Positions 1-64,000 of a stretch of DNA of 64,000 bases are shown here, piece after piece. Both the position numbers and the translations under genes were made by a program. Where the stretch lies: contig CAZSAT010000010.1 in assembly GCA_964604675.1 (NCBI GenBank), forward strand, positions 10,771-74,770, given 5' to 3'. The DNA comes from an uncultured Enterobacterales bacterium (GTDB lineage Bacteria; Myxococcota_A; UBA796; CAJQPC01). The notes beneath the pieces were generated by a model. It searched no databases. It was given only the letters and a program-made list of their open reading frames with translations, and was not told the DNA's origin. Positions within the stretch are counted from its first letter, which is position 1. Each line of letters starts with the position of its first letter.

Positions 1-1313
<1,313 letters not shown>

Positions 1314-1314
<1 letters not shown>

Positions 1315-1796
1315 TGGGCCTCGGCGACCAGCTCCGGAACAAGCTCGACCTCCCCGACGTGAGCGGTGGCTCGGTCGAGGTCTCCGGTTCGAAGGGTTCC
1401 GTGGAGGTGGAGGTGGTGGAGCTGGACGGTCTCGGAGCCAAGATCGACCGCGTTCGTGTGCGGGTGCCGCGGCCCACGGACCTGCCGAGCCAGGCGGAGC
1501 AGATCAGCGAGCGTGTGCGCGGGCTCGGCGAGCGGCTGGTGCCGGTGGAGGTCGACGAGCGGCTGGGCGGTGGTGTGCTCCGATCCCGGCCCGAGGAGAT
1601 GCGCGGCGGCTACTACGAGGTCGGCCTGGACGGATCCGGAGCCACGGTCGAGCGCTACGGCCTGGGCGACGATGGCGTGCGCGAGAAGCAGCCCTTCACG
1701 GTCACGCGCGAGCAGCTGGGGAGGCTGGTGGACGACCTGGAGGACGGGCTGAGCGAGCTGAAGGATCAGAAGTCCGACATGAAGACCACGAAGTAG
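1314..1796 (+). CDS. hypothetical protein, acidic, about 160 aa
   Basis: ATG at 1314 overlaps the upstream TGA (tgATGg), which suggests translational coupling to the SpoVR-like gene. It is the in-frame continuation of track ORF 267..1796. No recognisable domain. Confidence 0.45.
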
Positions 1797-2314
1797 GTCA
1801 GGAAGGTCACCACCGAGCCGATGGTGCCGGCCCATTGCAGCTGGATGGGCCGTGCGAAGGCCGCGAGCGCGGTGCACGCGATCTGGGAGATCACCCACCA
1901 GTTGGCCGTCGCAAAGCCGGCGAGCATGAGGTTCGCCGCGAGGCCGAACAGCGCGATGATGATCAGCATCCCGAGGTAGCGCCGCCGGTTCTCTTCGTGG
2001 AACGTGGCCAGATCGATGGTCTCGTCGACGAGGTGGTCGGGCACGATCAGGGCGCTGGCCAGGTACATCACGATGGTCATCGCCACCCAGAAGAGCACCA
2101 TCCAGATGTTCCAGTCGTCCTCGTGGCGCAGCTGCCAGACCGACATCCAGAAGTCCGTGAGCATCCAGAGCAGGATCAGCACCCAGGTGGCGTGCAGCCC
2201 CGACCAGCGGAGCTGCTTGGCCTGGATGAGTCGTGCGACACCATCGAGGACGTGCGCGAAGGCCAGTCCGATGACCAGCGAGAGCAGGATGAGGATGTGC
2301 TCGGTGGCGGTCAT
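1766..2314 (-). CDS. hypothetical integral membrane protein
   Basis: 182 aa ORF with several hydrophobic helices (ILILLSLVIGLAFA, WVLILLWMLTDFWMSVW, MVLFWVAMTIVMYLASALIV, LGMLIIIALFGLAANLMLAGF). Confidence 0.5.
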   Translation of the reverse strand: MTATEHILILLSLVIGLAFAHVLDGVARLIQAKQLRWSGLHATWVLILLWMLTDFWMSVWQLRHEDDWNIWMVLFWVAMTIVMYLASALIVPDHLVDETIDLATFHEENRRRYLGMLIIIALFGLAANLMLAGFATANWWVISQIACTALAAFARPIQLQWAGTIGSVVTFLTYFVVFMSDF

Positions 2315-2500
2315 GGAGCTTCACTCGCTGGTCTGAGGGGATCCGTACCCCGCTTCCGTGCCTGGCGTCTTGCGCGGCGCTGGGCTCGATCCGCGTGATT
2401 CGTCAGGCGGGCGTCAAGAAACGGCGCTGGCCGTGCAGCCTCGATCCTCACCGGGCACTCTCTCCTCGGCGCCGCGCCACCCGCTCCCTCGAGGCTCCTG

Positions 2501-2680
2501 ATGTTCGTTCAGATGCACACCCGCCCGGTCGACCTGAAGCGCGAGTGGCCGGTCACCATCGAGCTGCAGCGTGCCCCCTGGTCCAAGCCCGCGACCAAGC
2601 CCGCCGAGCCGGAGCCGCTCGTGCTCGGCCCGGACGAGGACACCCGCGAGGTGGCCCAGGTGGAGATTCCGCAGGGCTGA
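2501..2680 (+). CDS. small hypothetical ORF of 59 aa, just upstream of the molybdopterin oxidoreductase
   Basis: Begins at an ATG (atgttcgtt) preceded by a gagg. Translation is MFVQMHTRPVDLKREWPVTIELQRAPWSKPATKPAEPEPLVLGPDEDTREVAQVEIPQG. It is too short for the ORF track, and coding status is uncertain. Confidence 0.25.
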   Translation: MFVQMHTRPVDLKREWPVTIELQRAPWSKPATKPAEPEPLVLGPDEDTREVAQVEIPQG

Positions 2681-2701
2681 GCCCGCGGATAGGCCTCGGT
2701 C

Positions 2702-4642
2702 ATGGCCACCGTCTCCTCGTCCTGTCCGCTCGATTGTCCCGATGCCTGCTCCCTCGAGGTCTCGGTCGAGCAGGACCGCGTGCAGGCCGTGCGTGGCGCC
2801 GACACCGGCACGACGGCCGGCTTCATCTGCTCGAAGGTCGCCCGCGCGGCCGACCACCTCTACGGCCGCGAGCGGCTCACCCATCCCCTGCGACGCGTGG
2901 GTCCGAAGGGCTCCGGTCGCTTCGAACGCATCGGGTGGGACGAGGCGCTCGGCACGATCACGAGCCGGCTCCTCCAGGTTCGGGATGCGCATGGCGGCGA
3001 AGCGATCCTGCCCTACAGCTACGGTGGCTCGAACGGCTACCTGACCGAAGGGAGCTTCGACGCGCGGCTCTTCCAGCGCTTGGGAGCCACCCGGCTCTAT
3101 CGGAACTTCTGCGCGTTGCCCTCGAGCGCTGCGGCCGAGGCCGTGTACGGACGCATGCCCGGCATGCCCTACGCGGCCTATGCCGAGGCGCAGCTGGTGC
3201 TGGTCTGGGGCTGCAACCCCCACGCCACCGGCATCCACCTGCTGCCCCACCTCCGCGCCTCCCGGAAGGCGGGCGGCAAGCTGATCGTGGTCGATCCACG
3301 CCGCACCCGCCTCGCGGCCGACGCGGACCTCCACGTCGCCCCGCGCCCGGGCACCGACCTGCCGCTCGCGCTGGCCGTGGCGGGCTGGCTCTTCGAGCAC
3401 GGTCACGCGGATCGCGACTTCCTGACCGCCCACGCCACCGGCGTCGAGGCGTTCCGTGCGGTCTGCGCGAGCTGGCCCGTGGAGCGCGCCGCGGCCACGT
3501 GCCAGGTGCCGGCGGCCCAGATCGTGGAGCTCGCCCGGAGCTACGCCGAGGCCTCCCCCGCTGCCTTGCGTTGCGGCTGGGGCCCGGAGCGGAACCGCAA
3601 CGGGGGGTCGGCCACGGCGGCCATCCTGGCGTTGCCCGCCGTCGCCAACAAGTTCGGGCCGCTCGGCGGTGGCTTCACGATGTCGAACTCCGGCTACTGG
3701 AAGCTGGACGCCGGCCTCGCCGCGAGGGTCGCGCCATCGCGCACCCGCCAGGTCCCGATGACCTCGCTCGGGCGCGTGCTCACCGACGATCGGAGCATCC
3801 GCGCGCTCTTCGTGTACAACTGCAACCCGGTCGCCACGTGCCCGGAGCAGGCGCGCGTGCTGCGGGGGCTCGCGCGGGAGGACCTCTTCACGGTCGTCTT
3901 CGAACAGGTCCACACCGACACCGCCGAGCTGGCGGACATCGTGTTGCCCGCCACCACCTTCCTGGAACATCGGGAGGTGCACCGGGGCTACGGCGCGTAC
4001 GTGTTCCACGACCGCCCCCCCGCGGTGGTCCCGCACGGGGAGGCGCGGAGCAACGCCCGGGTGTTCACGGAGCTGACCGAACGCCTCGGCCTGGCGGAGC
4101 CGGGGGACCCGGACGAGGCGGGCGTGGCCGCTGCCCTGGCGGCACAGATGGGCATCGAAGGCGCTCCACACCATCCCGATCCCGGACGTCCCTTCCAGGA
4201 CTTCGAGCCCTGGACCGCCGATCGAACGATCCACCTGATGCCGTCGGCGGCCTGGTACGCCTACCGGCCCGACCCGGCCCCCGAGCGGCTCGCGTTGATC
4301 TCGCCGGCGCTCGGCCACCTGGTCAGCTCGACCTTCGGGCAGCTGATGGAAGGGCTCCAGCCCGTGCAGGTCCATCCGGACGACGCCTCCGAGCGCGGGC
4401 TCCGGGCGGGCCAGCTGGTGCGGGTGTTCAACGAGCTCGGTGAGGTCGTGCTGCCCGTGGAGGTCACCGACAAGGTGCGCCCGGGAACGGTGGTCATCGC
4501 CAAGGGCCTGTGGAAGCGGCACACCCACAACGGCGCGGCGAGCACGGCGCTCTGTCCGGCCACGCTGTCGGACTTCGGCGACGGCGCCTGCTACAACGAC
4601 GCGCGGGTGGACATCGTGCCGGCGGAGGCTCAGCCCAGCTGA
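2702..4642 (+). CDS. molybdopterin-dependent oxidoreductase (formate dehydrogenase/nitrate reductase superfamily) with an N-terminal 4Fe-4S Cys cluster
   Basis: N-terminal CPLDCPDAC...GFICSKV cysteine motif, then a long molybdopterin-oxidoreductase-like body (LPYSYGGSNGY, WGCNPHATG, VVDPRRT, a C-terminal molybdopterin dinucleotide-binding-like region). There is no in-frame TGA, so no selenocysteine. Confidence 0.8.
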   Translation: MATVSSSCPLDCPDACSLEVSVEQDRVQAVRGADTGTTAGFICSKVARAADHLYGRERLTHPLRRVGPKGSGRFERIGWDEALGTITSRLLQVRDAHGGEAILPYSYGGSNGYLTEGSFDARLFQRLGATRLYRNFCALPSSAAAEAVYGRMPGMPYAAYAEAQLVLVWGCNPHATGIHLLPHLRASRKAGGKLIVVDPRRTRLAADADLHVAPRPGTDLPLALAVAGWLFEHGHADRDFLTAHATGVEAFRAVCASWPVERAAATCQVPAAQIVELARSYAEASPAALRCGWGPERNRNGGSATAAILALPAVANKFGPLGGGFTMSNSGYWKLDAGLAARVAPSRTRQVPMTSLGRVLTDDRSIRALFVYNCNPVATCPEQARVLRGLAREDLFTVVFEQVHTDTAELADIVLPATTFLEHREVHRGYGAYVFHDRPPAVVPHGEARSNARVFTELTERLGLAEPGDPDEAGVAAALAAQMGIEGAPHHPDPGRPFQDFEPWTADRTIHLMPSAAWYAYRPDPAPERLALISPALGHLVSSTFGQLMEGLQPVQVHPDDASERGLRAGQLVRVFNELGEVVLPVEVTDKVRPGTVVIAKGLWKRHTHNGAASTALCPATLSDFGDGACYNDARVDIVPAEAQPS

Positions 4643-5289
4643 AGCGCTCGGGCGCGCTCGTCGCTCGCGTCGAGCTCCCAGGTGGTCTCGTCGAAGAGCG
4701 TGATGGATTCCCAGCAGTCTCCGTTCCAGCGCATGCGTTGCCGCAGGTGGAAGCGCTGCGTGAAGAGCACGTAGCGAGCCAGGGCGAGCCATCCGAAGGG
4801 GCCCTCCCCCGTCTCCCCCCACCACGCCTCGAGGCCCTTGTCGGCGAGACGCTGCACCAGGCCTTCGGCGCTGCCCAGCTCGGCCAGCCGGATCCATCCC
4901 ATGGCGGAGTCGGTGAGCACCCCCTCCTCTCGAAGCTGGTCCATGCGGTGGTGGAGGGCGCTGTCCAGGGTCTGGTCGTCGTCCGCTTGCCGCTGCTCGA
5001 GCCGGGCCAGCACCTGCAGGTCGCTGGCGCGGAGGAGCACGAGCTGTTCGAGCTCGCCACCACCTCGGTGTTCGGCGAGCAACCAGGCGTCCCGGTGGTA
5101 TTGACCGGTCGACGCGTAGTGGTCGACGATCTTCAGGCGTCGGACGACCAGACCGTCCTGGCGCGCCGCGCCCAGCGCCGAGAGCGCCTGGCCGACGAAG
5201 GTGGACGGCTTCAGGAAGTCGTCGAGGAAGATCGGCTTCCCGTCGATCAGGATCCAGCTGAGCGCGTCATGCACGCGATCAGTGTGCAC
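4630..5289 (-). CDS. hypothetical protein, 219 aa
   Basis: ORF 4630..5289 lies immediately downstream of the ClpB-like gene on the same strand with a 10 bp gap, so it is probably co-transcribed. No recognisable motif. Confidence 0.45.
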   Translation of the reverse strand: MHTDRVHDALSWILIDGKPIFLDDFLKPSTFVGQALSALGAARQDGLVVRRLKIVDHYASTGQYHRDAWLLAEHRGGGELEQLVLLRASDLQVLARLEQRQADDDQTLDSALHHRMDQLREEGVLTDSAMGWIRLAELGSAEGLVQRLADKGLEAWWGETGEGPFGWLALARYVLFTQRFHLRQRMRWNGDCWESITLFDETTWELDASDERARALQLG

Positions 5290-5298
5290 CAGAGCGGG

Positions 5299-7653
5299 TC
5301 AGGAACGCACCCAGAGCTTGAGCTCGTCCTGCTCACCCTTGAGCACCACCTCCGTGCCGCGACCGAGGCGGTGGCTGAGCACGAGATCGGCGAGCGGGCC
5401 GATGACGAGCCGCTCCAGCACCCGGCTCATCGCGTGCGCGCCGGTCTGCTCGGTGTGGCCGTAGGCGAGCAGCAGCGGCCACGCCGAGTAGGCGACCGTG
5501 AGCTTCACGCCGCGGGTGGCGAGGCGTGTCTGGATGTGGGCGAGGTGGTCCTCGGCGATGGCCCGGACCTGCTTCTCGCCCAGCGGCTGGAAGCGCAGGA
5601 TCCGTCCGACATGGGTGAGGAGCTCCGAACGGAACCAGGCGGTGAGCGCCTCGCGCACGGCCGGGGCCAGCTCCTCGAAGGGGTCGTCGGCGCCCTCGCT
5701 GGCGAGCCAGGCCTCGATGGCCCTGTGGTGGTCGTCTGTGGCGCCGATGGGGCGGCGGTCTCCGGCGGTGCCGATGTTGCTGGTCATCAGGAGCGTCGTG
5801 TGGGCGAAGCTCACCGTGCGCCCGTTGCTGTCGCGCACCACCTCACCCTCCATCAGGCGCGCGAGGACCTCCCACACGCTGGGATGGGCGCGGTCGATGT
5901 CGTCGAGCAGCAGCACGGCGTGGGTGCGCTCGCCGACCGCGTCGGCCAGACGTTGCTCGAAGCCGCGGAAGCCCGGCGCCGCGCCGAAGATCCGGTCGAC
6001 GCGCGTGTCTTCGTCGAAGCGGGACATGTCGGCGCGGAGCAGGGCGTTGGGGTCGGCATACAGCGCCTCCGCCAGCGCTTCGGCGAAGCGGGTCTTGCCG
6101 ACGCCGGGGCCGCCCAGCAGCAGGAAGGATCCCATGGGACGGCCTGCCTCGCCCAGCCCGGCCGCTGCCGTGCGGATGGTCTGCGCGACCACGCCGACCG
6201 CACCGTCCTGCCCGAACACGCGGGCGCTCAACAGGTCGTCCAGCTCCTCGAGCCGCTGTGCGAAGGGCACCGCCAGCTGCGCGGCGTCGAGGTCGAGGTC
6301 ACGGGCCACCGTGGCGGCCACCTGCTCGCGACCCACGGTGGCTTCCTGTGCCTGCCACGTGCGCGCGGCGGAGCGGTCCAGCAGGCGCAAGGCGTTGGCG
6401 GGCAGCTTGCCCGGCAGGTGGTGCGCGGCGAGCTCCACGGCTGCACGGGCCGCCGAGTCGTGCACGGGCAGGCCGTAGTGTTGGGCGAGGCGTTGCCTCG
6501 CGGCGTCCACGACCGTGACGGCCTCCTCCTCGGTCAACGCACCGAGGGGGACCGCGGTCAGGAGCTCGGACAAGGGCCTGCCGAGGGCATCCCACTCGCT
6601 GGGCGACAGGGTGATCACGAGCTGGAACGAACCCTCCATCAGGCCCGGCTCGAGCACGGAGGCCGCCTCGTCGCAGAGGGCGTTGGCATCGCCCAGCAGC
6701 AACCGGGGGTCGTCGAGGTAGATCACGACCCTGCCAAACTCCTCTCGCAGCGCGGAGAGCGTGGCGGCCAGGCGGGTGGCCACCGTGCCGTCGTGCCGCC
6801 GGGCGGCCTGAGCGAGCTGTGGAAGGCTCAGGCGAAGCACCTCTGCGGGGTGCGCGAGGCGCCCCTGCGGCGCCTGGGTGGCGTTCTCGCGTCCGAGGCG
6901 CCAGGCCAGGGACTGGAGCACGGGCTCGGCAGCGGCGGCGTCGTCGACGACCAGGGCGACGCTGCTCCGTCCGGACAGAGCGAGGGTCTCGGCGGCCTGA
7001 ACGACCGGAACGGTGTCGGCGAGCAAGGAGGCGCTGTCCAGCGGTCCGCTGTCGGTCTCGTAGGCCCGGAGGAAGACCCCGTGGCGCTCACCGATCTCGG
7101 CCAGGCGGGCGAAGGGGGGCGTGCGCGGCGGCGGTGGCGGCGCGGCGGCCGGAGAGGCCCCTTCCTCCAGCTCGTCGAGCTCGAGCTCGAGCTCACCCAG
7201 GGTGCCCTCGTCGCTGACGGGCTCGTCGCTGGCGGCCATCAGGCGGGCGACCATCGACTCGGTGGGCAGCTCTTCGCGCTCGACGAACATCGCGAGGATG
7301 GACCCGGGACGCTTCAGGAGCGACGCGATGAGCTGGGGCGTTCCGAACGCGAGGCCCTCGGCCTCCGCTTCCCGCTGGCCGGTCTGCCACGCGCGCACCA
7401 GGGGCTCGGCCCACTCCAGGTTCGTGGGCGCGGACGTCTCGCCGTACTGGGCGATGCCGAGCGCGAAGGTGAGCAGGCGCTCGACGATGCGCGAGGGGTG
7501 CAGGCGTCGTTCCTTGAAGAGGTCGATCAAGGCGCCGGCGGGGCGACGGGCTGCAGCCAGGAAGACGTGCCACGGCTCGAGCTCGTGGGCACCGACGGCG
7601 CGCGCTTCCTCGACGGCTTCGGCGATGAGGGCGTGGTAGTCCTGGGTGGTCAT
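5299..7653 (-). CDS. ClpA/ClpB-like AAA+ ATPase with a Clp N-terminal domain, a degenerate first NBD and one intact NBD
   Basis: A Clp_N-like N-terminus (MTTQDYHALIAEAVEEARAVGAHELEPWHVFLAA). Intact Walker A GGPGVGKT. A D2-like Walker B (VLLLDDIDRAHPSVWEVL, where Asp replaces the usual catalytic Glu). A sensor region like MTSNIGT. The first NBD region lacks a P-loop. Confidence 0.75.
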   Translation of the reverse strand: MTTQDYHALIAEAVEEARAVGAHELEPWHVFLAAARRPAGALIDLFKERRLHPSRIVERLLTFALGIAQYGETSAPTNLEWAEPLVRAWQTGQREAEAEGLAFGTPQLIASLLKRPGSILAMFVEREELPTESMVARLMAASDEPVSDEGTLGELELELDELEEGASPAAAPPPPPRTPPFARLAEIGERHGVFLRAYETDSGPLDSASLLADTVPVVQAAETLALSGRSSVALVVDDAAAAEPVLQSLAWRLGRENATQAPQGRLAHPAEVLRLSLPQLAQAARRHDGTVATRLAATLSALREEFGRVVIYLDDPRLLLGDANALCDEAASVLEPGLMEGSFQLVITLSPSEWDALGRPLSELLTAVPLGALTEEEAVTVVDAARQRLAQHYGLPVHDSAARAAVELAAHHLPGKLPANALRLLDRSAARTWQAQEATVGREQVAATVARDLDLDAAQLAVPFAQRLEELDDLLSARVFGQDGAVGVVAQTIRTAAAGLGEAGRPMGSFLLLGGPGVGKTRFAEALAEALYADPNALLRADMSRFDEDTRVDRIFGAAPGFRGFEQRLADAVGERTHAVLLLDDIDRAHPSVWEVLARLMEGEVVRDSNGRTVSFAHTTLLMTSNIGTAGDRRPIGATDDHHRAIEAWLASEGADDPFEELAPAVREALTAWFRSELLTHVGRILRFQPLGEKQVRAIAEDHLAHIQTRLATRGVKLTVAYSAWPLLLAYGHTEQTGAHAMSRVLERLVIGPLADLVLSHRLGRGTEVVLKGEQDELKLWVRS

Positions 7654-7699
7654 GCAAGCCTCCGCCGGAGGCTTAACGCCCGCACGTTAGGCGGCAGCC

Positions 7700-8401
7700 G
7701 TGACCGCCCTCCTGTCGATCGCCCTGGCCGCTCCGTGGACGATGACCGACGTCGACGTGGAGCATGGCGGGGATCCGGTGGTGCTCGTGGTCACGCCGGG
7801 TGTGGAACCGGAGGCGTTCACCGGGTGGTCGCTGGCGCTGCGCCGCCGTGGCCTCGACGTGCACCTGGCGACCCTGGAGCCGACGACCGGACCCGAGGAG
7901 GCGATCCACGAGCTGCACGCGGCCCTCGACGAGCTGGAGGCGTCGCTCGGACCGCTGAAGCTGGCGGGGCACGGCTACGGCGGGCTGCTGGTGCTGCTCA
8001 GCGGGTACGCCCCGGAGCGGCTCGCGCTGATCGCCGTACCCCTGGCGGCGCAGCCCGTGGCGGTGCTGGCGAAGGGCGGGGATCACGGCCTGCCCTGGCC
8101 CGATGAGCTCGTGGGGGACTACCCGGCTGGACCGATCCATCCGGACCTCTCCGCCGCGTTCGCGGCCTGGGCGGCCGAGCTACCGGGCTACCGCGTGCCG
8201 GATTGTCCGGTGCTAGTGGCCTCCGGCAACCGCGACGTGGTCGCGCCCCCGGAGGTGGTCCGTCCCCCCAGCCAGGGCTGGCCGGACCGCAGCTGGGACC
8301 GACTCGGCTTCCTCGCCCTCGAGCCCGAACGGCTCCACATGGAGGTCCTTGCCCACGAGGGCCTGGCCACCACGGTCGCCCGCTTCCTGGACGCGCCATG
8401 A
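7700..8401 (+). CDS. alpha/beta-hydrolase-fold protein with a degenerate nucleophile elbow
   Basis: GTG start at 7700. Hydrolase-like layout, but the elbow reads AGHGYGG with no Ser. Its stop overlaps the next ATG (ATGA). Confidence 0.45.
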   Translation: MTALLSIALAAPWTMTDVDVEHGGDPVVLVVTPGVEPEAFTGWSLALRRRGLDVHLATLEPTTGPEEAIHELHAALDELEASLGPLKLAGHGYGGLLVLLSGYAPERLALIAVPLAAQPVAVLAKGGDHGLPWPDELVGDYPAGPIHPDLSAAFAAWAAELPGYRVPDCPVLVASGNRDVVAPPEVVRPPSQGWPDRSWDRLGFLALEPERLHMEVLAHEGLATTVARFLDAP

Positions 8402-9411
8402 TCCCACTTCTGTGGGCCTGTGTCGGCGAGGCGCCCCCGCCCGAGCAGGGCGTGGAACGCTACGAGATCGCCACCGCAGACGGAGCCGGGTTGGTGCTCC
8501 ATCGCCACCAGAACCCGGGGCCGTCGGTGCTGTTGGTGCACGGCCTGTCCAGCAACCACTGGACGTGGGAGATCGACGAGGTCCGGAACCTCGGTCACTA
8601 CCTGTCCAACGCGGGCCTCGACACCTGGCTGCTGGACCTGCGCGGGCACGGCGAATCTCGCCGCGCCGCGGACGGCAAGCCCCAGCGCTCGGGATGGGTC
8701 GTCGACGACTACGGGCGCTACGACCTGCCCGCCGCCGTCGACTTGGTGCTCGCGGAGAGCGGGCGGGACCAGGTCGGCTACGTCGGGCATTCGATGGGCG
8801 GCATGGTGGCGGCGATCTACGCGGGCACCGTCGCAGGCGGCGACGAGAAGCTGTCGAGCCTCGTGGTGGTCGGGTCCCCCATCGACTTCACGGATCCGGA
8901 CCCGTTGTTGGACCTGGGCTTGCACGCTGCGCAGTTCTACGGGCCCTTCGTCGGCTCGCTGCCCACCCAGGCCGGCGCGCGGCTGCAGGCCAGCCTGGGC
9001 GGCACCCCGATCCCGGTGGACGCGCTGCTCTACAACGACCTCTCCGAGCCCTATGTGGAGTTGATGTACGAGCGTGTGGTCTCGCCGATCTCCGGAGGTG
9101 AGCTGCGGCAGTTTGGCGCGTTGGCCGGTGAGGGGGGGCCCTTCGTGAGCCGCAACGGTGACTACGACTACCGCGCGTCGCTGGCCCGGATCCGGAGCCC
9201 CACCCTCGTGGTGGCCGGCCGCGCCGACAACGTGGCTCCGGTCGACCGCGTGGTGCCCTGGTTCCACGAGGTCGGGGCCGACGAGAAGCGCCTGATCGTC
9301 GCAGGTCGCGCGGCGGGCTTTGCGGCGGACTATGGCCACATGGACCTCTGCTTCGGAGACCACGTGGTCGACGAGATCTACCCGCTGATCCGCGACTGGG
9401 TCGACCGATGA
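8398..9411 (+). CDS. alpha/beta hydrolase
   Basis: MIPLLWACVG...VLLVHGLSSNHW...GYVGHSMGG (a canonical GxSxG elbow) ...RADNVAPV. The ATG at 8398 overlaps the previous stop. Confidence 0.7.
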   Translation: MIPLLWACVGEAPPPEQGVERYEIATADGAGLVLHRHQNPGPSVLLVHGLSSNHWTWEIDEVRNLGHYLSNAGLDTWLLDLRGHGESRRAADGKPQRSGWVVDDYGRYDLPAAVDLVLAESGRDQVGYVGHSMGGMVAAIYAGTVAGGDEKLSSLVVVGSPIDFTDPDPLLDLGLHAAQFYGPFVGSLPTQAGARLQASLGGTPIPVDALLYNDLSEPYVELMYERVVSPISGGELRQFGALAGEGGPFVSRNGDYDYRASLARIRSPTLVVAGRADNVAPVDRVVPWFHEVGADEKRLIVAGRAAGFAADYGHMDLCFGDHVVDEIYPLIRDWVDR

Positions 9412-9902
9412 AGCTGGTCGAGGTGGGACCGGCGCTGCTCGTGGACGCCAGAGGGCTGCTGGTGTTGATCGGTGCCCCCGATGGCACCGCCACCGCATGG
9501 CGAGCGGCTGGCCTGAAGCCGGGAGGCCCCGATGTCGTGCTGCTCGGCGCCGGTGTGGGGGCCGAGATCGCGGGGCTCTACGGCGTGCTGACGCTGCTCG
9601 GCGGGGTGGTGCGGGAGGCGCCGGCGTCGCTGCTCCATCCCCTCACCGCGGAAGGTCCGGGGGCCCTGTGCGCCGCTTGGATGCACACCGAGGGGGGCGT
9701 GCTGGCCGTGAGCCTCGACGGGCAGCTTCCCGGCATGGCGGAGGAGGTCGGGGGCCTCGTCATCGCGTCGCTGGATGCGGGCGACGGACGGCTCGCCTGG
9801 GCGCTCGCCCGGGGCGACGAGCGCTGGGTGTACGTGGGCGGTGTGCGCGACCCCCGACGGCTCGCCTCCCTGGAGCGGGGCGCCACGAGGGTGGTGCGTT
9901 GA
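9408..9902 (+). CDS. hypothetical protein; possibly a degenerate MBL-fold remnant
   Basis: 164 aa, MKLVEVGPALLVDARGLLVLIGAPDG... The HxHxDH metal motif is absent. The start ATGA overlaps the upstream stop, and the stop overlaps the next gene's TTG. Confidence 0.4.
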   Translation: MKLVEVGPALLVDARGLLVLIGAPDGTATAWRAAGLKPGGPDVVLLGAGVGAEIAGLYGVLTLLGGVVREAPASLLHPLTAEGPGALCAAWMHTEGGVLAVSLDGQLPGMAEEVGGLVIASLDAGDGRLAWALARGDERWVYVGGVRDPRRLASLERGATRVVR

Positions 9903-11191
9903 CCTTCGACCTGGCGGTGCTCGGCTGCGGGACGGCGGGCGCCGCGGTCGCGGCGTTCGCGGCGCAGGCCGGGCTCTCGGTGGTGGCGGTCGACCGCTCG
10001 CCGCTGGCCGAAGCGGGCGCGCGCTGGGTGAACGGCGTGCCCCGATGGGCCTACGAGGTCTCGGGCCTCGGAGCCCCGCGCAAGGCCGAACACCGGGGCG
10101 GCGACCAGCCCTTCCACCTGGTGGCCGGCTGGGGTGGTCGACGGCTCGTGCTGGAAGACCACGGCGTGCTCGAGATCGACATGCGCGGGCTGGTGTCCAG
10201 GCTCCAGAACGCGGCCCGAGACGCCGACGCTGTGCTCATGGGCAACGAGCGTGTCGTGGCGGTCGAGGGCGACGAGATCCGGCTCGCGAGCAGCGCGCTG
10301 AGGGCGCGGCACGTGGTCGACGCCTCCGGGCTCACGGGGGTCGGGCTCCTGGGCGGGCCGGCCGTCGCGCGGGAGGACCTGTGCGTGGCGGCGCAGGAGG
10401 TCCGCGGCGTGGGCGACCGGCAGGCCGCGGAGGCCTTCTTCGCGCGTCACGAGGTGCCGGTCGGCCAGACCCTGTGCTTCACGGGCGTGGCCGGTGGGTA
10501 CAGCATCGTGAACGTCGCACTGCACGGCGACGAGCTCGCCATCCTGACAGGCTCCATCCCTGCGCTGGGGCACGCCTCGGGGCCGGCCCTCGTCGAGCGC
10601 TTCGCGGCGGAGCACCGGTGGGTGGGGCCGCGGCTCTTTGGCGGCTCGCGGGCGATTCCCTTGCGCCGTCCACGGGAGGTCCTCGCGCGGGGCAACTACG
10701 CCCGCATCGGCGACGCTGCGTGCCAGGTGTTCTGCGCCCACGGCTCCGGAATCGGCGTGCAGCTCGTGGCTGCGCGCGCGCTCGCCGACACGCTGGCGGC
10801 CGACCGGCCCCTGCACAGCTGGGCGGTGGACTTCATGCGCACCTACGGAGGCCGCCTGGCCGCATCGGACCAGTTCGCGCGCTTCAGCCGGTCGCTCACC
10901 GTGGAGGACACCGCGGGGCTCATGGCCGCGGGGCTGGTGCCGGCCAGCGTCGCGTCCGCCGAGCTCGGCCAGCGCGAGGTGCTGCCTCGCCTGGGGGAGG
11001 TCGGGCGGTTGGCGCTGGGCGCGACCCGGCAGGTCGGCGTGTTGCGGCGGCTCGCGCCGGTCGGCCTGCGCATGGCGCGGCTCCGACGGCTGCACGGCCA
11101 GTATCCGTCGGATCCGGCCGACCTGCCGGCGTGGTCCCGTCGAGTGGCTTCGGTGCTGGGGGCTGACCAGGAGGTGCCGGACGCTCGATAG
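9899..11191 (+). CDS. FAD-dependent oxidoreductase (geranylgeranyl-reductase / flavin monooxygenase-like)
   Basis: In-frame TTG at 9899 gives LTFDLAVLGCGTAGAAVAAFAAQAGLSVVAVDRS, a classic GxGxxG dinucleotide-binding N-terminus, and ...GDAACQVFCAHGSGIG. The longer ORF upstream from 9497 is unlikely, being Arg/Gly-rich junk. Confidence 0.65.
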   Translation: MTFDLAVLGCGTAGAAVAAFAAQAGLSVVAVDRSPLAEAGARWVNGVPRWAYEVSGLGAPRKAEHRGGDQPFHLVAGWGGRRLVLEDHGVLEIDMRGLVSRLQNAARDADAVLMGNERVVAVEGDEIRLASSALRARHVVDASGLTGVGLLGGPAVAREDLCVAAQEVRGVGDRQAAEAFFARHEVPVGQTLCFTGVAGGYSIVNVALHGDELAILTGSIPALGHASGPALVERFAAEHRWVGPRLFGGSRAIPLRRPREVLARGNYARIGDAACQVFCAHGSGIGVQLVAARALADTLAADRPLHSWAVDFMRTYGGRLAASDQFARFSRSLTVEDTAGLMAAGLVPASVASAELGQREVLPRLGEVGRLALGATRQVGVLRRLAPVGLRMARLRRLHGQYPSDPADLPAWSRRVASVLGADQEVPDAR

Positions 11192-11281
11192 CGCTGTCGA
11201 GCGCCCGCGACACGGGTGGTGTGAGCAGGCTCGCAGTCCACGGAGCGCGTGCCTGGCACGGGGGCTGCACCGTCCCCGGTC

Positions 11282-11956
11282 ATGTTGCCTGCACCACGCG
11301 CCCGCTACCTCGTCGAGGGTCCGACCTCCCAGTCGTCGACCGATCTGCTCGCCCTCGTGCTCGACGGGGGTACGGGCCGCTCCTTGGGGCTCGCGCGGGA
11401 GCTGCTGGAACGCTTCGGTACCGTGAAGGCGCTGGCCCTCGAGCCCCCTGCGGCCCTGATGGAGGTCCCTGGAGTCGGTGCGAGCGCGGCCGTGCGCGTG
11501 CACGCGGCGTGTGCCCTCGCCTCGCGGCCACCGCCCGCTCGCTGGGCGGCGCCCCTCGGCGGACCCGAAGCGGCGGTGCGCTTCCTGCGGCCTCACCTGT
11601 CGCAGCTCCCGCACGAGGAGCTGCATGCGCTCTACCTCGACCGGCGTCTGCGGGTGAAGGCTCATCGTCGGCTCACGGTCGGGAGCGAAGGCCACACGAT
11701 CGTGGACCCGCGGCAGGTGCTCCGGCCGGCGGTGATGGTTGGTGCGGGGATGGTGCTGCTGGCGCACAACCATCCCAGCGGCGATCCGACGCCGTCGGCG
11801 CAGGACGTGCAGGTCACGCGGAGGGTGGCGGAGGCTGCGGCCGTGCTCGACGTGCGCCTGGTCGACCACCTCGTGCTCGGTGAGCCAGGCTGGACCTCCT
11901 TGGCGGCCGAGGGCGTGCTGGCGCCCTGGGAGCCGCGCACGCTCGGGCTCGCCTGA
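11282..11956 (+). CDS. radC: RadC-family JAB-domain protein
   Basis: MLPAPRARYLVEG...LLALVLDGGTGRS...VLLAHNHPSGDPTPSAQDVQVTRR (HNHPSG JAMM motif). Alternative GTG start at 11249. Confidence 0.8.
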   Translation: MLPAPRARYLVEGPTSQSSTDLLALVLDGGTGRSLGLARELLERFGTVKALALEPPAALMEVPGVGASAAVRVHAACALASRPPPARWAAPLGGPEAAVRFLRPHLSQLPHEELHALYLDRRLRVKAHRRLTVGSEGHTIVDPRQVLRPAVMVGAGMVLLAHNHPSGDPTPSAQDVQVTRRVAEAAAVLDVRLVDHLVLGEPGWTSLAAEGVLAPWEPRTLGLA

Positions 11957-12051
11957 CGAGCGACCTGACGTCGCGGTCCGGGTCCCCGGACGTTGCTTCC
12001 GGTGACAGGTGCCGCCCCCGGTCGACACGCTGCCCCGTTAGCTTGTGCGCG

Positions 12052-12969
12052 ATGTTCCCCTTCCTGTACCGGCAGCCCACGCCCGACGGCAGCACGCTCG
12101 ACTACGGCACCTGGGGGCTGATGCTCATCCTGGCCTTCCTGGCCTGCACGATGGTGGCCTGGCGGCGCCTGCCCAAGATCGGCGTCAACCCGGACGTGCT
12201 CACGCCGCTCCTGATGCTGTCGGTGGTCACGTCGATCATCGGGTCGCGGTTGATGCACTTCGTGTTCGCCGAGCCCGAGAAGTTCTTCTCGAACCCGCTG
12301 ATCTTCTTCTCCCCCCGGGAAGGCGGCATGGCGGTGCTCGGCGGGGTCATGCTCGCCAGCATCTGCGGCGTGATCTTCCTGAAGCGGCGGGGCCTGCCCG
12401 CGATCAAGATGGCCGATGCCATCACGCCCACCATCTTCCTGGGCATGGCCATCGGACGGGTGGGCTGCTTCTTCGCGGGCTGTTGCCACGGCCGCGTGTG
12501 CGACGCGCCGACCACGGGCTCGCTCACCGGCGGCTTCTTCCCGGGCGGCGAGATCCTCGGGGTGCAGGGCTTCCCCTGGATCGCGTTCTCGTACCACCGC
12601 GGCCAGACCATGGGCTCGATCTACGAGACCCCGGTCTACCCGACGCAGCTGATGGACGCGGTGGTGCTCTTCGGGCTCTTCCTGCTCACCAGCTGGATCT
12701 GGAAGCACTGGCGAAAGTGGGATGGCCAGCTCGTGGCCCTGTACTGCATCTTCGCGGGCTCCTGGCGGATCGTGATCGAGCTCTTCCGCGGCGACGAGAT
12801 CCGCGGCACCGGCTACTTCGGCTTCCTGTCCACCGGCCAGGTCTCCAGCCTCGCCTTGGTGGCGGTCGGCGTGGTCGTCGCTGCGCTCACCATCTCCCGT
12901 GGACGCGGCGAAGAGGTCGCCTACGAGGACGAAGACGACGACGACGCCCTGGCCTACGCCGACGAATGA
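12052..12969 (+). CDS. lgt: prolipoprotein diacylglyceryl transferase
   Basis: MFPFLY...DYGTWGLMLILAFLA...IGRVGCFFAGCCHGRVCD (Lgt signature). The stop overlaps the next ATG (ATGA). Confidence 0.85.
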   Translation: MFPFLYRQPTPDGSTLDYGTWGLMLILAFLACTMVAWRRLPKIGVNPDVLTPLLMLSVVTSIIGSRLMHFVFAEPEKFFSNPLIFFSPREGGMAVLGGVMLASICGVIFLKRRGLPAIKMADAITPTIFLGMAIGRVGCFFAGCCHGRVCDAPTTGSLTGGFFPGGEILGVQGFPWIAFSYHRGQTMGSIYETPVYPTQLMDAVVLFGLFLLTSWIWKHWRKWDGQLVALYCIFAGSWRIVIELFRGDEIRGTGYFGFLSTGQVSSLALVAVGVVVAALTISRGRGEEVAYEDEDDDDALAYADE

Positions 12970-13730
12970 ACGCGGTCCTCCTCGGCTCGGCGTTCTCCGA
13001 GCCTGTCCTGGCGGGCGAGCGCCTCGAGGCCGTCCCGGTCCCGACACCCTGGGGCTCGGTCACCGTGTGGGAGCACCCCTCGGGCGGGCTGGTGGTCTTC
13101 CGCCACGGCGTGCCCCACCGCTTCCTGCCCCACCAGGTGCCCTGGCGCGGCCACGCGTGGGCGCTCCGGGAGCGTGGGTGCACGGCCTTGCTCGTCACCA
13201 GCTCGGTGGGCGTGCTGGACCCGTCGCTCCCGCTCTACGAACCCCTCGTCCTGTCGGACCTCCTGATGCCGGCGAACCGCCTGCCCGACGGGTCGGCCTG
13301 CACGGTGTTCGACGTGCCGCGGGCCGGGCAAGGGCACCTGGTCGTGGTCGACGGGCTCTTCTCCCGCGGCCTCTCCGCACAGATCGATGCCTGGCTCGAG
13401 GCGCCCGCCCCGCGCGCCGTCTTCGCGTACGTGGGCGGTCCGCGAACCAAGACCGCTGCGGAGAACCGCTGGTGGACGGCGCAGGGCGCCCAGGTGAACT
13501 CGATGAGCGTGGGCCCGGAGGTCGTGCTGGCCAACGAGCTGGAGCTGTCCGTGGCGGGGGTGGTCATCGGGCACAAGTACTCGGTGGCCGGGCGGCGCGA
13601 TCCGCTGGGTCACAGCGCCATCGCCGACAGCCTGGTGGCGTCGCGGCACGCCCTGGAACGCCTCGCCGCCCGCTTCCTCGCCCAAGCGGTGCCGGTGCCC
13701 TTCGGGAACCGGATCCACCGGCTCGGGTAG
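12966..13730 (+). CDS. purine nucleoside / methylthioadenosine phosphorylase family protein (MTAP-like)
   Basis: MNAVLLGSAF...FRHGVPHRFLPHQVPWRGHAWALRERGCTALLVTSSVGVLD...AQVNSMSVGPEVVLANELEL, typical of the PNP/MTAP family. Confidence 0.7.
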   Translation: MNAVLLGSAFSEPVLAGERLEAVPVPTPWGSVTVWEHPSGGLVVFRHGVPHRFLPHQVPWRGHAWALRERGCTALLVTSSVGVLDPSLPLYEPLVLSDLLMPANRLPDGSACTVFDVPRAGQGHLVVVDGLFSRGLSAQIDAWLEAPAPRAVFAYVGGPRTKTAAENRWWTAQGAQVNSMSVGPEVVLANELELSVAGVVIGHKYSVAGRRDPLGHSAIADSLVASRHALERLAARFLAQAVPVPFGNRIHRLG

Positions 13731-13739
13731 AGTCGCCGC

Positions 13740-14957
13740 GTGGACCGCGAAGCACGCATCCGTCTGGTCGGCCTGTGCCTCATCGCGGCGGTGATGATGG
13801 TCGGGTACGGCACCGCACGGCCGTCGACCGAGTCGCTCTTCCTGGAGGTCTGGGGGCGCGATGCCCTGCCGTGGGCATGGGTGGGCGTCGCCGTGGGAGC
13901 GCTCCTGGCGGTCAGCGCCTGGGAGCGGGCCGCGCGGCGCTACGAGCTGGCGACCCTGCTCGGACTGTGCGGGCTCGTGAGCGGCGGCTTGTTGGTGGTG
14001 CTCCTCCTGCTCCACGAGGCGGGCTGGCGCGGCGCGAGCTTCCTGCTCTACATCTGGAAGGACGTCTACATCGTCGTCCTGGTGGAGACCTTCTACGCCT
14101 TCGCCAACGTGGTGTTCCCCCTCGTGACCGCGAGATGGGCCTACGGCCTGTTCGGCGCGATGGGCGCGGCTGGCGGCTTCCTGTCGAACATGACGGTAGG
14201 CCAGGTGGCCGCCGAGGTCGGCACGGGACGCGCACCCTGGCTGGTGCTCCCGGCGCTCCTGGTCACCTGGTTGCTCGCCCGCTGGTTGGCCCGACGGGCG
14301 GGCGCCGAGCCCCAGTGGATGCAGGCTGAGGAACGCCCGGGCTTCGTCGAGGGCGTGAACGTGGTGCGCAGGAGCCGCTACCTCCTGCTCGTGCTGCTGT
14401 TGATCGGCTCGGTCCAGCTCTGCACGAACGTCATCGACTTCGCCTACAACGGCGTGCTCGAGGCCGCGGTGCCCGAGCTCGACGAGCGCACCGCCGTGAT
14501 CGGGAAGGTGTACGCGGCGATCGACGTGGTCTCGCTCCTGTTGAACCTGTCCAGCGGACCGGTGCTCAAGGTCCTCGGCGTGTCGCGCACGCTGCTCGGG
14601 GTTCCCGTGGTGCTCGCAGCCACCGCCGTGACCGCCCTCTTCACCCCTGGGTTCCTGGCCATGGCGGCCTGCAAGGTGGCCAACAAGGGGCTGGACTACT
14701 CGCTGTTCCGAGCGAGCAAGGAAGCGCTCTACCTCCCGCTCTCCTACGAGGAGAAGACCCAGGGCAAGGCGGTCATCGACATGCTGACCTACCGGGTGGC
14801 GAAGGGGGTGGCGTCGGGCATGTTGCTCGTGCTCGTGGCCCTGAGCGCGCAGGGCTGGGCCCTGGCGCTGGCGCTGGCCCTGATCGGGGTGTGGTTCGCC
14901 CTCACCCTGCTCATCACCCGGCGGTACCGGGCGGTCGCGGAGGCCGACGGGTCGTAG
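13740..14957 (+). CDS. polytopic membrane protein, putative transporter (MFS/TLC-like)
   Basis: 405 aa with about 10-12 hydrophobic segments. GTG start at 13740 (alternative ATG at 13795). Confidence 0.45.
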   Translation: MDREARIRLVGLCLIAAVMMVGYGTARPSTESLFLEVWGRDALPWAWVGVAVGALLAVSAWERAARRYELATLLGLCGLVSGGLLVVLLLLHEAGWRGASFLLYIWKDVYIVVLVETFYAFANVVFPLVTARWAYGLFGAMGAAGGFLSNMTVGQVAAEVGTGRAPWLVLPALLVTWLLARWLARRAGAEPQWMQAEERPGFVEGVNVVRRSRYLLLVLLLIGSVQLCTNVIDFAYNGVLEAAVPELDERTAVIGKVYAAIDVVSLLLNLSSGPVLKVLGVSRTLLGVPVVLAATAVTALFTPGFLAMAACKVANKGLDYSLFRASKEALYLPLSYEEKTQGKAVIDMLTYRVAKGVASGMLLVLVALSAQGWALALALALIGVWFALTLLITRRYRAVAEADGS

Positions 14958-15000
14958 GCCGCGAGCGGCTCGCGTGCCCGGTCAGGGCGTGGAAGAACAC

Positions 15001-15998
15001 TCAGTCCCGCTCGGCGCGCCGGGCCCTGCCCATGAGGTCTGCGAGGCCCTCGCGCGCCGGCTTGTCCTCGTGGAGGACCGAGCACACGGTCTGGATGATC
15101 GGGAGCTCGACGCCGATGGAGGCCGCGAGGTCCGTGGCGGACCGGGCCGTGACCACGCCCTCGGCGACCTGCCCCAGCTCCGTGAGGATGTCCGGCAGGC
15201 TGCGCCCCCCGCCGAGCGCCAGGCCCACACGACGGTTGCGCGAGAGGTTGCCGGTGCAGGTGAGCACGAGGTCGCCCATGCCGGCGAGCCCCATCATGGT
15301 GAGGGGGTTGGCGCCGCGAGCGACGGCGAGGCGGGTGATCTCGGCGAGGCCGCGGGTGATGATCGCGGCCCGCGCGTTCAGGCCCAGCCCCAGGCCATCG
15401 CTGATGCCGCAGGCGATCGCGATCGGGTTCTTCAGCGCGCCGCCGATCTCGACGCCCACGAGGTCGTCGGAGCTGTAGACCCTCAGGACCGAGCCGTGGA
15501 AGGCGCCGGCGACCGCGTGGCCGAGCCGGTCGTCGCGCGCGGCGACCACGACCGCCGTGGGAAGTCCCTGGGCGAGCTCCTTGGCGAAGCTCGGCCCCGA
15601 CAGCGCGCAGATGCGTTCGTGCAGGCGCGCCGGAAGCGCCTCTCGCAGCACCTCGTCCATGGTCTGCAGGGAGCCGGTCTCGACCCCCTTGCTCGCGCAA
15701 CAGACCACCGCCTCGTCCGAGATGGCCTCGGCGGCGTCCGTCATCACCCCCCGCATGGTCTGGCTCGGCACCACCGCCACCACCAGCTCGGCGCCATCCA
15801 GGGCGCGGTGCAGGTTCGCGGTCACCCCGAGCGTGGCCGGGAAGGGCAGTCCGGGCAGGTACTGGCTGTTCTCCCGTGCGGCTTCGTGCGCGGCCGCCCG
15901 GTCCGCTTTCCGGTCCCACATCCGTACCGCGTGCCCCAGCCGGGCCAGCTGGATGGCCAGCGCCGTGCCCCACGAGCCCGCGCCGACGACCGCGCACC

Positions 15999-16002
<4 letters not shown>
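15001..16002 (-). CDS. gpsA: NAD(P)H-dependent glycerol-3-phosphate dehydrogenase
   Basis: VRCAVVGAGSWGTALAIQLARLGHAVRMW...GALKNPIAIACGISDGLGLG...LPIIQTVCSVL. GTG start. The track ORF 15001..16869 over-extends in the same frame. Confidence 0.85.
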
Positions 16003-17486
<1,484 letters not shown>

Positions 17487-17519
17487 GGCCCGAGGGTAGC
17501 AGGCCGGCTATGCCAGCGC

Positions 17520-18476
17520 GTGAGACTGGGCATCGCCATCACCCGCGCGTCGTCGCTCGACGCCACGTGGACCACCGCCTGTCTGGCGGAGGCTGCGCTC
17601 GCCCGGGGGCACGCGCTCCGTCTGGTGGAGCCGTGGGACTTCGAGGTCGACGGCACCGGGCGGCTGGTGGCGCGGGCGCACGCCTTCGACGAGCCGATGA
17701 GCCGCGAGCTTCTCTGCGAGCACCTGCGGAACCGCACGGCGCGCCGTCGCTACCTCGAGGTGGCGACCCTCGACGTGCTGCTCTTGCGCATCAACCCGAT
17801 CGACCTCGCGGTGCTCGGCTACGCCAGCCTCGCGGCGCGGGAGGGGGTGCTGGTGCTCAACACCCCCGAGACCCTCATCAAGACCTCCCACAAGAGCTAC
17901 CTGGCCCACCTCGATGGCGTCCCGCGCCCCAAGACCCTCGTCACGCGCTCCCTGGCCACCACCCTGGCGTTCTGCGTGGAGCTGGAGTCCGGGATCATCC
18001 TGAAGCCGGCCCGGGCCTCGGGTGGGCGCGCGGTGAGCCGCGTGGGGCGGCGCGACGAGCGTGCGCTGGAGCGTGCCTTCTACGAGGCTTCTCGCGCCGG
18101 CGACGGCTACGTCGTGGTGCAGGAGTACCTGGCCGAAGCCGCCGAGGGGGAGAAGCGGTTGTTGTGGTTGGACGGCGATCTGCTCGGCGGATACCTCCGG
18201 AGAAGGGCGCCCGGGCAGCTGGCCCACAACCTCAAGCGTGGTGGACAGCCGGAGCCCTGCCAACTCCTGGAAAGCGAGCACGACCTGATCCGCAGCGTCA
18301 CCCCGCACTTGAAGTCCGACGGCGTCTGGTTCGCAGGGATCGACGTCATCGGTGGGCGTGTCATCGAGATCAACACGCTCAATCCGGGAGGGGTCCACAT
18401 GGTTCAGGCGTTCACGGGGTCCAACCTCGCGGCGTCCATGGTGGCCTGGCTCGAAGCCGCAGCAGAGCAGAGGTAG
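17520..18476 (+). CDS. ATP-grasp enzyme, glutathione synthetase (GshB)/RimK-like
   Basis: GTG at 17520 in the frame of ORF 17220..18476. ILKPARASGGRAVSRV...YVVVQEYL...GEKRLLWLDGDLLGGYLRR...NLKRGGQPE...FAGIDVIGGRVIEINTLNPGG matches the GshB-type ATP-grasp fold. Confidence 0.7.
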   Translation: MRLGIAITRASSLDATWTTACLAEAALARGHALRLVEPWDFEVDGTGRLVARAHAFDEPMSRELLCEHLRNRTARRRYLEVATLDVLLLRINPIDLAVLGYASLAAREGVLVLNTPETLIKTSHKSYLAHLDGVPRPKTLVTRSLATTLAFCVELESGIILKPARASGGRAVSRVGRRDERALERAFYEASRAGDGYVVVQEYLAEAAEGEKRLLWLDGDLLGGYLRRRAPGQLAHNLKRGGQPEPCQLLESEHDLIRSVTPHLKSDGVWFAGIDVIGGRVIEINTLNPGGVHMVQAFTGSNLAASMVAWLEAAAEQR

Positions 18477-18479
18477 CAG

Positions 18480-18938
18480 ATGCGTATGGTTAGGAAACAC
18501 GACCGTGACGAGATGGGCATTCCCCGTCCGATGACTCGGAAGCAGGTGCAGGAAGCCCTCCGCCGTGGGCACTCCCTCGAGGATCGGGACCTGCGCGGGG
18601 TCGACCTCGCGGGGATCGACTTCGACGGCATCAGCCTCCGGGGCGCGAAGCTGGCGGAAGCCAACCTCAGCGGGTGCAGCTTCCGGCAGGCCGATCTGTC
18701 CCACGCCAGCCTCTGGCAGGCCAACCTGCAGGACGCGGTGCTCGACGGCGCCACCCTGGAGGAGACCGATCTCGACCTCGCCAACCTCGACGGCTGCACC
18801 TTCAAGGGTGCCCGCGTCCGGAAGACCATCTTCCCGGACCAGAGCGACGTGCTCGGCCAGCTCCGCGGTTCGCTGGAAGACGGCACGAAGGTGAGCATGC
18901 CCGGCTGGGGCACGCTCGACGACGAGGACCTCGCGTAG
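18480..18938 (+). CDS. pentapeptide-repeat protein
   Basis: Repeated A(D/N)LxG pentads: RDLRGVDLAGIDFDGISLRGAKLAEANLSGCSFRQADLSHASLWQANLQDAVLDGATLEETDLDLANLDGCTF. Confidence 0.7.
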   Translation: MRMVRKHDRDEMGIPRPMTRKQVQEALRRGHSLEDRDLRGVDLAGIDFDGISLRGAKLAEANLSGCSFRQADLSHASLWQANLQDAVLDGATLEETDLDLANLDGCTFKGARVRKTIFPDQSDVLGQLRGSLEDGTKVSMPGWGTLDDEDLA

Positions 18939-18951
18939 CGCCGGTGCCGCG

Positions 18952-19326
18952 ATGAACGCCGAGCACGACGGCGTCTACACCTTCTGCCTCCGTTGGACCG
19001 GCGACGCCGAGCGCGCGCTCGACCTCGCCGTGCGGTCCTTGCGCGTCTCCGGCCCGCTTGCGGTCTATGGCGAGGCCGCGCGCCTGTGCAGCGAGGCGGG
19101 TCGCCCGGTGGTCGTCGCGAGCTCCCCGCTTCCGCAGGAGGAGAGCGCACGGCTGCAAGCCGCGCTGGGTGCTGTCGGCGACGACGAGCTCGTCGTGCTG
19201 CTGCTCCGCGACGTGATCGCGCTCGATCCCGATCAGGTGGCCCGGGCGCTCGACCTCGCACGGGGCAGCGTCACAGCGCGCCTCCAGCGCGCGCGGTCCG
19301 CCCTCGCCGCCCGCTTGGGGGCGTGA
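18952..19326 (+). CDS. sigma-70 region-4-like small protein (truncated ECF-sigma-like)
   Basis: The C-terminus LLLRDVIALDPDQVARALDLARGSVTARLQRARSAL resembles a sigma-70 region-4 HTH. There is no space upstream for a region 2. The stop overlaps the next ATG. Confidence 0.4.
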   Translation: MNAEHDGVYTFCLRWTGDAERALDLAVRSLRVSGPLAVYGEAARLCSEAGRPVVVASSPLPQEESARLQAALGAVGDDELVVLLLRDVIALDPDQVARALDLARGSVTARLQRARSALAARLGA

Positions 19327-20147
19327 TGCACGCCTTCTTCGTGCGCCAGCGACTCTCGGCGCTCCTGGATGGCGAGCTGCCCGCTCACGAGCGGGATGCC
19401 ATGTTGGCTGCGCTCGCCGACGACGCCGAGCTCCGTCGCGACTACGAAGCCATGCGCATGGCCGTCGCCCTGCTCGGCCGCGTGGGTCCGGTGCCCGCTC
19501 CCGCCGCGCTCGCCGAGGCGGTGCTGGTGGCGCAGACCGAGCGCCCGGCGCGGCCTCCCTGGCCGCTGCTTCTGGGCGGGCTGACGCTCCTGGGCGCCGG
19601 TGTGGTCTTCTGGCCCGATGCCCCACGTCCATCCGCCCCCGACGCGCTCGAAGCCCTGCATGAGGAGATCGCCGCGGCACCCATCGAGGTCGCGGTGATC
19701 GAGCCTGAGGATCCCGAGCCTGAGGATCCCGAGCCGGTGGATCCCGAGCCGGTGGTGGCTGAGCCGGTGGTGCACGAGCCGGTCGTCGTGCCGCCCGCGC
19801 CCACGCCGCGGCCCAAGCCCGAGCGCGAGGCCTACCAGGCGGCCTGGGAGCGGGGTTCGCAGCTCGCTCGGGTGCGTTCGGTGCGCATGCACGCCTCGCG
19901 CGGGGACGTGCTCTACGAGCTGACAGCCCTGGCTGCCGAGCACGGCGGCCTGGTCGCATCGGGCCAGGCTCGGATGCTCGACTCGGAGCAGGCCTACGGC
20001 CAGCTCACGCTCACGGTCCCGGCCGACCGCCTCGAGGGCTTCATGGCTGGGCTCGGCGATCTGGGCTCGCTCACCTCGGCCCTGCCCCGTCCGGCCGAGG
20101 ACGGTGAGGAGACGATCGAGGTCGTGGTCGAGGTCCAGCTCCATTGA
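19326..20147 (+). CDS. putative anti-sigma factor (zf-HC2-like N-terminus, one TM helix, periplasmic domain)
   Basis: MHAFFVRQRLSALLDGELPAHERDAMLAALADDAELRRDYEAMRMAV is an anti-sigma N-terminal pattern. A TM helix follows (WPLLLGGLTLLGAGVVFW), then a Pro/Glu-rich linker (EPEDPEPEDPEPVDPEP) and a C-terminal domain. Confidence 0.5.
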   Translation: MHAFFVRQRLSALLDGELPAHERDAMLAALADDAELRRDYEAMRMAVALLGRVGPVPAPAALAEAVLVAQTERPARPPWPLLLGGLTLLGAGVVFWPDAPRPSAPDALEALHEEIAAAPIEVAVIEPEDPEPEDPEPVDPEPVVAEPVVHEPVVVPPAPTPRPKPEREAYQAAWERGSQLARVRSVRMHASRGDVLYELTALAAEHGGLVASGQARMLDSEQAYGQLTLTVPADRLEGFMAGLGDLGSLTSALPRPAEDGEETIEVVVEVQLH

Positions 20148-20180
20148 GGGTGCAGGGTCCGAGTCTGTTAGCCTCCGCCC

Positions 20181-20690
20181 GTGGACCGAACGCCTGAATG
20201 GGTCGAGCTGCTGCTCACCAACCCGATCTTCTCGACACTCGCTGAGATGGACGCGCGGGCGCTCTACGGCGCCGGCACGCTCCGCCGCCTCGAGAAGGGC
20301 GACCTGATCTTCTGGCAGGGGGAAGCGCCCAACGGCTTCTACCTGGTGCTCGAGGGCGAGTTCTCCGTCGCGGTCGACGGTGAGGACGGTCCCGTACGGA
20401 TCGCCACCATCCACCGAGGCGAGACGGTCGGTGAGATGGGCCTGGTGCAGGCGTCGGCGCGGAGCGCGAGCTGCGCGGCCACGGCGCGTGCCCTCGTCTG
20501 GCACCTGCCCGGCGAAGTCTTCGAGGGTCTGCTGTACCGGGGTGATCCGATCGCAGCCTCGATCCTCCGCGGCATCGGAAAGGACCTGTGCCGCCGCTTC
20601 CGGTCGGCGGTCGACGAGGGCGCACGCCTGGTTGCGGCCCTACACGATGGCGAGCGCATCGAGGTCGACACCCTGGGCTGGGAGGTCTGA
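20181..20690 (+). CDS. cyclic-nucleotide-binding domain protein
   Basis: LIFWQGEAPNGFYLVLEGEFSV...TIHRGETVGEMGLV is a cNMP-binding beta-roll signature (GE..GE...R). The start is uncertain. Confidence 0.6.
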   Translation: MDRTPEWVELLLTNPIFSTLAEMDARALYGAGTLRRLEKGDLIFWQGEAPNGFYLVLEGEFSVAVDGEDGPVRIATIHRGETVGEMGLVQASARSASCAATARALVWHLPGEVFEGLLYRGDPIAASILRGIGKDLCRRFRSAVDEGARLVAALHDGERIEVDTLGWEV

Positions 20691-21166
20691 TGGTCGATCC
20701 ACGGCTGCTCGACTGCGCCGAGTCCCTGGTCGTGCTCACCGTCGAGGAGCGCGACCAGCTCGCCGAGCTGCTCGAGTCGGTGACCTTCGAGGCCGGACGC
20801 GCCCTGATCCTGGAGGGGCAGCGGTCCCCGGGGCTCTTCATGCTGCTCAGCGGCCCGCTGCAGGTCGAGCGCGCCCTGGGCGGGGCCAAGGATCGCACCC
20901 TGGCCACCGACATCCCCGCGGGGGAGTGGTTCGGCCAGGTGTCGGTCATCGACGGACTGCCCGCCACGGCCACCGTCGCGGCCGCGGGCACGGTGCAGGT
21001 CGCCTACATGAGCCGAGCCGACTTCTTCGCCCTGCTGGCCGAGGGCGACGCGCTGGGCACCCGCCTGCTGCGGGCCCTGTTGAGGAACCTGGCCACCCAG
21101 CTCGGGCGCGTGAACGGTGTGCTCGTCGACCTGCACGCGCAGCACGACGCAGCTCGGAACGGTTAG
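20690..21166 (+). CDS. cyclic-nucleotide-binding domain protein (second copy)
   Basis: The ATG at 20690 overlaps the previous TGA. ALILEGQRSPGLFMLLSGPLQV...IPAGEWFGQVSVIDGLPATATVAA. Confidence 0.6.
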   Translation: MVDPRLLDCAESLVVLTVEERDQLAELLESVTFEAGRALILEGQRSPGLFMLLSGPLQVERALGGAKDRTLATDIPAGEWFGQVSVIDGLPATATVAAAGTVQVAYMSRADFFALLAEGDALGTRLLRALLRNLATQLGRVNGVLVDLHAQHDAARNG

Positions 21167-21175
21167 CTCCGACGC

Positions 21176-22051
21176 ATGCGTGAGCGCCTCACCGAGCGGG
21201 AGCTGAGGGAGCAGCTGCTCTTCTTCTCCCACAAGGTCTACGAGCAGAACCTGTTGGTCGCCCTCGATGGGAACCTCAGCGTGCGCATGCCCGACGGCAA
21301 CATCCTCTGCACCCAGGCTGGCTGCCACAAGGGCTTCCTGACCGACGACCAGCTGGTGGTCATCGACTCCAAGGGCCACAAGGTGCGCGGCAAGGGTCGG
21401 CCCACCTCCGAGATGCTGATGCACCTCGCTTGCTACGAGGAGCGCCCCGACTGCCAGGCTGTCGTGCACGCCCATCCACCGATGGCGATCGCCTTCACCC
21501 TCGCCAATGTCTCGATGGCGCGCTGCATCCTGCCCGAGGTGGTGCTCACCCTCGGCACCGTCCCGACCGTGCCCTACGAGACCACCGGCACCCAGACCCT
21601 CGCCGACCGCATCCGCCCCTTCATCGCGGAGCACGACGCGATCCTGATGGACACCCACGGCGCGGTCTGCCTGGGCACCAGCCTCCTCGAGGCCTTCTGC
21701 CGCCTCGAGATCGTCGAGCACACCGCCAAGATCACCAAGCTCGCGCGCGACATGGGCGGCGCCAAGGAGCTGGAGCCTTCGGAGGCTGTGAGGCTGCGGT
21801 CCATGGGCTTGAAGCGCTACGGCGGCCCGCCGGGCGCCGTAGCGCGCGCCGACGATCCGAACGCTGACCTGCCGCCGGCCTGCCAGGGCTGCTCGGGGTG
21901 CGACAACCCCCACCCCGCAGGCATCGGGCCCAAGCCCAACCTCGACGTGCGGCTCGCGCGGGTCGTGTCGTCGCCCCCGCCGCCGAGCGTGCCGCCTCGG
22001 GTGGCGGCGATGGTCGAGGAAGAGGTGATCAGGCTGCTGGGTGAGCGGTAG
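21176..22051 (+). CDS. class II aldolase/adducin-family protein (MtnB/fuculose-phosphate-aldolase-like)
   Basis: LLVALDGNLSVRMPDGNILCTQAGCHKGFLT...SEMLMHLACYEERPDCQAVVHAHPP...ILMDTHGAVCLG. The C-terminal 90 aa are a low-complexity Pro-rich extension. Confidence 0.75.
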   Translation: MRERLTERELREQLLFFSHKVYEQNLLVALDGNLSVRMPDGNILCTQAGCHKGFLTDDQLVVIDSKGHKVRGKGRPTSEMLMHLACYEERPDCQAVVHAHPPMAIAFTLANVSMARCILPEVVLTLGTVPTVPYETTGTQTLADRIRPFIAEHDAILMDTHGAVCLGTSLLEAFCRLEIVEHTAKITKLARDMGGAKELEPSEAVRLRSMGLKRYGGPPGAVARADDPNADLPPACQGCSGCDNPHPAGIGPKPNLDVRLARVVSSPPPPSVPPRVAAMVEEEVIRLLGER

Positions 22052-22069
22052 GCGCTCGCCCGGCGAGGC

Positions 22070-22891
22070 CTACTGCTCGATCTCGGTGTCGCGGCTGATC
22101 CGCGTGGCCTCGACCTCGCCAGCGATCGCCAGGTAGTCGCCCAGGTCGTAGGCGAAGGTGCCGTAGAGCTCCCCTTCGGTGCTCAGCTCGCCCTCGAGGT
22201 CCACCGGCACTTCGTAGCCGTAGATGTCGAGCGCGGCGTCGCCGACCACGAAGCCGGCTTCGTTCTCGAGGTCGTAGTTGAAGTCGAGGTCGATCTCGAA
22301 GCCCTGCAGCGACACGTAGCAGTTGCTGTCGCCGTAGCCGACGTCGCCTTCCTGGTCGATGACCGCGGTGAGGGCGCCCGAGCATGCGGCGCTGTAGCCG
22401 CTGATGGTGACCTCCACGACCGTGGTGCCCGTGTAGGTGCCGGCGTAGGCCGACTGCACGAGCACGCCGCCGATGGTGTAGGCGAGCCGATCGCCGTTGG
22501 GCAGCTCGGCGGTCGCGGTCAGCGCGTGGGTGCCGACCCCGAGGGAGTCGTCCTCGATCCAGGTTCCGGTCGGGAGCCAGTCTTCGTCGACGTTCGAGGA
22601 CCAGCTGATGCCCTCGAAGTCCATCTCGTTGCCGTCGGCGTCCATCACGTACGCTTCGTAGGCGTTGACTTCCTCCCAGGGCAGGTAGTCGCCGGACGCG
22701 GGCTGCACGATCACGAGGCTGGCGCCGTCGTACTCCGAGAAGTCCTCCTCCTCGACGGGCTTCTCGGCCGAGCCGGTGTCTTCGGCTGCGCCTTCGTCCG
22801 TCACCTCGTCGTCGAAGGTGCCTTCGGTGACCAGGTACTGGGGGCCGCAGCCGACGGCGAAGATCGACAGGAGCGTGCTGGTGCGGATCAT
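22070..22891 (-). CDS. acidic secreted lipoprotein, hypothetical
   Basis: MIRTSTLLSIFAVGCGPQ is a lipobox-like signal, and the rest is very Asp/Glu-rich. Confidence 0.5.
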   Translation of the reverse strand: MIRTSTLLSIFAVGCGPQYLVTEGTFDDEVTDEGAAEDTGSAEKPVEEEDFSEYDGASLVIVQPASGDYLPWEEVNAYEAYVMDADGNEMDFEGISWSSNVDEDWLPTGTWIEDDSLGVGTHALTATAELPNGDRLAYTIGGVLVQSAYAGTYTGTTVVEVTISGYSAACSGALTAVIDQEGDVGYGDSNCYVSLQGFEIDLDFNYDLENEAGFVVGDAALDIYGYEVPVDLEGELSTEGELYGTFAYDLGDYLAIAGEVEATRISRDTEIEQ

Positions 22892-22949
22892 GGCGGGAGT
22901 CCTCGGGCGGAGCGAACGGTAGCACCGCGATCGCCGGTGTCGCCTCGGC

Positions 22950-24524
22950 TCAGCCCCGGTTTCTCAGGGCTTCACGTATTCTTCGCCGGAGCTCCTCCGG
23001 TTCGTAGGGCTTCTCGAGCACCCGGTCCGTGTGCTCCTCGAGGAAGGTCTTGGCGGCCTCGGTCCAGGCGCCATCCGTCACGAACACGATCCGATCGAGC
23101 AGCGCGGGGTGGGACGCGGCGAGCCGGTGGTGGATCTCCATGCCGGAGACGTCCGGCATGAGCAGGTCGCAGACCACCGCGTCGGGCGGATCCGTGATGA
23201 TGCGCTCGAGGGCGTCACGCCCGGAGGTGCAGGTCTCGACGCTCCTCGCGGCGCGGAGCAGCCTCTGCAGGGAGCGCACGATGGCCGGATCGTTGTCGAC
23301 GACGAGGATCCGAGCGCCGGCCAGCGGATCGTGCTGTCCTTCGGCGACCATCTGGAACGACTGGGTCTCCGTGATCACCGCGGGCAAGCGCATGGTGACC
23401 CGTGTGCCGCCGCCGGCACGTGCCTCGGCGTGCAGCTCGCCGTCGAGGTCGGTGGCGATGCTGCGGCAGACGAACAAGCGGACGCGCGCGCGCTGGTCGG
23501 CCTGGTGGGTCTGGCCGTAGGGCTCTGCGTCCGGGGCGAGCACGCTCGGCGGAAGGGTCGGGCCGTTGTCCTCCACGACGATCCGGACGTGGTCGCGCTC
23601 GCGCCCGGTGGAGAGCCGGACCAGCCCGTCGGTCTGGTGCTCCGGGAGGTTGTCGAGCGCGTTGGTGAGCAGGTTCAGCACGACCAGCGCGATGCGCCCG
23701 GGTGCGGCCATGACCATGGGCACCCGCCGCAGGTCGAGCTCCAGCTTGGCGTGCTGGCGCAGCTCGTGGCGCAACAGGGAGCTGGCCTGCTCGACCTCGC
23801 GGTTCGGCTCGATCGCTGCGGTGGCGCCGGCTCGGGCGCGTGACAAGCCGCGGAGATCCTGGACCACGCCCCGGATGCGCTGGAGCCCCACCACGCTCTC
23901 GCCGAGGAGGTCCGCGACGTCGTCGGAGACGCCGGGCCATCGAGCGGTCTCGAGCAGCTCGCGCACACGCGCGGCGGTGGGCATGTCGGCGTGCTGCAGG
24001 GCCGTGGGCACCAGCACCTCGAGCAGCTCGACCAGGTCGCCGAACACGTTCTGGAGCTCGTCGAGGTTCGCCAGCACGAAGGCGGCGGGGTTGTTGATCT
24101 CGTGGGACACGCCAGCGGCCAGGCGCCCGAGGGTGGCCAGGCGTTCCAGCTCGACCGCGTGCGCGCGCACCGCGTCGAGGTCCTGAGCCTCCAGGCCTCC
24201 AGGAGGCGCATCGCCGCTGCGGGCCGCTTCTCCGCAGGCCACCAGGGCGCGTCCGAGCGGCACGTAGTCCTGGGCGCCGCGGCGGACGAGGCTCACCGCC
24301 CGCGTGACCGTCGGACGCGCGGTGGTGACGACCACCGGCACCGTGGCTTCGTCCAACACCCGGCTCAGGTCGCTGCCCTCGTAGACCAGCAACACGTCGA
24401 AGTCGCCGGCTTCCAGCTCCTGGGCGAGCTGGTCGTTGCGCTCCACGCTCACCAGCGTGGCGCCGGGCATGGGGGCGCGCGGTCCGGCGGCGGGGAGCAG
24501 TTCGAGGATCCGGATGCGACGCAT
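22950..24524 (-). CDS. hybrid sensor histidine kinase / response regulator
   Basis: An N-terminal receiver-like domain; HisKA H-box (AAGVSHEINNPAAFVLANLDEL); HATPase_c (LTNALDN...VEDNGPTLPP...GGGTRVTMRLP); a C-terminal receiver (ILVVDNDPAIVRS...VVCDLLMPDVSGMEI...VTD). Confidence 0.8.
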   Translation of the reverse strand: MRRIRILELLPAAGPRAPMPGATLVSVERNDQLAQELEAGDFDVLLVYEGSDLSRVLDEATVPVVVTTARPTVTRAVSLVRRGAQDYVPLGRALVACGEAARSGDAPPGGLEAQDLDAVRAHAVELERLATLGRLAAGVSHEINNPAAFVLANLDELQNVFGDLVELLEVLVPTALQHADMPTAARVRELLETARWPGVSDDVADLLGESVVGLQRIRGVVQDLRGLSRARAGATAAIEPNREVEQASSLLRHELRQHAKLELDLRRVPMVMAAPGRIALVVLNLLTNALDNLPEHQTDGLVRLSTGRERDHVRIVVEDNGPTLPPSVLAPDAEPYGQTHQADQRARVRLFVCRSIATDLDGELHAEARAGGGTRVTMRLPAVITETQSFQMVAEGQHDPLAGARILVVDNDPAIVRSLQRLLRAARSVETCTSGRDALERIITDPPDAVVCDLLMPDVSGMEIHHRLAASHPALLDRIVFVTDGAWTEAAKTFLEEHTDRVLEKPYEPEELRRRIREALRNRG

Positions 24525-24559
24525 GTCGGGACCGAGGATACGCCCTGAGGGGAGGTCCA

Positions 24560-25510
24560 GTGGCCGTCATCGAGGTGGAGTCCCTGGAGAAGCGCTACGG
24601 CGAGCACGCCGCCCTGGGTGGGGTGAGCTTCGAGGTCCAGCGCGGCGAGGTGGTGGGATTCCTCGGGCCCAATGGCGCCGGCAAGACCACCACCATGAAG
24701 ATCCTCACGGGCTACATCAGCCCCAGTGGTGGCCGCGCCACGGTGGCCGGCCACGACGTGGTCACCGCGCCGGAGCAGGTGCGGGCGCGGCTGGGCTACC
24801 TGCCCGAAGCCGCGCCGGTCTACCCGGAGATGCGGGTCGAGGACTACCTCGAGTTCGTCGGGCGGGTCAGGGGACTGGGCCGGTCGGAGCGGGCGTCCGC
24901 GGTGGCGCGCGCGATGGAACGCACCGGCCTGAGCCCGCGGGCACGGCAGACCATCGGCACCCTGTCCAAGGGCTACCGACAGCGCGTCGGGCTGGCCCAG
25001 GCCATCCTGCACGAGCCCGACCTGCTCATCCTGGACGAGCCGACGAGCGGCCTCGACCCCAACCAGATCTCCGACATCCGCGCCTTGATCCGGGAGCTCG
25101 GGCAGAAGAAGACCGTGCTCCTGAGCACCCACATCCTCTCCGAGGTGCAGGCCACCTGCGACCGCGTGTTGATCCTGCACCAGGGGCGGCTCGTGGCCGA
25201 CGGCCCCACCGCCGAGGTCACCGCACAGGAGCGGTCGGAGCTCACCCACGTGGTCTTCGGGCCGGGTGGCGTCACCCTTCCCCGCGAGGCCGTGTGCGAG
25301 GCGGTGCGGGCGATTCCAGGGGTGTCGGATGCGCGCGTCGTGGCCACGGCCGAGAGCGATCCCGGTGAAGCCCCCCTGTTGGTGAAGGCGCCGGGCGACG
25401 TGCGCCGGGAGCTCTTCCAGCTGGCGGTCGATCGCGGTCTGGTGTTGTTGGAGCTGCGCCGGGAGCGGCGTGACCTCGAGGAGGTGTTCCGCAGCCTGAC
25501 CGCGGGGTAG
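24560..25510 (+). CDS. ABC transporter ATP-binding protein
   Basis: GTG start preceded by gaggggagg. Walker A GPNGAGKTTT, the ABC signature LSKGYRQRVGLAQ and Walker B LLILDEPTSGLD. No permease gene is adjacent on this strand. Confidence 0.85.
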   Translation: MAVIEVESLEKRYGEHAALGGVSFEVQRGEVVGFLGPNGAGKTTTMKILTGYISPSGGRATVAGHDVVTAPEQVRARLGYLPEAAPVYPEMRVEDYLEFVGRVRGLGRSERASAVARAMERTGLSPRARQTIGTLSKGYRQRVGLAQAILHEPDLLILDEPTSGLDPNQISDIRALIRELGQKKTVLLSTHILSEVQATCDRVLILHQGRLVADGPTAEVTAQERSELTHVVFGPGGVTLPREAVCEAVRAIPGVSDARVVATAESDPGEAPLLVKAPGDVRRELFQLAVDRGLVLLELRRERRDLEEVFRSLTAG

Positions 25511-25514
25511 CTGC

Positions 25515-26084
25515 CTACAGCAGGTACACCCAGGCGGCGTACCCGCCCGCGATCACGAACATCACGCCGATGAGGCCGCCCGCGATCTTCATCCCGTCCT
25601 CGACCTTCATCGGCGCCTTCTTTGGCGCCCGCACGGGCTCGGCGGCGCGGGCGGCTGCACGGCGCTCGGCGGCCTCCCTCTGCTCGTTGGCGAGCACCGC
25701 ATCGGTCTTGCGCCAGCCCTTGACCTGCTGTTCCGAGATGCGGAGGCTGCCCAGGTCCACGCCGATGAGCTGGAAGACCTCGGCGAACTCGGGCCGTGCC
25801 CCGATGGGTTCCCAGCCGCCGCCGGCGATCTTGACCTGCTCGCGCCCCTTCAGGCTGCCGGCGTAGATCAGCTGGCGCACGGCGTAGCGGTCCAGCGTGC
25901 CCAGGGACTCGCCGCGCGGGCCCTTCAAGTCGGCGAACAGCGCGTCGGGCACGCCGGCTTCGCCGGGCATGGGGGGCACGAACGCGTGCATGCACGCCGG
26001 GCAGATCAGCTCGTCTTCGTCGGCGATGCTCTCGCTGGCGTCGAAGGACGAGCTGCAGTTCGGGCAGGTGACCGGTGCGCTCAT
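25515..26084 (-). CDS. zinc-ribbon protein with a C-terminal transmembrane anchor
   Basis: MSAPVTCPNCSSSFDA...LICPACMHAF (CxxC...CxxC), then a C-terminal helix (IAGGLIGVMFVIAGGYAAWVYLL). Confidence 0.5.
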   Translation of the reverse strand: MSAPVTCPNCSSSFDASESIADEDELICPACMHAFVPPMPGEAGVPDALFADLKGPRGESLGTLDRYAVRQLIYAGSLKGREQVKIAGGGWEPIGARPEFAEVFQLIGVDLGSLRISEQQVKGWRKTDAVLANEQREAAERRAAARAAEPVRAPKKAPMKVEDGMKIAGGLIGVMFVIAGGYAAWVYLL

Positions 26085-26130
26085 GGCTCGACGAGCCTAC
26101 AACGGGCGGCGGAGGACGATAGGCGTCGGC

Positions 26131-27966
26131 ATGGCGGAGGCGCTCTACATCGTCGGCACGGCCGGCCACATCGACCACGGCAAGACGAGCCTCGTGCGCG
26201 CGCTCACGGGTCGGGACCTCGACACCCTGCCCGAGGAGCGGCGCCGGGGCATCACCATCGCGCTCGGCTTCACGCGCCTCGATCTGGACGAGAGCCGGAG
26301 CCTGGCGTTCATCGACTGTCCCGGCCACGAGCGCCTCGTCCGCACCATGATCGCCGGTGCGAGCGGCATCGACGCCGTGCTGCTCTGTGTGAGCGCGTCG
26401 GAGGGTCTCATGCCCCAGACCCGTGAGCACCTGGCCATCGTCGAGCTGCTCGGCGTGAAGCACGGGCTGGTCGCGCTGACCATGGCGGACCTGGTGGACG
26501 ACGAGCTGGCCGAGCTCGCCGCGGAGGAGGTCGCCGACGAGCTGGTGGGCACCCCCCTCGAAGGTGCGCGCGTGATCGTCACCTCGGCCGAGACGGGCGC
26601 GGGCCTCGACGAGCTGCGGGGCGCCCTGGCCGAGCTGCCGGTCGACAGCCGGCGCGACCACGGCCCCTTCCGACTTCCCGTGGACCGGTGCTTCGTCATG
26701 AAGGGCTTCGGCACCGTCGTCACCGGCACGGTCCAGTCGGGTCGGGTGGTCGACGGCGACGAGGTGGTCCTCCTCCCCACGGGCGAGAAGGCGCGGGTGC
26801 GGGGCGTTCAGGTCCACGGCGAGGGCGTCGACGCCAGCCGCGCCGGCTTGCGGACCGCACTGAACCTGGCCGGTGTGGAGCGTGAGGCCCTCCCTCGGGG
26901 CACCGTGCTCGCCCACCCGGACCGTCTCGCCGCCACGTCGATGCTGGACGTGCGCTACCGCCACCTCGACGACGCCGTGCCGATGGAGGCCGGGGTGCGC
27001 GTGCGCCTCTGCCTCGGCACGGCCGAGGTGCTGGCCGTGCTCGACCCGCTGGACCAGGACCAGCTCCTGCCGGGCGCGGTGGGCTTTGCCCAGATCCGGA
27101 CGAGCGAGCCGGTGGTGTGCCTGCCGGGTGACCGCTTCGTGGTGCGTCGCGAGTCCCCGATCACCACCCTGGGGGGCGGCACGGTGCTCGACCCGTGGGC
27201 CAGCCGCATCCGTCGTCGCGACAAGCCTCGCGCGGTCGCGCAGCTCGAGCGGCTCGAGGCCGGGGAGGTGGCGGTGCTGCTCGAACGAGCCGGCGCGCCC
27301 GGACTGCCCAAGGAGCTCGCCGCCCGGCGCGCACCCGATGCCGGAGAAGCCCTCGGCGACGTGGTGTTGGCCCCGGCCGAGCTCGCGGCCCACGAGGGGG
27401 CGGTGCTCGCTGGCCTGCGCGGTTGGCACACCGAGCGACCCCTCGAGGCCGGTGCGCCGCGGCGCGCTCTGTGCCGGGGTCGCCTCGAGGCCCTCTCGGG
27501 GGTGGCGTTCAGCGCGCTCGTCACCCGGATGGAAGGCCAGGGCTCGCTGGTGATCGAGGGTCCCCGAGCCCGGCTCCCCGGCTTCCAGGTGCGCCTGGAC
27601 GCTGCGCAACAGGCCAGCGTGTCCACGCTGCTCGACCGCCTCGTCCCGACCGGGCTGGGAGGCCTCGACGCGGCCGAAGCCACCGAGGGCCTGCCGGACG
27701 GCGACGCGCTGCTCGCCCACCTGGTCAGCGGCGGACGCGTGGGACGGGTGGGTCCGCGGGTGTTCGACGGCCGCCACCTCCGCGATCTGGTGGGGAGGGT
27801 CCGCGCCGTGCTGGCCGCGGAGGGCGAGCTCACGCCCGGGCGCTTCAAGGAGCTCACGGGGCTCTCCCGGAAGGGCGCGATCCCGCTGCTGGAGTGGCTC
27901 GATCAGACCGGCGTGACCCTGCGCAAGGGTGACGTGCGCATCGCCCGGAAGTCTCCGCAGCGGTAG
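26131..27966 (+). CDS. selB: selenocysteine-specific translation elongation factor
   Basis: MAEALYIVGTAGHIDHGKTSL (G1) ...IDCPGHERL (G3) ...LTMADLV (G4), then long winged-helix C-terminal domains. The length and layout fit SelB rather than EF-Tu. Confidence 0.8.
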   Translation: MAEALYIVGTAGHIDHGKTSLVRALTGRDLDTLPEERRRGITIALGFTRLDLDESRSLAFIDCPGHERLVRTMIAGASGIDAVLLCVSASEGLMPQTREHLAIVELLGVKHGLVALTMADLVDDELAELAAEEVADELVGTPLEGARVIVTSAETGAGLDELRGALAELPVDSRRDHGPFRLPVDRCFVMKGFGTVVTGTVQSGRVVDGDEVVLLPTGEKARVRGVQVHGEGVDASRAGLRTALNLAGVEREALPRGTVLAHPDRLAATSMLDVRYRHLDDAVPMEAGVRVRLCLGTAEVLAVLDPLDQDQLLPGAVGFAQIRTSEPVVCLPGDRFVVRRESPITTLGGGTVLDPWASRIRRRDKPRAVAQLERLEAGEVAVLLERAGAPGLPKELAARRAPDAGEALGDVVLAPAELAAHEGAVLAGLRGWHTERPLEAGAPRRALCRGRLEALSGVAFSALVTRMEGQGSLVIEGPRARLPGFQVRLDAAQQASVSTLLDRLVPTGLGGLDAAEATEGLPDGDALLAHLVSGGRVGRVGPRVFDGRHLRDLVGRVRAVLAAEGELTPGRFKELTGLSRKGAIPLLEWLDQTGVTLRKGDVRIARKSPQR

Positions 27967-28036
27967 CTGGTCCGTCGCGCCCCGGATCGGTTGCGGAGGC
28001 CCGTGCTACGCTCCCGCGGCAGTCCGGGAGAGGTCC

Positions 28037-29113
28037 TTGTTGCACAGGCTGGCGCCGCTGTTCGGCTGGGTTCTGATGTGCCTGATGGCCGTGCCCGCAC
28101 TCGCGCAGGACGGTCCGACCGGCATCCTCCGGGTGGTGTCGGCGGTGCCTGGAAGCACGGTGCACATCGACTACGAGCAGGCGGGCGATGCCCCCCTCGT
28201 CAGCTACGTCTCCCCCGGTGCGCACACGGTGCGCGTGTCGGCCGACGGGCACGAACCCTTCGTCAGACGGGTCGAGGTCTTCGCCAACCAGACCACCGAG
28301 GTCTCCGCCCAGCTCCGTCCGGGCAAGGGCTCGGTGGAGTTCTTCGTGAAGCCCATGGGCGCGGTCGTGTTCATCCGGGGCAACGAGATCGGTCCTGCCC
28401 CGATCCGGCTGAGCCACCAGCAGGTCCAGGAGGGCACCCACCCCTACGAGGTCCGCGCGCCGCGCTACGAGCCCGTGAAGGGCGAGTTCGACTTCGGGCT
28501 CGGGAAGAACGTGCTGCTGTACCACGAGCTCGAACCGTCCGCCGGGCGCTTCAGCATCACCTCGAACCCCGAGGGCGCGTCGGTCTGGCTCGACGGTCGC
28601 CCCGTGGGCGAGACCCCCGTCAACATGCGCGACGTCGCCCAGGGTGTGCACGTGGTGCGGCTCGAGGCGGAGGGCTTCGCCACGGTCATCTCGGAGGTCG
28701 ACACCACCGATGGCAGCAAGGGCGTGGTGACCGAGCGCCTCCAGTCCAAGGGCGCCAAGGTGGTGCTCAAGACCGGGCATGCCGAGGGCGTGGCGCGCGT
28801 GCAGGGCCAGGTGCTCGGCAAGGGCAAGAAGGTCAAGCTCGAGCTGGGCAAGGGTCGCTACGACCTGACGCTCTCCAGCCCAAACGGCGAGGTCGCCGGT
28901 GTGCTCAAGGTGCCCGCGTCCGGCTGGATCGGTAGGAAGGCCGACTACGCCCACGGCACGCTGATCGAGGTGCCGCCCTTCTACCGCCGCTGGGGTTTCT
29001 GGACCGCGGTGGGCGTGGGGGCTGGCGGAGCCACCGCCGCCGCGGTGATCCTGTCCCGAGAGCCCGAGCCCGAGCCGCTGCCGGCTGGGGACCTCGTGGT
29101 CACGCTTCCTTAG
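28037..29113 (+). CDS. PEGA-domain secreted protein
   Basis: TTG start and a signal peptide (LLHRLAPLFGWVLMCLMAVPALAQD). Repeated PEGA-like units follow (PGSTVHIDYEQAGDAP, PMGAVVFIRGNEIGPAP, PEGASVWLDGRPVGETP). There is a C-terminal TM helix. Only 9 bp separate it from the next gene. Confidence 0.65.
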   Translation: MLHRLAPLFGWVLMCLMAVPALAQDGPTGILRVVSAVPGSTVHIDYEQAGDAPLVSYVSPGAHTVRVSADGHEPFVRRVEVFANQTTEVSAQLRPGKGSVEFFVKPMGAVVFIRGNEIGPAPIRLSHQQVQEGTHPYEVRAPRYEPVKGEFDFGLGKNVLLYHELEPSAGRFSITSNPEGASVWLDGRPVGETPVNMRDVAQGVHVVRLEAEGFATVISEVDTTDGSKGVVTERLQSKGAKVVLKTGHAEGVARVQGQVLGKGKKVKLELGKGRYDLTLSSPNGEVAGVLKVPASGWIGRKADYAHGTLIEVPPFYRRWGFWTAVGVGAGGATAAAVILSREPEPEPLPAGDLVVTLP

Positions 29114-29122
29114 GACCCGCGC

Positions 29123-32100
29123 ATGTTCCTGACGCTCGCCATGCTGGGATGTACCGGAGAGACGGAGGTCGAGACGAAGACCTCGATCCTCGTCGCGATC
29201 GAAGCCTCCGATCTGGCCAGCCTGGTCGCCACCGCCGACACGGTCGGCCTGGTGGTCGACCCTGACGCGCCCTTCGAGGACGCCGACGGCAACGTGCTCT
29301 CCGGTGCCTACAGCGACACGATGACCTTCGAGGACGTGGTCACCGACGACGCCGAGCTCGAGCTCGTCTACCGGGTCGATGTGGATCCGGACTGGGAAGC
29401 CATCGACGTCATCGAGCTGAAGAAGGGCCGCAACGCGCCGTCGATGGTGTTCTCGGCCCTGGGCTGGTCGGGCGACAGCGTGGTGGCCCGCAGCCAGACC
29501 ACCTCGGCCACCGACTTCGTGGACGACGAGATCCTCGAGATCACGGTGCCCGGCCTCGCGCTGCTCGACACCCCCGAGCACGACTGCAACGACACGCTCG
29601 ACAACGACGGCGACGGGTGGGCCGACGCGGCCGACCCCGACTGCGCCGACGACGGCACCAGCGAAGACGGCCTGGGCGAGAACGCCTGCAACGACGGGGT
29701 CGACAACGACGAAGACGGCACGGTCGACGCCGAGGACGACGACTGCGACGACGGCAGCGGCGAGACCGAGCACGAGCCCTGCCTCGACGGCCTCGACAAC
29801 GACGGCGACGGCTGGACCGACGACGACGACCCGGACTGCCACGAGGACTACGCCGACGAGGTCAACGCCACCTCGAGCTACGACTGCAACGACGGCGCGG
29901 ACAACGACGGCGACGGCGCCATCGACAGCGCCGACGAAGACTGCGACGACGGGCGGGACTACGAAGAGCTGCAGGCCTGCGAGAACGGTCTGGACGACGA
30001 CGGCGACGGCTGGGTCGACTTCGACGACCCCGACTGCGACACCGACGGCGACGAGCTCGGCTACACCGACGCCGAGTGCAACGACGACGAGGACAACGAC
30101 GGCGACGGCCTCGAGGACTCCGACGACCCGGCCTGCGACAGCGCGGACGACGACGAGACGGCGCTCTGCGAAGACGGCCTGGACAACGACGCGGACGGCT
30201 GGACCGATCTCGACGATCCTGGCTGTGCCAACGACGAGCTGGCCGACGAGGACGATGGCTTCGGCAGCACGGAGTGCAACGACGGCATCGACAACGACGG
30301 CGACACCTACACCGATGCCGGCGATCCCGAGTGCGCCGACGCCAACGACGACGCCGAGGCCACCATCTGCAGCGATGGTCTGGACAACGACGGCGACGGC
30401 TGGATCGACGACGACGACCCCGACTGCGGCACCGACGGCAACGAGCTGGGCTACGGCTCCACCGAGTGCAACGACGGCGCCGACAACGACGGCGACGGCA
30501 GCGCCGACGGCTCCGACGCCGACTGTGTCTCGGCCGAGGACGACGACGAGCAGGACTTCTGCAACAACGGCCTGGACGACGACGGTGACGGCTGGTTCGA
30601 CGGCGACGACCCCGACTGCGCGGTCGACGTCACCGAGAACGGCTTCGGCTCCGATGCCTGCAACGACGGCGTCGACAACGACGGCGACCTGGGCATCGAC
30701 GCCCTCGACTCGGCGTGCTCAGCGGCCACCGACAGCACCGAGGAGCCGGGCTGCGAGAACGGCCTGGACGACGACGGCGACGGCTGGATCGACGCCGACG
30801 ACCCGGAGTGCGCCACCGGCAGCGAGGAGTCCGGCAAGGCCACGGCGTACGAGTGCAACGACGAGGCGAACAACGACACCGGGGAAGACACGGCGATCGA
30901 TGCCGACGACGTCGACTGCGAGGACGGGACCGACGACTCCGAAGCGGCCGACCCGGCCTGCGACAACGGCGTCGACGACGACGGCGACGGCTGGGTCGAC
31001 CTGGACGATCCGGGCTGCGCGGACGCGGCGGACGACGACGAGAGTCCGGTGGCCTCGAGCTACGCCTGCAACGACGGCGTCGACAGCGACAGCGACGGCT
31101 GGGTCGACAGCGAGGACCCGGGCTGCGACGACGGCCTCGACAACGACGAGATCGACGTGTCGGACTGCAACGACGGCCTCGATGGCGACAACGACGGCTG
31201 GTACGACAGCGACGATCCCGACTGCGCCACGCCGGATGGCACGGAGTCCGGCTTCGGCACGACCGGCTGCAACGACGACGAGGACAACGACGAGGACGGC
31301 TACGCCGACGTCGACGATCCCGGCTGCGACGATGCCTGGGACACCAACGAGGCCGACGACGCGGACTCCTGCTCCGACGGCACCGACGACGATGGCGACG
31401 GCTGGACCGACGACGACGATCCCGACTGCGCGAGCGGCGACGAGGAGCTCGGCGTGGGCTCGACCGCCTGCAACGACGGGGTGGACAACGACGGCGACGA
31501 CCTGACCGACGCCGACGACCCCGCCTGCACCTCGGCCGAGGTGGACGACGAGACCGATGGCGACTGCCTGGACGGCCTCGACGGCGACGGCGACGGCTGG
31601 ACCGACGCCGACGACCCCGACTGCGCGACAGGGACCACCGAAGCCGGCTTCGGCGGCACGGCCTGCAACGACGGCACGGACAACGACGGTGACCTGGCCA
31701 TCGACGCGGCCGACGCGGACTGCGCGGACGCGTGGGACTCGGTGGAGGACGGCGACGTCGACGACTGCGAGAACGGCTCCGACGACGACGGGGACGGCTG
31801 GACCGACGGCGACGACGTCGACTGCCTGACCGAGGGCAGCGAGGGCGGCTACGCGGGCTGGCTCTGCAACGACGGCGTCGACAACGACGGCGACGGGGAT
31901 TTGGACGCGGACGACGCGGACTGCGTGGTCGCCTGGCAGGACTTCGAGTCGGCCGATCCGACCTGTGACAACGGCGCCGACGACGACGGCGACGGCTGGT
32001 TCGACGACGACGACCCCGACTGTGCGACGGGTGAGGACGAGGTGGGCTACACCCTGCTGGCGTGCAACAACGGCGAGGACGACGACGGCGACACCTACGC

Positions 32101-33400
32101 GGACGCCCTCGACGCCGACTGCGACGACGCCTTCGACCTCGACGAGGACGCCGCGGTGGCGAGCTGCACCAACGGCCTCGACGACGACGGCGACGGCTGG
32201 ACCGACGAGGAGGACCCGGACTGCGCCTTCGGCGGTCTGGAGCACCTGGGCGGTCTCGGCGATGCGGCGTGCAACGACGGTGCCGACAACGACGGCGACA
32301 CCTTCGCCGACGCCGACGATCTGGAGTGCCTGCTCGCCCTGCAGTCGGACGAAGACCTCGCCGACCTCGGCAGCTGCGACAACGACACCGACGACGACGG
32401 CGACGGCTGGACCGACTGGGACGACCCGGACTGCTTGATCTACGGCGGCGAGCTCGCTTGGTCGCTGAGCGTCTGCAACAACGGCGCGGACGACGACGGG
32501 GACGGTGACGTGGATGCCGACGACCGCGGCTGCGAGCACGGCCTCGATCCCGAGGAGGCCGACGCGGCCGTGGTCTGCATCAACGGCGCCGACGACGACG
32601 GCGACGGCTGGATCGACGACGCGGACCCGGACTGCGTGGTGAGCACTGCGGAGGCGGGTGCCACGGGCGTGGCGGAGTGCGAGGACGGCGTGGACAACGA
32701 TGGCGACGGCGCCACCGACGGCGACGACGAGCAGTGCACGACCGCGCTCGACAACCTCGAGGCTTTGTCCTCCGGCGCCGACTGCGACGACGGCACCGAC
32801 AACGACGGCGACGGCTGGACCGACGGCGACGACCCGGACTGTGGCTGGGGTGCGAGCGAGGAGGGCTACGAGACCTCCTGGGACTGCAACGACGGCACCG
32901 ACGGCGACAAGGATGGCTACATCGACGCCGACGACCCCGGCTGCGACTCCGCCTTCGACGACGACGAGACGCACATCGACGGGTGCGCCAACGGCGAGGA
33001 CGACGATGGCGACGGCTGGATCGACCTGGACGATCCGGGCTGCCCGACAGCCACCACCCTCGACGAGGACGACGGTGTGGCGGGGGAGTACACCTGCAAC
33101 GACGGCGTGGACAACGACAAGGACGGCCTGGCCGACGCCGACGACCCCGGCTGCGACGACGGCTACGACACCGACGAGGCCGACCCGTCCACGGAGTGCA
33201 ACGACGGCGTGGACAACGACGGCGACGGCTGGATCGATCTGGACGACCCGGTCTGCACCGACGTCGGGGTCCTGCTGGAGGACGACGGGCTCGACACCGA
33301 CGTCGAGTGCAACGATGGCCTGGACAACGACACCGACGGGCTGGCCGACAGCGCCGACAGCGACTGCAGCTCGGCGGAGGACAACAACGAGACGAGCTGA
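29123..33400 (+). CDS. giant acidic lipoprotein (1425 aa) of about 50 thrombospondin-type-3-like Asp/Cys repeats
   Basis: A lipobox (MFLTLAMLGCTGE) and a 150-aa N-terminal domain. The body is an uninterrupted array alternating C-x-[DN]-G-x-D-[ND]-D-G-D-G-W-x-D-x-D-D-P-[DG]-C with C-N-D-G-x-D-N-D-G-D-x-x-x-D-x-x-D-x-x-C. The DxDxDGxxDxxD spacing matches TSP3/EF-hand-like Ca2+ loops bracketed by Cys pairs. Confidence 0.8.
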   Translation: MFLTLAMLGCTGETEVETKTSILVAIEASDLASLVATADTVGLVVDPDAPFEDADGNVLSGAYSDTMTFEDVVTDDAELELVYRVDVDPDWEAIDVIELKKGRNAPSMVFSALGWSGDSVVARSQTTSATDFVDDEILEITVPGLALLDTPEHDCNDTLDNDGDGWADAADPDCADDGTSEDGLGENACNDGVDNDEDGTVDAEDDDCDDGSGETEHEPCLDGLDNDGDGWTDDDDPDCHEDYADEVNATSSYDCNDGADNDGDGAIDSADEDCDDGRDYEELQACENGLDDDGDGWVDFDDPDCDTDGDELGYTDAECNDDEDNDGDGLEDSDDPACDSADDDETALCEDGLDNDADGWTDLDDPGCANDELADEDDGFGSTECNDGIDNDGDTYTDAGDPECADANDDAEATICSDGLDNDGDGWIDDDDPDCGTDGNELGYGSTECNDGADNDGDGSADGSDADCVSAEDDDEQDFCNNGLDDDGDGWFDGDDPDCAVDVTENGFGSDACNDGVDNDGDLGIDALDSACSAATDSTEEPGCENGLDDDGDGWIDADDPECATGSEESGKATAYECNDEANNDTGEDTAIDADDVDCEDGTDDSEAADPACDNGVDDDGDGWVDLDDPGCADAADDDESPVASSYACNDGVDSDSDGWVDSEDPGCDDGLDNDEIDVSDCNDGLDGDNDGWYDSDDPDCATPDGTESGFGTTGCNDDEDNDEDGYADVDDPGCDDAWDTNEADDADSCSDGTDDDGDGWTDDDDPDCASGDEELGVGSTACNDGVDNDGDDLTDADDPACTSAEVDDETDGDCLDGLDGDGDGWTDADDPDCATGTTEAGFGGTACNDGTDNDGDLAIDAADADCADAWDSVEDGDVDDCENGSDDDGDGWTDGDDVDCLTEGSEGGYAGWLCNDGVDNDGDGDLDADDADCVVAWQDFESADPTCDNGADDDGDGWFDDDDPDCATGEDEVGYTLLACNNGEDDDGDTYADALDADCDDAFDLDEDAAVASCTNGLDDDGDGWTDEEDPDCAFGGLEHLGGLGDAACNDGADNDGDTFADADDLECLLALQSDEDLADLGSCDNDTDDDGDGWTDWDDPDCLIYGGELAWSLSVCNNGADDDGDGDVDADDRGCEHGLDPEEADAAVVCINGADDDGDGWIDDADPDCVVSTAEAGATGVAECEDGVDNDGDGATDGDDEQCTTALDNLEALSSGADCDDGTDNDGDGWTDGDDPDCGWGASEEGYETSWDCNDGTDGDKDGYIDADDPGCDSAFDDDETHIDGCANGEDDDGDGWIDLDDPGCPTATTLDEDDGVAGEYTCNDGVDNDKDGLADADDPGCDDGYDTDEADPSTECNDGVDNDGDGWIDLDDPVCTDVGVLLEDDGLDTDVECNDGLDNDTDGLADSADSDCSSAEDNNETS
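29580..33385 (+). repeat. in-frame tandem DNA repeat array encoding the Asp/Cys repeats
   Basis: Near-identical stretches such as tgcaacgacggcgtcgacaacgacggcgacggc and gacgacgacggcgacggctgg recur dozens of times. The codon bias gives long open antisense frames, for example 30719..34807 on the minus strand. Confidence 0.8.
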
Positions 33401-33454
33401 TCGGGCGGGCTGATCCGTTAGGGGGCGCTCCGCTGAAGCGCGCCGGGAGATCCC

Positions 33455-35221
33455 ATGCTGTCCACCGTCCGTCGTACCCACACCTGCGGCGAGCTCCGTG
33501 CCGAGCACGAGGGCACCACCGTCCGACTCCAGGGCTGGGTCAACAGCTACCGTGACCTGGGCGGTGTGGTCTTCGTCGACCTCCGGGACCGCTACGGCGT
33601 GGTCCAGATCACCGCTGACGAGCGCGTGGCCGACGAGCTCCGCGCGGTCGCCGCGCGCTGCCGCAACGAGTACGTCGTCGAGATCTCCGGCACGGTCGCG
33701 GTGCGTTCGAACCCCAACCAGCGCCTCCCCACGGGCGCGGTCGAGGTCATCCCCAGCTCGGTGGAGATCCTGTCGACCACGCCGCCGCTGCCGTTCTCGC
33801 TCGAGACCGCCGCCGACGCCCACGAGGAGACGCGCCTCCGCTACCGCTACCTCGACCTGAGGCGCCCGGAGCTGCTGGCCAACTTCACCACGCGGCACAA
33901 GGCGGCGCAGTCGGTCCGGCGCTACCTCGACAGCGAGAGCTTCCTCGAGGTCGAGACCCCGGTCCTGACCAAGGCCACGCCGGAGGGGGCGCGCGACTAC
34001 CTGGTGCCGAGCCGCGTGCACGAAGGCCAGTGGTACGCCCTGCCCCAGAGCCCGCAGCTGTTCAAGCAGATCCTGATGATCTCGGGCTTCGATCGCTACT
34101 TCCAGATCGTGAAGTGCTTCCGCGACGAGGACCTGCGCGCCGACCGCCAGCCCGAGTTCACCCAGATCGACATCGAGATGACCTTCCCGGTGCGCGAGAC
34201 CGTGATGGAGGTGGCCGAGGGGGTGGCGCGCAACATGTGGCAGGACGTGCTGGGTCGGGACATCGGGGCGATCCCCCGGCTGTCCTACGACGAGTCGATG
34301 CGCCGCTTCGGGGTCGATGCTCCCGACATCCGCTTCGGTCTCGAGCACAGCGTCGTCACCTCCGAGCTCGCGGGGTCGGAGTCGCAGGTCATCCAGGGCG
34401 GCCTGGTCGATGGCGGCATCGCGAAGGCCTTCGCGATCCCGGGCGGTGCCAGCAAGGCGTCGCGGAAGGTGCTCGACCGCTGGACGCAGTTCGTGCGGCG
34501 GTACGGCATGGGTGGGCTCTTGTGGGGCAAGCTCGTCGATGGCGCCTGGAGCGGGCCGATGGGCAAGCTCCTGAGCGACGACGAGCGGTCGGCGGTGGCC
34601 TCGGCCACGGGCGCGTCGGACGGCGACCTGGTGCTCCTGGGTGTCGGGCCGGCAGCCCGCGTGCATGCAGGGCTCGGCAAGCTCCGCGCGAGCCTGGGCA
34701 AGGAGCTCGAGCTCATCGAGCCGGGCGTGTTCGCCTTCTGCTGGGTCGTCGACTTTCCGAGCTTCGAGTGGGACGAGGACGCCGAGCGCTACTTCGCGTG
34801 CCACCACCCGTTCACGTCACCGCGCCCCGAGCACCGCCACCTGCTGGCGCACCCCGAGCGCCTGGGTGAGGTCTACGCCGACGCCTACGACCTGGTGTGC
34901 AACGGCTACGAGATCGCGGGCGGCTCCATCCGAATCCACGACCAGGAGCTGCAGGGCCACGTGTTCAAGGCGCTCGGTCTCTCCGAGGAGGAGGCCGAGG
35001 AGAAGTTCGGCTTCCTGCTCGAGGCGCTGCAGCACGGTGCGCCGCCCCACGGTGGTATCGCCTTCGGCTTCGATCGCTGCGTGATGCTCCTGGCCGGCAC
35101 GGAGAACATCCGTGACGTGATCGCCTTCCCCAAGACCGCGAGCGCCCAGGACCTGATGAGCGGCGCCCCCAGCTCGGTGGATGCCGATCAGCTGGCAGAG
35201 GTCCACGTCAGGAACGTCTGA
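33455..35221 (+). CDS. aspS: aspartate--tRNA ligase
   Basis: MLSTVRRTHTCGELRAEHEGTTVRLQGWVNSYRDLGGVVFVDLRDRYG (anticodon-binding OB fold), QSPQLFKQILMISGFDRYFQIVKCFRDEDLRADRQPEFTQID (class II motif 2), and GGSIRIHD...LEALQHGAPPHGGIAFGFDR (motif 3). Confidence 0.9.
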   Translation: MLSTVRRTHTCGELRAEHEGTTVRLQGWVNSYRDLGGVVFVDLRDRYGVVQITADERVADELRAVAARCRNEYVVEISGTVAVRSNPNQRLPTGAVEVIPSSVEILSTTPPLPFSLETAADAHEETRLRYRYLDLRRPELLANFTTRHKAAQSVRRYLDSESFLEVETPVLTKATPEGARDYLVPSRVHEGQWYALPQSPQLFKQILMISGFDRYFQIVKCFRDEDLRADRQPEFTQIDIEMTFPVRETVMEVAEGVARNMWQDVLGRDIGAIPRLSYDESMRRFGVDAPDIRFGLEHSVVTSELAGSESQVIQGGLVDGGIAKAFAIPGGASKASRKVLDRWTQFVRRYGMGGLLWGKLVDGAWSGPMGKLLSDDERSAVASATGASDGDLVLLGVGPAARVHAGLGKLRASLGKELELIEPGVFAFCWVVDFPSFEWDEDAERYFACHHPFTSPRPEHRHLLAHPERLGEVYADAYDLVCNGYEIAGGSIRIHDQELQGHVFKALGLSEEEAEEKFGFLLEALQHGAPPHGGIAFGFDRCVMLLAGTENIRDVIAFPKTASAQDLMSGAPSSVDADQLAEVHVRNV

Positions 35222-35255
35222 GGTCTGGCCCGTCCTCGGGCGGTCGGTCCGCGTC

Positions 35256-35369
35256 TCAGAAGAGCGCGAACCAGCTCTGCTCCACGGCCGCGATGGCCAG
35301 CGCGAGCAGCAGGGCGAGGTAGATGCCGGCGTCCACCTGGGAGCGGGGAACCTGGGTGCGCGTCATCAT
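35256..35369 (-). CDS. small hydrophobic peptide (37 aa)
   Basis: MMTRTQVPRSQVDAGIYLALLLALAIAAVEQSWFALF. On the minus strand it is preceded by aggagg 7 nt upstream of the ATG. It lies directly downstream of the zinc-ribbon gene on the same strand. Confidence 0.3.
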   Translation of the reverse strand: MMTRTQVPRSQVDAGIYLALLLALAIAAVEQSWFALF

Positions 35370-35488
35370 GGGTGCCTCCTGGGTCGAGGAGTGCTCCCAC
35401 GGTAGGCCGCCCGAGGGGGTCGAAGTCAAGGGTTTTTCGACTATTTGTGTCTGTGATCTGCCGGGGGTCAGCGCGGCACCAGTCGCGG

Positions 35489-36613
35489 CTACGGCCGGCC
35501 CGCACCACCGCCGCCGCTCGGCGTGCCCTGGGTCTGGCTCAGGTACGCCACCACGCCGAGCACCGCGAGCACTGCGAGCACCGCCAGCGCGATCTTGACC
35601 CAGCTCCAGGGGGCGGTGCCGTGGGTCTTTCCAGTCTGTCCGTTGACCAGGTACTGGTAGACCTTGCCCTGGTACTTGTAGGCCGCGATCCAGACCGGCA
35701 GCAGGATGTGCTTGAAGGTCACGTCCGAGAAGTGCGAGCTCACCCGGAGGTTCCGGTGCGTGTCGCCCGGCACCATCGAGCCGCACTCGCTGCGGATGGT
35801 GGACTCCATCTTGCCCTTGGCGGTGCCGTAGCCGTCCTTCAGCGCCAGCTGGTAGCGCTCGGCCGTGAAGCCCGCGAGGTACTGGGTGTCGTACTGCTTG
35901 AGCTGCTCGAGCCGGAAGGGCTCGAGGCCCTCGAAGAGCTTCTGCTCGAGACCCTTCGACGCGCTCACCAGCACGTCGTCGAAGAACTTGGCGTGGCGGC
36001 CGGCTGCGGGCTCCCAGCGGGTCTTCCTCACCTGCCGTGTCTTGGTCACCGAGCGTCCGTTCTCCTGGGTCGTGTAGGTCTCGGTGACGTAGTAGTAGTA
36101 GCCGGCCTCGGCGGTCCAGTGGCTGCGGGTGTGCGCGTCGTAGGTCCAGCACGGCACGTAGATCCCGGCGATCTTCTCGAGCCGGGCGAGCTGCTTCAGC
36201 GCGTTGGGGCGGAACCACAAGCCCGAGATCCAACCCTGGAAGTCGCCGATGGCCTTGGCCTTGTCCACGGTGAAGGCGAGCACCGACTCCGGCCGGATGA
36301 CGTCTTCGTGGGACTCGGCGAGATCGAGCTTGTCGTTGCCGCAGAAGCCGCAGTTGGTGGCGGTCAGCTTCGCGTCCACCTCGCTGATGGCGCCGCAGGC
36401 GTCGCACTGGAACTCCTGCAGATCCCCACCGAAGCCGCGTGCCGCGGACACGGCGGCCTGGTCGAGGCGGTGTTCGGTCGGCAGGTAGGGCTGGTTCGCA
36501 GCCTCTTCCTTGACCTCGTGACCGCAGTACTCGCAGGTCAGCCCCGACGCGCCGGGCGTCCACATGAGCTCTGCGCCGCAACCCGGACAGGGAAAGTTCT
36601 GGCCAGCCGCCAT
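35489..36613 (-). CDS. double zinc-ribbon membrane-anchored protein (YdjG-like partner of the SPFH protein)
   Basis: MAAGQNFPCPGCGAEL...CEYCGHEV and a second CDACGAI...CGFCGND ribbon, with a C-terminal TM helix (WSWVKIALAVLAVLAVLGVVAYL). Confidence 0.6.
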   Translation of the reverse strand: MAAGQNFPCPGCGAELMWTPGASGLTCEYCGHEVKEEAANQPYLPTEHRLDQAAVSAARGFGGDLQEFQCDACGAISEVDAKLTATNCGFCGNDKLDLAESHEDVIRPESVLAFTVDKAKAIGDFQGWISGLWFRPNALKQLARLEKIAGIYVPCWTYDAHTRSHWTAEAGYYYYVTETYTTQENGRSVTKTRQVRKTRWEPAAGRHAKFFDDVLVSASKGLEQKLFEGLEPFRLEQLKQYDTQYLAGFTAERYQLALKDGYGTAKGKMESTIRSECGSMVPGDTHRNLRVSSHFSDVTFKHILLPVWIAAYKYQGKVYQYLVNGQTGKTHGTAPWSWVKIALAVLAVLAVLGVVAYLSQTQGTPSGGGGAGRP

Positions 36614-36664
36614 GGGGGCTCCTCCCGTGCGGCTGAAGCCTATCGCAGAGTGGGCCTCGGAGGG

Positions 36665-37978
36665 CTACATCGGCGGCGGCGGCGGCGGTCCACCGCCGAG
36701 CAGGACCGCGATCTCCGGGACGTCGCGGGCGGGCTTCCAGCCGGCCCAGCCCGTGGCCCACACGTTGTGGGCGCCGCCGGGGTCGGCCTGGACCTTGCTC
36801 GCGATGTCCGCCGCGGAGAGGCCCTGGGCCTGCCCGCTCGGGCCGCTGTAGTGGAAGCTGGCCTGCGAGGGCGCCACGAGGGAGGCGATCTCGGGCACCT
36901 GATCCCACGGCTTCCAGCCGGCCCAGCCCTGGGCCCAGATGTTGTGGTTGCCGGAGCGGTTCGCCGAGATCTCGGCGGCGATCTGCGCGGCCGAGAGGCC
37001 CTGCTTCTGGCCGGACGGACCGCTGTAGTGGAAGCTGGCGCCCTGTTGCGGCGGCGGAGGTGGCGGCGGCGCATGGCCCTGGGACAGGCCTTGCTGAGGG
37101 TTGAACTGCCCCCCCTGGGACTGCGCCATCTGGTTGGCCATCTGGTTTCCGACCGCGAAGCCCATGCCGGCCTGCATCATCGGGTTGCCGCCGCCGGGCG
37201 CCGACGCGGACTCGCGGATCGCCTTGGCGGTCTGGAACTGGGTGTAGGCGCCCATGTCGCCCACGATGCCCATCGAGGTGCGCTCGTCGAGCGCCTTCTC
37301 GACGTTGGGCGGCAGCGACAGGTTGACGATCGCGAAGTCGGTGAGCGTGATCCCGTAGTGGCTGGTGAACCAGGGCGTCATCTGCTTGCACATGCCGTCG
37401 CCCAGCTCGGTGAACTGCGCCCCGAGATCGAGCACGCCCATCCGGGCCTCGACGACCGCGTCGGTGAAGCTGGAGATGAGCTTCCGCTTGAGCTGGCCGG
37501 TGATCTCGCCGGTCTTGAAGAGGTGGTCGGTGCCCACGACCTGGCGGAGGAACTGCGCCGGGTCGGTCACGCGGAAGCAGTAGCTGCCGAAGGCCCGCAC
37601 GCGCACCACGCCGAAGTCCGGGTCGCGCATCATGAAGGGGTTCGACGTGCCCCACTTCTGGTCGGTGAACTGCTTCGTGTTCACGAAGTAGATCTCGCCC
37701 TTGTAGGGGTCGTCGAAGCCGTAGCCGATCGTGGTGAAGAAGCTCAGGATGCGCGTGTTGCGCGTGTCGAGGTCCCACGAGCCGGGCCCGAAGACGTCGG
37801 AGAGCTGGCCTTCGTTGATGAAGACGGCCGCCTGGCCTTCGCGGACCACGAGCTTGGAGCCGTCGGTGATGGCCTTCTGGTGGGTGGGGAAGCGGTACAC
37901 GATCGTGTCGTTCGTGCTGTCCGTCCACTCGATGACCTCGAGGAAGGTCTTGGCCTTGATGCTGTCGAAGATGCCCAT
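36665..37978 (-). CDS. SPFH/band-7 family protein (YdjI-like) with two C-terminal GYF-like (DUF4339-type) repeats and polyproline tracts
   Basis: An N-terminal SPFH-like region (MGIFDSIKAKTFLEVIEWTD...). The C-terminus duplicates SFHYSGPSGQ(K/A)QGLSAA(Q/D)IA...NHN(I/V)WA(Q/T)GWAGWKP, flanked by PPPPPPPQQG and GGGPPPPPPM. Confidence 0.7.
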   Translation of the reverse strand: MGIFDSIKAKTFLEVIEWTDSTNDTIVYRFPTHQKAITDGSKLVVREGQAAVFINEGQLSDVFGPGSWDLDTRNTRILSFFTTIGYGFDDPYKGEIYFVNTKQFTDQKWGTSNPFMMRDPDFGVVRVRAFGSYCFRVTDPAQFLRQVVGTDHLFKTGEITGQLKRKLISSFTDAVVEARMGVLDLGAQFTELGDGMCKQMTPWFTSHYGITLTDFAIVNLSLPPNVEKALDERTSMGIVGDMGAYTQFQTAKAIRESASAPGGGNPMMQAGMGFAVGNQMANQMAQSQGGQFNPQQGLSQGHAPPPPPPPQQGASFHYSGPSGQKQGLSAAQIAAEISANRSGNHNIWAQGWAGWKPWDQVPEIASLVAPSQASFHYSGPSGQAQGLSAADIASKVQADPGGAHNVWATGWAGWKPARDVPEIAVLLGGGPPPPPPM

Positions 37979-38047
37979 GCGGTGACCTCGTCAGGGGGGT
38001 GGCCTTGGCTTAGCGCGGCCGTTCGCCATTCGCAGACACCGAGGTGC

Positions 38048-38912
38048 CTATTGCTTCTCGAAGGCTTCGAGATCGAAGCCCCGTGAGCTTCCTGGCTCCA
38101 TCGCCCACCAGTAGAGGGCGTCAGTGCTGGTGTGCGCCGCCCACGATCCGTCGGCCGCGAGGGCGATGAACCCCGCGCGCCAGCCGCGCCCCCCGATGCG
38201 GTCCAGCAGGCGGCGACACGCTTCGTCGACCGAGACCTGCTCCATTTCCATCACGAGCCGCACCGCCATCGCTCCCTCCACGATCTCCTCGCCCACCCCG
38301 GTGCAGCTCACCGCGCCCGCCTCGGTCGCGTAGGTCGCGGCCACGGTCGGCGTGTCGCTGACGCGGTGGGGGCGCTCGTAGCCGCGGCCCCCGGTCGACG
38401 TGGCGGCGGCCAGCCGCCCCTTCGCGTCCAGGGCCACCGCCCCGACCGTGCCCGTGAGTCCGTCTCTCCGGCGGGTCCATTCGGCACGGGCGGCGGCCGT
38501 CTCGTTGTTCCGGAACGGCAACCCGAGGTCTCGGGCGCGGGCCTCGGCCCCGGCGCCGGCCAGAGTGCGGGAGCCCTCCTCCATCAAGGCCCGCGCCAGG
38601 CGCACCGGGTTCGCCAGACCCACCGCGTTGACGACACCGCCGAAGCGCTCCCGGTGCCCGTCCATGACGGCCGCACAGAGGCGTGGCACACCGTCCTGTT
38701 GGAGCTTGGCGCCCCGACCGGCGTTGAAGAGCGGATCGTCCTCGAGGTGGCAGACCGCCTCGGTCACGGCCGTCACGGCGTCCCCGCCGGCCGCCAGGGT
38801 CGGCCAGACCTGTTCGCCGATCCGTTCCAGGGCGCCGTGCAGCTCGCTCGCGCGCCCGTGTGCGTGGCGCCTTCCTGCGCCGCCGTGGATCACCAGCACC
38901 GGCTTTTTCATC
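38048..38912 (-). CDS. isoaspartyl peptidase / L-asparaginase (Ntn-hydrolase, asparaginase_2 family)
   Basis: MKKPVLVIHGGAG...GTVGAVALDAKGRLAAATSTGG (autoproteolytic Thr motif). The minus-strand RBS is gagagggg. The track ORF is over-extended at its 5' end. Confidence 0.8.
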
Positions 38913-38955
38913 TCGACCCCTCTCAAGAACATCGGGCCCGTCCGTTGAGTTGGAC

Positions 38956-39789
38956 ATGGAAGCACGAACGATGTCCACCGTCGGCCAGATGAACCTGAAG
39001 CCCGCCACCGAGGCCTGGGGCATCGAACGCGTCGAGGACGTGGCCGAGCGCATGCGCGAGTCAGGCGCGGCCTTCGTCGTGGTCCAGGATGGCGGCGACG
39101 GTGCCCGGATCTTCGACGCCGAGGCGGTGTACGCGGCGAACCCGGACTCGATGCTCGACCTGCTGGCCGGCGGCGTGGACGTGCTGTACGTCGACGCAAT
39201 GACCGCCGAGGCGGAGCTACCACCGGAGCGCCCGCTCGCTGTGCGTGAAGGCGCCGAGCTCATCGGCCTGCTGATGGGCGACAAGAAGATCACTGTCGAT
39301 CCCGAGGAGCAGCGACGCAAGGCGCGCGCCTGGGCGCTGCCGACGGGAGGTGCCGATGCGCAGGCCGCGGCGATGGATGCCATCCGCGGCGCCATGCCCG
39401 TGTTTCGCAAGAAGCGGATCGCGCTGGTGCTCGACGTCCAGCCCAGCCGTGTCGAAGGCGATGGCTTCCTGGTCCGCGACATCATCGACATGCTGCTCGA
39501 GGAGAGCCTGGAGATCCTGCAGCGCTGCGGCGGTGGAACCGGCGTGCACGTGACGGTGGGTCAGGGCCCCTCGGGCCTCTGGATCGGCGTGGAGGACCAC
39601 GGCAGCCGCACGACCTTCACCGACGTCGACGCCATCCTCCACGACGGTCCGAGCGAGGATCCGACGGTGCTCGCCCTGCGTCGGCTGGCTCGGCGGGTCG
39701 AGGGCGATGGCGGTGTCATGCGTGTGCAGACCACGCGGTCCGGCACCCGCTTCATGGTGCGGCTGCCCCTTCCAAGCGCCGACGCGTAG
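38956..39789 (+). CDS. CBS-like N-terminal domain fused to a HATPase_c-like C-terminus (no HisKA)
   Basis: The C-terminus IDMLLEESLEILQRCGGGTGVHVTV...GLWIGVEDHGS...GTRFMVRLPLP resembles a GHKL ATPase. There is no H-box. Confidence 0.5.
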   Translation: MEARTMSTVGQMNLKPATEAWGIERVEDVAERMRESGAAFVVVQDGGDGARIFDAEAVYAANPDSMLDLLAGGVDVLYVDAMTAEAELPPERPLAVREGAELIGLLMGDKKITVDPEEQRRKARAWALPTGGADAQAAAMDAIRGAMPVFRKKRIALVLDVQPSRVEGDGFLVRDIIDMLLEESLEILQRCGGGTGVHVTVGQGPSGLWIGVEDHGSRTTFTDVDAILHDGPSEDPTVLALRRLARRVEGDGGVMRVQTTRSGTRFMVRLPLPSADA

Positions 39790-39825
39790 CGACACGTCGC
39801 AGCGTCGCGGGGTAGGCTCCCCGCG

Positions 39826-40662
39826 ATGTTGTGGATGATGTTGCAGGTGGTCCATGCGTGCGACGCACGGACCGACACCGCCGAGCTCCAGTCGGCCATG
39901 GAGCGCGCCGAGGCCGCCTACGGCAGCCTCGATCTCGAGGGCTTCGCCACGGCCACCAACGACTTCCGTCGCGTGCTGGAGTGCCTGGAGGATCCGGTCA
40001 CGCGCCCCGTGGCGGCCCAGGTCCACCGGCTGCAGGGGCTCCGAGCCTTCGTGGATCAAGAGGCCGAGTACGCCAAGCTGGCCTTCGCTGCGGCGCGGGC
40101 GATCCAGGGGAGCTACCGCTTCCCCGAGACCCTCATCCCGACCGGCAACCCCGTGCTGGTGGTCTACGACGCCGTCCCGCTCACCATGGGCACCTCCCAG
40201 ACCGTCTCCTCACCCGGCCTGGAGGCGTACTGGGGCTTCGACGGTCGCACCACCGACCAGCGGCCGGTCAACTGGCCCACGCTGGTGCAACGCTTCGACG
40301 GCTCGGGCGCGGTCGCTGACACGGCGTACCTCTGGCCCGGTGATCCGCTGCCCCTACCGGCCGGAGCGCCGCCCCCCATCCCGTCGCCGCTGCCCGCCCC
40401 CGATCCCGCGTCGGCTCCGGCGCCTGCGGAACGCGGCGGGGCCGGCTCGGTCGTGCTGCTCGGCGGGGCCGTGGGCACGGGTGTGGTGGCCGGAGCCATC
40501 TACTACTCGGCCTACCGCGCCTCGCAGAACTTCGAAGCGCCTGGGCTCAGCGAAGCGCAGGTCCAGGGCTACTACGACAAGGCGCGCTCACGCACGGTGG
40601 TCTCCGCCGGTGTCGGCGCGCTCGCGGCGGGCCTGGGCGTGGGCGCCGTGCTGACCTGGTAG
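39826..40662 (+). CDS. hypothetical secreted/membrane protein with a Pro-rich linker and a C-terminal TM region
   Basis: ORF 39826..40662. PLPLPAGAPPPIPSPLPAPDPASAPAPA, then a Gly/Ala-rich hydrophobic tail. Confidence 0.4.
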   Translation: MLWMMLQVVHACDARTDTAELQSAMERAEAAYGSLDLEGFATATNDFRRVLECLEDPVTRPVAAQVHRLQGLRAFVDQEAEYAKLAFAAARAIQGSYRFPETLIPTGNPVLVVYDAVPLTMGTSQTVSSPGLEAYWGFDGRTTDQRPVNWPTLVQRFDGSGAVADTAYLWPGDPLPLPAGAPPPIPSPLPAPDPASAPAPAERGGAGSVVLLGGAVGTGVVAGAIYYSAYRASQNFEAPGLSEAQVQGYYDKARSRTVVSAGVGALAAGLGVGAVLTW

Positions 40663-40664
40663 GA

Positions 40665-42359
40665 GTGCCCGTGCTGTTCGCGCTGACCGCCTGTGCATGG
40701 CTCACACCGGCCGACCTCGCCGCGAGGTTGGAGCGTGACTCCGACCAGCCGGGCGGGGACACCGCGGGCTCCGACACCGCGTCGGTCGACTCGGACTGTG
40801 CGACCACCTGGTACGCGGACGTCGACGGCGACCAGTACGGTGACGAGTCCAGCCCCACCGAGGCCTGTGAACAGCCGGACGGCCACGTGGCCGAGGGGGG
40901 CGACTGCGACGACTCGGCCGACTCCGTGAACCCCGATGGCGTGGAGGTCTGCGGGAACGGTGTGGACGAGAACTGCCTCGGCGGTGATCAGCTCTGCCTG
41001 GAAGGCGAGCGCGAGATCCACGCGATGGGCACGCTCTATGGGGGGGCGAGCACAGGGGATCAGGCGGGCTTCTGGGTTCGCGCCGGGGACTACGATGCCG
41101 ACGGACAGGAGGACTGGGTGACCTCCGCGCCCTTCTCCGATGCCTCCGGCGCAGATGCCGGGGCGGTCTACGTGATGGACGGCACCCTGCAGGCAGCGGC
41201 GCCGCTCGCCGGCGAAGCCCTTGCGGCCTTCGTGGGCGGCGAGGCCGGCGACTTCCTCGGGCACGACGTGGCCTTCACGGGCAGCTTCGACGCCGACTGC
41301 GACAGCCTGGCCTTCGGCGGTCCAGGCCACGTGTACGGGAGCAACGAGTACGCGGGCTATGCCGGCATCCTCGACTGCGGACTGCTCGGGAACTACGACC
41401 TCGGCACCGGCGCAGTCATCGCGTACGGCTTCCAGCACACCGAGATCGGGGTGGGGCTGGGGAACGCGCTGGCCGGCGGCCTGGACTACTCGGACCACCC
41501 GGCTCGGACCGACGACCTCGCCATCGGTGGCCCGGGCTACGACGGTCGGGGCGCGGTCTGGGTCGTGTTCAGCGAGGAGACCAACCCCGGCACCTACGAC
41601 CTCGGTGCCACGGGGCTGAGCGTGCGCTACGACGGGGACAGCCTGGGCGACTACGCCGGCTACGCGGTCGGCAACCTGGCCGACCACACCGGCGACGGCT
41701 TCGACGATCTCGGCGTGGGCGCCACCGGCGCCACCGGCACCGAGGCTGGCAAGGTGCACGTCGTCGCCGGCGGAGCCTCCTCCACCGGTGTGGCGTCGCT
41801 CTCGGATGCGACCCTCACCCTGCACGGTGAACGGGACGGGGACCAGCTCGGCTACATCGTCGAGAACCTCGGGGACCTCGACGGCGACGGCTTGCCGGAG
41901 TTCGCCACCAGCTCCATCGACGCCGAGAACGACGCGGGCGTGGTGTACGTGATCCGTGGCACGAACCGCGACCGCGCCTTCGTGGGCTACGCGGCCATCG
42001 AGAAGTACGCGCTGGGCACCATCCGTGGCCTGGACGACGAGGGGCGCTTCGGCACGTCGGCCGCGGCCGTCGACATCGAGGGCGACGGGCAGGCCGAGCT
42101 GCTGGTGGGCGCCACCGAGGAGTGGGCGCAGTCGGAGCGTGGCGGCGCAGTGTACGTGTTCCACGACCTCGGCGCCGGCACCTGGAGCGCGTCGGATGCG
42201 TCGGCCATGGTCTACCGCGACCAGAGCACGGGCATCTTCGGCTCCAGCCTGGCCGAGGTCAGCACGCCGGCCGGCGGCTCCCGGCTGCTGATCGGGAACA
42301 TGAACGAAGACGGCGAGGCCTCAGGCTCCGGCGGCGTGTGGGCCGTGCCGCTCTACTGA
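40665..42359 (+). CDS. lipoprotein with an N-terminal MopE-like Cys motif followed by FG-GAP (integrin-alpha-like) repeats
   Basis: A lipobox (MPVLFALTACAWL), then CATTWYADVDGDQYGDESSPTEACEQPDG...GDCDDSADSVNPDGVEVCGNGVDENC, which has a MopE-type 'putative metal-binding motif' pattern. Multiple FG-GAP-like units follow (GDYDADGQEDWV, DHTGDGFDDLGVGA, DLDGDGLPEFA, DIEGDGQAELLVGA). Confidence 0.65.
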   Translation: MPVLFALTACAWLTPADLAARLERDSDQPGGDTAGSDTASVDSDCATTWYADVDGDQYGDESSPTEACEQPDGHVAEGGDCDDSADSVNPDGVEVCGNGVDENCLGGDQLCLEGEREIHAMGTLYGGASTGDQAGFWVRAGDYDADGQEDWVTSAPFSDASGADAGAVYVMDGTLQAAAPLAGEALAAFVGGEAGDFLGHDVAFTGSFDADCDSLAFGGPGHVYGSNEYAGYAGILDCGLLGNYDLGTGAVIAYGFQHTEIGVGLGNALAGGLDYSDHPARTDDLAIGGPGYDGRGAVWVVFSEETNPGTYDLGATGLSVRYDGDSLGDYAGYAVGNLADHTGDGFDDLGVGATGATGTEAGKVHVVAGGASSTGVASLSDATLTLHGERDGDQLGYIVENLGDLDGDGLPEFATSSIDAENDAGVVYVIRGTNRDRAFVGYAAIEKYALGTIRGLDDEGRFGTSAAAVDIEGDGQAELLVGATEEWAQSERGGAVYVFHDLGAGTWSASDASAMVYRDQSTGIFGSSLAEVSTPAGGSRLLIGNMNEDGEASGSGGVWAVPLY

Positions 42360-42363
42360 GCGC

Positions 42364-43116
42364 TCACTCGAAGCGGTAGGCGGAGCCGGCGGTGCACGGG
42401 TAGGCCGCCACCTTCTGGTCGACGAGCTGGTCGACGAGCGGGGTGAGCAAGCGTGTGCGCAGGCTGAGCTGCTCGCGCATCTGGTTGACGAGATCGACCA
42501 GGAGCACCACCTTGCCGCCGAAGCCGGGCAGGTGTTCGAGCACCGCGGCCTCCTCGTCGTAGTCGGAGCCGCACAGGAGCCAGTCCGCCCCCTGGTACCT
42601 GCGCTGGGCCATCTGGATCCAGGAAGGATCCGCCCCGCTGTGGAGGCTGCAGCCGAGGTGGACGAGTCGCCGACCATCGGGGAAGGTGAGCTGCCAGACC
42701 AGGGGGGCGCCGCCTCGCGGGAGGCTGGTGCGCCGGGCCATGCGCCGACCGGCGCGCAGGGGACGGCGGAGGGCGGCGCCGACCTTACGGAGCGCCTCGG
42801 TGGGGGTGGCCCAGGGGATCGGCTGGTAGGGCTCGGCCTCGATCTGCACGCCATCGATCCGGACAGGCGCTTCGTGCGCCGTGAGCGCGCTGCGCCCGAG
42901 CCAGTCGAGCACGGACTCGCAGGCGACCACCTCGGGCGTGGCCTTGTCGCGCACGGCGCGCTCCACGCCGATCGAGCGATCGCAGTCGTACCAGCTGACC
43001 AGCGCCACGTCGTCGCCTGGAGGCTCCGCGGGATCGAAGACGAAGCTTCGACCCGGCCGATCGAGGTGGATGGCGGCCCCGCCGAGGTGGGTGATGCGCA
43101 GGTTCCAGAGGCTCAC
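42364..43116 (-). CDS. MBL-fold metal-dependent hydrolase-like protein (UPF0173-like)
   Basis: MSLWNLRITHLGGAAIHLDRPGRSFVFDP resembles the N-terminus of the YtkL/UPF0173 family. Assignment is weak. Confidence 0.4.
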   Translation of the reverse strand: MSLWNLRITHLGGAAIHLDRPGRSFVFDPAEPPGDDVALVSWYDCDRSIGVERAVRDKATPEVVACESVLDWLGRSALTAHEAPVRIDGVQIEAEPYQPIPWATPTEALRKVGAALRRPLRAGRRMARRTSLPRGGAPLVWQLTFPDGRRLVHLGCSLHSGADPSWIQMAQRRYQGADWLLCGSDYDEEAAVLEHLPGFGGKVVLLVDLVNQMREQLSLRTRLLTPLVDQLVDQKVAAYPCTAGSAYRFE

Positions 43117-43138
43117 CTCCTGCGGCTAACCTCTCCGG

Positions 43139-44626
43139 GTGCTGTGCAGCCTGCTGATGGTCGTCCACGCCTCCGATACCGGACTGGCGGGCCTCGACGC
43201 GCTCGACCTCGTGCGGGTGGACGACCCCGATCATCCCGACGCCATCGCGCGCTCGGCGACCGGTGCGGTGCTGTCCGCGCCGCCCGAGTCCGGATCGTGG
43301 TCGCGCGAGGTCGTGCCCGGCGTCGACGCCTACCAGGCCCACGAGGCGGTCACGGCGATCGCCGCAGAGCCCTGGCACGAGGCGGGGTTCACGGGGGCCG
43401 GGGTGTCGGTCGCCGTGTTCGATCTGCAGTGGTTCGGCAGCGACCTGGTGCCCGAGGAGCTCGGCGACGTGGCCACGTGGGACTGCTGGGCGCACGCGAG
43501 GTGCACGGTCGAGATGGACAACCTGCGGCCGCGCTTCGCCTACGAGAACGGGAACCACGGGGTGGCCTGCGCCGAGGTGGTTCGCGACCTCGCGCCCGAC
43601 GCGGATCTCCACCTGGTGAGGGTGAACGGGCGCACCACCTTCGAGAACGCCGCCGCCTGGGCGATCCGCGAGGGCATCGACGTGGTGTCGATGTCCCTGT
43701 CGTTCTACGCCGACAGCTTCCACGACGGCACGGGTCCGGTGAACGCCATCGCAGAGGATCTGGCCGACGCGGGCGTGCTCGTGACGGTGAGCGCCGGGAA
43801 CTCCGCGCGTGGACACTGGCAGGAGCGCTTCTCCGACGCCGATGCGGATGGCCTGCACGGCTTCCCGTGGGGATCCGAGTACCTGCCGATCTATCTGGAG
43901 GCCGGGGGCACCCGGAAGATCACCGTGATGTGGGACGAGTTCGGTCGCTGCGGCGAGACCGACCTCGACGTGCGGGTCTACCGTGGCGATGGCGCCCTGC
44001 TCGATCGCTCCGAGGGCGTGCAGGCGGGTGGGAGTGGGTGTGAGCCGGTCGAGCGCGTGAACCCCCAGGTGGACGACGACGGCTGGGTCTACCTCCAGAT
44101 CGAGCGGGTCGCCGGGGGTGGTGACGTCCGCTTCGACGTGCTGACCCGCGCCGGGGACGTGTACCAGTCCATGGCCGGTGGCTCCACGGCGGACCCGGCG
44201 AGCCACCCGGGGTCCTGGACTGTCGGGGCGGTCGCGGGCACGGGGTACCTGGACAACGGAGCGGAGTCGTTCTCGTCGTATGGGCCGACCAACGGCGGCG
44301 AGCCCAAGCCCGACATCGCGGCCCCCGACGGGGTGAGCGGCAGCGCCTATGGCGCACGGGGCTTCTACGGCACCTCGGCCTCGGCGCCGGTCGCGGCGGC
44401 CGCTGCCGCTCTGGTGCTCAGTCGGTACGAAGGGCTGACCCCGCGCGAGGCGGCGGACAAGCTCGAGAGCTGGGCGATGAGCGATGGCGCCGTGTTCGAG
44501 GGCCCTGACCAGGCCTACGGCGCGGGAAAGCTCCGCCTCCCCCCGCCCGACGCGAGCGGAGGCTGTGGCGCCGGTCTGTTCTACGCCGTGCTGCTGCTGC
44601 CCCTTGGCGTGCTGGGCCGCCGATGA
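43139..44626 (+). CDS. S8 (subtilisin-like) serine peptidase with a MYXO-CTERM-type C-terminal sorting tail
   Basis: Catalytic residues sit in VSVAVFDLQW (Asp), NGNHGVACAEV (His) and YGTSASAPVAAAAAAL (Ser). The C-terminus SGGCGAGLFYAVLLLPLGVLGRR has a GC, a hydrophobic helix and an Arg tail, like the MYXO-CTERM signal. Confidence 0.8.
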   Translation: MLCSLLMVVHASDTGLAGLDALDLVRVDDPDHPDAIARSATGAVLSAPPESGSWSREVVPGVDAYQAHEAVTAIAAEPWHEAGFTGAGVSVAVFDLQWFGSDLVPEELGDVATWDCWAHARCTVEMDNLRPRFAYENGNHGVACAEVVRDLAPDADLHLVRVNGRTTFENAAAWAIREGIDVVSMSLSFYADSFHDGTGPVNAIAEDLADAGVLVTVSAGNSARGHWQERFSDADADGLHGFPWGSEYLPIYLEAGGTRKITVMWDEFGRCGETDLDVRVYRGDGALLDRSEGVQAGGSGCEPVERVNPQVDDDGWVYLQIERVAGGGDVRFDVLTRAGDVYQSMAGGSTADPASHPGSWTVGAVAGTGYLDNGAESFSSYGPTNGGEPKPDIAAPDGVSGSAYGARGFYGTSASAPVAAAAAALVLSRYEGLTPREAADKLESWAMSDGAVFEGPDQAYGAGKLRLPPPDASGGCGAGLFYAVLLLPLGVLGRR

Positions 44627-44663
44627 TCGAGCTTCGCGGTACGCTGGGCGCTGTGGAGGTCCG

Positions 44664-46967
44664 ATGACGCTGCTCTTCGCTGTGCTCGCATGCAAGGGCG
44701 ACGACGGCGGTTCTGGGTTCGAGCTCGAGCTCTTCGAAGACGCCCACCTCCCCGAGAGCGTCACACCCGCTTCGGCCGTGGGCTTCGGCGCGCTCAGCAT
44801 CCCGGTGCGCGTGGTGAACGCCTACGGCGCCTCGGTCGGTGGCGACAGCGTCACCGTCGAGCTGTCGGGGCCCGGGCTGGGCACCAGCTCGCAGACCCTG
44901 GACCCCGACGCGCTCGGCCTGGCCGTCGCCGTGGTCGGCGAAGGAGCCGCCCAGGCGGTGACCGCCACCGTCACCGGCTCCTCGTATGGCAACAGCGATC
45001 CCGTGGACAGCTACCTGTTGGGCCCCGGCCGGTCGCTCGATCTGCTGCCCTCGTTCCTGCTCGAAGGCGAGCCGTCGCATCTCGTGGCCGCGCCCGGTGG
45101 CATGGGCGTGGTCATCGGCTCCGAGGTCTGGTGGCAGCCCGCCGTGGTGGGAGCTGCGCCGCAGCGCATGCTGTCGGTGCCGTCGGAGCTCGAGGGCGCG
45201 TGGGGCTCCGACCTCGATCAGGACGGGGCCACCGACCTGGTCGTCTGGAACGCCGAGGCGGTCTACCTCCTACGCGGTCACGGGTCCGGAGGCTACGCCT
45301 GGGGCGCTGGCTTCCAGCCCACCACCGGCGCCATCACGTGGGTCGCCGTGGGCGACGTGGACGACAACGGCGTGCGCGACATCGCCGTGGTCTACGAAGC
45401 GTCGGGCGTGACCGGGGTCAGCACGCTCCTCAACGACGGGCTGTGGCGCTTCACCGCGCGCTCCAACCTCGAGCTGACCGCCGACCCGATCGTGTCGGCC
45501 GCAGTGGGACGCTTCGCGCCCGAGGGCGCGTCGGGGCTCGCCGTACACACCTCCTCCGGCAACATCGATCGCTACGGCTGGATCGACGGCCGCTGGGTGA
45601 GCCAGGGCCAGGACCTGTCGGTGAAGCTGAGCAACGGGCTGTTGATGCCGTCGCACGACCTGAACGGTGATCTGGTCGACGAGCTCGTGCTGGTGGCCCC
45701 CGACGACGGCACCGAGGCGGCGCGCGATCTGCTCCTCATCGACATGAACGACGGTCCTCGCACCTACGCGCTGGCCTACGAGAGCTTCCACATGACCTTC
45801 GCCGACCTCACGGGCGACCTGGTCGACGACCTCGTGATGGTGGACCGCGGCTCGGATGGCCCCCGTGTGGGCGTGATCACGCAGAGCGACGCGGGCTTCA
45901 ACCACCGCACCCTGGCGCTGCTCCGCGACACGGGCCCGGTGGCGGCTGGACGGTTGGAGTCCAGCGACCTGCTCGCCGATGTGGCCGTCGGTCTGGACCA
46001 CCTGCAGCTCTTCCCGGGCGCCGAGAACGAGAGCGGCTGGACCCTGGCGGAGCCCTCCTACACCAGCTGGGCGACCGACGCCTTGGCGCCGGTCCGCGTG
46101 GGCGACTGGGACGCGGACGGAGTGGCGGAGGTCCTCACCGTGAGAGAGCGCGACGACGGCGACGGCGAGGCCGCGGCGCTCACGCGCCTCGCGTTCTCCT
46201 ATGACCCTCACAGCGGGGAGCTGGGCCTCATCCACCAGGACTCCGTGGTGGTCGATGGGGTCGACCCGGACGCCACGGCGGTGGGCCTCGATCTGGCCAT
46301 CTGCGACGACCGCGCCTGGTTGCTGGTCGACGATGGCGGGCAGAGCGTCCTGTACGGCGTCGCGCTTCAGGGGCACGGCTACCTCGACGCGGTCGCGGAT
46401 CCTGTCGCCCTCTCCGGCCAGGACCTGGTGGCCTGCGGGCTCTTCGAGGACGGGGACGTGGCGGTCTCCGGCGAGGACGGCGACGTGGACATCTACGCCT
46501 TCGGCGAGTCCGACGAGCCCCTGGGCGGGGCCACCCTCGGAGACGTGTTCGACATCGTCGGGCAACGGGCGGATGGCGAGCCGGCCCAGGTGGTCGGCTG
46601 TGCGACCGCCGGCTGCAGCGTGCACGTGGTCGACCTCGACGGCGACGGCACCGAGGAGCTCGTGAAGGGTGGGGAGTCGCTCGAGGTCGAGGCCTTCGGA
46701 ACCACCTGGACCGCGGCGGTCTCGGGGGTCGCCGGATCGCTGGACATCGACGGCGACGGCCAGCGCGATGCCAGCGTGACCGACCTCGCCCACGGCGACA
46801 TCGCCGTGTTGGCCACGCTCGCGGGGGGCCTGGGCCCTGTGCTCATCTACCGGTGGGAGCGGGAGGTCGGTGGACCGCTCGGCCTGGTGGACATCGACCG
46901 GGACGGGTCACCGGAGGTCGTCGCCGAGGGCGTGAACGGCTCCCTGGTGCACACCCCGGTCGACTGA
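44664..46967 (+). CDS. large FG-GAP/VCBS-like repeat lipoprotein (767 aa)
   Basis: ATG at 44664 with ggaggt upstream and a lipobox (MTLLFAVLACKG). Repeated DxDxDG loops follow (DLDQDGATDLVVW, VGDVDDNGVRDIAVV, DLNGDLVDELVLV, DLTGDLVDDLVMV, GDWDADGVAEVL, DLDGDGTEELV, DIDGDGQRDASV, DIDRDGSPEVV). Confidence 0.6.
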   Translation: MTLLFAVLACKGDDGGSGFELELFEDAHLPESVTPASAVGFGALSIPVRVVNAYGASVGGDSVTVELSGPGLGTSSQTLDPDALGLAVAVVGEGAAQAVTATVTGSSYGNSDPVDSYLLGPGRSLDLLPSFLLEGEPSHLVAAPGGMGVVIGSEVWWQPAVVGAAPQRMLSVPSELEGAWGSDLDQDGATDLVVWNAEAVYLLRGHGSGGYAWGAGFQPTTGAITWVAVGDVDDNGVRDIAVVYEASGVTGVSTLLNDGLWRFTARSNLELTADPIVSAAVGRFAPEGASGLAVHTSSGNIDRYGWIDGRWVSQGQDLSVKLSNGLLMPSHDLNGDLVDELVLVAPDDGTEAARDLLLIDMNDGPRTYALAYESFHMTFADLTGDLVDDLVMVDRGSDGPRVGVITQSDAGFNHRTLALLRDTGPVAAGRLESSDLLADVAVGLDHLQLFPGAENESGWTLAEPSYTSWATDALAPVRVGDWDADGVAEVLTVRERDDGDGEAAALTRLAFSYDPHSGELGLIHQDSVVVDGVDPDATAVGLDLAICDDRAWLLVDDGGQSVLYGVALQGHGYLDAVADPVALSGQDLVACGLFEDGDVAVSGEDGDVDIYAFGESDEPLGGATLGDVFDIVGQRADGEPAQVVGCATAGCSVHVVDLDGDGTEELVKGGESLEVEAFGTTWTAAVSGVAGSLDIDGDGQRDASVTDLAHGDIAVLATLAGGLGPVLIYRWEREVGGPLGLVDIDRDGSPEVVAEGVNGSLVHTPVD

Positions 46968-47000
46968 CGGGTTAAGCCGGCCGCCGTCCCAGGAGGACCG

Positions 47001-47963
47001 ATGGCCGAGCGGATCTTCGTCACAGGCGCGACCGGGCGCATCGGACGCCCCCTGTGCGCAACCTTGGTGGCAGCCGGGCACAGCGTGGCCGGTCTCTCCC
47101 GCGACGACGAGGGCGAAGCCGCGCTTCGGGCGCTGGGGGTCGACACGATCCGTGGCGATCTGTCGGACACGGAAGCTCTTCGCCGTGGCATCGAGGGCGC
47201 CGATCGCTTGATCCACCTCGCCGGCGGCGTGCGCGGCCGGCAGGGTGAGTCCGCCGCGGAGCTGAACACCGAGGGGACCCGGCAGGTGCTCGAGGTCGCC
47301 CGCACCTCGCCCGCGTTGAAGGCCTTCGTGCTCGCATCGACCTGTGCCGTGTATGGCGATCGGTCCTGGCTGTGGGTGGAGGAGGACTTCCGCCCGTCGC
47401 CGAACACGGAGTACGGCGCGTCGAAGGTCAAGGCCGAGCAGCTCGTGCTCGACGCCTCGGCCGAAGGGCTGCCGGGCGTGATCGCGCGGATCGCCGCGGT
47501 CTACGGCCCGGAGTTCCCGTTCACGATGGCCGAGCGCATGCAGCGTGGTGTGGCATGGCTTCCGGGCGAGGGCGGCAACTGCATCCCGCTCGTGCACGTG
47601 GACGACTGCGTGAACGCGCTCATCCTGCTCGCCGAGAAGGGCCAGGCCGGTGAGATCTACCACGTGGCCGATCGCTCTTCTCCGGCGCTCAGGGACTTCT
47701 ACAAGGAAGTCCACGGGCACGTGGGCGGCGAGATGGTCAACTTCTGGTCGACCTGGATTCCGAGCGCCGTGCAGTTCTACCTGGCGCGCAAGAACGACGA
47801 CATCAAGACCAGGCTGGGCAGAAAGCCAAGGTTCACACCCGATAATCTGCGACTCTTCACCAACTCGGTGAGGCTCAAGACCGACCGTCTGGAGCACGAG
47901 CTGGGCTTCCGTTGGCGCTACCCCGACTTCGTCGAGGGCGTGCGTGCGTCGTTCGGCGGCTGA
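47001..47963 (+). CDS. NAD-dependent epimerase/dehydratase (SDR family)
   Basis: MAERIFVTGATGRIGRPLCATLVAAGHSV (Rossmann GxxGxxG), and a YxxxK active site in YGASKVKAEQ. Confidence 0.8.
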   Translation: MAERIFVTGATGRIGRPLCATLVAAGHSVAGLSRDDEGEAALRALGVDTIRGDLSDTEALRRGIEGADRLIHLAGGVRGRQGESAAELNTEGTRQVLEVARTSPALKAFVLASTCAVYGDRSWLWVEEDFRPSPNTEYGASKVKAEQLVLDASAEGLPGVIARIAAVYGPEFPFTMAERMQRGVAWLPGEGGNCIPLVHVDDCVNALILLAEKGQAGEIYHVADRSSPALRDFYKEVHGHVGGEMVNFWSTWIPSAVQFYLARKNDDIKTRLGRKPRFTPDNLRLFTNSVRLKTDRLEHELGFRWRYPDFVEGVRASFGG

Positions 47964-48003
47964 CCGCCGCGACGCCCCCCGGCCACCGACCTGCTCGTCC
48001 GGG

Positions 48004-48032
48004 TTGACCCTGGGTGGGGGCAACCCTTATAA
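48004..48032 (+). promoter_or_regulatory. sigma-70-like promoter candidate (TTGACC, 17 nt spacer, TTATAA) overlapping the palindrome CCTTATAAGG
   Basis: -35 TTGACC at 48004-48009, a 17-nt spacer, then -10 TTATAA at 48027-48032. This is an unusually AT-rich patch in a 70% GC genome, 50 bp upstream of the gene at 48084. CCTTATAAGG (48025-48034) is a perfect 10-bp palindrome. Confidence 0.4.
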
Positions 48033-48083
48033 GGCAAGGACTTTTCTTACCGGTACGGGCAAGACTGCCCCGGAGCGATGCTC

Positions 48084-50927
48084 ATGAACCCCATCCTGCT
48101 GCTGTTGGCCGCCTGCTCCCCCCAGGACGTCACGCTGACCGACGCGAGCTACCACACCTGGCTCGCCGCGAGCACCTCCGGCACCATCGCGCAGCACGAG
48201 TACGCCGACAAGGCGGACTCGAGCGAGTGGTTCACCGATGATGCGGACATCCAGTACATCGACTGCTTCAGCAACCCGGATGGCTGCACCGACTTCGACC
48301 CCAGCTACCAGTACTGGCTCGCCGAGGACGACTACTACGTCGTGCAGAACGAGGTCACCTCCTGGCGGTCCGAGGCGATCATGACCTCGGAGGGCGACTT
48401 CCAGATCACCGTGCACCACGAGCTCGACAGCTCGGTCGGTGATGCGGGCGAGGACTTCCGCTTCGCCTTCGTGATCGACCCGAACTTCCAGCCCACGGTC
48501 TGCATCCAGGATGGCCAGACCTGCTACACCGGGCAGGACGACGACGGCGATGGCCTGGCCGACTACGACGATCCCGATTGCCTCGTCGGCGGCTGGGAGA
48601 TCGGCTTCGACAGCAACGAGTGCAACGACGGCATCGACAACGACGGTGACGGCGCCGTGGACCTCGACGACGGCGACTGCGATCACGCCTTCGACGAGAC
48701 CGAGCTCTCGCCCTCCGCCTCCTGCACCGACGGGAGCGACGACGACGGCGACGGCTGGACCGACTCCGACGACCCGGACTGCCTGGTCGACGGTGGCGAG
48801 GAGGACGCCACCTACTGGGGCAAGGCCACGCCGGCCGCCTGCAACGACGGCCTCGACAACGACGGCGACGGCGCGATCGACGCCGACGACGCCGAGTGCG
48901 CCGACGCCGTGGACAACGCGGAGGACGGTCGCTCGGGCCGCAACGTCTGCAGCGACGGCCTCGACAACGACGGCGATGGCTGGACCGACACCGACGACGG
49001 CGACTGCGCGGTCTGGGGTGACGAGGTCGGCGCCACGTACTGGGCCTGCAACGACTTCACCGACAACGACGGCGACGGCGATGCCGACGTCGACGATGCG
49101 GGCTGCGCCACCTCGCTCGACCCGAACGAGGAGGACTACGCGGTCTCCACGGCGGTCGACACCGGCAGCACCGACACCGGCGGCGGCGACGCCTTCGCCT
49201 GCGCCGACGGCGTGGACAACGACGGCGATGGCTGGGTCGACGCCGACGACGCCGACTGCTTCTACGGCACCGACGAGGACGGCAGCCTCGACGCGAACTT
49301 CGCCTGCTCCGACGGCCTGGACAACGACGCGGTCGACACCTCGGGCGGCGACGGCAGCATCGACTCGGAGGACAACGGCTGCCAATACGGCTGGGACAAC
49401 TCCGAGGACACGGTGCCCACCGGCGGTGGCACCTGCTCCGACAAGCTCGACGACGACGGCGACGGCTGGACGGACTGGGACGATCCGGACTGCACGATGT
49501 ACGGCACCGAGGTCGGCACCACTGGCTTCGTCTGCAACGACGGGATCGACAACGACGGCGACGGCGACGTGGACGCCGACGATGCCGACTGCATCGGCGC
49601 GATGCGCTCCGCCGAGGACCTCGGTGACGTGGACTGCTCCGACGGCTCCGACAACGACGGCGACGGCTGGACCGACGGCGAGGATCCCGACTGCATCCTC
49701 GGCGCCAGCGAGGACTCGTCCTTCGACACCGACTGTGCCAACGCCAAGAACGCCGACTTCGACGAGTGCATCTGGGGCCTGGACGACGTGGCGGCCAGCA
49801 CCAGCTCCTGCTCCAACGGCGAAGACGACGACGGCGACGGCTGGATCGACTCCTCCGACGCCGACTGCGGCAACGCCGCGGTGCTCTACGAGCGCGGCTT
49901 CTCCACCGGTGACTGCGCCGACGGCCTCGACAACGACGGCGACGGTGCCACCGATGCTGACGACGACGGCTGCTTCTCGGCCACCGACGAGTGGGAAGAG
50001 GACTTCGACGAGTGCGGCGACGGCGAAGACAACGATGGCGACGGCTGGACCGACGGTGACGATCCGAACTGCGCTGCCGACACCATCTACGAGGGGACCG
50101 GCTCCGACGCCGCGAACGCCTTCTACCAGTGCAACGACGGCACCGACAACGACGGCGACGGCGCGGCCGACGCCGACGATGCCGACTGCGAGTCCGCCTG
50201 GGACAACGTGGAGGAGGAGCTCGTCGGGGGTGACCCGGTCGCCACGGAGCTGGACTACGGCGTGGTCATCGACCAATGGTCCAGCGACGAAGAGGGCCAC
50301 AGGATCTGGTACCTGAACGCGGGCTCCTACCAGCTCAACCCGGAGAACCAGGACGACTACTGGGTGCTCCCCGAGGAGTGGCTGGCCGGCTACGCGCATG
50401 CCAAGTTCTCCGCGGAGGAGTTCGACGTCGTGCCCACGCAGTACGGCTACGACTCCAACGGTGACGGCGCCTGGGACGAGCTGTTCTACGTGGATGTCGA
50501 CGCCGACGCGCCGAACCCGGACGCCTACGCGGCCAAGGTGAACGAGATCACGGAGGACGCGGCGGTCTGGGCCGCCGATCTCGAGACCTACGGCAAGATG
50601 AACAAGCCCTTCGAGATGAAGATCGAGGACAACCAGTGGCGTCCCATCGACCTGAGCCAGGCCGGCTTCGATCGCTGGATCGAGCTCAACACCTCCTGGG
50701 TCCGCATCAGCGAGGACTCCAACATCGAGGTCGGTGGCACCGTGAAGGGCGACTACCAGATCTTCCTGGCGGGCCGGGAGTCGGACTCCCAGGTGGTGGT
50801 GCGCGGCTCGTTCGAGGTGCCCGAGGTCGGCTGGGACCGCTGGGGCTACTCCATCCTCGAGGATGTGAAGCAGGCTGAGAACAACACCATCACGTGCGAT
50901 CTGCCCAGTGAGGGTGGCGACGAGTAG
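48084..50927 (+). CDS. second giant acidic lipoprotein (about 947 aa) with TSP3-like Asp/Cys repeats and a C-terminal non-repeat domain
   Basis: A lipobox (MNPILLLLAACSP). A 140-aa N-terminal domain precedes about 35 repeats of C-x-D-G-x-D-[ND]-D-G-D-G-W-x-D-x-D-D-P-D-C alternating with C-N-D-G-x-D-N-D-G-D-G-x-x-D-x-D-D-x-x-C. A C-terminal Trp/Tyr-rich domain of about 240 aa follows. It is a paralogue of the gene at 29123. The ATG at 48084 is preferred over 48078 because of Shine-Dalgarno spacing. Confidence 0.8.
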   Translation: MNPILLLLAACSPQDVTLTDASYHTWLAASTSGTIAQHEYADKADSSEWFTDDADIQYIDCFSNPDGCTDFDPSYQYWLAEDDYYVVQNEVTSWRSEAIMTSEGDFQITVHHELDSSVGDAGEDFRFAFVIDPNFQPTVCIQDGQTCYTGQDDDGDGLADYDDPDCLVGGWEIGFDSNECNDGIDNDGDGAVDLDDGDCDHAFDETELSPSASCTDGSDDDGDGWTDSDDPDCLVDGGEEDATYWGKATPAACNDGLDNDGDGAIDADDAECADAVDNAEDGRSGRNVCSDGLDNDGDGWTDTDDGDCAVWGDEVGATYWACNDFTDNDGDGDADVDDAGCATSLDPNEEDYAVSTAVDTGSTDTGGGDAFACADGVDNDGDGWVDADDADCFYGTDEDGSLDANFACSDGLDNDAVDTSGGDGSIDSEDNGCQYGWDNSEDTVPTGGGTCSDKLDDDGDGWTDWDDPDCTMYGTEVGTTGFVCNDGIDNDGDGDVDADDADCIGAMRSAEDLGDVDCSDGSDNDGDGWTDGEDPDCILGASEDSSFDTDCANAKNADFDECIWGLDDVAASTSSCSNGEDDDGDGWIDSSDADCGNAAVLYERGFSTGDCADGLDNDGDGATDADDDGCFSATDEWEEDFDECGDGEDNDGDGWTDGDDPNCAADTIYEGTGSDAANAFYQCNDGTDNDGDGAADADDADCESAWDNVEEELVGGDPVATELDYGVVIDQWSSDEEGHRIWYLNAGSYQLNPENQDDYWVLPEEWLAGYAHAKFSAEEFDVVPTQYGYDSNGDGAWDELFYVDVDADAPNPDAYAAKVNEITEDAAVWAADLETYGKMNKPFEMKIEDNQWRPIDLSQAGFDRWIELNTSWVRISEDSNIEVGGTVKGDYQIFLAGRESDSQVVVRGSFEVPEVGWDRWGYSILEDVKQAENNTITCDLPSEGGDE
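48520..50200 (+). repeat. in-frame tandem DNA repeat array (second copy of the Asp/Cys repeat family)
   Basis: The same gacaacgacggcgacggc / gacgacgacggcgatggctgg units as at 29.6-33.4 kb. This yields the long open antisense frame 48027..51086 (minus). Confidence 0.75.
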
Positions 50928-50950
50928 TCGCCGTTCTCGAGGCGCTGGCA

Positions 50951-50985
50951 AGAGAGGCACCCTCCGAGGTGCCTCTCTTCGTTTG
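50951..50985 (+). terminator. rho-independent terminator candidate after the repeat lipoprotein gene
   Basis: An 11-bp perfect stem agagaggcacc / ggtgcctctct with loop tccga, followed by tcgtttgg, 24 bp after the TAG at 50925-50927. Confidence 0.55.
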
Positions 50986-51047
50986 GCAGCACACTTTTGC
51001 TGTTGACGTTTCTCCCATGGTGGGGATACCGTGTCTGTGTCTTGGGC

Positions 51048-51061
51048 TTGAAAGCTTTCAA
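51048..51061. promoter_or_regulatory. perfect 14-bp AT-rich palindrome TTGAAAGCTTTCAA (candidate operator)
   Basis: Self-complementary and AT-rich in a GC-rich intergenic region, about 110 bp upstream of the ORF at 51171. Confidence 0.3.
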
Positions 51062-51102
51062 CGCTTTTGGCCGGGACCTCCTCCATGCTTTGCCGAGTGC
51101 GT

Positions 51103-51113
51103 CCCCCCCCCCC
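51103..51113. repeat. C11 homopolymeric tract in the intergenic region
   Basis: gtgcgt-ccccccccccc-acattcg, immediately followed by cgaggagg (Shine-Dalgarno-like). Confidence 0.7.
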
Positions 51114-51150
51114 ACATTCGGCATTCGAGGAGGCCCGGCCATCTCCTTCT

Positions 51151-51190
51151 GAGCGCCGTCACGGTTCACCGTGACGGCGCTCTTCGTTGG
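51151..51190 (+). other. strong hairpin (14-bp perfect stem, 4-nt loop) followed by TTCGTTGG; a terminator or 5'-UTR structure
   Basis: gagcgccgtcacgg-ttca-ccgtgacggcgctc then ttcgttgg. It overlaps the annotated GTG start of the ORF at 51171. Confidence 0.45.
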
Positions 51191-51974
51191 TGCCCTGGCG
51201 TTTGCCGGTCCTTGGGTGAGGGAGTCCGGATCCTGGTACGCCAAGGCCGCCTACGGCCAGTTCCGCAGCGACAGCTATGTCGACGGGTCCGGCGAGCTCG
51301 TCGAGGGTGTTCGCTTCGTCGGGCACACCGGCGTGCTCTACGGCGAGGTCGGCGTGGCGGAGCGGCTCCAGGTCGTGGCCGCGTTGCCCTGGCAGGTGGC
51401 CACGAACCAGCCCCAGGAGGGCCTGCGGTACCACCGTGCGGGCGTCGGTGACGTGGAGGTCGGCGCAGGCTACGCGCTCTCGCGCGCCCTGCCGGTCACG
51501 GCGCACGTGGTGGCCACGGTCCCGGGCTACGGCGACGCGGTGCAGGGTGTGGGCGACCAGCAGGGCCGATTCCCAGCGCTCGGTGATGGTCAGGTGGACG
51601 TGACGGCGGAGCTCTCGGCCGGCCGGAGCGGTTCGCGCGCCGGCGCGGCCTGGTGGGCGGAGGCCACCGGCGGGTACGTGCGTCGCACCCAGCTGTCGTT
51701 GGCCTCCACACCGCCTGCCGACTTCGCCGACGGTGTGGAGTACGTCGGCAAGGTCGGCGTGGCCCCCGCGTGGGGCTTCGCTGCGCTGTCGGCCTCCGGG
51801 CGCGGCCGGGTGACGGACCACGCCGAGACCAGGACCTGGCACCAGCTGGGCGCCACCCTCGCGGTGGACGTCGCGGAGGGCCTAGCCCTCGAGGCGTCCG
51901 CGAGCTGGATCTACGCTGCCAGGGCGTCATCGCGCGGCGGCGCGGGCTTCCTCGGGGTCAGCCACCGCCGCTGA
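51171..51974 (+). CDS. putative outer-membrane beta-barrel protein (start uncertain)
   Basis: Alternating hydrophobic/polar beta-strand-like periodicity with Gly/Tyr/Trp-rich strands (YAKAAYGQFRSDSYVDGSG, VGDVEVGAGYALS, EYVGKVGVAPAWGFAALSASG, ASASWIYAA). The N-terminus ALFVGALAFA-GPW resembles the end of a signal peptide, but no upstream in-frame Met exists before the stop at 51150. Confidence 0.4.
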   Translation: MTALFVGALAFAGPWVRESGSWYAKAAYGQFRSDSYVDGSGELVEGVRFVGHTGVLYGEVGVAERLQVVAALPWQVATNQPQEGLRYHRAGVGDVEVGAGYALSRALPVTAHVVATVPGYGDAVQGVGDQQGRFPALGDGQVDVTAELSAGRSGSRAGAAWWAEATGGYVRRTQLSLASTPPADFADGVEYVGKVGVAPAWGFAALSASGRGRVTDHAETRTWHQLGATLAVDVAEGLALEASASWIYAARASSRGGAGFLGVSHRR

Positions 51975-51980
51975 GCGCGA

Positions 51981-53723
51981 TCAGTCGGTGACGTAGAGGT
52001 CGTCGAAGGCCGCGCTGCCCGGGTCTTTCGCGGCGTCGAACACGGCCAGGGCCGGGTAGCCACGGCCCACGTCGACGTCCACGGTGGTGGTGAAGGCGGT
52101 CACCCCCTCGACGCGGAAGGCGATGGTGCTGCCGCTGACCTCCATGCTCAGGCGGTTCGGCAGGTCGGTGCCCGGCATGAGGTAGGGCGCGAAGCTCGCG
52201 TCGGTGAGGGGGACGTAGACACCGGCTTCGATGCGGCCCGCGTTCCAGCGGACCTTCGTGTCCTCGGAGATGCCGAAGAAGTACCCATCCGTGAGGCCCT
52301 GGGTGTCGCGGCTGACGTAGAGACCGATGATCGAGCCGCCGTCGCCCGCGGTGCGCGTGACGTCGGCGTCGAAGCGCCACTCGCCGCTCAGGTAGTGGTC
52401 CTCGTAGACCAGGATGTCCCAGGCGTCGTCACCGTCGCCCACGTGCTCGATGTCGTCCGGTCCGTCCTGGAATCCGTTCTCGTCGGGCACCCAGCCGAAG
52501 CTGCCCGCGTCGAGGTCCATGATGCCCGGCAGGGCCTGGTCGCAGGGCAGGCTTCCCTCGTCGAAGAGCAGATCGCAGTCGTTGTCCACCCCATCGCAGG
52601 TCTCGGTGGCCCCCGGGTACACGGTGACCAGGGCGTCGTTGCAGTCGCTGTTGCAGTCCACCCCGTCCCCGTCGCGGTCGTCCACGTCGTCCAGGTCGCA
52701 GTTGCGGTCGACCCCGTCGCAGAACTCCGAGAGGCTCGCGTGGATCTGGGGGTCGAGGTCGTCGCAGTCGGCGCCTCCACAGGCGACGTCGTCGTCGCCG
52801 TCCCGGTCGATGTCGGCGTCGTCCACGGTGCCGTTGCAGTCGTTGTCGGCCCCGTCGCCGCAGATCTCGTCGAAGTTCACGTTGCTGGTGGGGTCGAGGT
52901 CGTCGCAGTCGGCCCCTCCGCACTCCGCGGCCACGGTGCCGTCTCCGTCGTTGTCCTGGAAGTCGGCGCGCCCGTCGCAGTTGTTGTCGACCCCGTCGTC
53001 GTTGCAGAAGTCGTCGGCGTCGGGGTGGATGGCGTCGTCGTCGTCGTCGCAGTCGTCACCGCCGCAGGACTCCGCCGTGAAGCCGTCGCCGTCGGCGTCC
53101 AGATCGCCCGTGTCGCCATCGCAGTCGTGGTCGAGCTCGTCGCACTGTTCCTCGGCATCCGGGTGCGTGGTGTCGTCGGCGTCGTCGCAGTCGCTCCCGC
53201 CGCAGGCGGCGGAGAGGTGGCCGTCGAAGTCGGCGTCGTCGCGATCGGTGCTGCCGTTGCAGTCGTTGTCGACGCCGTCGAAGCAGTTCTCGGTGGCCTC
53301 GGGCGAGATCAGGGGGTCCAGGTCATCGCAGTCCTCGCCCCCGCAGGCGATGGCTGCGTAGCCGTCGCCGTCATCGTCCACGTCGTCGACCTTGCCGTTG
53401 CAGTCGTCGTCGACGGCGTTGCAGATCTCGGTCGCGCTGGGGTTCACCGTGTCGTCGTCGTCGTTGCAGTCGCTCCCTCCGGGGCAGCCTGCGGCGTAGT
53501 GACCGTCTTCGTCCAGGTCGACGATCACCTCGTCAGCGATGCCGTTGCAGTCGTTGTCCACCCCGTCGCAGATCTCGAGCGCGTCGGGATGGATCGCGTC
53601 GTCGAGGTCGTTGCAGTCGCTGCCGACGGGACAACTCGCCGCCGAGGAGAAGCCATCGCCGTCGAGGTCGACGGCGCAGGGGTCGGTGCTGCACGCCAGC
53701 AAGAGGAGGGGGCCGAGGGGCAT
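51981..53723 (-). CDS. lipoprotein with about 9 MopE-like 'putative metal-binding motif' Cys/Asp repeats and a C-terminal lectin-like (ConA/LamG-like) domain
   Basis: A lipobox (MPLGPLLLLACSTDPC). Repeats of the form DCNDxDDxxxPxAxExCDGVDNDCNGxxDE match the MopE-type pattern (for example GSDCNDDDDTVNPSATEICNAVDDDCNGKVDD). The C-terminal 180 aa are non-repetitive and beta-rich. Confidence 0.75.
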   Translation of the reverse strand: MPLGPLLLLACSTDPCAVDLDGDGFSSAASCPVGSDCNDLDDAIHPDALEICDGVDNDCNGIADEVIVDLDEDGHYAAGCPGGSDCNDDDDTVNPSATEICNAVDDDCNGKVDDVDDDGDGYAAIACGGEDCDDLDPLISPEATENCFDGVDNDCNGSTDRDDADFDGHLSAACGGSDCDDADDTTHPDAEEQCDELDHDCDGDTGDLDADGDGFTAESCGGDDCDDDDDAIHPDADDFCNDDGVDNNCDGRADFQDNDGDGTVAAECGGADCDDLDPTSNVNFDEICGDGADNDCNGTVDDADIDRDGDDDVACGGADCDDLDPQIHASLSEFCDGVDRNCDLDDVDDRDGDGVDCNSDCNDALVTVYPGATETCDGVDNDCDLLFDEGSLPCDQALPGIMDLDAGSFGWVPDENGFQDGPDDIEHVGDGDDAWDILVYEDHYLSGEWRFDADVTRTAGDGGSIIGLYVSRDTQGLTDGYFFGISEDTKVRWNAGRIEAGVYVPLTDASFAPYLMPGTDLPNRLSMEVSGSTIAFRVEGVTAFTTTVDVDVGRGYPALAVFDAAKDPGSAAFDDLYVTD

Positions 53724-53745
53724 CGTCCCCGGATGTTACCTGTCC

Positions 53746-55353
53746 GTGATGGCGGTGACCCTCGACGGGCAGAACCTGACCCTGGAGCACGTGGTCGCGG
53801 TCGCACGCGGGGGCGAGGCGGTGGCCGTGGCGGCGGCGTCCTACGAGGAGATGCGGCGTTCGCGAGCCTGGGTGGAGGATCTGGCCGAGGGCCGGCGTGT
53901 CGGGCCCGGCGGTGAGCCGCTCGTGGTCTATGGCATCAACACGGGCTTCGGCTCGCTCGCGCGGGTGCACATCCCCTTCGAGCAGGTCCGTGAGCTGATG
54001 CGCAACCTCATCCGTTCCCACGCGGCGGGCATCGGTCCGTCGGTGGACGCGGACGCGGCGCGGGCGATGGTGCTCTTGCGGGCCAACGCGCTCACGCGCG
54101 GCGCGAGCGGTTGCCGCCCGGCGCTCGTCGACTTGCTCGTGGGCTTGTTGAACGCCGGCATCACGCCGGTCATCCCGTCCCGTGGGAGCTGCGGCAGCTC
54201 GGGGGATCTCGCGCCGCTGTCGCACCTGGGGCTCATCGTGAGCCACGCTGTCGACGACCCCGACGAGGAGACCGGCTCCGCCTGGGTCGACGGCGAGCTC
54301 GTGAGCGGCCGAGAGGCGCTCGCTCGCCGCGGGCTCGTGCCGCTCACCTTGGGGCCCAAGGAGGGCTTGGCGATCAACAACGGCGCCCAGCTCACGACCG
54401 CGATCGCGGCCCTGGCCGCCTACGACGCGGAGCGCCTGGTGCTGCTCGCCGAGGTCGCGGCCGCGATGAGCATCGAGGCCCTTCGGGGCGTGACCCGCGC
54501 GTTCCATCCCGCCGTGCACGCCTTGCGGCCCTATGCGGGGGCCCTGGCCTGTGCCGCGAACCTGCGCCGGCTGCTCGACGGCTCGGGGCTGACCGACACC
54601 GTGCCCGGGAAGGTGCAGGATGCCTATTCGCTGCGCTGCACCCCCACCGTGCTGGGGGCCGCGCGCGACACACTCGCCCACACGGGCAGCCAGATCCGGG
54701 TGGAGCTGAACGCGGTCACCGACAACCCGGTGATCTGCCTCGACGCCGACGAGGACGACGCCTTCTCGGCCGGCCTGTTCCACGGGGAGCCGGTGGGCAT
54801 CGCCGCCGACGTGATGAAGATCGCGGTGGCCGAGCTGGCGAGCCTCTCGGAGCGGCGCTTGTTCCGCCTCACCACCGGCAACCTGAGCGCGCGGCTCCCG
54901 GCCAGCCTGCGTCGCGACGATCGCCCGGGGGTCGGGCTCTTCGGTCTCCAGACCACGGCGGCGGCGCTCGTGAGCGAGAACAAGTCCCTCGCGTGGCCTG
55001 CGAGCGTGGATTCCCTGCCCACGTGCGAGGACCAGGAAGACCACGTGGCCATGTCCACCACCGCGGCTCGGCGGGCTGGCGAGGTGGTCGGGAATGCCCG
55101 CGCGGTCATCGCGATCGAGCTCCTCTGTGCCGCGCGGGCCCTGCGCTACCGCCTCGACGCGGAGCCTGGGGTGTCGCTGGGCCGTGGCACACGAGCTGCG
55201 CTGGACGTGCTCGAGTCGGGGTTGCGCGACGACGACGAGGCCGTGCCGTCGGAGCGGGTCACCGAGGTGTTGGCGCTGATGGGCGAGCACACGCTGATCG
55301 ATGCGGTCGAGGCGGCGGCTGGTCGACTCCTTCGGGTTGGAGAGTCGCCTTGA
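53746..55353 (+). CDS. aromatic amino acid ammonia-lyase / aminomutase family (HAL/PAL/TAL, MIO-enzyme family) protein; the MIO triad reads Ser-Ser-Gly
   Basis: The N-terminus (MAVTLDGQNLTLEHVVAVARG), YGINTGFGSLA (catalytic Tyr loop), RSHAAGIG and the MIO region GSCGSSGDLAPLSHLG (family consensus GSVGASGDLAPLAH). GTG at 53746 or ATG at 53749, only about 22 bp from the divergent gene start at 53723. Confidence 0.85.
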   Translation: MMAVTLDGQNLTLEHVVAVARGGEAVAVAAASYEEMRRSRAWVEDLAEGRRVGPGGEPLVVYGINTGFGSLARVHIPFEQVRELMRNLIRSHAAGIGPSVDADAARAMVLLRANALTRGASGCRPALVDLLVGLLNAGITPVIPSRGSCGSSGDLAPLSHLGLIVSHAVDDPDEETGSAWVDGELVSGREALARRGLVPLTLGPKEGLAINNGAQLTTAIAALAAYDAERLVLLAEVAAAMSIEALRGVTRAFHPAVHALRPYAGALACAANLRRLLDGSGLTDTVPGKVQDAYSLRCTPTVLGAARDTLAHTGSQIRVELNAVTDNPVICLDADEDDAFSAGLFHGEPVGIAADVMKIAVAELASLSERRLFRLTTGNLSARLPASLRRDDRPGVGLFGLQTTAAALVSENKSLAWPASVDSLPTCEDQEDHVAMSTTAARRAGEVVGNARAVIAIELLCAARALRYRLDAEPGVSLGRGTRAALDVLESGLRDDDEAVPSERVTEVLALMGEHTLIDAVEAAAGRLLRVGESP

Positions 55354-56807
55354 TCACGCTCGGCGAACGCCTCACCATCGCCCAGGTGGCGGCGGTGGCC
55401 GCCGGCGCCGAGGTGGTGCTCGGCGAGGATGCTCGGGCTCGCATGACCGCGAACCACGCCGACTTCGTCGCCATGGGCTCGCCGGACGTGCTGGAGATGA
55501 AGGAAGCGTGGCTCACCGGGCCGCGCGCCGGCGAAGCTTCGCCGTGGGAGCGGCTCGTCGCCTTCGTGAGGGGTCACTGCGCCGGCGTCGGCGCACCGCT
55601 CCCCGTGCCGGCCGTCCGGGCCATGCTAGCCTGTCGCGCGCAGGTCCTGGCCCACGGGCTGAGCGGTTGCCGTCCCGAAGCCGCTGAACAGCTCGTCGCC
55701 ATGCTGCAGGCCGGCGTGCACCCCGTGGTGCCCTCCCAGGGATCGGTCGGCGCGGCGGGGGATCTGGCTCCCCTGGCGCACGCCGCACGGGTGGCGTTCC
55801 GCCTGGGAGGACAGGCCGTGCGCGACGGACGGCTGCTCGACAGCGACGCCGCAATGGAAGGTCTGCCGGAGTTCCGCCCGGAGCCCAAGGAGGCCCTGTC
55901 GGTGATCAACGGAGCCACGCTGACCGTGGCGCTGGCCGCGCTCGCGTGCCACCAGGCCCGCGGGCTCCTGCGGACCGCCGAGGTGGGGCTGGCCATGTCG
56001 ATGGAGGTGGTCCGCGCCAACACCGGCATGGTGCGCTTCGAGGTGCTCCAGAGCCGCGGCCACGGCGGCGGCGTGCGGGTCGGACGCAGGCTGCGCGAGC
56101 TCCTGAGCGAGTCCACGCTCGCGTCGGTGGACCGCCGTCCCGACGCCTTCTCGATCCGCTGCGCGCCCGCGGTGCTGGGCAGTGCCTGGGATGCGCTGAG
56201 CCACATCGAGGAGGTGGTGGAACGCGAGCTCAACGGCGCGTGCGACAACCCGCTCGTCATCGCCCGCGAGCTGGTCGATGGGGGGAACTTCCACGGAGCT
56301 CCGGTCGCACTGGCCATGGACCACCTGAAGACCGCGCTCACCCAGGTCGCCAGCATCGCCGAGCGCCGGATCTTCCGCATGACCTACGGCGTGCTCACCG
56401 GCCTGCCGAGCTTCCTGGTGGAGAGCACGGGGCTGAACTCCGGCTTCATGCTGGCCCAGTACACGGCCGCGTCGCTCGTGAGCGAGTGCAAGGGCCTCTC
56501 GATGCCCGCGAGCGTGGATGCCATCCCCACCGGGCAGCACCACGAGGACCACGTGAGCATGGGGCCCATCGCGGCCCGCGGTGCCCTGCGCATCTGCGAC
56601 GCGCTGGCGGAGGTGCTCGCGATCGAGATCCTGGTGGCGGCTCAGGGGCTGGAGTTCCGCATGGAGGAGGCGCCGCTCGCGCCGCGTGTCGAGGCCTTGC
56701 GTGCGCGGGTGCGCGAGGTCGTGCCGCGCTGGCGTGAGGACCGGGTGCTGCACCTCGATCAGCAGGCGGTGGCCGCAGGCGTGCGGGCCGGCCGCTACGA
56801 GGACTGA
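55350..56807 (+). CDS. HAL/PAL-family paralogue, apparently catalytically dead (MIO Ser to Ala, Tyr-loop lost)
   Basis: TTG at 55350 overlaps the upstream TGA (cTTGAtc). MITLGERLTIAQVAAVAAGAEVV aligns to the family N-terminus. The MIO region reads SQGSVGAAGDLAPLAH (Ala-Ala-Gly). The Tyr loop is replaced by WLTGPRAGEA. RGHCAGVG is retained. Confidence 0.75.
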   Translation: MITLGERLTIAQVAAVAAGAEVVLGEDARARMTANHADFVAMGSPDVLEMKEAWLTGPRAGEASPWERLVAFVRGHCAGVGAPLPVPAVRAMLACRAQVLAHGLSGCRPEAAEQLVAMLQAGVHPVVPSQGSVGAAGDLAPLAHAARVAFRLGGQAVRDGRLLDSDAAMEGLPEFRPEPKEALSVINGATLTVALAALACHQARGLLRTAEVGLAMSMEVVRANTGMVRFEVLQSRGHGGGVRVGRRLRELLSESTLASVDRRPDAFSIRCAPAVLGSAWDALSHIEEVVERELNGACDNPLVIARELVDGGNFHGAPVALAMDHLKTALTQVASIAERRIFRMTYGVLTGLPSFLVESTGLNSGFMLAQYTAASLVSECKGLSMPASVDAIPTGQHHEDHVSMGPIAARGALRICDALAEVLAIEILVAAQGLEFRMEEAPLAPRVEALRARVREVVPRWREDRVLHLDQQAVAAGVRAGRYED

Positions 56808-56812
56808 CTGAC

Positions 56813-57361
56813 TCAGCTCGTGCGGCGGAGTGCCGACGTGAGGTCACGCACCCGGGCCTTCAGGGCATCCCGCTCGGCGGTGACCATGGCGATGTGCGCG
56901 CGGAGGTCCTGGTCGCCCGTGCCGTTCCGGGTGGTGGCCAGGGTCTCCTCGGCCTTGCGGGCGCGGCTCTCGGCGTTGGCCCGAGCGTCCTCGGTGGTCT
57001 GGAGGACCTTCTTGAGCTCGGCGAGCTTGCCGCCAACCTTCTCCATGCGGTCGCGGAAGTCCCGGTTGGCGCGGCCCTGCTTGGAGATGACCCGGTGCAG
57101 GTGGCGGAGGCTCTCCTCGGGGTCGTCGATGCCGTCCTCGCTCGGGATCAGCTCGTTGGTCAGGGTGACCAGCTGCTCGCAGATCGCGGTCTGTCGCTCG
57201 AGCATCTGATCGCGGACCTGGGCCTCGTCCTGCCAGGAGTTCAGGGTCTCGCGCAGACGATCCGCCTCTTGCCGAAGCAGGTTCGACTGGTACCAAGCAA
57301 CGCCCGAAGTCAGCAGGATTCCTATGCTGACACCGAGCACAACCCAGGAAAGAGGCGTCAT
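56813..57361 (-). CDS. membrane-anchored coiled-coil protein, hypothetical
   Basis: MTPLSWVVLGVSIGILLTSGVAWY (N-terminal TM), then heptad-like charged sequence (RQEADRLRETLNSWQDEAQVRDQMLERQ...). The track ORF 56813..58096 over-extends. Confidence 0.5.
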   Translation of the reverse strand: MTPLSWVVLGVSIGILLTSGVAWYQSNLLRQEADRLRETLNSWQDEAQVRDQMLERQTAICEQLVTLTNELIPSEDGIDDPEESLRHLHRVISKQGRANRDFRDRMEKVGGKLAELKKVLQTTEDARANAESRARKAEETLATTRNGTGDQDLRAHIAMVTAERDALKARVRDLTSALRRTS

Positions 57362-57572
57362 GCAATCCCTTGTGACGTCTGGTCCACGTCCTCTTGAAGC
57401 TACCACAATCCAGGACGCCTCCGAACAGGGCACGGAACTTGCTATGAACGGGTCGCTCCTCTCCTCCCCGGCCCCAGGTGGACGCTGACACGCCCGGATC
57501 CCACCGATCCGGTCGCCCGACGCCACCTGTCCTTCGCGGACGCGCGTAGCGTGCTTCGCACCGGAGTGTCCG

Positions 57573-60500
57573 ATGCCGTCCTTCACCCTCCTCGTCCGCT
57601 TGCCTGCAGAGCGTGCTGCGCTCTGCGCGGTGGTCACGGCTGCCGGTGGCACGCCCGTGATCGACCTCACCGCCGGGGCGACGGTGCCCGAGGTGCCGGA
57701 AGGCGCCTGGATCCGAGTGCGCGCCGGCCAGCCGGCGCCCGGCACGGGCCCGGTGGTGTTGGTGGGTGGTCGCAAGCCCATCGTGGGCCGCGCCTGCTGG
57801 TTGGAGACCGTGCAGGCGGGCACGACGCCGGAGGGCTTCGAGGGCGTGATCCTCCGCGGTCGCGAGGCCGGCGGTGCCGCGGGGACCGCCGACGGGCTGT
57901 CCCTGCTCGCCGACCACCACGGGCCCGCCATCCTCGACGCGGGCGTCGGCCCGGCCACCACGGCGTCCGCGGCGGCCCTGGGTGCGCGGGGTGTGGTGCT
58001 GTTCGAGCAGGTGCTGGCGTTCGTCGAGCTGGGCCTCCCGGCCGCGCTGCGCGCGCGCCTCGCCAAGGCGGCCGACACCTCGACGCGCGTCGTCAAGGGC
58101 TACCGCCTGTGGGCCTCGCCGCTCGCGCCCGTCGTGCGCAAGCTGGCGGGCGGCGCCGATCCCGATAGCCTCGAGGCCGGGTGGTTCTCGGGCGACCCCG
58201 CGCTGGTGGCGTGGCCGGTCGGCCAGGGGGTCACGCTCAGCGGTGAGCTTGCGCGTCGCCACGAGACCCTCGCGGACTGCCTCCGCGCGTTCCGAGCGGC
58301 TGCGGAGAACTGGTCGGTGCGCGTGGGCGATGCACGCGCCTGGGACGACGTGGATGCACCGCGGGCGCGCACCGCCACGGCGCTGCGCGGTCGCAACGGC
58401 CGGAGCCGTGTCGCGGAGCCTTCGGGTGCCGTGGGCAGCGCGGTGCTCTGGCAGGAGGCGGTGTGGGAGGGCCAGCCGGTGGCGGGCACCCCGCTGATCG
58501 CGGCCATGGCCACGGGCTGTCCGGTGGCGGCGCCCGCCGCGGAGCTGGTGCGTGCCCGCGCCGAGGCCGGCATGCCGGAGGCGGCGCCGCCCGCGCCCAC
58601 ACCCGCCGCCGCGGCGGTGGCCGTCGCCGTGGAGCGCGCCGAGGAGCTGGTCGCGATCGTGGGCCTCGGCTGCCGCCTGCCGGGGGCGAACTCGGTCGAC
58701 GAGTACTGGGACAACGTGCTGGCCGGGCGGAACCTCATCCGCGAGGTGCCCGCGGACCGTTGGGACGCCAGCCTGTACTGGGACAGCGATCGGAACACGC
58801 CGGACAAGACCTACACACGCATCGGTGGCTTCATCACCGACTTCGCCTTCGAGCCGCGGGCGTTCCGCATCCCGCCCAAGGTCGCGCGGGTCGTGGACCC
58901 GGTCCAACAGCTGGCCCTCGCGGCCGTGCACGACGCGCTGCTCGACGCGGGGCTGGGCCCCGACGCCAGCGTCGACCGGAGCCGCATCGCGGTCATCCTC
59001 GGCAACTCGATGGGTGGGGAGATGAAGGACTCCTACGCGCTTCGGGTGCACTTCCCGGCCGTGCGCAAGGCGCTCGGCGCGATCGAGGGCTTCGCGGAGC
59101 TGCCGGCCGCTCAGCAGGCGGCCATCCTCGACACCCTCGAGGCCAAGGTGAAGGCGGATCTGCCGCCGATCACCGAGGACTCGATGCCCGGCGAGCTGTC
59201 CAACGTGATCGCTGGACGGGTGGCCAACGCCTTCGATCTGGGCGGCCCGAACTTCACGACCGATGCGGCGTGCGCCAGCTCCATGGCGGCCCTCCAGTCG
59301 GCCGTGAAGGGCCTCCAGGACCACGACTACGACTACGCGGTCACCGGCGGTGTGGATCGCTCGATGGACCCCGCCACCTACACCAAGTTCTGCAAGATCG
59401 GCGCGCTGTCGCCCGATCATTCGGCACCCTTCGACGCGTCGGCGAACGGCTTCGTGATGGGCGAGGGCGCCGGCATCCTGGTGCTGAAGCGCCTGTCGGA
59501 CGCCGAGGCCGACGGCGACCGCATCTACGCGGTGATCCGCGGCATCGGGGCCAGCTCCGACGGCAAGGGCAAGGGCATCACCGCGCCGAACATCGTGGGC
59601 CAGAAGCGCGCCCTGCGTCGTGCCTACGCCGACGCCGGACTGGACCCGGTCGAGGTCGACCTCGTGGAGTGTCACGGCACCTCCACGGTCGTGGGCGACA
59701 AGGTCGAGGTGGAGGCGCTCAGCGAGGTCGTGGGCGCCGGTCGGCGCGGTGACCGTGGCCCGATCCGCATCGGCAGCGTGAAGTCCCAGATCGGCCACCT
59801 GAAGAGCGCCGCGGGCGCGGCCGCGACCATCAAGATGGCGATGGCCCTGTACACCCGCACCCTCCCGCCGACCATCAACTTCGAGAAGTCGCGCCCCGAC
59901 GTGCCCTTCGACCAGGTCCCCCTCGCCGTGCAGGACACCCGTCAGCCGTGGGTGGCCGATGGCTGGCAGCGTGTGGCCGGCGTGAGCGCGTTCGGCTTCG
60001 GTGGCACGAACTTCCACGTGGTGCTCGCCGAGCACGTCGCTGCCCCCGAGGTGGCTGTGCGCGCCATGCCGGTGCGCGCGGAGGTCGTGGAGCGTCCGCT
60101 GCCCGACGGCATCTGGGCCGTGTCGGCGGCCACCGAGCAGGAGCTCTCGGAGCGCCTCGCGGCGGTGGAGCGTGGCGAGGCCACCCCCTGGGAACCGGCG
60201 CGTCGCTTCCGGCTCGCCGCGGCGGCCGACACGGTCGAGGAGCAGCGTGCCCAGGTCGCGAAGGTGCGGAAGTCGATCGCCAAGAACCGTGGGCACGAGC
60301 TCCTGCGCATGCGCGGCGTGCACCTCGAGGACGAACCCTGCGACGGCCAGCTGGCCTACGTCTTCACGGGCCAGGGAAGCCAGTACATCGGCATGGGTCT
60401 CGACCTCGCCGCGCACTACCCCGTGGTGGCGGCCACCTTCGCGGAGGCCGACCGGGTGATGTCCCAGGAGCTCGGGCGTCCGCTCAGCGACTACATCGCC

Positions 60501-63500
60501 GGTCAGGTGCACGACGACGCCGACGTGTCCTTCGAGGCGCTCCGCGCGACCGAGATCAGTCAGCCCGCGACCCTCACGGTCGACGTCGCCATCCTCCGGC
60601 TGCTCGCCGCGCACGGGGTGATGCCCGACATGGTCGCCGGGCACAGCCTCGGTGAGTACGGCGCTGCGGTAGCCTCCGGCATGATGGACTTCGCCTCGGC
60701 GCTGATGGCGGTGAGCGCCCGCGGCCGCGAGATGGCCAACGTCAAGCTCGACGACTTCGGCAAGATGGCCGGCATCGCCGCAGGCGTCGACGTCGTGCAG
60801 GAGGTGCTCGCGGAGGTCCCCGGCTACGTCGTGGCCGCCAACAAGAACTGCCCCACGCAGACCGTGATCGCCGGAGAGTCCGACGCGGTCGAGGCCGCGA
60901 GCGAGGCCTTCCGCGGGCGGGACATCACGGTCTACCCGTTGCCGGTCTCCCACGCGTTCCACAGCCGCATCGTGGCCCCGGCCAGCGAGCCCCTCCGCCG
61001 GGTCCTGGAGCGGCTGGAGCTGAAGGCGCCGGTCCGTCGGATCACCACCAACGTCACCGCCGACTGGTACCCCACCGGCCCGGACGCCCGCGAGTGGGCC
61101 TTGGACAACCTCGCCGCGCAGGTGGCGAGCCCGGTCGAATGGATCGCCCAGGTGGAGCGCATGTATGCGTCGGGCGCGCGGGTGTTCGTGGAGTGCGGCC
61201 CGAAGCGGGCGCTGACCGGCTTCAACGTGGCCATCCTCAAGCGCCGGCCTCACCGCGCGCTCTACACCAACAACCCGAAGACGGGCGGGGTGCGCTCGTT
61301 CCGTGACAGCCTCGCCGGGCTCCTCGCGCTCGGCTTCCCCGTGAAGGCCCAGCCGGCCACGTCGGTGCCCGACCTCTTCACGATCCCCGAGGCGCGCTTC
61401 GCCACGAGTGAGCAGCTGGTGACCCGGGACACGCCCACCGCCGCGGATCCCGAGGTCGCCCAGGCCCTGATCCAGATGGTGAGCGTGCGCACCGGACTCC
61501 CCGCCGACGAGATCGACCTCGACTGGGAGCTCGAGGCCGACCTCGGCGTCGACACGGTCCGGCAGGCCGAGATGGTGGCCGAGGCGCGGAAGCGCTTCCG
61601 GCTGGCGCGCGAGGCGGGCTTCCTGCTCTCCGACCACCGCACCACGCGGCAGCTGGTCGACTACTTCGCCAGCCGGCTCGGCCGCATGAAGGCCGTGTAC
61701 GACCGCAGCCAGCCGGCCGTCGCGCAGCAACCTCGAGGGGTGGCGGAGCTCCACGCCGAGCAACCGCTCGAGGTCAACACGCCGGTGCTCGCCGGAGCTG
61801 CAGTCAGCGGCTTCCTCGAGTCCGCGGCCCGCAGCGGCCTCGCGGGGCTCGACCCCGAGGCGTTCGCGAGCGCTCTGTTGCCGTCGGTGCAGGGCCTCCT
61901 GTCGGCGTCCTGGGAGGCCTTCCGATCCGCCGAGCGCCCGCCGGCCATCCAGCCGACGGCTGCGCCCACGGCCACGGTCGTCACGACGGCCGCCGCGGAG
62001 CCGGTTCGTGTCGTGTGCACGGGGGTCTCGATGGGCCTTCCCGGCGGGGAAGCGGTCTTCGCCGACGACAACGTGGAGGCGATCCTGCGCGGCGACAACC
62101 GCATCGGGAAGGTCCCCGCCGCCATCCAGGACCGCCTGCTGGACAAGGGCCTGGTCCGCCTGGTGAAGGACGAGGCCGGACAGGGCTCCTTCCTCCCGGT
62201 CAGCGAGCGCGACCAGGTCATCCAGCTCGCCGGCCGCGCCGAGCACTTCGATCTGGTGGCCGACTACGGGGTGGCGGCGAGCTACGCGCGTGCCCTGGAC
62301 CGCACGACGCAGCTGGCCTTCGCGGCAGGCATCGAGGCGCTGCGCGACGCGGGCGTGCCGTTGGTGCGCACCTTCAAGACCACGACCACCGGGAAGCAGG
62401 TCCCGCTGGGCTGGGCGCTCCCCGAGTCCTGGCGTGCGGGCACCGGCATCGTGTTCGCGTCGGCGTTCCCCGGCTACGACTACTTCGCCCGCCACCAAAG
62501 GGAGGATGGGAAGCTCGACGAGGGTCGCTTCGACCGCCGCTTCCTCTTCCAGATCCTGAGCATGGGCCACTCGCAGTTCGCCCAGTTCATCGGCGCCCAG
62601 GGGCCGAACACCCAGGTCAACGCCGCGTGTGCGTCGACCACGCAGGCGATCTCGGTGGCCGAGGACTGGCTGCGCCTGGGCCGCGCCGAGCGCGTGATCG
62701 TGGTCGGTGCCGACGACGTCACGAGCGATCAGCTGCTCGAGTGGATCGGCGCGGGCTTCCTCGCCGCGGGCGCGGCCACCACCGAGGCCGACGTCACGAA
62801 GGCGGCGCTGCCCTTCGACCGCCGCCGTCACGGCATGATCATCGGCATGGGCGCGGTCGGGCTCGTGCTCGAGCGTGGCGCGGACGCGGAAGCGCGCGGG
62901 GTCACGCCCATCGCGGAGCTGATCTGCTCCCGGGTGGCGAACTCGGCGTTCCACGGCACGCGGCTGGACGTCGGCCACATCGCCGGCGAGTTCCGCGCGC
63001 TCATCGGCACGGCCGCCGAGCGCCTGGGCACCACGCCCGAAGCGATGGCGTCGCGCACCATCTTCATGTCCCACGAGACCTACACCCCGGCTCGGGGTGG
63101 CTCGGCGGGCGCGGAGATCGCGGCCCTGCGCGCGGCCTTCGGCGAGGGGGCCGACGAGGTCGTGGTCGCCAACACCAAGGGCTTCACGGGGCACGCCATG
63201 GGCGCGGGCATCGAGGACGCCGTGGTGCTCAAGGCGCTGCAGCACCAGACCGCTCCGCCGATCCCGAACCTGAAGGAGCCGGACCCGGAGCTCGGGAACC
63301 TGCGCCTGTCGCCGGGTGGAGCCTTCGAGCTGGACTACGCCGTGCGCCTCGCAGCGGGCTTCGGTTCCCAGCTCGCGCTGACGGTGTGGAAGGCGATCGG
63401 CAAGGCCGACGACCGCGTGGACGCGCCGCGGCACGCCGCGTGGCTGCGCGAGGTCACCGGCTGGGCCGGCGTGGAGACCTTCGTGCAGGACCGCGCCCTG

Positions 63501-64000
63501 CGCATGCGGGAGGCGGAGGTGGTCGAGGCGCCGGTGGTGGCGGTCCCCGCGGCCGCCGCGGCCGCCGTCGCCGCGCCCGCCGCGCCCGGGAGCGAGGTGC
63601 TCGACGCCCTGCTCGACGTCATCGGCCAGCACACCGGCTACGGGCGCGAAGACCTGGAGCTCGACTACGAGCTCGAGGCGGACCTGGGCATCGACACGGT
63701 GAAGCAGGCGGAGATCTTCGCCGAGGTGCGGGACCGCTTCGGGGTGGCCCGCGACGACGGCTTCCAGCTCGCCGACTACCCGACCATCCGCGCGCTCGCG
63801 GCCTGGCTCACCGAGCAGACGGGTGGCGCGCCGGACGTCGCGGCCCTGGCCCCGGCCCCCGAAACGCCCGCCGCGGCCGCCCCGTCGGCGCTGTCGACAC
63901 CCGAGGCCTCGGACGACCAGGTGCTCGAGGTGCTGCTCGGCGTGATCGGCGAGCACACGGGCTACGACCGGGAGGACCTCGACCTCGACTACGAGCTCGA
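57573..64000 (+). CDS. type I polyketide-synthase-like megasynthase, 5'-partial view (continues past the window end). Layout: unknown N-terminal domain, KS, malonyl-type AT, carrier-like domain, KS2, and at least 2 carrier-like domains
   Basis: Frame 0 from the ATG at 57573 is open to the window end. The ORF track omits it because no stop falls inside the window. KS1 has the Cys-His-His triad in DAACASSMAALQS, ECHGTST and GHLKSAAGAA. The AT motifs are GQGSQ, GHSLGEYGA and HAFHS (malonyl-type). KS2 has AACASTTQAI and TKGFTGHAMGAG. Three carrier-like segments (D(L/Y)ELEADLG(V/I)DTV(R/K)QAE) at about 61.5, 63.7 and 63.95 kb all have Thr (acg) at the expected Ser position. Confidence 0.8.
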   Translation, partial: MPSFTLLVRLPAERAALCAVVTAAGGTPVIDLTAGATVPEVPEGAWIRVRAGQPAPGTGPVVLVGGRKPIVGRACWLETVQAGTTPEGFEGVILRGREAGGAAGTADGLSLLADHHGPAILDAGVGPATTASAAALGARGVVLFEQVLAFVELGLPAALRARLAKAADTSTRVVKGYRLWASPLAPVVRKLAGGADPDSLEAGWFSGDPALVAWPVGQGVTLSGELARRHETLADCLRAFRAAAENWSVRVGDARAWDDVDAPRARTATALRGRNGRSRVAEPSGAVGSAVLWQEAVWEGQPVAGTPLIAAMATGCPVAAPAAELVRARAEAGMPEAAPPAPTPAAAAVAVAVERAEELVAIVGLGCRLPGANSVDEYWDNVLAGRNLIREVPADRWDASLYWDSDRNTPDKTYTRIGGFITDFAFEPRAFRIPPKVARVVDPVQQLALAAVHDALLDAGLGPDASVDRSRIAVILGNSMGGEMKDSYALRVHFPAVRKALGAIEGFAELPAAQQAAILDTLEAKVKADLPPITEDSMPGELSNVIAGRVANAFDLGGPNFTTDAACASSMAALQSAVKGLQDHDYDYAVTGGVDRSMDPATYTKFCKIGALSPDHSAPFDASANGFVMGEGAGILVLKRLSDAEADGDRIYAVIRGIGASSDGKGKGITAPNIVGQKRALRRAYADAGLDPVEVDLVECHGTSTVVGDKVEVEALSEVVGAGRRGDRGPIRIGSVKSQIGHLKSAAGAAATIKMAMALYTRTLPPTINFEKSRPDVPFDQVPLAVQDTRQPWVADGWQRVAGVSAFGFGGTNFHVVLAEHVAAPEVAVRAMPVRAEVVERPLPDGIWAVSAATEQELSERLAAVERGEATPWEPARRFRLAAAADTVEEQRAQVAKVRKSIAKNRGHELLRMRGVHLEDEPCDGQLAYVFTGQGSQYIGMGLDLAAHYPVVAATFAEADRVMSQELGRPLSDYIAGQVHDDADVSFEALRATEISQPATLTVDVAILRLLAAHGVMPDMVAGHSLGEYGAAVASGMMDFASALMAVSARGREMANVKLDDFGKMAGIAAGVDVVQEVLAEVPGYVVAANKNCPTQTVIAGESDAVEAASEAFRGRDITVYPLPVSHAFHSRIVAPASEPLRRVLERLELKAPVRRITTNVTADWYPTGPDAREWALDNLAAQVASPVEWIAQVERMYASGARVFVECGPKRALTGFNVAILKRRPHRALYTNNPKTGGVRSFRDSLAGLLALGFPVKAQPATSVPDLFTIPEARFATSEQLVTRDTPTAADPEVAQALIQMVSVRTGLPADEIDLDWELEADLGVDTVRQAEMVAEARKRFRLAREAGFLLSDHRTTRQLVDYFASRLGRMKAVYDRSQPAVAQQPRGVAELHAEQPLEVNTPVLAGAAVSGFLESAARSGLAGLDPEAFASALLPSVQGLLSASWEAFRSAERPPAIQPTAAPTATVVTTAAAEPVRVVCTGVSMGLPGGEAVFADDNVEAILRGDNRIGKVPAAIQDRLLDKGLVRLVKDEAGQGSFLPVSERDQVIQLAGRAEHFDLVADYGVAASYARALDRTTQLAFAAGIEALRDAGVPLVRTFKTTTTGKQVPLGWALPESWRAGTGIVFASAFPGYDYFARHQREDGKLDEGRFDRRFLFQILSMGHSQFAQFIGAQGPNTQVNAACASTTQAISVAEDWLRLGRAERVIVVGADDVTSDQLLEWIGAGFLAAGAATTEADVTKAALPFDRRRHGMIIGMGAVGLVLERGADAEARGVTPIAELICSRVANSAFHGTRLDVGHIAGEFRALIGTAAERLGTTPEAMASRTIFMSHETYTPARGGSAGAEIAALRAAFGEGADEVVVANTKGFTGHAMGAGIEDAVVLKALQHQTAPPIPNLKEPDPELGNLRLSPGGAFELDYAVRLAAGFGSQLALTVWKAIGKADDRVDAPRHAAWLREVTGWAGVETFVQDRALRMREAEVVEAPVVAVPAAAAAAVAAPAAPGSEVLDALLDVIGQHTGYGREDLELDYELEADLGIDTVKQAEIFAEVRDRFGVARDDGFQLADYPTIRALAAWLTEQTGGAPDVAALAPAPETPAAAAPSALSTPEASDDQVLEVLLGVIGEHTGYDREDLDLDYEL

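Follow-up and report, generated by a model that had tools for sequence, protein, structure and literature searches.

A putative lipoprotein of an uncultured Myxococcota-like bacterium carries 38 Cys-bracketed, predicted calcium-binding units related in sequence to the teneurin C-rich domain

The window analysed here, a stretch of 64,000 nucleotides, contains two genuine genes of an uncultured Myxococcota-like bacterium, P1 and P2 (Table 1), whose acidic products share an array of short Cys-bracketed units. P1 is conserved under purifying selection, and by sequence its unit is a relative of the calcium-binding C-rich domain of animal teneurins. We propose that P1 forms a polyanionic filament in the cell envelope, anchored by lipid, stiffened by Ca2+ and stapled by disulfides, a statement to which, taken whole, we assign a probability of about 0.6.

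Table 1. Features discussed in the text, in positions of the window
Feature	Position	Strand	Remarks
PEGA-domain membrane protein	28037..29113	+	Pfam PEGA E=1.2e-41, 3 stretches; gene call in L001
P1 gene	29123..33400	+	1425-aa ORF; predicted acidic repeat lipoprotein
P1 signal MFLTLAMLGC	29123..29152	+	Short, lipoprotein-type; Cys10 at 29150-29152; read off the sequence
P1 N-terminal non-repeat domain	29153..29584	+	aa 11-154
P1 repeat array	29585..33367	+	38 C-x18-C predicted Ca2+-loop units; 19 A/B super-repeats
Peptidase S8 gene	43139-44626	+	Pfam; upstream of P2
FG-GAP_3 gene	44484-46967	+	Pfam; upstream of P2
P2	48078..50927	+	949-aa predicted lipoprotein; 947 aa from second Met at 48084
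P2 repeat array	48522..50189	+	15 units, aa 149-704
P2 C-terminal beta-rich domain	50190..50927	+	aa 705-949
MopE-motif lipoprotein (predicted)	51981..53723	-	8 MopE-type Cys motifs; Pfam PF11617 E=4.6e-62

Both open reading frames named in an earlier sequence-only reading were confirmed, the one at 29123 with its 1425 aa and the one of about 947 aa at 48084. The NCBI/ENA copy of P2 (P0051) begins at this second site, just inside the longer frame. Third-position GC (GC3) backs the coding frames, at 0.95 for P1 and 0.94 for P2, and the N-terminus of P1 cannot extend further because an in-frame TAG sits 9 nt upstream. The identical P1 protein is present on 5 contigs from at least three independent assemblies. 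An orthologue in a relative (L093) is 80% identical, with equal length and unit count and just two 1-aa indels, and comparison with it gives a dN/dS of 0.34 overall and 0.28 within units. Between these two proteins none of 74 Cys and none of 185 core Asp differ, 19 of 20 unit Trp are retained, and the 10 altered ligand positions (of 296) all fall at position 3, 7 or 19, as against change rates of 33% at the remaining unit positions and 26% in the linkers.

The units measure exactly 20 aa from Cys to Cys (C-x18-C), except for one C-x20-C in P1 and one C-x24-C in P2. Linkers of 10-17 aa separate them, giving a period of about 33 aa and an A/B super-repeat of about 66 aa, not the 22-24-aa unit first described; likewise, the figure of about 50 units fits the two proteins together (38 and 15, or 53) rather than each of them. 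The motif D6-x-D8-x-D10-G11-x-x-D14-x-x-D17 is exactly the DxDxDGxxDxxD spacing already recognised as thrombospondin type 3 (TSP-3)-like. Seven positions, C1, D6, D8, D10, D14, D17 and C20, never vary, either among canonical P1 units (37/37) or in the set pooled from P1 and P2 (51/51). His, Met and free Cys are absent from the conserved positions of the units, where every ligand is a carboxylate or an amide. A units carry Trp at position 12 and end in DPDC, while B units begin with CNDG and lack the Trp, and the two are joined by short conserved linkers. P1 has 20 units with this Trp and 18 without, in 19 A/B pairs; the reported alternation is strict in P1 but for the unit at 649, which occupies a B slot and has the Trp. 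The repeats are mutually diverged, with a mean aa identity of 51% and, in the DNA, a tandem period (TRF) of 192-201 bp whose copies match at about 65%.

The array makes up 88% of P1 (aa 155-1415), in keeping with the earlier description of both proteins as almost wholly repeat, but only 59% of P2. Asp accounts for 29% of P1, and the mature net charge is about -504. The N-terminal domain is confined to P1-type orthologues (36% identity to that of L092, E 1e-25; 30% to P0001), with no Pfam match and, as a lone query, no database match. Neither P1 nor its L092 orthologue has a distal domain after the array; in both, all that accompanies the array is an anchor and a small N-domain. Structure prediction, suggested earlier as a check, returned an AF2 model of aa 412-542 that is nearly without regular secondary structure (pLDDT 76), a picture that would be as expected of metal-organised loops and not of disorder. 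The signal peptide has just 10 residues and no basic residue; its counterparts in orthologues are MRLLLLSLLFVGC (L092), ...STLWLGAC (P0001) and MLLTLAIWGC (L093). The lipobox Cys is present in these P1-type orthologues and invariant across 39 aligned P2-family sequences, supporting the earlier prediction that the proteins are lipoproteins.

P1 and P2 had been called a paralogue pair, which holds for the repeat module, the sole part they have in common; their N-domains are unrelated and each protein has its own orthologues elsewhere. P2 would be a second, independently conserved lipoprotein, in which 15 units link two beta-rich domains, its non-repeat parts being 148 aa at the N-terminus and 245 aa at the C-terminus. 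Its family is conserved (915-1080 aa; 38 homologues with both terminal domains), and the repeats stay in register throughout the 39-member alignment. The C-terminal domain shows 33-82% identity among members and is modelled by AF2 with pLDDT up to 95, and it has no significant Foldseek match in the PDB and no Pfam match.

The repeats had been judged not to be a standard annotated family. The NCBIfam model NF033662, with a cut-off of 41 bits, nevertheless matches P1 at E = 2.4e-162 (526 bits, 36 stretches) and P2 at E = 2.9e-69 (228 bits), and a profile search for the repeat family recovers 10,339 representative clusters. With the DNA tandem period given above, these E-values place the pattern well outside what chance would produce. 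Since the family is large and experimentally uncharacterised, P1 and P2 are a good example of it and not a new kind of thing. P1/P2 units cover just positions 4-29 (or 4-27) of the 32 in the model, at about 19 bits per P1 unit, whereas 4-Cys repeats, at about 35 bits per unit, span its full length. P1 and P2 appear to carry a single-disulfide variant. In many multi-domain secreted relatives the module serves as a spacer between the lipid anchor and LTD, PKD, TIG or DUF11 domains. Membership of TSP_3, Dockerin or MopE, which had been proposed for checking, was not borne out: these Pfam models and EF-hand gave no match at E<=1 on whole P1 and P2, and when four repeat segments were tried at E<=10 the one match was a weak one of MopE, at E 0.18, on a P2 segment. 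Literature searches found no experiments on Ca2+ binding, disulfides, lipidation or expression for any family member.

A profile built from 51 units and run against every PDB sequence yielded 16 matches at E<=10, of which 12 were teneurins, all at the C-rich domain, and none a thrombospondin or dockerin chain; lanmodulin and EF-hand loops were weak matches. The best was human teneurin-4 (7PLP, E=4.2e-5), which aligned from one Cys to the other with no gap, in a short match of biased composition for which the bias correction took off about 10 of some 36 raw bits. A sibling 4-Cys variant from the same homologue set matched 13 teneurin chains (E 3.3e-10 to 5.8e-5) with no other significant match, and hhalign aligned this variant with the P1/P2 units at a probability of 97.8% (E 1e-12). 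On sequence comparison, then, the teneurin C-rich domain is the sole specific relative across PDB sequences. The 1.5 Å structure of the teneurin-4 domain contains three octahedral Ca2+ ions and a C838-C857 disulfide, with side-chain ligands E835, D840, D843, N844, D845, D847, D851, D854 and D856 and carbonyl ligands A837, K842 and L849; two of the sites, I and II, are characterised as TSP type-3-like, and calcium has a stabilising effect on the protein (PMC9058538). Its 20-residue core, CxDxxDNDGDGxxDxxDPDC, aligns with the P1/P2 unit such that the disulfide corresponds to the Cys1-Cys20 bracket and the ligands to positions 3, 6, 7, 8, 10, 14, 17, 19 and 5/12, and the in-loop side-chain ligands, D840 to D856, are all kept. 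This alignment supports the Ca2+ chemistry and disulfide stapling predicted at the outset. A third site is uncertain because the counterpart of E835 is not conserved ahead of P1 units and position 19 varies.

P1 may accordingly be pictured as 38 miniature Ca2+ cages strung along a chain with a lipid anchor. A Cys1-Cys20 disulfide would shut each unit, which would wrap two Ca2+, possibly three, as in the homologous teneurin core, using Asp 6, 8, 10, 14 and 17, Asp/Asn 3 and 7, usually Asp 19, and the carbonyls of 5 and 12. Given its net charge, P1 should become folded and stiff only once it is oxidised and has bound some 76-114 Ca2+, which means outside the cytoplasm. We hold this molecular model with considerable confidence. 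The proposed cellular role is more tentative, falling a little short of even odds: P1 would most likely serve the cell envelope or surface as a structural filament or spacer that depends on Ca2+, sited either in the periplasm or at the surface. The lack of a distal domain that a stalk could present, in P1 as in its L092 orthologue, speaks against the proposal, as do the short signal peptide without a basic residue and the restriction of the PEGA linkage described below to one lineage.

P1 is translationally coupled to the upstream PEGA gene, a link missed in the sequence-only reading. The PEGA stop codon TAG overlaps an AGGA Shine-Dalgarno sequence 7 nt ahead of the P1 ATG. The PEGA product combines a signal peptide and PEGA repeats with a C-terminal TM helix, and its ...VVTLP tail is conserved; the frame is open from 27929, the JGI start call being 28037. 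The pair occurs in four genomes (the window, L084, L092 and L093), persisting even without SelB, with a junction that is either a 9-nt gap or an ATGA overlap (the latter in L092). The linkage is restricted to one lineage and is missing in P0004 and P0006. Through this coupling the PEGA protein is the partner with which P1 is co-produced. The order S8 peptidase, FG-GAP_3, P2 recurs in L087, L089 and L092. The notion of an adhesion or matrix block draws weak support from this synteny and from the MopE and FG-GAP proteins in the window; SelB and AspRS, which flank P1, show synteny to the same degree, so that in this lineage gene order alone implies no function.

Other readings have to be set against the envelope filament. 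The array itself might be what matters, as a polyanion storing or buffering Ca2+ or other hard cations (lanthanides, Mn, Fe), or in variants as the basis of a periplasmic Donnan potential or a template for Ca mineral on the envelope. The Asp content and charge of P1, its lack of an effector domain (shared with the L092 orthologue), and the lanmodulin and EF-hand matches, which suggest generic hard-cation loop chemistry, all fit. Acidic mineralisation proteins are typically loose polyanions of low affinity, however, whereas the invariant Cys, five Asp and Trp of P1 and the fixed unit number in orthologues indicate a definite fold in which Ca2+ is structural. The module is moreover mostly a spacer inside multidomain proteins, and transporter or mineral-related genes are not adjacent; we consider this reading unlikely. 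We consider it quite unlikely that the A/B pairs are Ca2+-dependent protein-protein or protein-glycan modules, whether dockerin-like (with PEGA or other partners) or cadherin-like and homophilic, for cell-cell, cell-prey or matrix attachment. The teneurin C-rich domain does contribute to a dimer interface that Ca2+ stabilises (PMC9058538), and the presumably exposed Trp of alternate units, the coupling to PEGA and the secreted FG-GAP, MopE and S8 neighbours syntenic with P2 would suit such a role. Dockerin or cohesin models give no match, though, the AF2 loops lack the helices of dockerin and EF-hand modules, and the synteny extends to unrelated housekeeping genes.

Binding of copper, as in MopE, or of a redox metal is highly improbable for P1 and P2. 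MopE-motif proteins lie nearby, and the units bear a distant resemblance to the latter half of that motif; yet PF11617 misses P1 altogether and touches P2 only through the segment noted above, and the conserved ligands, carboxylates and amides with neither His, Met nor free Cys among them, suit Ca2+. Long spurious open reading frames do occur in high-GC genomes, here a 1362-aa antisense frame at 30719..34807 and a 2370-aa frame at 56844..63956, and the sequence-only reading had raised collapsed repeats as a concern. A collapsed or chimeric assembly, or a non-coding or antisense frame, is effectively refuted for P1 by the identical product in at least three assemblies, the orthologue of conserved length, the GC3 and dN/dS values and the divergence of the repeats. 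P1 is no assembly artefact.

Several known systems resemble the units in part. TSP type 3 repeats (TSP-1, 1UX6; also those of bacterial OmpA, from Dai et al. 2017, PMID 28807152, cited through PMC12045341) have the same Asp spacing and are disulfide-closed, Ca2+-organised loops without regular secondary structure, as P1/P2 units are predicted to be, but differ in Cys spacing and repeat length. EF-hands and dockerins (calmodulin, lanmodulin) have in common the DxDGDGxxD loop chemistry, and four consecutive units fall in register with calmodulin's four loops (E about 1e-3); they have no disulfide closure, and the units have no helix-loop-helix in the AF2 model. MopE (PF11617), found in the same genome and window, contains the half-motif C-x-DG-x-DND-x-DG-xx-D, whose link to teneurins was noted by Tucker et al. 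2012 (PMC3278476). It differs in a Cys at the Gly9 position and an additional N-terminal half, and the motifs of the lipoprotein at 51981..53723 are probably distant cousins of the P1/P2 repeat (hhalign probability 70%, E 4e-5, 18 columns). The long disulfide-stiffened repeats of the Cys-rich stalk of Myxococcus TraA, a lipid-anchored surface protein, are proposed to present a distal domain (PMC12045341); these are beta-hairpins, neither acidic nor Ca2+-binding and without sequence relation to P1/P2, and any likeness would be a functional analogy only. The NF033662 "acidic double-disulfide repeat" (acid_disulf_rpt), whose entry carries no function, has the acidic DxDxDG core and first disulfide in common with P1/P2, which add the A/B alternation with its invariant Trp and the 10-17-aa linkers. 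The teneurin domain itself occurs once and has six Cys (paired 1-3, 2-5 and 4-6) and a conotoxin-like tail, whereas the P1/P2 unit would retain the 1-3 pair only, lacks a Cys at position 15, is followed instead by a linker devoid of Cys, and is repeated 15-44 times in predicted lipoproteins.

The repeat unit of P1, the larger of the two repeat lipoproteins, is defined by its cysteines. Beyond Cys10 there are 76 of these, forming 38 pairs that are each exactly 19 residues apart, save for one pair at 21, and separated by linkers of 10–17 residues. Twenty units are of A type, with a Trp at position 12 (consensus C-x-[DN]-G-L-D-[DN]-D-G-D-G-W-x-D-x-D-D-P-D-C), and 18 are of B type, without Trp (C-N-D-G-x-D-N-D-G-D-x-x-x-D-A-x-D-x-x-C). 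A and B units take turns along the array and make up 19 A/B super-repeats of approximately 66 aa, and the linkers are conserved too, with E-x-G-[YF]-G following the A units and x-x-A-x-D-x-x-E following the B units. C1, D6, D8, D10, D14, D17 and C20 are invariant in 51 of 51 canonical units of P1 and P2 together. Within P1, Asp occupies positions 6, 8, 10, 14 and 17 in 37 of 37 units, position 3 is Asp or Asn in all 37, position 7 is Asp or Asn in 33 and position 19 is Asp or Glu in 24 (~65% acidic). The DxDxDGxxDxxD spacing described in the sequence-only reading corresponds exactly to D6 to D17 of the unit, enclosed by C1 and C20. Its figure of about 50 repeats of 22–24 aa needs correcting: as P1 holds 38 units and P2 holds 15, about 50 is the sum of both proteins, and the unit is 20 aa with a period of 33 aa.

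In the DNA of the array, periods of 192–201 bp with matches of only ~65% were detected by Tandem Repeats Finder, and the super-repeats of P1 share a mutual identity of 39–65% (mean 51%). They are no closer to each other than to their nearest counterparts in orthologues, with a few one-to-one positional matches persisting between P1 and its orthologues. The P1 array is an old one that has escaped homogenisation.

Positions of the repeat lipoproteins and associated features (window coordinates unless a homologous locus, L084 or L092, or amino acids are indicated)
Feature	Position	Strand	Details
PEGA gene	28037..29113	+	membrane-protein gene directly upstream of P1
PEGA/P1 junction	29100..29125; L084 7975..8003; L092 4825..4835		conserved at DNA level
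P1	29123..33400	+	ATG-initiated ORF, 1425 aa
P2	48078..50927	+	949 aa; 947 aa from Met 48084, the start used in the NCBI/ENA copy P0051
P2 array	aa 149-704		15 units, flanked by a 148-aa N-terminal and a 245-aa C-terminal domain
MopE-type lipoprotein	51981..53723	-	eight MopE-type motifs; ~200-aa C-terminal domain without Pfam match
Aromatic amino-acid lyase	53539..55353
Short lipobox signal	29123		MFLTLAMLGC
Short lipobox signal	48078/48084		MNPILLLLAAC
Short lipobox signal	40665		VPVLFALTAC
Short lipobox signal	53723	-	MPLGPLLLLAC

The window has a GC content of ~70%, and the codon signatures of P1 and P2 (GC3 0.95 and 0.94, respectively; GC2 0.44) are like those of real genes of this genome; the long ORFs on the opposite strand are the usual antisense artefacts of high-GC DNA. 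P1 is composed of 29% Asp, 13% Gly and 5.4% Cys, and the mature protein contains 414 Asp and 101 Glu with only 11 Lys and Arg, giving a net charge of about −504. The exact 1425-aa product was found on five contigs, and a 1425-aa orthologue lies at the same position (locus L093) in a sister genome whose AspRS is 91% identical. The two proteins align with two single-residue indels only and agree in unit number. All 74 bracket cysteines are unchanged between them, and just 10 of the 296 predicted ligand positions differ, all at 3, 7 or 19 and mostly by D/N swaps. The five invariant Asp positions are unchanged and the Trp is kept in 19 of 20 cases; elsewhere the change rate is 33% for other positions within units and 26% for linkers. 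The dN/dS ratio was 0.28 for units, 0.42 for linkers and 0.37 for the N-domain. The repeat gene is real and not an assembly artefact, in view of identical copies in three different assemblies among the three places listed (JGI 3300024344, JGI 3300009703 and ENA ERZ27251152) and of the L093 orthologue, which has 80% identity and an overall dN/dS of 0.34. Comparison of the sequences provides strong evidence that P1 is a translated gene under purifying selection, and marks out the Cys and Asp pattern as its functional core. A scan for promoters and terminators across 25.5–35.6 kb gave no informative signal in this 70% GC DNA.

The start of P1 (lipobox LAMLGC) is a short signal without a basic residue, and a longer N-terminus is impossible because an in-frame TAG lies 9 nt upstream. 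Its orthologues begin with MRLLLLSLLFVGC (L092), ...RFARLFLLLIAVPSTLWLGAC (P0001, the repeat protein of L084) and MLLTLAIWGC (L093), with lipoboxes ending in LLFVGC with Arg, WLGAC with Arg and AIWGC, respectively. P2 starts with M(LM)NPILLLLAAC; its lipobox Cys is invariant in 39 aligned family sequences, and some family members have longer, Arg-containing signals. The lipoprotein assignment made from the lipoboxes was borne out by this recurrence of a hydrophobic signal and Cys in P1, P2 and their orthologues, and is a well-supported prediction for both proteins. Short hydrophobic signals of 10–13 aa that end in the lipobox Cys and contain no Lys or Arg were observed in four secreted proteins of the window (see table). 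They look like a lineage-specific style and could escape standard predictors.

The repeats had been taken for something outside the standard annotated families, which is not the case. NCBIfam NF033662 (acid_disulf_rpt, acidic double-disulfide repeat) matches P1 with 526.2 bits (E = 2.4e-162, 36 stretches) and P2 with 228.4 bits (15 stretches), far above the cut-off of 41 bits. NF033662 is a 32-position model of a four-cysteine, two-disulfide repeat; neither four Cys per repeat nor the full profile was found in the units of P1 and P2, which have two Cys each, and those of P1 cover only model positions 4–27/29, at ~19 bits per unit and with one disulfide. Four-Cys repeats of the retrieved proteins P0297, P0095 and P0243 cover positions 1/4–32 at ~35 bits per unit. 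This four-Cys repeat is present in P0243, P0095, P0244, P0033, P0297 and 26 further retrieved proteins in up to ~40 copies per protein, with a period of ~33 aa and the consensus E-x-C-x-[DN]-G-x-D-[ND]-D-G-D-G-x-x-D-C-x-D-P-D-C-x-x-x-P-x-C; NF033662 is in fact a model of this version. Aligned with hhalign, four-Cys and P1/P2 units gave a probability of 97.8% (E = 1e-12) over 26 gapless columns, and the two types are clearly homologous. With two Cys per unit, a partial profile match and this homology, P1 and P2 are therefore placed as a single-disulfide, A/B-alternating variant of the NF033662 family. Pfam returned no family for whole P1 and P2 at E ≤ 1, and for four repeat segments of 131–142 aa at E ≤ 10 nothing but one sub-threshold match of PF11617 (Cu-binding_MopE) in P2 (E = 0.18; 12.5 bits, where the cut-off is 27), with none in P1. 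Membership of the TSP_3, dockerin, EF-hand or MopE families was rejected on this basis.

Searching P1 against all PDB sequences yielded one specific match, to 7PLP, the 49-residue C-rich domain of teneurin-4. A profile of the 51 units gave 16 PDB matches at E ≤ 10, 12 of which are chains of teneurin-2, -3 and -4, all in the C-rich domain (E = 4.2e-5 for 7PLP). The others are EF-hand, lanmodulin and calmodulin loops and one unrelated putative oxidoreductase; thrombospondin, dockerin and LDL-receptor modules were not among the 16. The four-Cys profile matched 13 teneurin chains, including fly Ten-m, with E values from 3.3e-10 to 5.8e-5 and nothing else significantly, in a gapless alignment of 30 residues that takes in the upstream Glu, all four Cys with the spacing unchanged, and the Pro preceding the last Cys. 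In the structure solved for the C-rich domain at 1.5 Å, three octahedral Ca2+ ions are bound by E835, D840, D843, N844, D845, D847, D851, D854 and D856, with the A837, K842 and L849 carbonyls and two water molecules as further ligands (Meijer et al., PMC9058538). The authors class sites I and II as thrombospondin type-3-like and site III as LDL-receptor-A-like. Disulfides join C838 to C857, C852 to C863 and C858 to C869, and the protein is stabilised by calcium (PMC9058538). Setting C838 on unit position 1 places ligands at 3, 6, 7, 8, 10, 14, 17 and 19, carbonyls at 5 and 12, and C857 at 20. These mapped positions coincide exactly with the conserved and selected positions of P1; E835 finds no conserved equivalent.

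As the ligand and Cys positions of teneurin are those conserved in P1, we infer a disulfide-closed unit with bound Ca2+. Each unit would be shut by a Cys1–Cys20 disulfide and would hold two Ca2+ ions, which has good support, and possibly a third, which has less; a P1 molecule could carry roughly 76–114 Ca2+ in total. An AlphaFold2 model of P1 residues 412–542, built with the internal repeats as alignment, has a pLDDT of 76, and its 131 residues contain just two helices, each of five residues. Over its repeats the P2 model resembles it and is virtually without helices or strands. These models fit loops that would be organised by metal and not disordered. We are fairly confident of this molecular model, in which the P1 and P2 arrays are series of Ca2+ cages, each closed by a disulfide and homologous to the core of the teneurin C-rich domain. 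The presence of lanmodulin among the weak single-unit-profile matches hints that the units might also bind lanthanides. With the A1 profile, four consecutive units (period ~33 aa) fell in register on calmodulin's four EF-hand loops, at E ~1e-3; the similarity is limited to the loops and probably reflects convergence of loop chemistry.

The gene preceding P1 encodes a PEGA-domain protein (Pfam E = 1.2e-41) that combines a signal peptide and PEGA repeats with a C-terminal TM helix and finishes in ...VVTLP; the tail behind the TM helix of such PEGA proteins is conserved as G-D-[LV]-V-V-T-L-P (or ...YVLP). Its TAG stop overlaps an AGGA Shine–Dalgarno sequence 7 nt ahead of the P1 ATG. The pair of a PEGA gene followed by a repeat lipoprotein, with a 9-nt gap or an ATGA overlap, recurs in L084, L092 and L093. 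In the window and L084 the junction is identical, 'CTTCCTTAGGA', with the stop codon within the Shine–Dalgarno sequence, and L092 has an ATGA stop/start overlap instead. P0001 of L084 is a 2209-aa protein with extra LTD domains, and the PEGA orthologue there is 27.5% identical (E = 1e-29); L092 encodes a 1693-aa repeat protein with 44 units and an N-domain 36% identical to that of P1. SelB is absent from L092 and the PEGA/repeat pair is still there, and in the relative L091 there is neither a PEGA nor a P1-type gene upstream of AspRS. No PEGA neighbour was found beside repeat proteins without the P1-type N-domain, so the pairing is specific to P1-type genes. The N-domain of P1 alone had no match among 5.8 billion proteins. 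This pairing is the best functional lead for P1, and conserved translational coupling to a PEGA-domain membrane protein is the new local fact for the window.

The order SelB, PEGA, repeat lipoprotein, AspRS (25897..35221 in the window; also in L084 and L093) was observed to be kept though the repeat proteins are only 45% identical. SelB and AspRS, upstream and downstream of P1, are equally syntenic yet obviously unrelated, which calls for caution in reading function from gene order here. The PEGA gene and P1 share one reading frame with a single TAG between them. Selenocysteine insertion or stop read-through joining the two, raised by the common frame and the adjacent SelB, was rejected, as the stop is TAG and not TGA and is followed by a Shine–Dalgarno sequence and an ATG.

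P2 is one of a conserved family of 915–1080-aa proteins, which can be aligned in register over the single repeats as well as over the two end domains. The end domains are β-rich, with pLDDT up to 95; a Foldseek search of the PDB with the complete P2 model found no significant neighbour for them, as no match had an E value under 0.07. Genomic context was taken from homologues, exact look-up of P2 and P0051 having found no record. The conserved run comprises a peptidase S8 gene, a hypothetical gene, FG-GAP_3, sometimes an epimerase, and P2, with the aromatic amino-acid lyase and a giant gene farther on. A block of this kind had been proposed to act as an adhesion, matrix or biomineralisation system. 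Since P2 lies in a conserved gene run, the block exists as synteny, and the MopE and FG-GAP proteins are present; the evidence for a functional system is weak. Each motif of the MopE-type lipoprotein is followed by a short D-x-D-x-D-G loop, such as DLDEDGH or DDDGDGY, and the second half of the motif aligns to the first half of the P1 unit at an hhalign probability of 70% over 18 columns only. On the + strand, the giant gene (~57489..64000) is open from ~57.5 kb past the window end, encoding >2100 aa with a GC3 of 0.94 and a ketosynthase-like 'VAIVGLGCRLPG'. The Arg/Gly/Ala-rich 2370-aa ORF on the opposite strand (56844..63956) is a spurious antisense frame. The lyase and the giant gene probably represent a PKS cluster with an aryl starter unit, and the same arrangement lies behind P2 homologues in L087 and L089.

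A two-super-repeat profile searched against 1.84 billion clusters matched 10,339 representative clusters with a cut-off of E ≤ 1e-3; tightening this to E ≤ 1e-10 left 4,255, and E ≤ 1e-30 left 894. In at least 1,654 proteins from a word-indexed search, units are fused to LTD, PKD, DUF11, PPC, Stig1, TIG, beta-helix and other secreted-protein domains; the Trp/non-Trp alternation occurs in only a subset of the retrieved repeat proteins, and P1 is a typical though extreme family member. A genome scan with the P2-family alignment was seeded on repeat motifs and returned repeat-bearing loci of many phyla, not P2 orthologues. Its matches, none from cultured isolates, lie mostly in MAGs labelled Myxococcota or Deltaproteobacteria, and also in Bdellovibrionota and Bradymonadaceae. 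By MAG label, loci L004–L083 include candidate phyla (Peribacteria, Saccharibacteria, Magasanikbacteria, Campbellbacteria) and DPANN archaea (Woese-, Nano-, Pace- and Micrarchaeota). This spread suggests either wide horizontal transfer of the module or errors in binning or labelling. Some repeat contigs are labelled Klebsiella pneumoniae, Enterobacterales or Rickettsiales, which is implausible, and such labels look unreliable. The relatives of the AspRS (60–71% identity) are all MAGs, the named ones being Alphaproteobacteria, Deltaproteobacteria, Proteobacteria/Pseudomonadota and Myxococcota, and one 'Alphaproteobacteria' assembly bears the isolate tag 'HK-STAS-MYXO-43'. The safest statement is that the host belongs to an uncultured Myxococcota-like lineage; Myxococcales is plausible.

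The best-supported reading of the cellular role is that P1 would serve the envelope as a structural filament or spacer that depends on Ca2+. Four observations speak for this: the module is widely used to link an anchor to distal domains, close orthologues do not differ in unit number, P2 joins two conserved domains with the module, and P1 is co-produced with a membrane-anchored PEGA protein. The distal ends of P1 and its L092 orthologue carry nothing, which argues against a pure stalk, and for this reason we retain the alternative that the array itself may be functional, as a cation reservoir, Donnan polyanion, cross-linked surface layer or mineral nucleator. The conserved Trp face may also act in adhesion or docking in a Ca2+-dependent manner. 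MopE-like copper binding is unlikely, since the units offer neither His nor Met nor free Cys as ligands.

In 2012, Tucker et al. observed that the teneurin core is similar to a diatom glucanase, to algal gametolysins and to the MopE motif, and suggested that the C-rich domain came from a diatom or alga (PMC3278476). A 2026 study found bacterial teneurin-like proteins to be most frequent in Myxococcota and does not discuss the C-rich region (PMC13018210). Judged by sequence, the bacterial repeat family, and especially its four-Cys branch with four teneurin Cys at identical spacing, is a plausible alternative source; no convincing YD/RHS-rich fusion partner was found among 360 retrieved proteins. 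The full proposal is that two-Cys and four-Cys repeats form one bacterial superfamily, richest in Myxococcota-like genomes, which gave rise to the teneurin C-rich domain, and that PEGA-coupled pure arrays such as P1 form an undescribed Ca2+-gated envelope polymer. We consider this unlikely as a whole, at a probability of about 0.15. If true, the C-rich domain would be of bacterial origin, like the teneurin YD-shell, in place of the diatom or algal source put forward in 2012, and a P1-type polymer would be rigid or cross-linked at seawater Ca2+, collapsed without Ca2+, and might nucleate mineral. A literature search for the family name, the NF033662 accession and the motif in a bacterial context found no mention. 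More than 10,000 metagenome clusters carry the repeat, and only NF033662 matched among the family libraries searched. The tie to a solved Ca2+-loaded structure offers a testable mechanism for the whole family, with a predicted 2–3 Ca2+ per disulfide-closed loop, and a rational reading of the invariant positions; the abundance of bacterial homologues makes a bacterial origin of the C-rich domain directly testable.

Among known systems, the teneurin ligands D840, D843, N844, D845, D847, D851, D854 and D856 have conserved acidic or amide counterparts in the P1 units, whereas the residue three before Cys1, equivalent to the ligand E835, is not conserved. Teneurin has six Cys (paired 1–3, 2–5 and 4–6), and the units of P1 and P2 keep the equivalents of Cys1 and Cys3 only. 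With the thrombospondin type 3 repeat they share the DxDxDGxxDxxD motif within a disulfide-closed loop, but the TSP_3 HMM matches neither protein. In contrast to dockerin and EF-hand modules, the P1 units have no HMM match and no helix-flanked loop. The sequence-only description of disulfide-stapled, thrombospondin type-3 or EF-hand-like Ca2+ loops is thus upheld for the chemistry, through homology to the teneurin core, and fails for family membership, where Pfam gives no match. P1 and P2 are not a new kind of system, but a new, unmodelled variant of a known, uncharacterised family.

What the first reader, a model, noticed from the sequence alone, without database searches (positions are those of the whole stretch)
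53746..56807. Translationally coupled pair of MIO-enzyme (HAL/PAL/TAM) paralogues; the second is a predicted pseudo-enzyme
Gene 1 has the family hallmarks (YGINTGFG catalytic-Tyr loop, SHAAGIG), but its MIO triad reads Ser-Ser-Gly (GSCGSSGDLAPLSH) rather than Ala-Ser-Gly. Gene 2 starts with a TTG overlapping gene 1's TGA. It keeps the fold signatures (GHCAGVG, GDLAPLAH) but has Ala-Ala-Gly at the MIO position, so no Ser is available for dehydration. The Tyr loop is replaced by WLTGPRAGEA. MIO enzymes are homotetramers with active sites built from several chains. A dead paralogue that is co-translated suggests an obligate hetero-oligomeric lyase or aminomutase, which is not a commonly described arrangement. 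Its position next to a PKS suggests it supplies a cinnamate or coumarate starter, or a beta-amino acid.
Basis: partly seen in the sequence, partly recalled or inferred. Interest (0 to 1): 0.75.

Follow-up and report, generated by a model that had tools for sequence, protein, structure and literature searches.

The report
Paired live and dead histidine-lyase subunits
Two overlapping genes encode a complete histidine ammonia-lyase-type enzyme and a conserved partner that has lost every catalytic group; the pair recurs across uncultured Myxococcota and probably forms a two-subunit version of an enzyme so far described only with identical or all-active subunits.

Summary
Gene 1 (alpha, 53749/53746..55353) is a full-length HAL-family protein. 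It has the Tyr loop, the SH motif, and Ser-Ser-Gly at the MIO position. Gene 2 (beta, 55350..56807) starts at a TTG inside a TTGA overlap. It has Ala-Ala-Gly, no Tyr loop, and Phe in place of Tyr280.

Beta is not a decaying copy:
- All 120 nearest homologues lack the MIO serine and the Tyr loop.
- dN/dS is 0.10, against 0.15 for alpha.
- Its model has the HAL fold (TM 0.91).

All 120 nearest alpha homologues carry GSCG-SSG. In 26 of 28 other loci alpha sits directly upstream of beta. Most overlaps are 4 nt (NTGA), usually with an SD-like motif.

Losses are reciprocal. Beta lost the catalytic residues. Alpha lost canonical pocket positions (the AQ-Y-TAA tyrosine, GNFH) that beta keeps.

Best reading: an obligate alpha/beta hetero-oligomeric HAL-type lyase with composite active sites. 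This is inferred, not demonstrated.

The PKS-starter idea is not supported. Alpha has HAL-type specificity residues, the PKS is PfaA-like, and it is present in only some loci. SSG is a recurrent minor variant. I found no published description. I rate it a new variant of a known kind.

The parts
53749..55353 (+). alpha: catalytically complete HAL-family subunit (534 aa from ATG 53749; GTG 53746 is an alternative start)
   Evidence: PF00221 full length, E 1e-160. HutH TIGR01225 scores 501.7 bits. Aligned to 1gkm. P0121 is the identical called protein.
53929..53952 (+). alpha Tyr loop YGINTGFG (residues 62-69; Tyr62 = PpHAL Tyr53, the catalytic base)
   Evidence: Y-G-x-x-T-G-x-G is present in 120 of 120 alpha homologues.
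54016..54030 (+). alpha SHAAG (SH histidine-recognition motif; His92 = PpHAL His83)
   Evidence: The SH motif as the HAL specificity determinant is from PMC11432326.
54196..54204 (+). alpha MIO-forming triad Ser151-Ser152-Gly153
   Evidence: Aligned opposite Ala-Ser-Gly of 1gkm. GSCG-SSG is present in 120 of 120 homologues and 21 of 21 locus orthologues.
54934..54966 (+). alpha degenerate pocket segment GLFGLQTTAAA (canonical and beta: GFMxAQYTAAx)
   Evidence: Alpha is relaxed here: entropy 1.36, against 0.06 in beta and 0.16 in canonical HALs.
55339..55342 (+). SD-like GGAG, 8-11 nt upstream of the beta start, inside the alpha coding sequence
   Evidence: An SD-like motif occurs in 21 of 27 loci, against a 12.6% background.
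55350..55353 (+). TTGA overlap: beta start TTG and alpha stop TGA
   Evidence: An NTGA overlap is found in 18 other loci.
55350..56807 (+). beta: conserved non-MIO HAL-fold subunit (485 aa)
   Evidence: PF00221 from profile position 70. AF2 pLDDT 87, pTM 0.90. TM 0.91 to HAL 7tqr. dN/dS 0.098.
55485..55550 (+). beta segment DVLEMKEAWLTGPRAGEASPWE, which replaces the Tyr loop (residues 46-67)
   Evidence: No YGxxTGxG in 120 of 120 beta homologues. A conserved D[IV]L..K..WL.G motif takes its place. This is the most relaxed region of beta.
55752..55760 (+). beta Ala135-Ala136-Gly137 at the MIO position (no Ser to dehydrate)
   Evidence: None of the 120 homologues has Ser here.
56148..56150 (+). 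beta Phe267 in place of PpHAL Tyr280
   Evidence: Invariant in alignment A1. F at 0.99, against Y at 1.00 in alpha and canonical HALs.
56442..56474 (+). beta canonical pocket segment GFMLAQYTAAS (Met = PpHAL Met382)
   Evidence: The Met is conserved in bacterial HALs (PMC11432326).
56813..57361 (-). convergent 182-aa membrane/coiled-coil protein lying between beta and the PKS (context only, not part of the pair)
57573..64000 (+). PfaA-like polyketide/PUFA-type synthase, cut by the window end (context only; present after the pair in about half of the loci)
   Evidence: TIGR02813 PfaA 691 bits. Domains. Distribution.

Best explanation
Alpha and beta are the two subunits of an obligate hetero-oligomeric (most simply alpha2beta2) histidine-ammonia-lyase-type enzyme.

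- Alpha makes the MIO electrophile from Ser-Ser-Gly. It also carries the catalytic Tyr loop, the SH motif, Asn195, Gln277, Tyr280, Arg283 and Glu414.
- Beta cannot make MIO and has no catalytic Tyr. It is a structural subunit that is co-translated with alpha through the NTGA overlap.
- Beta supplies the canonical pocket residues that alpha has lost (the GFM-x-AQ-Y-TAA helix and the Asn of GNFH) to alpha-centred active sites.
- The result would be two working sites and two vestigial sites per tetramer.
- The likely reaction is L-histidine (or a close imidazole analogue) to urocanate plus ammonia.

Shown: sequence features, conservation, gene coupling, selection on beta, and reciprocal loss.
Inferred: the physical complex, its stoichiometry, which chain feeds which site, and the substrate.
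For: 1. Pairing. Alpha lies immediately upstream of beta in 26 of 28 other loci at 50-88% identity. Eighteen have a 4-nt NTGA overlap and most of the rest overlap by 8-19 nt. Three of three alpha proteins chosen independently of beta also have an overlapping beta downstream.
2. Translation signal. An SD-like motif precedes the beta start in 21 of 27 loci, against a 12.6% background.
3. Beta is selected. dN/dS is 0.098, against 0.149 for alpha. There are 79 invariant columns in a 25-sequence alignment. The HAL-fold model is confident.
4. Each family is uniform. 120 of 120 beta homologues lack the Ser and the Tyr loop. 120 of 120 alpha homologues have GSCG-SSG and the Tyr loop. Each family is monophyletic.
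5. Reciprocal degeneration at 156 canonical-invariant columns. Beta lost the Tyr53 loop, Ser143, Gln277 and Tyr280. Alpha lost the Asn of GNFH, the AQ-Y-TAA tyrosine, and Gly/Ser/Ala positions of the 387-407 segment plus C-terminal Arg/Asp positions. Beta keeps these at 0.96-1.00.
6. HAL active sites are built from three monomers (PMC11432326). The position equivalent to the AQ-Y tyrosine (PcPAL I460, by my manual alignment) is a pocket residue (PMC11427684).
7. HAL-type specificity. The SH motif and QEDH are present, and HutH is the best NCBIfam model.
Against: - No experiment or multimer model shows a complex.
- In L086 alpha and beta are 3 kb apart with two opposite-strand genes between them. 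In L018 no alpha lies within 5.4 kb upstream or 10 kb downstream. Tight coupling is therefore not absolute.
- Beta keeps His76, Asn187, Arg270 and Glu399 invariant, although these would sit in dead sites. It has also gained an invariant Cys77 and His397. A purely structural role does not explain this.
- Alpha keeps an invariant TCEDQEDH, although in the simple model that Glu would feed a dead site.
- The assignment of residues to chains (Tyr280/Arg283 from a second chain; Met382/Glu414 from a third) comes from my memory of the HAL, TAL and PAL crystal papers. It was not checked here.
- No hutU or hutI lies near any locus, so the physiological role of any urocanate formed is unknown.
Confidence: 0.55

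Rival explanations
1. Beta is an independent enzyme with MIO-independent chemistry. It acts before or after alpha in one pathway, on a histidine derivative or on urocanate. The genes are coupled only for co-expression, and each protein forms its own homotetramer.
For: MIO-less members of the fold with real activity exist: ergothionase 6s7j and histidine-betaine trimethylammonia-lyase. Other MIO-less lineages appear in the representative search, with an ACG triad. Beta keeps the ligand-binding residues His76, Asn187, Arg270 and Glu399, and adds an invariant Cys77 and His397. Alpha and beta are uncoupled in L086 and L018.
Against: The known MIO-less lyases keep the catalytic Tyr as beta-proton acceptor. 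Beta has lost that loop and also Tyr280. This view does not explain why alpha has degenerated at exactly the pocket positions that beta keeps canonical. The Tyr-loop replacement is the least conserved part of beta, which is unlike a new catalytic loop.
Confidence: 0.2
2. The pair makes an aromatic starter (cinnamate or coumarate) or a beta-amino acid for the neighbouring polyketide synthase.
For: A PfaA-like synthase lies downstream in the window and in L001-3, 5-8, 12, 14, 16, 85 and 94. Lipid-type neighbours occur elsewhere: FA_hydroxylase, acyltransferase and SDR.
Against: Alpha has SH and QEDH, not the His-Leu of TAL or the Phe-Leu of PAL (the latter two from my knowledge). It scores HutH 502, TAM 333, TAL 261, PAL 250 bits. 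No CoA ligase or adenylation domain is present. A convergent gene separates beta from the PKS. Many loci have no PKS within 10 kb. PfaA-type synthases are not known to take aryl starters (my knowledge).
Confidence: 0.08
3. Beta is a regulatory or sensor subunit. Its vestigial pocket still binds histidine, urocanate or a metal, and allosterically controls the alpha sites within a heteromer. This is a refinement of the best explanation rather than a true alternative.
For: The binding residues His76, Asn187, Arg270 and Glu399 are invariant while the catalytic residues are lost. A Cys77/His397/His398/Glu399/Asp400/His401 cluster is conserved.
Against: There is no direct evidence. The same residues could be kept for folding or packing of the core.
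Confidence: 0.12
4. Gene 2 is a decaying duplicate (pseudogene) or an annotation artefact.
For: Loss of Ser143, the Tyr53 loop and Tyr280. A rare TTG start.
Against: The frame is intact for 485 codons. dN/dS is 0.098. More than 120 clusters of full-length homologues share the same losses. A conserved SD-like motif and start overlap are present. The fold model is confident.
Confidence: 0.01

Closest known systems
Bacterial histidine ammonia-lyase HutH (e.g. P. putida HAL, PDB 1b8f/1gkm; T. acidophilum 7tqr)
   Same: Same fold. Alpha has the X-Ser-Gly triad, the Tyr53 loop, the SH motif, Asn195, Gln277, Tyr280, Arg283, Phe329 and Glu414. Beta superposes with TM 0.91.
   Different: HutH is a homotetramer of identical active subunits and usually sits in a hut operon. 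Here there are two diverged paralogues (about 42% identical) with overlapping genes. One lacks all catalytic groups. The other lacks canonical pocket residues. No hutU or hutI is nearby, and both fall below the HutH equivalog cut-off.
MIO-independent trimethylammonia-lyases of the same fold (ergothionase 6s7j; Swoo_3913 histidine-betaine lyase)
   Same: HAL fold without the Ala-Ser-Gly triad, while the imidazole- and carboxylate-binding residues are kept. Beta shares these traits.
   Different: Those enzymes keep the catalytic Tyr and act alone. Beta has no Tyr loop, has Phe at Tyr280, and is paired with an MIO-competent partner.
Plant PAL heterotetramers formed by isoforms
   Same: Mixed tetramers of paralogous MIO enzymes. 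They are mentioned in plant PAL family papers (found; not read in detail).
   Different: All plant isoforms are catalytically complete and each is active alone. There is no dead subunit and no gene coupling.
Enzyme plus dead-paralogue heteromers in other families (trypanosomatid deoxyhypusine synthase DHSc/DHSp; AdoMetDC/prozyme). From my own knowledge; not checked here.
   Same: A catalytically impaired paralogue is required to build or activate shared, interface-located active sites, and the two paralogues show complementary degeneration.
   Different: Unrelated folds and eukaryotic unlinked genes. Here the genes are bacterial and translationally coupled.

Membership tests
Aromatic amino acid lyase superfamily (PF00221) | Sequence match above the Pfam gathering score | tested here: met
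   Alpha 536 bits and beta 428 bits, against a cut-off of 27.3.
MIO-dependent lyase/mutase (alpha) | X-Ser-Gly triad at the MIO position | tested here: met
   Ser-Ser-Gly lies opposite Ala-Ser-Gly of 1gkm. It is invariant in 120 of 120 homologues. Formation of MIO itself was not tested.
MIO-dependent lyase/mutase (alpha) | Catalytic Tyr in the inner loop (PpHAL Tyr53) and Tyr280/Arg283 | tested here: met
   YGINTGFG and DAYSLRC are present.
MIO-dependent lyase/mutase (beta) | X-Ser-Gly triad at the MIO position | tested here: not met
   Ala-Ala-Gly. None of 120 homologues has Ser.
MIO-dependent lyase/mutase (beta) | Catalytic Tyr loop and Tyr280 | tested here: not met
   The loop is replaced by DVLEMKEAWLTG, and position 280 is Phe267.
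Histidine ammonia-lyase HutH (alpha) | SH specificity motif and Glu414 | tested here: met
   RSHAAG and QEDH are present. Their role is taken from PMC11432326.
Histidine ammonia-lyase HutH (alpha) | Score above the NCBIfam HutH equivalog cut-off | tested here: not met
   TIGR01225 501.7 against 539.15. PRK09367 523.9 against 524.
Histidine ammonia-lyase HutH (alpha) | Conserved Met382 / AQY pocket helix | tested here: not met
   The window alpha has GLFGLQTTAAA. The Tyr is replaced in the alpha family consensus (Thr, 0.78) and in every alpha checked individually. The Met is kept only in some alpha proteins. Beta keeps GFMLAQYTAAS.
Histidine ammonia-lyase HutH (alpha) | hut operon context (hutU, hutI) | tested here: not met
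   No urocanase or imidazolonepropionase is in the window or in the flanks of other loci.
Histidine ammonia-lyase HutH | Homotetramer; histidine to urocanate activity | not testable with these tools
   Needs expression, SEC-MALS or native MS, and an assay at 277 nm.
MIO-independent trimethylammonia-lyase (beta) | No MIO triad, but a retained catalytic Tyr base | tested here: not met
   The triad is absent (met), but the Tyr loop is also absent.
Tyrosine/phenylalanine ammonia-lyase or aminomutase (alpha) | Score above the family cut-off; His-Leu or Phe-Leu selectivity pair | tested here: not met
   TAM 333 against 501, FlxA TAL 261 against 700, PAL 250 against 519. The selectivity position reads Ser-His.

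The most novel reading that the evidence does not exclude
Beta is not merely a scaffold. Its remodelled pocket carries invariant His76-Cys77, Asn187, Arg270 and the Gln396-His397-(His398)-Glu399-Asp400-His401 cluster. This pocket could be a new ligand-binding, metal-binding or catalytic site. The alpha/beta complex would then be bifunctional or allosterically gated: it could sense or further transform urocanate or a histidine derivative, with two kinds of site in one HAL-fold tetramer.
Probability: 0.15. Interest if true: 0.8.

Novelty: new variant of a known kind. Interest (0 to 1): 0.62.

Why it matters
MIO enzymes (HAL, PAL, TAL and the aminomutases) are textbook homotetramers and are widely engineered as biocatalysts and therapeutics. 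A natural two-gene version would be a clean bacterial case of complementary degeneration after duplication in an enzyme whose active sites span three chains. In it, one subunit carries the chemistry and the other carries part of the pocket.

Such an enzyme would separate catalytic residues from pocket residues on different polypeptides, which is useful for engineering. It would also show that the 'histidine ammonia-lyase' annotations of both genes in many Myxococcota MAGs are misleading. It can be tested directly by co-expression.

Tried and rejected
- **Mis-registered alignment.** Rejected. The HMMER alignments to 1gkm, 7tqr and 6v6h place SSG and AAG exactly at the MIO triad.
- **Pseudogene.** Rejected.
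- **SSG as an anomaly.** Rejected. It recurs in ordinary HALs.
- **Ergothionase-like active beta.** Considered and judged unlikely, because the catalytic Tyr is missing.
- **PKS starter supply.** Judged unlikely.
- **Recent tandem duplication.** Not supported. In an NJ tree the alpha-beta distance (0.67) exceeds alpha-canonical (0.59) and beta-canonical (0.65). The tree is only distance-based and midpoint-rooted.
- **Literature.** Nine searches for a heteromeric, pseudoenzyme or MIO-less paired bacterial lyase, for SSG triads, and for chain-by-chain active-site composition found no description of such a pair and no usable chain assignment.
- **Promoter and terminator scan of 53300-57700.** Found nothing.
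- **Fused alpha-linker-beta AF2 run.** Not attempted.
Full report
**1. The observation**

The window is about 71% G+C. ORF listing and reading of the junctions confirm two same-strand genes.

Gene 1, called alpha here, opens with GTG 53746 followed by ATG 53749 and ends at TGA 55351-55353. Public gene calls use the ATG, giving 534 aa (P0121).

Gene 2, called beta, starts at TTG 55350-55352, so start and stop form TTGA. It ends at 56807. Independent gene calls on two JGI contigs use the same TTG (P0001, 485 aa).

- Alpha matches Pfam PF00221 over the whole profile (E 1e-160).
- Beta matches only from profile position 70 (E 4e-128).
- In HMMER alignments to solved HALs, alpha GSCG-SSG-DLAPLSH lies opposite GSVG-ASG-DLAPLAH of P. 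putida HAL. Its YGINTGFG lies opposite the Tyr53 loop.
- Beta GSVG-AAG-DLAPLAH lies opposite the MIO position of 7tqr and 6v6h.

**2. Beta is a conserved family, not a decaying copy**

A search of 5.8 billion proteins returned full-length homologues at 53-100% identity. All 120 best hits lack Ser at the MIO position; most have AAG and some have VGG, GAG or SAG. All 120 also lack YGxxTGxG, which is replaced by a D[IV]L..K..WL.G motif.

A 25-sequence alignment has 79 invariant columns. These include His76-Cys77, Asn187, Phe267 (the HAL Tyr280 position), Arg270, Asn313-Phe314-His315 and Gln396-His397-x-Glu399-Asp400-His401.

Against an 88%-identical relative (L088), dN/dS is 0.098 for beta and 0.149 for alpha.

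An AlphaFold2 model of beta is confident (pLDDT 87, pTM 0.90). It superposes on HAL structures with TM 0.91 to 7tqr.

In a library of 1.84 billion representatives at 50% identity, the beta type collapses to about a dozen representatives. Bit scores drop from 346 for the last clear full-length beta-type representative to 322 for the best ordinary HAL.

**3. Alpha is also a distinct, uniform family**

All 120 nearest homologues have GSCG-SSG-DLAP and the Tyr loop. Nearly all have xSHAAG and TCEDQEDH. The same holds for 21 orthologues read from loci.

SSG itself is not exotic. It is found in 7 of 60 stand-alone HALs from other phyla and in 12 of 150 representatives.

**4. The pair is the conserved unit**

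Loci were found in two ways: through beta by look-up, and through a scan of 185,579 species genomes. In the genome scan, L005-L024 are beta-type and all come from MAGs labelled Myxococcota or Deltaproteobacteria, or from clearly mislabelled bins.

tblastn shows an alpha orthologue (58-66% identical) directly upstream of beta in all but two loci.

- The junction is a 4-nt NTGA overlap in 18 other loci. Most of the remainder overlap by 8-19 nt.
- An SD-like GGAG, GAGG or AGGA lies 6-16 nt before the beta start in 21 of 27 loci. The background inside alpha genes is 12.6%. The loci are related, so this is not a formal probability.
- Three alpha proteins picked independently of beta each have an overlapping beta downstream.

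The exceptions are L086 and L018. In L086 the two genes are 3 kb apart, with a histidine kinase and a ferredoxin gene on the other strand between them. In L018 no alpha lies within 5.4 kb upstream or 10 kb downstream.

**5. Reciprocal loss**

I aligned 116 alpha, 119 beta and 40 ordinary HAL sequences. Of 156 columns that are at least 90% conserved in ordinary HALs, alpha keeps 96 and beta keeps 86.

- Beta has lost the Tyr53 loop, the SH serine, Ser143, Gln277 (now Pro), Tyr280 (now Phe) and a few others.
- Alpha keeps all of those. It has lost the Asn of GNFH (now Leu), most of the FL..GLNSGFMxAQYTAAS segment, and several C-terminal Gln, Arg and Asp positions. In that segment the Tyr is replaced in the alpha consensus (Thr, 0.78) and in every alpha checked individually, and the Met is replaced in many.
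- Beta keeps these same positions at 0.96-1.00.

Entropy profiles agree. Beta is relaxed around the former Tyr loop and before position 277. Alpha is relaxed at FGLQT (entropy 1.36, against 0.06 in beta) and near the C-terminus.

From the literature:
- HAL active sites are built from three monomers (PMC11432326).
- The SH motif and Met380/382 are associated with histidine recognition, and Tyr52, His82, Asn194 and Glu411 are essential.
- By my manual alignment, the AQ-Y position corresponds to PcPAL I460, a pocket residue (PMC11427684).

**6. Mechanistic reading**

The simplest model is a pseudo-D2 alpha2beta2 tetramer.

- Each alpha-centred site would use alpha's own Tyr loop, MIO, His and Asn.
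- It would take Gln/Tyr/Arg from the second alpha.
- It would take the Met/Tyr helix, and perhaps Glu414, from a beta.
- The two beta-centred sites would be vestigial.

This model explains which residues each family kept and which it lost. However, the assignment of residues to chains rests on my recollection of the HAL, TAL and PAL structure papers and was not verified here. No tool result shows a complex.

Two things remain unexplained: beta's invariant His76, Cys77, Asn187, Arg270 and His397 cluster, and alpha's invariant TCEDQEDH.

**7. Substrate and context**

Alpha scores highest against HutH models (502-524 bits, just under the cut-offs). It scores far lower against the TAM, TAL and PAL models. 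It carries SH and QEDH, so histidine or a close analogue is the likely substrate.

There is no hutU or hutI in the window or in any flank examined.

The downstream synthase is PfaA-like. It is separated from beta by a convergent 182-aa gene, and it follows the pair in only about half of the loci. Elsewhere the neighbours are SDR, FA_hydroxylase, acyltransferase, MoxR/DUF58 and others.

A more frequent upstream block is S8 peptidase, FG-GAP, SDR epimerase and an acidic disulfide-repeat protein. These look like surface proteins and give no functional clue. The aryl-starter or beta-amino-acid idea is therefore not supported.

**8. Comparison with what is known, and novelty**

- Known MIO enzymes are homotetramers.
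- Plant PAL isoforms can mix, but all are active.
- The known MIO-less relatives (ergothionase, histidine-betaine lyase) keep the catalytic Tyr and act alone.

Nine full-text searches found no description of a bacterial two-subunit MIO enzyme with a dead partner. The library lacks most subscription papers, so prior description cannot be excluded.

I rate this a new variant of a known kind. Interest is moderate to high for enzymologists, and the idea is readily testable.

Noticed in passing
window 29114-33397 (+): A 1428-aa protein with no Pfam hit. It is made of roughly 40 tandem acidic Cys-repeats (C-N-D-G-x-D-N-D-G-D-G...D-P-x-C) behind a lipoprotein-like N-terminus. It accounts for the strong AT skew (0.24-0.38) at 30-34 kb.
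   Followed up: partly
window 43130-53723: A block of S8 peptidase, FG-GAP protein, HpnA/OleD-like SDR, 964-aa acidic double-disulfide repeat protein (NF033662), 273-aa unknown and MopE-repeat protein. The S8, FG-GAP, SDR and repeat-protein part recurs upstream of the lyase pair in many MAG loci (L005, 6, 8-10, 13, 15, 17, 85). The functional link is unknown.
   Followed up: partly
window 57573-64000 (+); L085 11680-21130: The PfaA-like synthase has an unusual layout. An N-terminal KS-like piece of about 270-380 aa is followed by KS-AT, a second KS/CLF-like domain, tandem ACPs and KR-DH. It is conserved at 58-71% identity (for the main KS-AT part) in other MAGs.
   Followed up: no
proteins P0259, P0287, P0354: These are other HAL-family lineages with Ala-Cys-Gly at the MIO position but an intact Tyr loop. 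Two of them have Leu at the Tyr280 position. They are candidate MIO-independent lyases, unrelated to the beta family.
   Followed up: no
window 53723-53749 and 56807-56813: Gene packing is very tight. Only 22-25 nt separate the divergent MopE-repeat gene start from the alpha start, and only 5 nt separate the beta stop from the stop of the convergent 182-aa gene. No sigma-70-like promoter or intrinsic terminator was found, so the control elements must lie inside coding sequence or be of another type.
   Followed up: partly
L086 5454-11500: In one widespread lineage (P0077, seen on 33 contigs) alpha and beta are separated by a PAS/GAF hybrid histidine kinase and a 2Fe-2S ferredoxin gene on the opposite strand. 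This is a natural uncoupled variant, useful for testing whether the complex is obligate.
   Followed up: no
L087 8405-10008; L085 11680-21130: In these pilon-polished assemblies the alpha gene (L087) and the PKS (L085) are split into several ORFs. These are probably frameshift errors rather than real fragmentation.
   Followed up: no
window 2693-4639 and 25888-27963: A molybdopterin oxidoreductase with an Fe4S4 domain and a SelB selenocysteine elongation factor lie in the same window. This hints at selenoprotein (formate-dehydrogenase-type) use in this organism.
   Followed up: no

What the first reader, a model, noticed from the sequence alone, without database searches (positions are those of the whole stretch)
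57573..64000. PKS-like megasynthase whose carrier-domain motifs carry Thr instead of the phosphopantetheinyl Ser, with an unusual KS-AT-CP-KS-CP-CP layout
Reading frame 0 from 57573 shows an N-terminal domain of about 350 aa of unclear family, a canonical KS (Cys/His/His), a malonyl-type AT (GQGSQ, GHSLG, HAFH), and then three ACP-like helical segments. Their motifs are DLGVDTVRQAEM (around 61545) and DLGIDTVKQAEIF (around 63690, and again at the window end). PUFA-synthase-type ACPs read LGIDSIKRVEI, so these match closely except that Ser is Thr (acg) every time. A conserved replacement in all copies argues against sequencing error or random decay. Between them lies a second full KS (AACASTT...GHAMGAG) with no AT after it. 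The carrier-like domains may not be 4'-phosphopantetheinylated, or the megasynthase may use an unknown post-translational or tethering chemistry. The gene sits next to a tandem MIO-enzyme pair, which suggests an aryl- or beta-amino-acid-primed product.
Basis: partly seen in the sequence, partly recalled or inferred. Interest (0 to 1): 0.8.

Follow-up and report, generated by a model that had tools for sequence, protein, structure and literature searches.

The report
Lipid megasynthase with threonine carrier domains
The gene is the front part of a widespread but uncharacterised fatty-acid/polyketide megasynthase whose acyl-carrier domains all carry threonine where every studied carrier protein has the serine that holds the phosphopantetheine arm, and each such gene travels with its own arm-attaching enzyme, which points to an undescribed threonine-linked version of this modification.

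Summary
The ORF from 57573 runs open to the window end. It encodes a degenerate NMO-like domain, KS (Cys/His/His), malonyl-type AT, carrier, a second KS with an intact triad, then tandem carriers. Both complete carriers have Thr (ACG at 61554 and 63696) exactly on the phosphopantetheine Ser of solved ACPs. The third copy is cut by the window end, but the parent contig shows Thr there too.

This is not decay. In 80 related genome loci 254 of 256 carriers have Thr, written with all four Thr codons, across 31-74% GC and many phyla. The layout matches the "Type R secondary lipid synthase" described bioinformatically in 2011, product unknown, Thr never mentioned. Full-length relatives continue KR-DH and carry an Sfp-type PPTase, fused or adjacent, in 66 of 67 untruncated loci. 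No Ser-type ACP lies nearby. One ortholog with the same architecture has Ser carriers.

Most likely the Thr is phosphopantetheinylated by the cognate PPTase. That step is inferred, not shown. The MIO-enzyme link is weak: it is shared only with the nearest relative, and the second MIO copy lacks the MIO serine.

New variant of a known kind. Interest 0.72.

The parts
57573..64000 (+). N-terminal 2142 codons of an iterative PUFA-synthase-like ('Type R') megasynthase. The ORF runs off the window, and 69 nt later off the contig.
   Evidence: No stop in 2142 codons. Gene callers in 3 assemblies start at the same ATG and give a cut product of 2165 aa. Best NCBIfam match is PfaA TIGR02813, 690.8 bits, below the cut-off of 1010.1.
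57585..58301 (+). Degenerate NMO-like (pseudo-enoyl-reductase) N-terminal domain with motif RGREAGGAAG and no catalytic His.
   Evidence: No Pfam NMO hit at E<=1. 38% identical to the N-terminus of L009. hhalign to the first NMO-like half of ER-bearing relatives gives probability 98.3, E 1.8e-14. The second, canonical half (QGPMA...ECGGHIG) is absent.
58647..59885 (+). KS1, canonical ketosynthase (Cys in DAACASS at 59262-59282, His in CHGTST, His in IGHLKS).
   Evidence: Pfam ketoacyl-synt and Ketoacyl-synt_C, residues 359-771, E 6e-91 and 5e-47. Motif positions.
60357..61205 (+). Malonyl-type acyltransferase (GQGSQ 60369, GHSLG 60639, HAFH 60951).
   Evidence: Pfam Acyl_transf_1, residues 929-1211, E 6e-42. 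NCBIfam FabD, 206.7 bits.
61431..61700 (+). Carrier domain CP0 (clade-specific, after the AT), motif DLGVDTVRQAEM, Thr codon ACG at 61554-61556.
   Evidence: The orthologous CP0 has Ser (DSIKQAE) in L004 and L008 and Thr elsewhere.
62007..63401 (+). KS2, a second ketosynthase with an intact Cys/His/His (NAACAST 62619, SHETYT 63069, TGHAMG 63186). It is not a chain-length factor.
   Evidence: PDB FabF matches down to 5e-27. Cys and both His are invariant in 77 of 77 family members, with the family signature SHETYT.
63573..63842 (+). Carrier domain CP1, motif DLGIDTVKQAEIF, Thr codon ACG at 63696-63698.
   Evidence: Pfam PP-binding, residues 2012-2079. AF2 model pLDDT 87, with the Thr as first residue of helix II. 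All top Foldseek PDB hits are ACPs, best 6lvu, TM 0.76/0.86, rmsd 1.6 A.
63909..64000 (+). Start of carrier domain CP2, cut by the window end before its motif.
   Evidence: The window ends at ...DLDLDYEL. The parent contig L081 continues EADLGIDTVKQAEIFAEVRDRFG.

Best explanation
The ORF is the first two thirds of an iterative type I fatty-acid/polyketide megasynthase of about 3,200 aa. It belongs to the family that Shulse & Allen called Type R secondary lipid synthases. In this clade the order is: degenerate NMO-like domain, KS1, malonyl-AT, carrier CP0, KS2, three or more tandem carriers, then KR, PKS-type DH and an Sfp-type PPTase, followed by a GNAT acyltransferase gene. The parts after the tandem carriers lie beyond the contig end and are inferred from the closest relatives (L001; L084 and L085 at about 75% nucleotide identity). 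The carriers are true ACP-fold domains. Thr in place of the phosphopantetheine Ser is a signature of the whole family and is under purifying selection. The most likely mechanism is that the cognate PPTase, fused or adjacent, transfers 4'-phosphopantetheine from CoA onto the Thr hydroxyl. That makes a private carrier/PPTase pair that housekeeping AcpS-type enzymes would not serve. AT then loads malonyl units, and KS1 and KS2 with KR and DH build an acyl chain iteratively on these arms. Enoyl reduction, if any, comes in trans in this clade. The chain is probably released by the adjacent GNAT. What is shown: the architecture, the ACP fold, the Thr position, its conservation, and the co-occurrence with a PPTase. 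What is inferred: the Thr-linked phosphopantetheine, the product, and the release step. The confidence given is for the whole statement including the Thr-linked arm; the family assignment and the carrier identity alone I hold at about 0.95.
For: - Carrier identity. Pfam PP-binding is above threshold. Full-length profile alignments to solved ACPs put Thr on the Ser. The AF2 model has pLDDT 87 with Thr42 at the start of helix II. Foldseek top hits are all ACPs.
- Selection for Thr. 254 Thr and 2 Ser in 256 carriers of 80 loci. 298 of 298 Thr in 120 homologues. Codons are ACC 135, ACG 90, ACT 23, ACA 14 and AGC 2, in loci of 31-74% GC. Ser is one base away from Thr yet almost never seen.
- A hydroxyl is always kept. 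The only alternative residue is Ser, in CP0 of L004 and L008. P0172 is an ortholog with the same KS-AT-KS2(SHETYT)-CPx5-KR-DH-PPTase architecture but DLGIDSVKVAEIF carriers.
- Dedicated PPTase. It is fused in 22 loci and adjacent in 44 of the 80. Thirteen of the 14 loci without one are truncated contigs. The residues aligning to Sfp H90, D107, E109, E127, W147, K150, E151 and K155 are conserved in 59-62 of 62.
- No other carrier. A sensitive hmmsearch finds no Ser-type ACP domain or stand-alone ACP ORF of 50 aa or more in any of the 85 loci, apart from those two CP0 copies.
- Family assignment. Architecture of L009, L040, L020 and L025. The same taxa as Type R (Korobacter, Bryobacterales, Elusimicrobia, Roseiflexaceae) carry DTVKQAE. 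An ACC gene lies between synthase and PPTase in Korobacter, as the paper describes for Koribacter.
- E. coli ACP S36T cannot be 4'-PP-modified and is non-functional (PMC3340395). This explains why a private PPTase would be needed.
- A GNAT gene lies directly downstream in 9 loci of the window's clade and in both closest relatives, L084 and L085.
Against: - No experiment shows phosphopantetheine on Thr in any protein. Ten literature searches found none.
- The one direct precedent, E. coli ACP S36T with its own PPTase, is negative.
- No residue was found that separates the PPTases of Thr-type synthases from that of the Ser-type ortholog P0172 in a way that explains specificity.
- The window itself lacks the KR, DH, PPTase and GNAT parts. 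All three assemblies break inside the carrier repeats, so these parts are inferred from relatives.
- Acidobacterial clusters carry acyl-CoA dehydrogenase and ETF genes, which leaves some room for CoA-bound chemistry.
Confidence: 0.6

Rival explanations
1. The Thr domains are unmodified pseudo-carriers that serve as scaffold or spacer domains. The growing chain is carried by a trans-acting Ser-type ACP encoded elsewhere in the genome, or by CoA.
For: E. coli ACP S36T is not modified. Acidobacterial clusters include acyl-CoA dehydrogenase, EtfAB and an Fe-S/CCG protein, which typically act on CoA thioesters. Whole genomes were not available, so a distant ACP cannot be excluded.
Against: A scaffold would not need an invariant hydroxyl residue kept through all four Thr codons. 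It would not need an almost invariant helix-II face, DLG[IV]DTVKQAE, the surface that ACP partners recognise. The dedicated PPTase in 66 of 67 untruncated loci would have no in-cluster substrate. The Ser-type ortholog P0172 shows that the same position is a normal attachment site.
Confidence: 0.15
2. The Thr carries a different prosthetic group or a direct O-acyl link, by a tethering chemistry other than 4'-phosphopantetheinylation.
For: Nothing direct. The idea rests only on the absence of any precedent for Thr-linked phosphopantetheine (literature searches).
Against: The conserved partner enzyme is an Sfp-type PPTase with the CoA/Mg2+ residues intact. No CitX/MdcG-like or other transferase is among the conserved neighbours. 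A bare Thr side chain could not reach buried KS, KR and DH active sites, and an oxoester is a poor substrate for transfer back onto the KS Cys (established ACP enzymology, inference).
Confidence: 0.08
3. One reading: the synthase is primed with an aryl or beta-amino acid made by the adjacent MIO enzymes.
For: Two Lyase_aromatic genes lie directly upstream on the same strand (E 1.5e-160 and 4.3e-128). The nearest relative L001 also has a MIO gene just upstream. A GNAT follows the synthase in this clade and could join an amine to the acyl chain.
Against: None of the other 79 loci has a MIO neighbour. MIO2 has GSVGAAGDLAPLAH, lacking the Ser that forms MIO, and lacks about 70 N-terminal profile positions. 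The synthase has no adenylation, CoA-ligase or loading domain, and its N-terminus is a degenerate NMO-like domain. An opposite-strand gene separates the MIO pair from the synthase. If an amino acid is used at all, the GNAT points to use at release rather than priming.
Confidence: 0.1
4. Sequencing or assembly error, or a decaying pseudogene.
For: The contig ends inside the tandem repeats, a typical assembly problem.
Against: The sequence is identical in three independent assemblies. The frame is open for 2142 codons with GC3 of 0.94. The Thr is family-wide.
Confidence: 0.01

Closest known systems
Type R secondary lipid synthase (Shulse & Allen 2011, PLoS One 6:e20146; PMC3098273)
   Same: A PfaA-like protein with KS-MAT-second KS ('CLF')-tandem ACPs-KR plus a PPTase downstream. 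The taxa match (Koribacter, Solibacter group, Elusimicrobia, Roseiflexus), and an ACC gene sits between synthase and PPTase in Koribacter.
   Different: The paper does not mention Thr at all (0 occurrences). It calls the second KS a CLF, although Cys/His/His are invariant. The window's clade adds a carrier after the AT and an N-terminal degenerate NMO-like domain, fuses the PPTase, and is followed by a GNAT. The product is unknown.
PfaA of bacterial PUFA synthases (TIGR02813)
   Same: KS-MAT-tandem ACP-KR-DH, with very similar carrier sequences (LGIDSIKRVEIL against LGIDTVKQAEIF). It is the best NCBIfam match.
   Different: PfaA has Ser carriers, no second KS in the same chain, and needs PfaB, PfaC and PfaD. 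The scores of 690.8, 863.5 and 961.6 bits all fall below the curated cut-off of 1010.1.
Megasynthases with a built-in PPTase: enediyne PKSE (KS-AT-ACP-KR-DH-PPTase) and the fungal FAS alpha subunit
   Same: A C-terminal KR-DH-PPTase arrangement that self-activates its own carrier. The fungal FAS PPT domain is the best PDB match to the family's PPTase (7bc4, 2was).
   Different: Those systems use a single Ser-type ACP. There is no second KS and no tandem Thr carriers. The PKSE comparison is from memory of the literature and was not tested here.
E. coli ACP S36T mutant
   Same: The same substitution at the same position of the same fold.
   Different: In E. coli it abolishes 4'-PP modification and function (PMC3340395). 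Here it is the selected state in thousands of natural carriers.
PigH tandem ACPs (PDB 5y08)
   Same: The closest solved carriers by sequence (E 3.4e-20 with the family profile), with a shared TGY...LE.DLG[IV]D motif.
   Different: They have Ser at the attachment site and belong to a different pathway (prodigiosin).

Membership tests
Acyl/peptidyl carrier domain (Pfam PF00550 PP-binding) | Profile match above the curated threshold | tested here: met
   47.6 bits against a cut-off of 20.8, in 2 stretches. The family profile matches many solved ACPs over their full length.
Acyl/peptidyl carrier domain (Pfam PF00550 PP-binding) | Helical ACP fold with the attachment residue at the N-terminus of helix II | tested here: met
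   AF2 model pLDDT 87 with helices 5-21, 42-56 and 72-82; Thr42 starts helix II. Foldseek top hits are all ACPs, TM up to 0.77/0.86.
Acyl/peptidyl carrier domain (Pfam PF00550 PP-binding) | Conserved Ser in the D-S-[LIV] motif as the phosphopantetheine site | tested here: not met
   Thr in both window copies and in the third on the parent contig. The family has 254 Thr and 2 Ser.
Acyl/peptidyl carrier domain (Pfam PF00550 PP-binding) | Actually carries 4'-phosphopantetheine | not testable with these tools
   Needs mass spectrometry. The indirect support is the dedicated PPTase in 66 of 67 untruncated loci.
Type R secondary lipid synthase (Shulse & Allen 2011) | One PfaA homolog with KS-MAT-second KS-ACP(3-6)-KR | tested here: met
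   The window has KS-AT-(CP0)-KS2-CP, with at least 3 carriers counting the contig extension. The KR lies beyond the contig end but is present in all full-length relatives examined.
Type R secondary lipid synthase (Shulse & Allen 2011) | A PPTase gene downstream of the synthase | tested here: inconclusive
   Not visible for this organism because the contig ends. It is fused in the closest relatives L001, L002, L005-L010, L012 and L013, and present in 66 of 80 loci.
Type R secondary lipid synthase (Shulse & Allen 2011) | Relatedness to the named Type R taxa | tested here: met
   Relatives include Korobacter, Bryobacterales, Elusimicrobia and Roseiflexaceae, with the same carriers and the ACC insertion.
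PUFA synthase PfaA (NCBIfam TIGR02813) | Score at or above the curated cut-off of 1010.1 bits | tested here: not met
   Window 690.8 bits; full-length L009 863.5; L025 961.6.
Chain-length factor (CLF), as the second KS was labelled in 2011 | Loss of the active-site Cys (normally Gln) | tested here: not met
   Cys and both His are invariant in 77 of 77 sequences, with motifs NAACAS, SHETYT and TGH.
NMO/PfaD-type enoyl reductase (Pfam PF03060), for the N-terminal 350 aa | Profile match and the E-x-GGH FMN-site motif | tested here: not met
   No NMO hit at E<=1. The motif reads REAGGAAG, without His. The domain is homologous only to the first, degenerate NMO-like half of ER-bearing relatives (hhalign probability 98.3).
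MIO-dependent aromatic amino acid lyase/aminomutase (Pfam PF00221), for the upstream pair | Profile match plus an X-Ser-Gly triad that forms MIO | tested here: inconclusive
   Both copies match PF00221. Copy 1 has Ser-Ser-Gly, so the feature is met. Copy 2 has Ala-Ala-Gly, so it is not met.

The most novel reading that the evidence does not exclude
O-(4'-phosphopantetheinyl)-threonine is a natural, previously unrecognised post-translational modification. It would be installed by a co-evolved clade of Sfp-type PPTases on the tandem carriers of a very widespread lipid megasynthase family. With the carrier profile, 1,662 representative proteins reach E<=1e-30; that count also includes Ser-type PfaA-like proteins, which were 35 of the 145 top representatives examined. 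The family occurs in Acidobacteriota, Myxococcota, Actinomycetota, Chloroflexota and Elusimicrobia, and in MAGs labelled Asgard, Bathyarchaeia, Thermoplasmatota and Halobacteriales. The Thr linkage would make the pathway orthogonal to housekeeping holo-ACP synthase and possibly to ACP phosphodiesterase. In the forms that include an ER and an adjacent ACC, the system would be a self-contained type I fatty acid synthase, including in archaea.
Probability: 0.55. Interest if true: 0.85.

Novelty: new variant of a known kind. Interest (0 to 1): 0.72.

Why it matters
Carrier-protein biochemistry rests on a phosphopantetheine arm attached to an invariant Ser. Annotation tools and engineers treat a missing Ser as an inactive domain. 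Here a whole natural family has selected Thr at that position and always brings its own PPTase.

If the Thr is modified, several things follow:
- It would be a new protein modification.
- It would provide a ready-made orthogonal carrier/PPTase pair for pathway engineering.
- It would explain why these clusters need a private PPTase.

The family is abundant in soil Acidobacteria and other hard-to-culture phyla, and it appears on contigs binned as archaeal. It is linked to acetyl-CoA carboxylase, wax-ester/DGAT and ETF/acyl-CoA-dehydrogenase genes. It has had no assigned product since it was first noted in 2011. Cultured carriers exist (Koribacter, Solibacter, Roseiflexus, Elusimicrobium, Lujinxingia), so the question is directly testable.

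Tried and rejected
- Extending the gene. An exact-protein look-up of the neighbouring 182-aa gene found the parent contig and two JGI contigs. All of them end inside the carrier repeats, giving only 69 extra nt. A metagenome scan with the C-terminus of L001 found only related organisms at about 75% nt identity (L084, L085), not the missing half.
- Literature. Ten searches were run: Thr carriers, S36T, the motif strings DTVK, DTVKQAE, GIDTVK and GVDTVK, Asgard PKS/FAS, and Type R follow-ups. They yielded only the 2011 Type R description and the E. coli S36T result. A 2026 survey of PUFA-like hybrids mentions only Ser ACPs.
- A specificity-determining PPTase residue. PPTases of the Thr-type loci were compared with Sfp and with the Ser-type ortholog P0172. 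No convincing discriminating position emerged. K112E relative to Sfp is shared by P0172.
- A hidden Ser-type ACP in the clusters: none found.
- Naming by databases. All 441 homologues carry only generic names, and no NCBIfam model reaches its cut-off.
- Conservation of the MIO neighbours across the family: rejected, since only L001 has one.
- Reading KS2 as a CLF: rejected.
- Reading the N-terminal domain as an active ER: rejected.

Full report
**1. What is in the window**

The window is 71% GC. From the ATG at 57573 the + strand is open for 2142 codons to the window end. Its third-position GC is 0.94. Gene callers in three independent assemblies use the same start.

Pfam finds the following:
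- a ketosynthase (residues 359-771);
- its C-terminal extension;
- an acyltransferase (929-1211);
- PP-binding in two stretches (47.6 bits, cut-off 20.8);
- a weaker thiolase-like match at 1676-1719, which is the second KS.

- KS1: DAACASS, CHGTST, IGHLKS.
- AT: GQGSQ, GHSLG, HAFH.
- KS2: NAACAST, SHETYT, TGHAMG.

The two complete carrier domains read DLGVDTVRQAEM and DLGIDTVKQAEIF. Their Thr codons, both ACG, are at 61554 and 63696. The parent contig (ENA ERZ27249630 k141_13511, locus L081) is 100% identical to the window and extends 69 nt further. It reads EADLGIDTVKQAEIFAEVRDRFG, so the third Thr exists. All three assemblies that contain this gene break at the same place inside the carrier repeats.

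**2. Are these really carrier domains, and is the Thr on the Ser position?**

Yes to both.
- A phmmer search of the second carrier against the PDB aligns it to the PigH tandem ACPs (DLGVDSI, DLGIDSV), the PksA ACP (DMGIDSL) and the S. coelicolor ACP (DLDVDSL). In each case the Thr lies exactly on the phosphopantetheine Ser.
- A profile of 23 family carriers aligns over its full length with ACPs from Aquifex, Thermotoga, Plasmodium and others, in the same register.
- An AlphaFold2 model has mean pLDDT 87.2, with helices at 5-21, 42-56 and 72-82. The Thr (residue 42) is the first residue of helix II, as the Ser is in canonical ACPs.
- The top 50 Foldseek matches listed in the PDB are all ACPs. 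The best is Thermotoga ACP 6lvu (TM 0.76/0.86, rmsd 1.6 A).

**3. The Thr is a family trait under selection**

A scan of one genome per species found 282 relatives, and 80 loci were fetched. They come from Myxococcota and "Deltaproteobacteria" MAGs, many Acidobacteriota, Actinomycetota, Calditrichia and Elusimicrobia. Some are MAGs labelled Asgard (Promethearchaeati, Heimdallarchaeota), Bathyarchaeia and Thermoplasmatota.

- In these loci 254 of 256 carriers have Thr and 2 have Ser.
- In 120 database homologues all 298 carriers have Thr.
- The motif is almost invariant: EKTGYP.DML.LDLDLEADLG[IV]DTVKQAE.FA.IR..Y.IPRD...KLRDYPTL.
- At the site, all four Thr codons are used (ACC 135, ACG 90, ACT 23, ACA 14), in loci ranging from 31 to 74% GC. 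The only Ser codon seen is AGC, twice.

Ser is one base away from Thr, so Thr is actively preferred over Ser. The position never loses its hydroxyl.

A whole-library profile search found 8,277 representative proteins at E<=1e-3 and 1,662 at E<=1e-30. Among the best 145 new representatives, 110 are Thr-type and 35 are Ser-type, the latter with classic PfaA-like DSIKRVEIL carriers. Individual proteins are all-Thr or all-Ser, with three exceptions.

**4. What the whole protein looks like**

- The closest clade is L001, L002, L005-L010, L012 and L013. L009 is 3240 aa with this order: N-terminal domain, KS, AT, CP, KS2, three carriers, KR, PKS-type DH, Sfp-type PPTase (4PPT_N plus ACPS).
- The two closest relatives from metagenomes (L084, L085; about 75% nt identity) have CP0 (DTVR), KS2, three carriers (DTVK), then a C-terminal region that aligns with the KR-DH-PPTase part of L001. 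A GNAT gene follows.
- Lujinxingia vulgaris (L040, 4123 aa) and the Asgard-labelled L020 (3604 aa) add an NMO/PfaD-type ER at the N-terminus.
- Acidobacterial proteins (L025, 2849 aa) are KS-AT-KS2-CPn-KR-DH with the PPTase as a separate gene.

KS2 keeps its Cys and both His in 77 of 77 sequences and has a family signature, SHETYT, where canonical ketosynthases have HGTGT. It is therefore an active-looking ketosynthase, not a chain-length factor.

The window's "unclear" N-terminal 350 aa is 38% identical to the N-terminus of L009. By profile-profile comparison (probability 98.3, E 1.8e-14) it is homologous to the first, degenerate NMO-like half of the ER-bearing relatives. The second half, with QGPMA...ECGGHIG, is missing from this clade. 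The window's synthase therefore has no enoyl reductase in cis.

**5. Which known family**

The layout, the taxa and one detail of gene order match the "Type R secondary lipid synthase" of Shulse & Allen 2011 (PMC3098273). That paper describes a PfaA homolog, KS-MAT-CLF-ACP(3-6)-KR, followed by a PPTase gene. It lists Koribacter, Solibacter, Elusimicrobium and Roseiflexus. In Koribacter an ACC gene sits between the synthase and the PPTase. The product is uncharacterised.

Here the Korobacter locus L049 has exactly that order. Korobacter, Bryobacterales, Elusimicrobia and Roseiflexaceae members all carry DTVKQAE. The paper never mentions threonine, and no follow-up was found.

NCBIfam has no model for the family. 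The best match, PfaA TIGR02813, scores 690.8 bits for the window and 863.5 and 961.6 bits for full-length relatives, against a cut-off of 1010.1. All 441 database homologues carry generic names.

**6. Evidence on how the Thr carriers work**

(a) A PPTase is fused (22 loci) or immediately downstream (44 loci) in 66 of the 80 loci. Thirteen of the 14 without one are contigs that end inside the synthase.

They also keep the GVDxE and WSxKEAxxK motifs. The closest solved structure is the built-in PPT domain of fungal FAS.

(c) A sensitive hmmsearch over all ORFs of 50 aa or more in 85 loci finds no Ser-type ACP, free-standing or as a domain. The only exceptions are CP0 of L004 and L008, where the orthologous position reads DSIKQAE.

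(d) One representative, P0172 (3234 aa), has the same KS-AT-KS2(SHETYT)-CPx5-KR-DH-PPTase architecture and is 41-44% identical to L009. Its carriers read DLGIDSVKVAEIF. They are somewhat closer to the Thr carriers (36.5% identity) than to other Ser carriers (29.6%). Ser and Thr therefore occupy the same functional site in orthologous proteins.

(e) In E. coli, ACP S36T cannot be 4'-PP-modified and cannot replace ACP (PMC3340395). A Thr carrier would thus be expected to need a specialised transferase.

Taken together, the best reading is that the cognate PPTase attaches phosphopantetheine to the Thr. This step is inferred. No residue was found that would explain a Thr preference, and no precedent was found in the searchable literature.

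A plausible but untested rationale is insulation from housekeeping AcpS and AcpH. Another is a more beta-elimination-resistant phosphodiester, as is known for phosphothreonine compared with phosphoserine (general chemistry, not tested here).

**7. Context and product**

The family is repeatedly linked to malonyl-CoA supply and lipid handling.
- In Acidobacteriota and Actinomycetota the conserved order is: WS/DGAT, Fe-S/CCG protein, EtfB, EtfA, acyl-CoA dehydrogenase, synthase, single-chain eukaryote-like ACC (1883 aa), PPTase, alpha/beta hydrolase.
- The archaeal-labelled loci have biotin carboxylase, BCCP and carboxyltransferase next to the ER-fused synthase.
- In the window's clade the conserved partner is a GNAT acyltransferase directly after the synthase. 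It is seen in 9 loci of that clade and also in L084 and L085.

This fits an iterative synthase that makes a fatty-acyl or partly reduced chain, released in this clade by N- or O-acyl transfer. The product itself is unknown.

**8. The MIO pair**

Two Lyase_aromatic genes lie upstream: 53539-55353 (E 1.5e-160) and 55344-56807 (E 4.3e-128). They overlap by 10 nt. Copy 1 has GSCGSSGDLAPLSH. Copy 2 has GSVGAAGDLAPLAH, without the Ser that becomes the methylidene of MIO, and it lacks about 70 N-terminal profile positions.

A 182-aa gene for a protein with an N-terminal hydrophobic segment followed by a charged, helix-rich region lies on the opposite strand between them and the synthase. Only the nearest relative L001 also has a MIO gene upstream. 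The link to the synthase is therefore possible for this sub-clade but weak, and priming is unlikely because no loading domain exists.

**9. Verdict**

The unusual layout is a known but uncharacterised family. The Thr-for-Ser carriers are an unreported, family-wide feature with a dedicated PPTase. I rate it a new variant of a known kind, interest 0.72. There is roughly an even-to-better chance that it reflects a new Thr-linked phosphopantetheine modification.

Noticed in passing
window 55344-56807 (+), compared with 53539-55353 (+): The second of the two tandem aromatic amino acid lyase/aminomutase genes has Ala-Ala-Gly (GSVGAAGDLAPLAH) where the MIO cofactor forms from X-Ser-Gly. It also lacks about 70 N-terminal profile positions. 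It may be a non-catalytic partner subunit. The first copy has Ser-Ser-Gly. The two ORFs overlap by 10 nt.
   Followed up: partly
L025, L034 and about 30 other Acidobacteriota/Actinomycetota loci, e.g. L034 2-23168: A conserved operon surrounds the Thr-carrier synthase: WS/DGAT, a 720-aa Fe-S/CCG protein, EtfB, EtfA, a 570-aa acyl-CoA dehydrogenase, the synthase, a single-chain eukaryote-like acetyl-CoA carboxylase (about 1880 aa), the PPTase and an alpha/beta hydrolase. This suggests an ETF-linked enoyl reduction and a storage-lipid product.
   Followed up: partly
L015, L017, L020, L023, L027, L048, L062; P0036, P0044, P0056, P0108, P0117: ER-KS-AT-KS2-CPn-KR-DH-PPTase synthases with adjacent biotin carboxylase, BCCP and carboxyltransferase genes occur on contigs binned as Asgard, Heimdallarchaeota, Bathyarchaeia, Thermoplasmatota and Halobacteriales. 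L020 ('Asgard') and L027 ('Bathyarchaeia') have identical gene order, so the binning or taxonomy needs checking. If truly archaeal, this is a complete type I FAS-like system in archaea.
   Followed up: partly
P0172 (3234 aa, from the representative library): An ortholog with the full Type R architecture and a fused PPTase, but Ser-type carriers (DLGIDSVKVAEIF, five copies). It is a natural Ser counterpart of the Thr family and a useful control. Its organism and context were not retrievable.
   Followed up: partly
window 62007-63401 and KS2 of all relatives: The second ketosynthase has an invariant SHETYT motif in place of the usual HGTGT around the first catalytic His. It was labelled a CLF in 2011 although its Cys and both His are invariant.
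   Followed up: yes
window end / L081 1-70, L082, L083: Three independent metagenome assemblies (one ENA, two JGI) all break at the same point inside the tandem carrier repeats. The rest of this organism's gene is missing from the public assemblies searched.
   Followed up: yes
L009 16156-16743, L001 11054-11812, L084 8940-9512, L085 8400-8972: A GNAT-family acyltransferase of about 190 aa directly follows the synthase in the window's clade only. It is a candidate chain-release or N-acylating enzyme.
   Followed up: partly
window 56813-57361 (-): A 182-aa protein with an N-terminal hydrophobic (probably transmembrane) segment followed by a charged, helix-rich region is encoded on the opposite strand between the MIO pair and the synthase. 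It has no Pfam family and is conserved in position on the three contigs of this organism.
   Followed up: no
window 51981-53723 (-), 40344-42359 (+), 44484-46967 (+); L085 9831-11903: Secreted-looking proteins with MopE-type Cu-binding repeats (8 copies) and FG-GAP repeats, plus an S8 subtilase, lie upstream. A MopE/FG-GAP protein also lies near the synthase in the related contig L085.
   Followed up: no
window 29114-33397 (+) and 48078-50927 (+): Two large ORFs (1428 aa and 949 aa) have coding-like GC3 but no Pfam match at E<=0.001.
   Followed up: no
window 25888-27963 (+) and 2693-4639 (+): A SelB selenocysteine elongation factor and a molybdopterin oxidoreductase are present, so the organism probably uses selenocysteine. 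This is unrelated to the finding.
   Followed up: no
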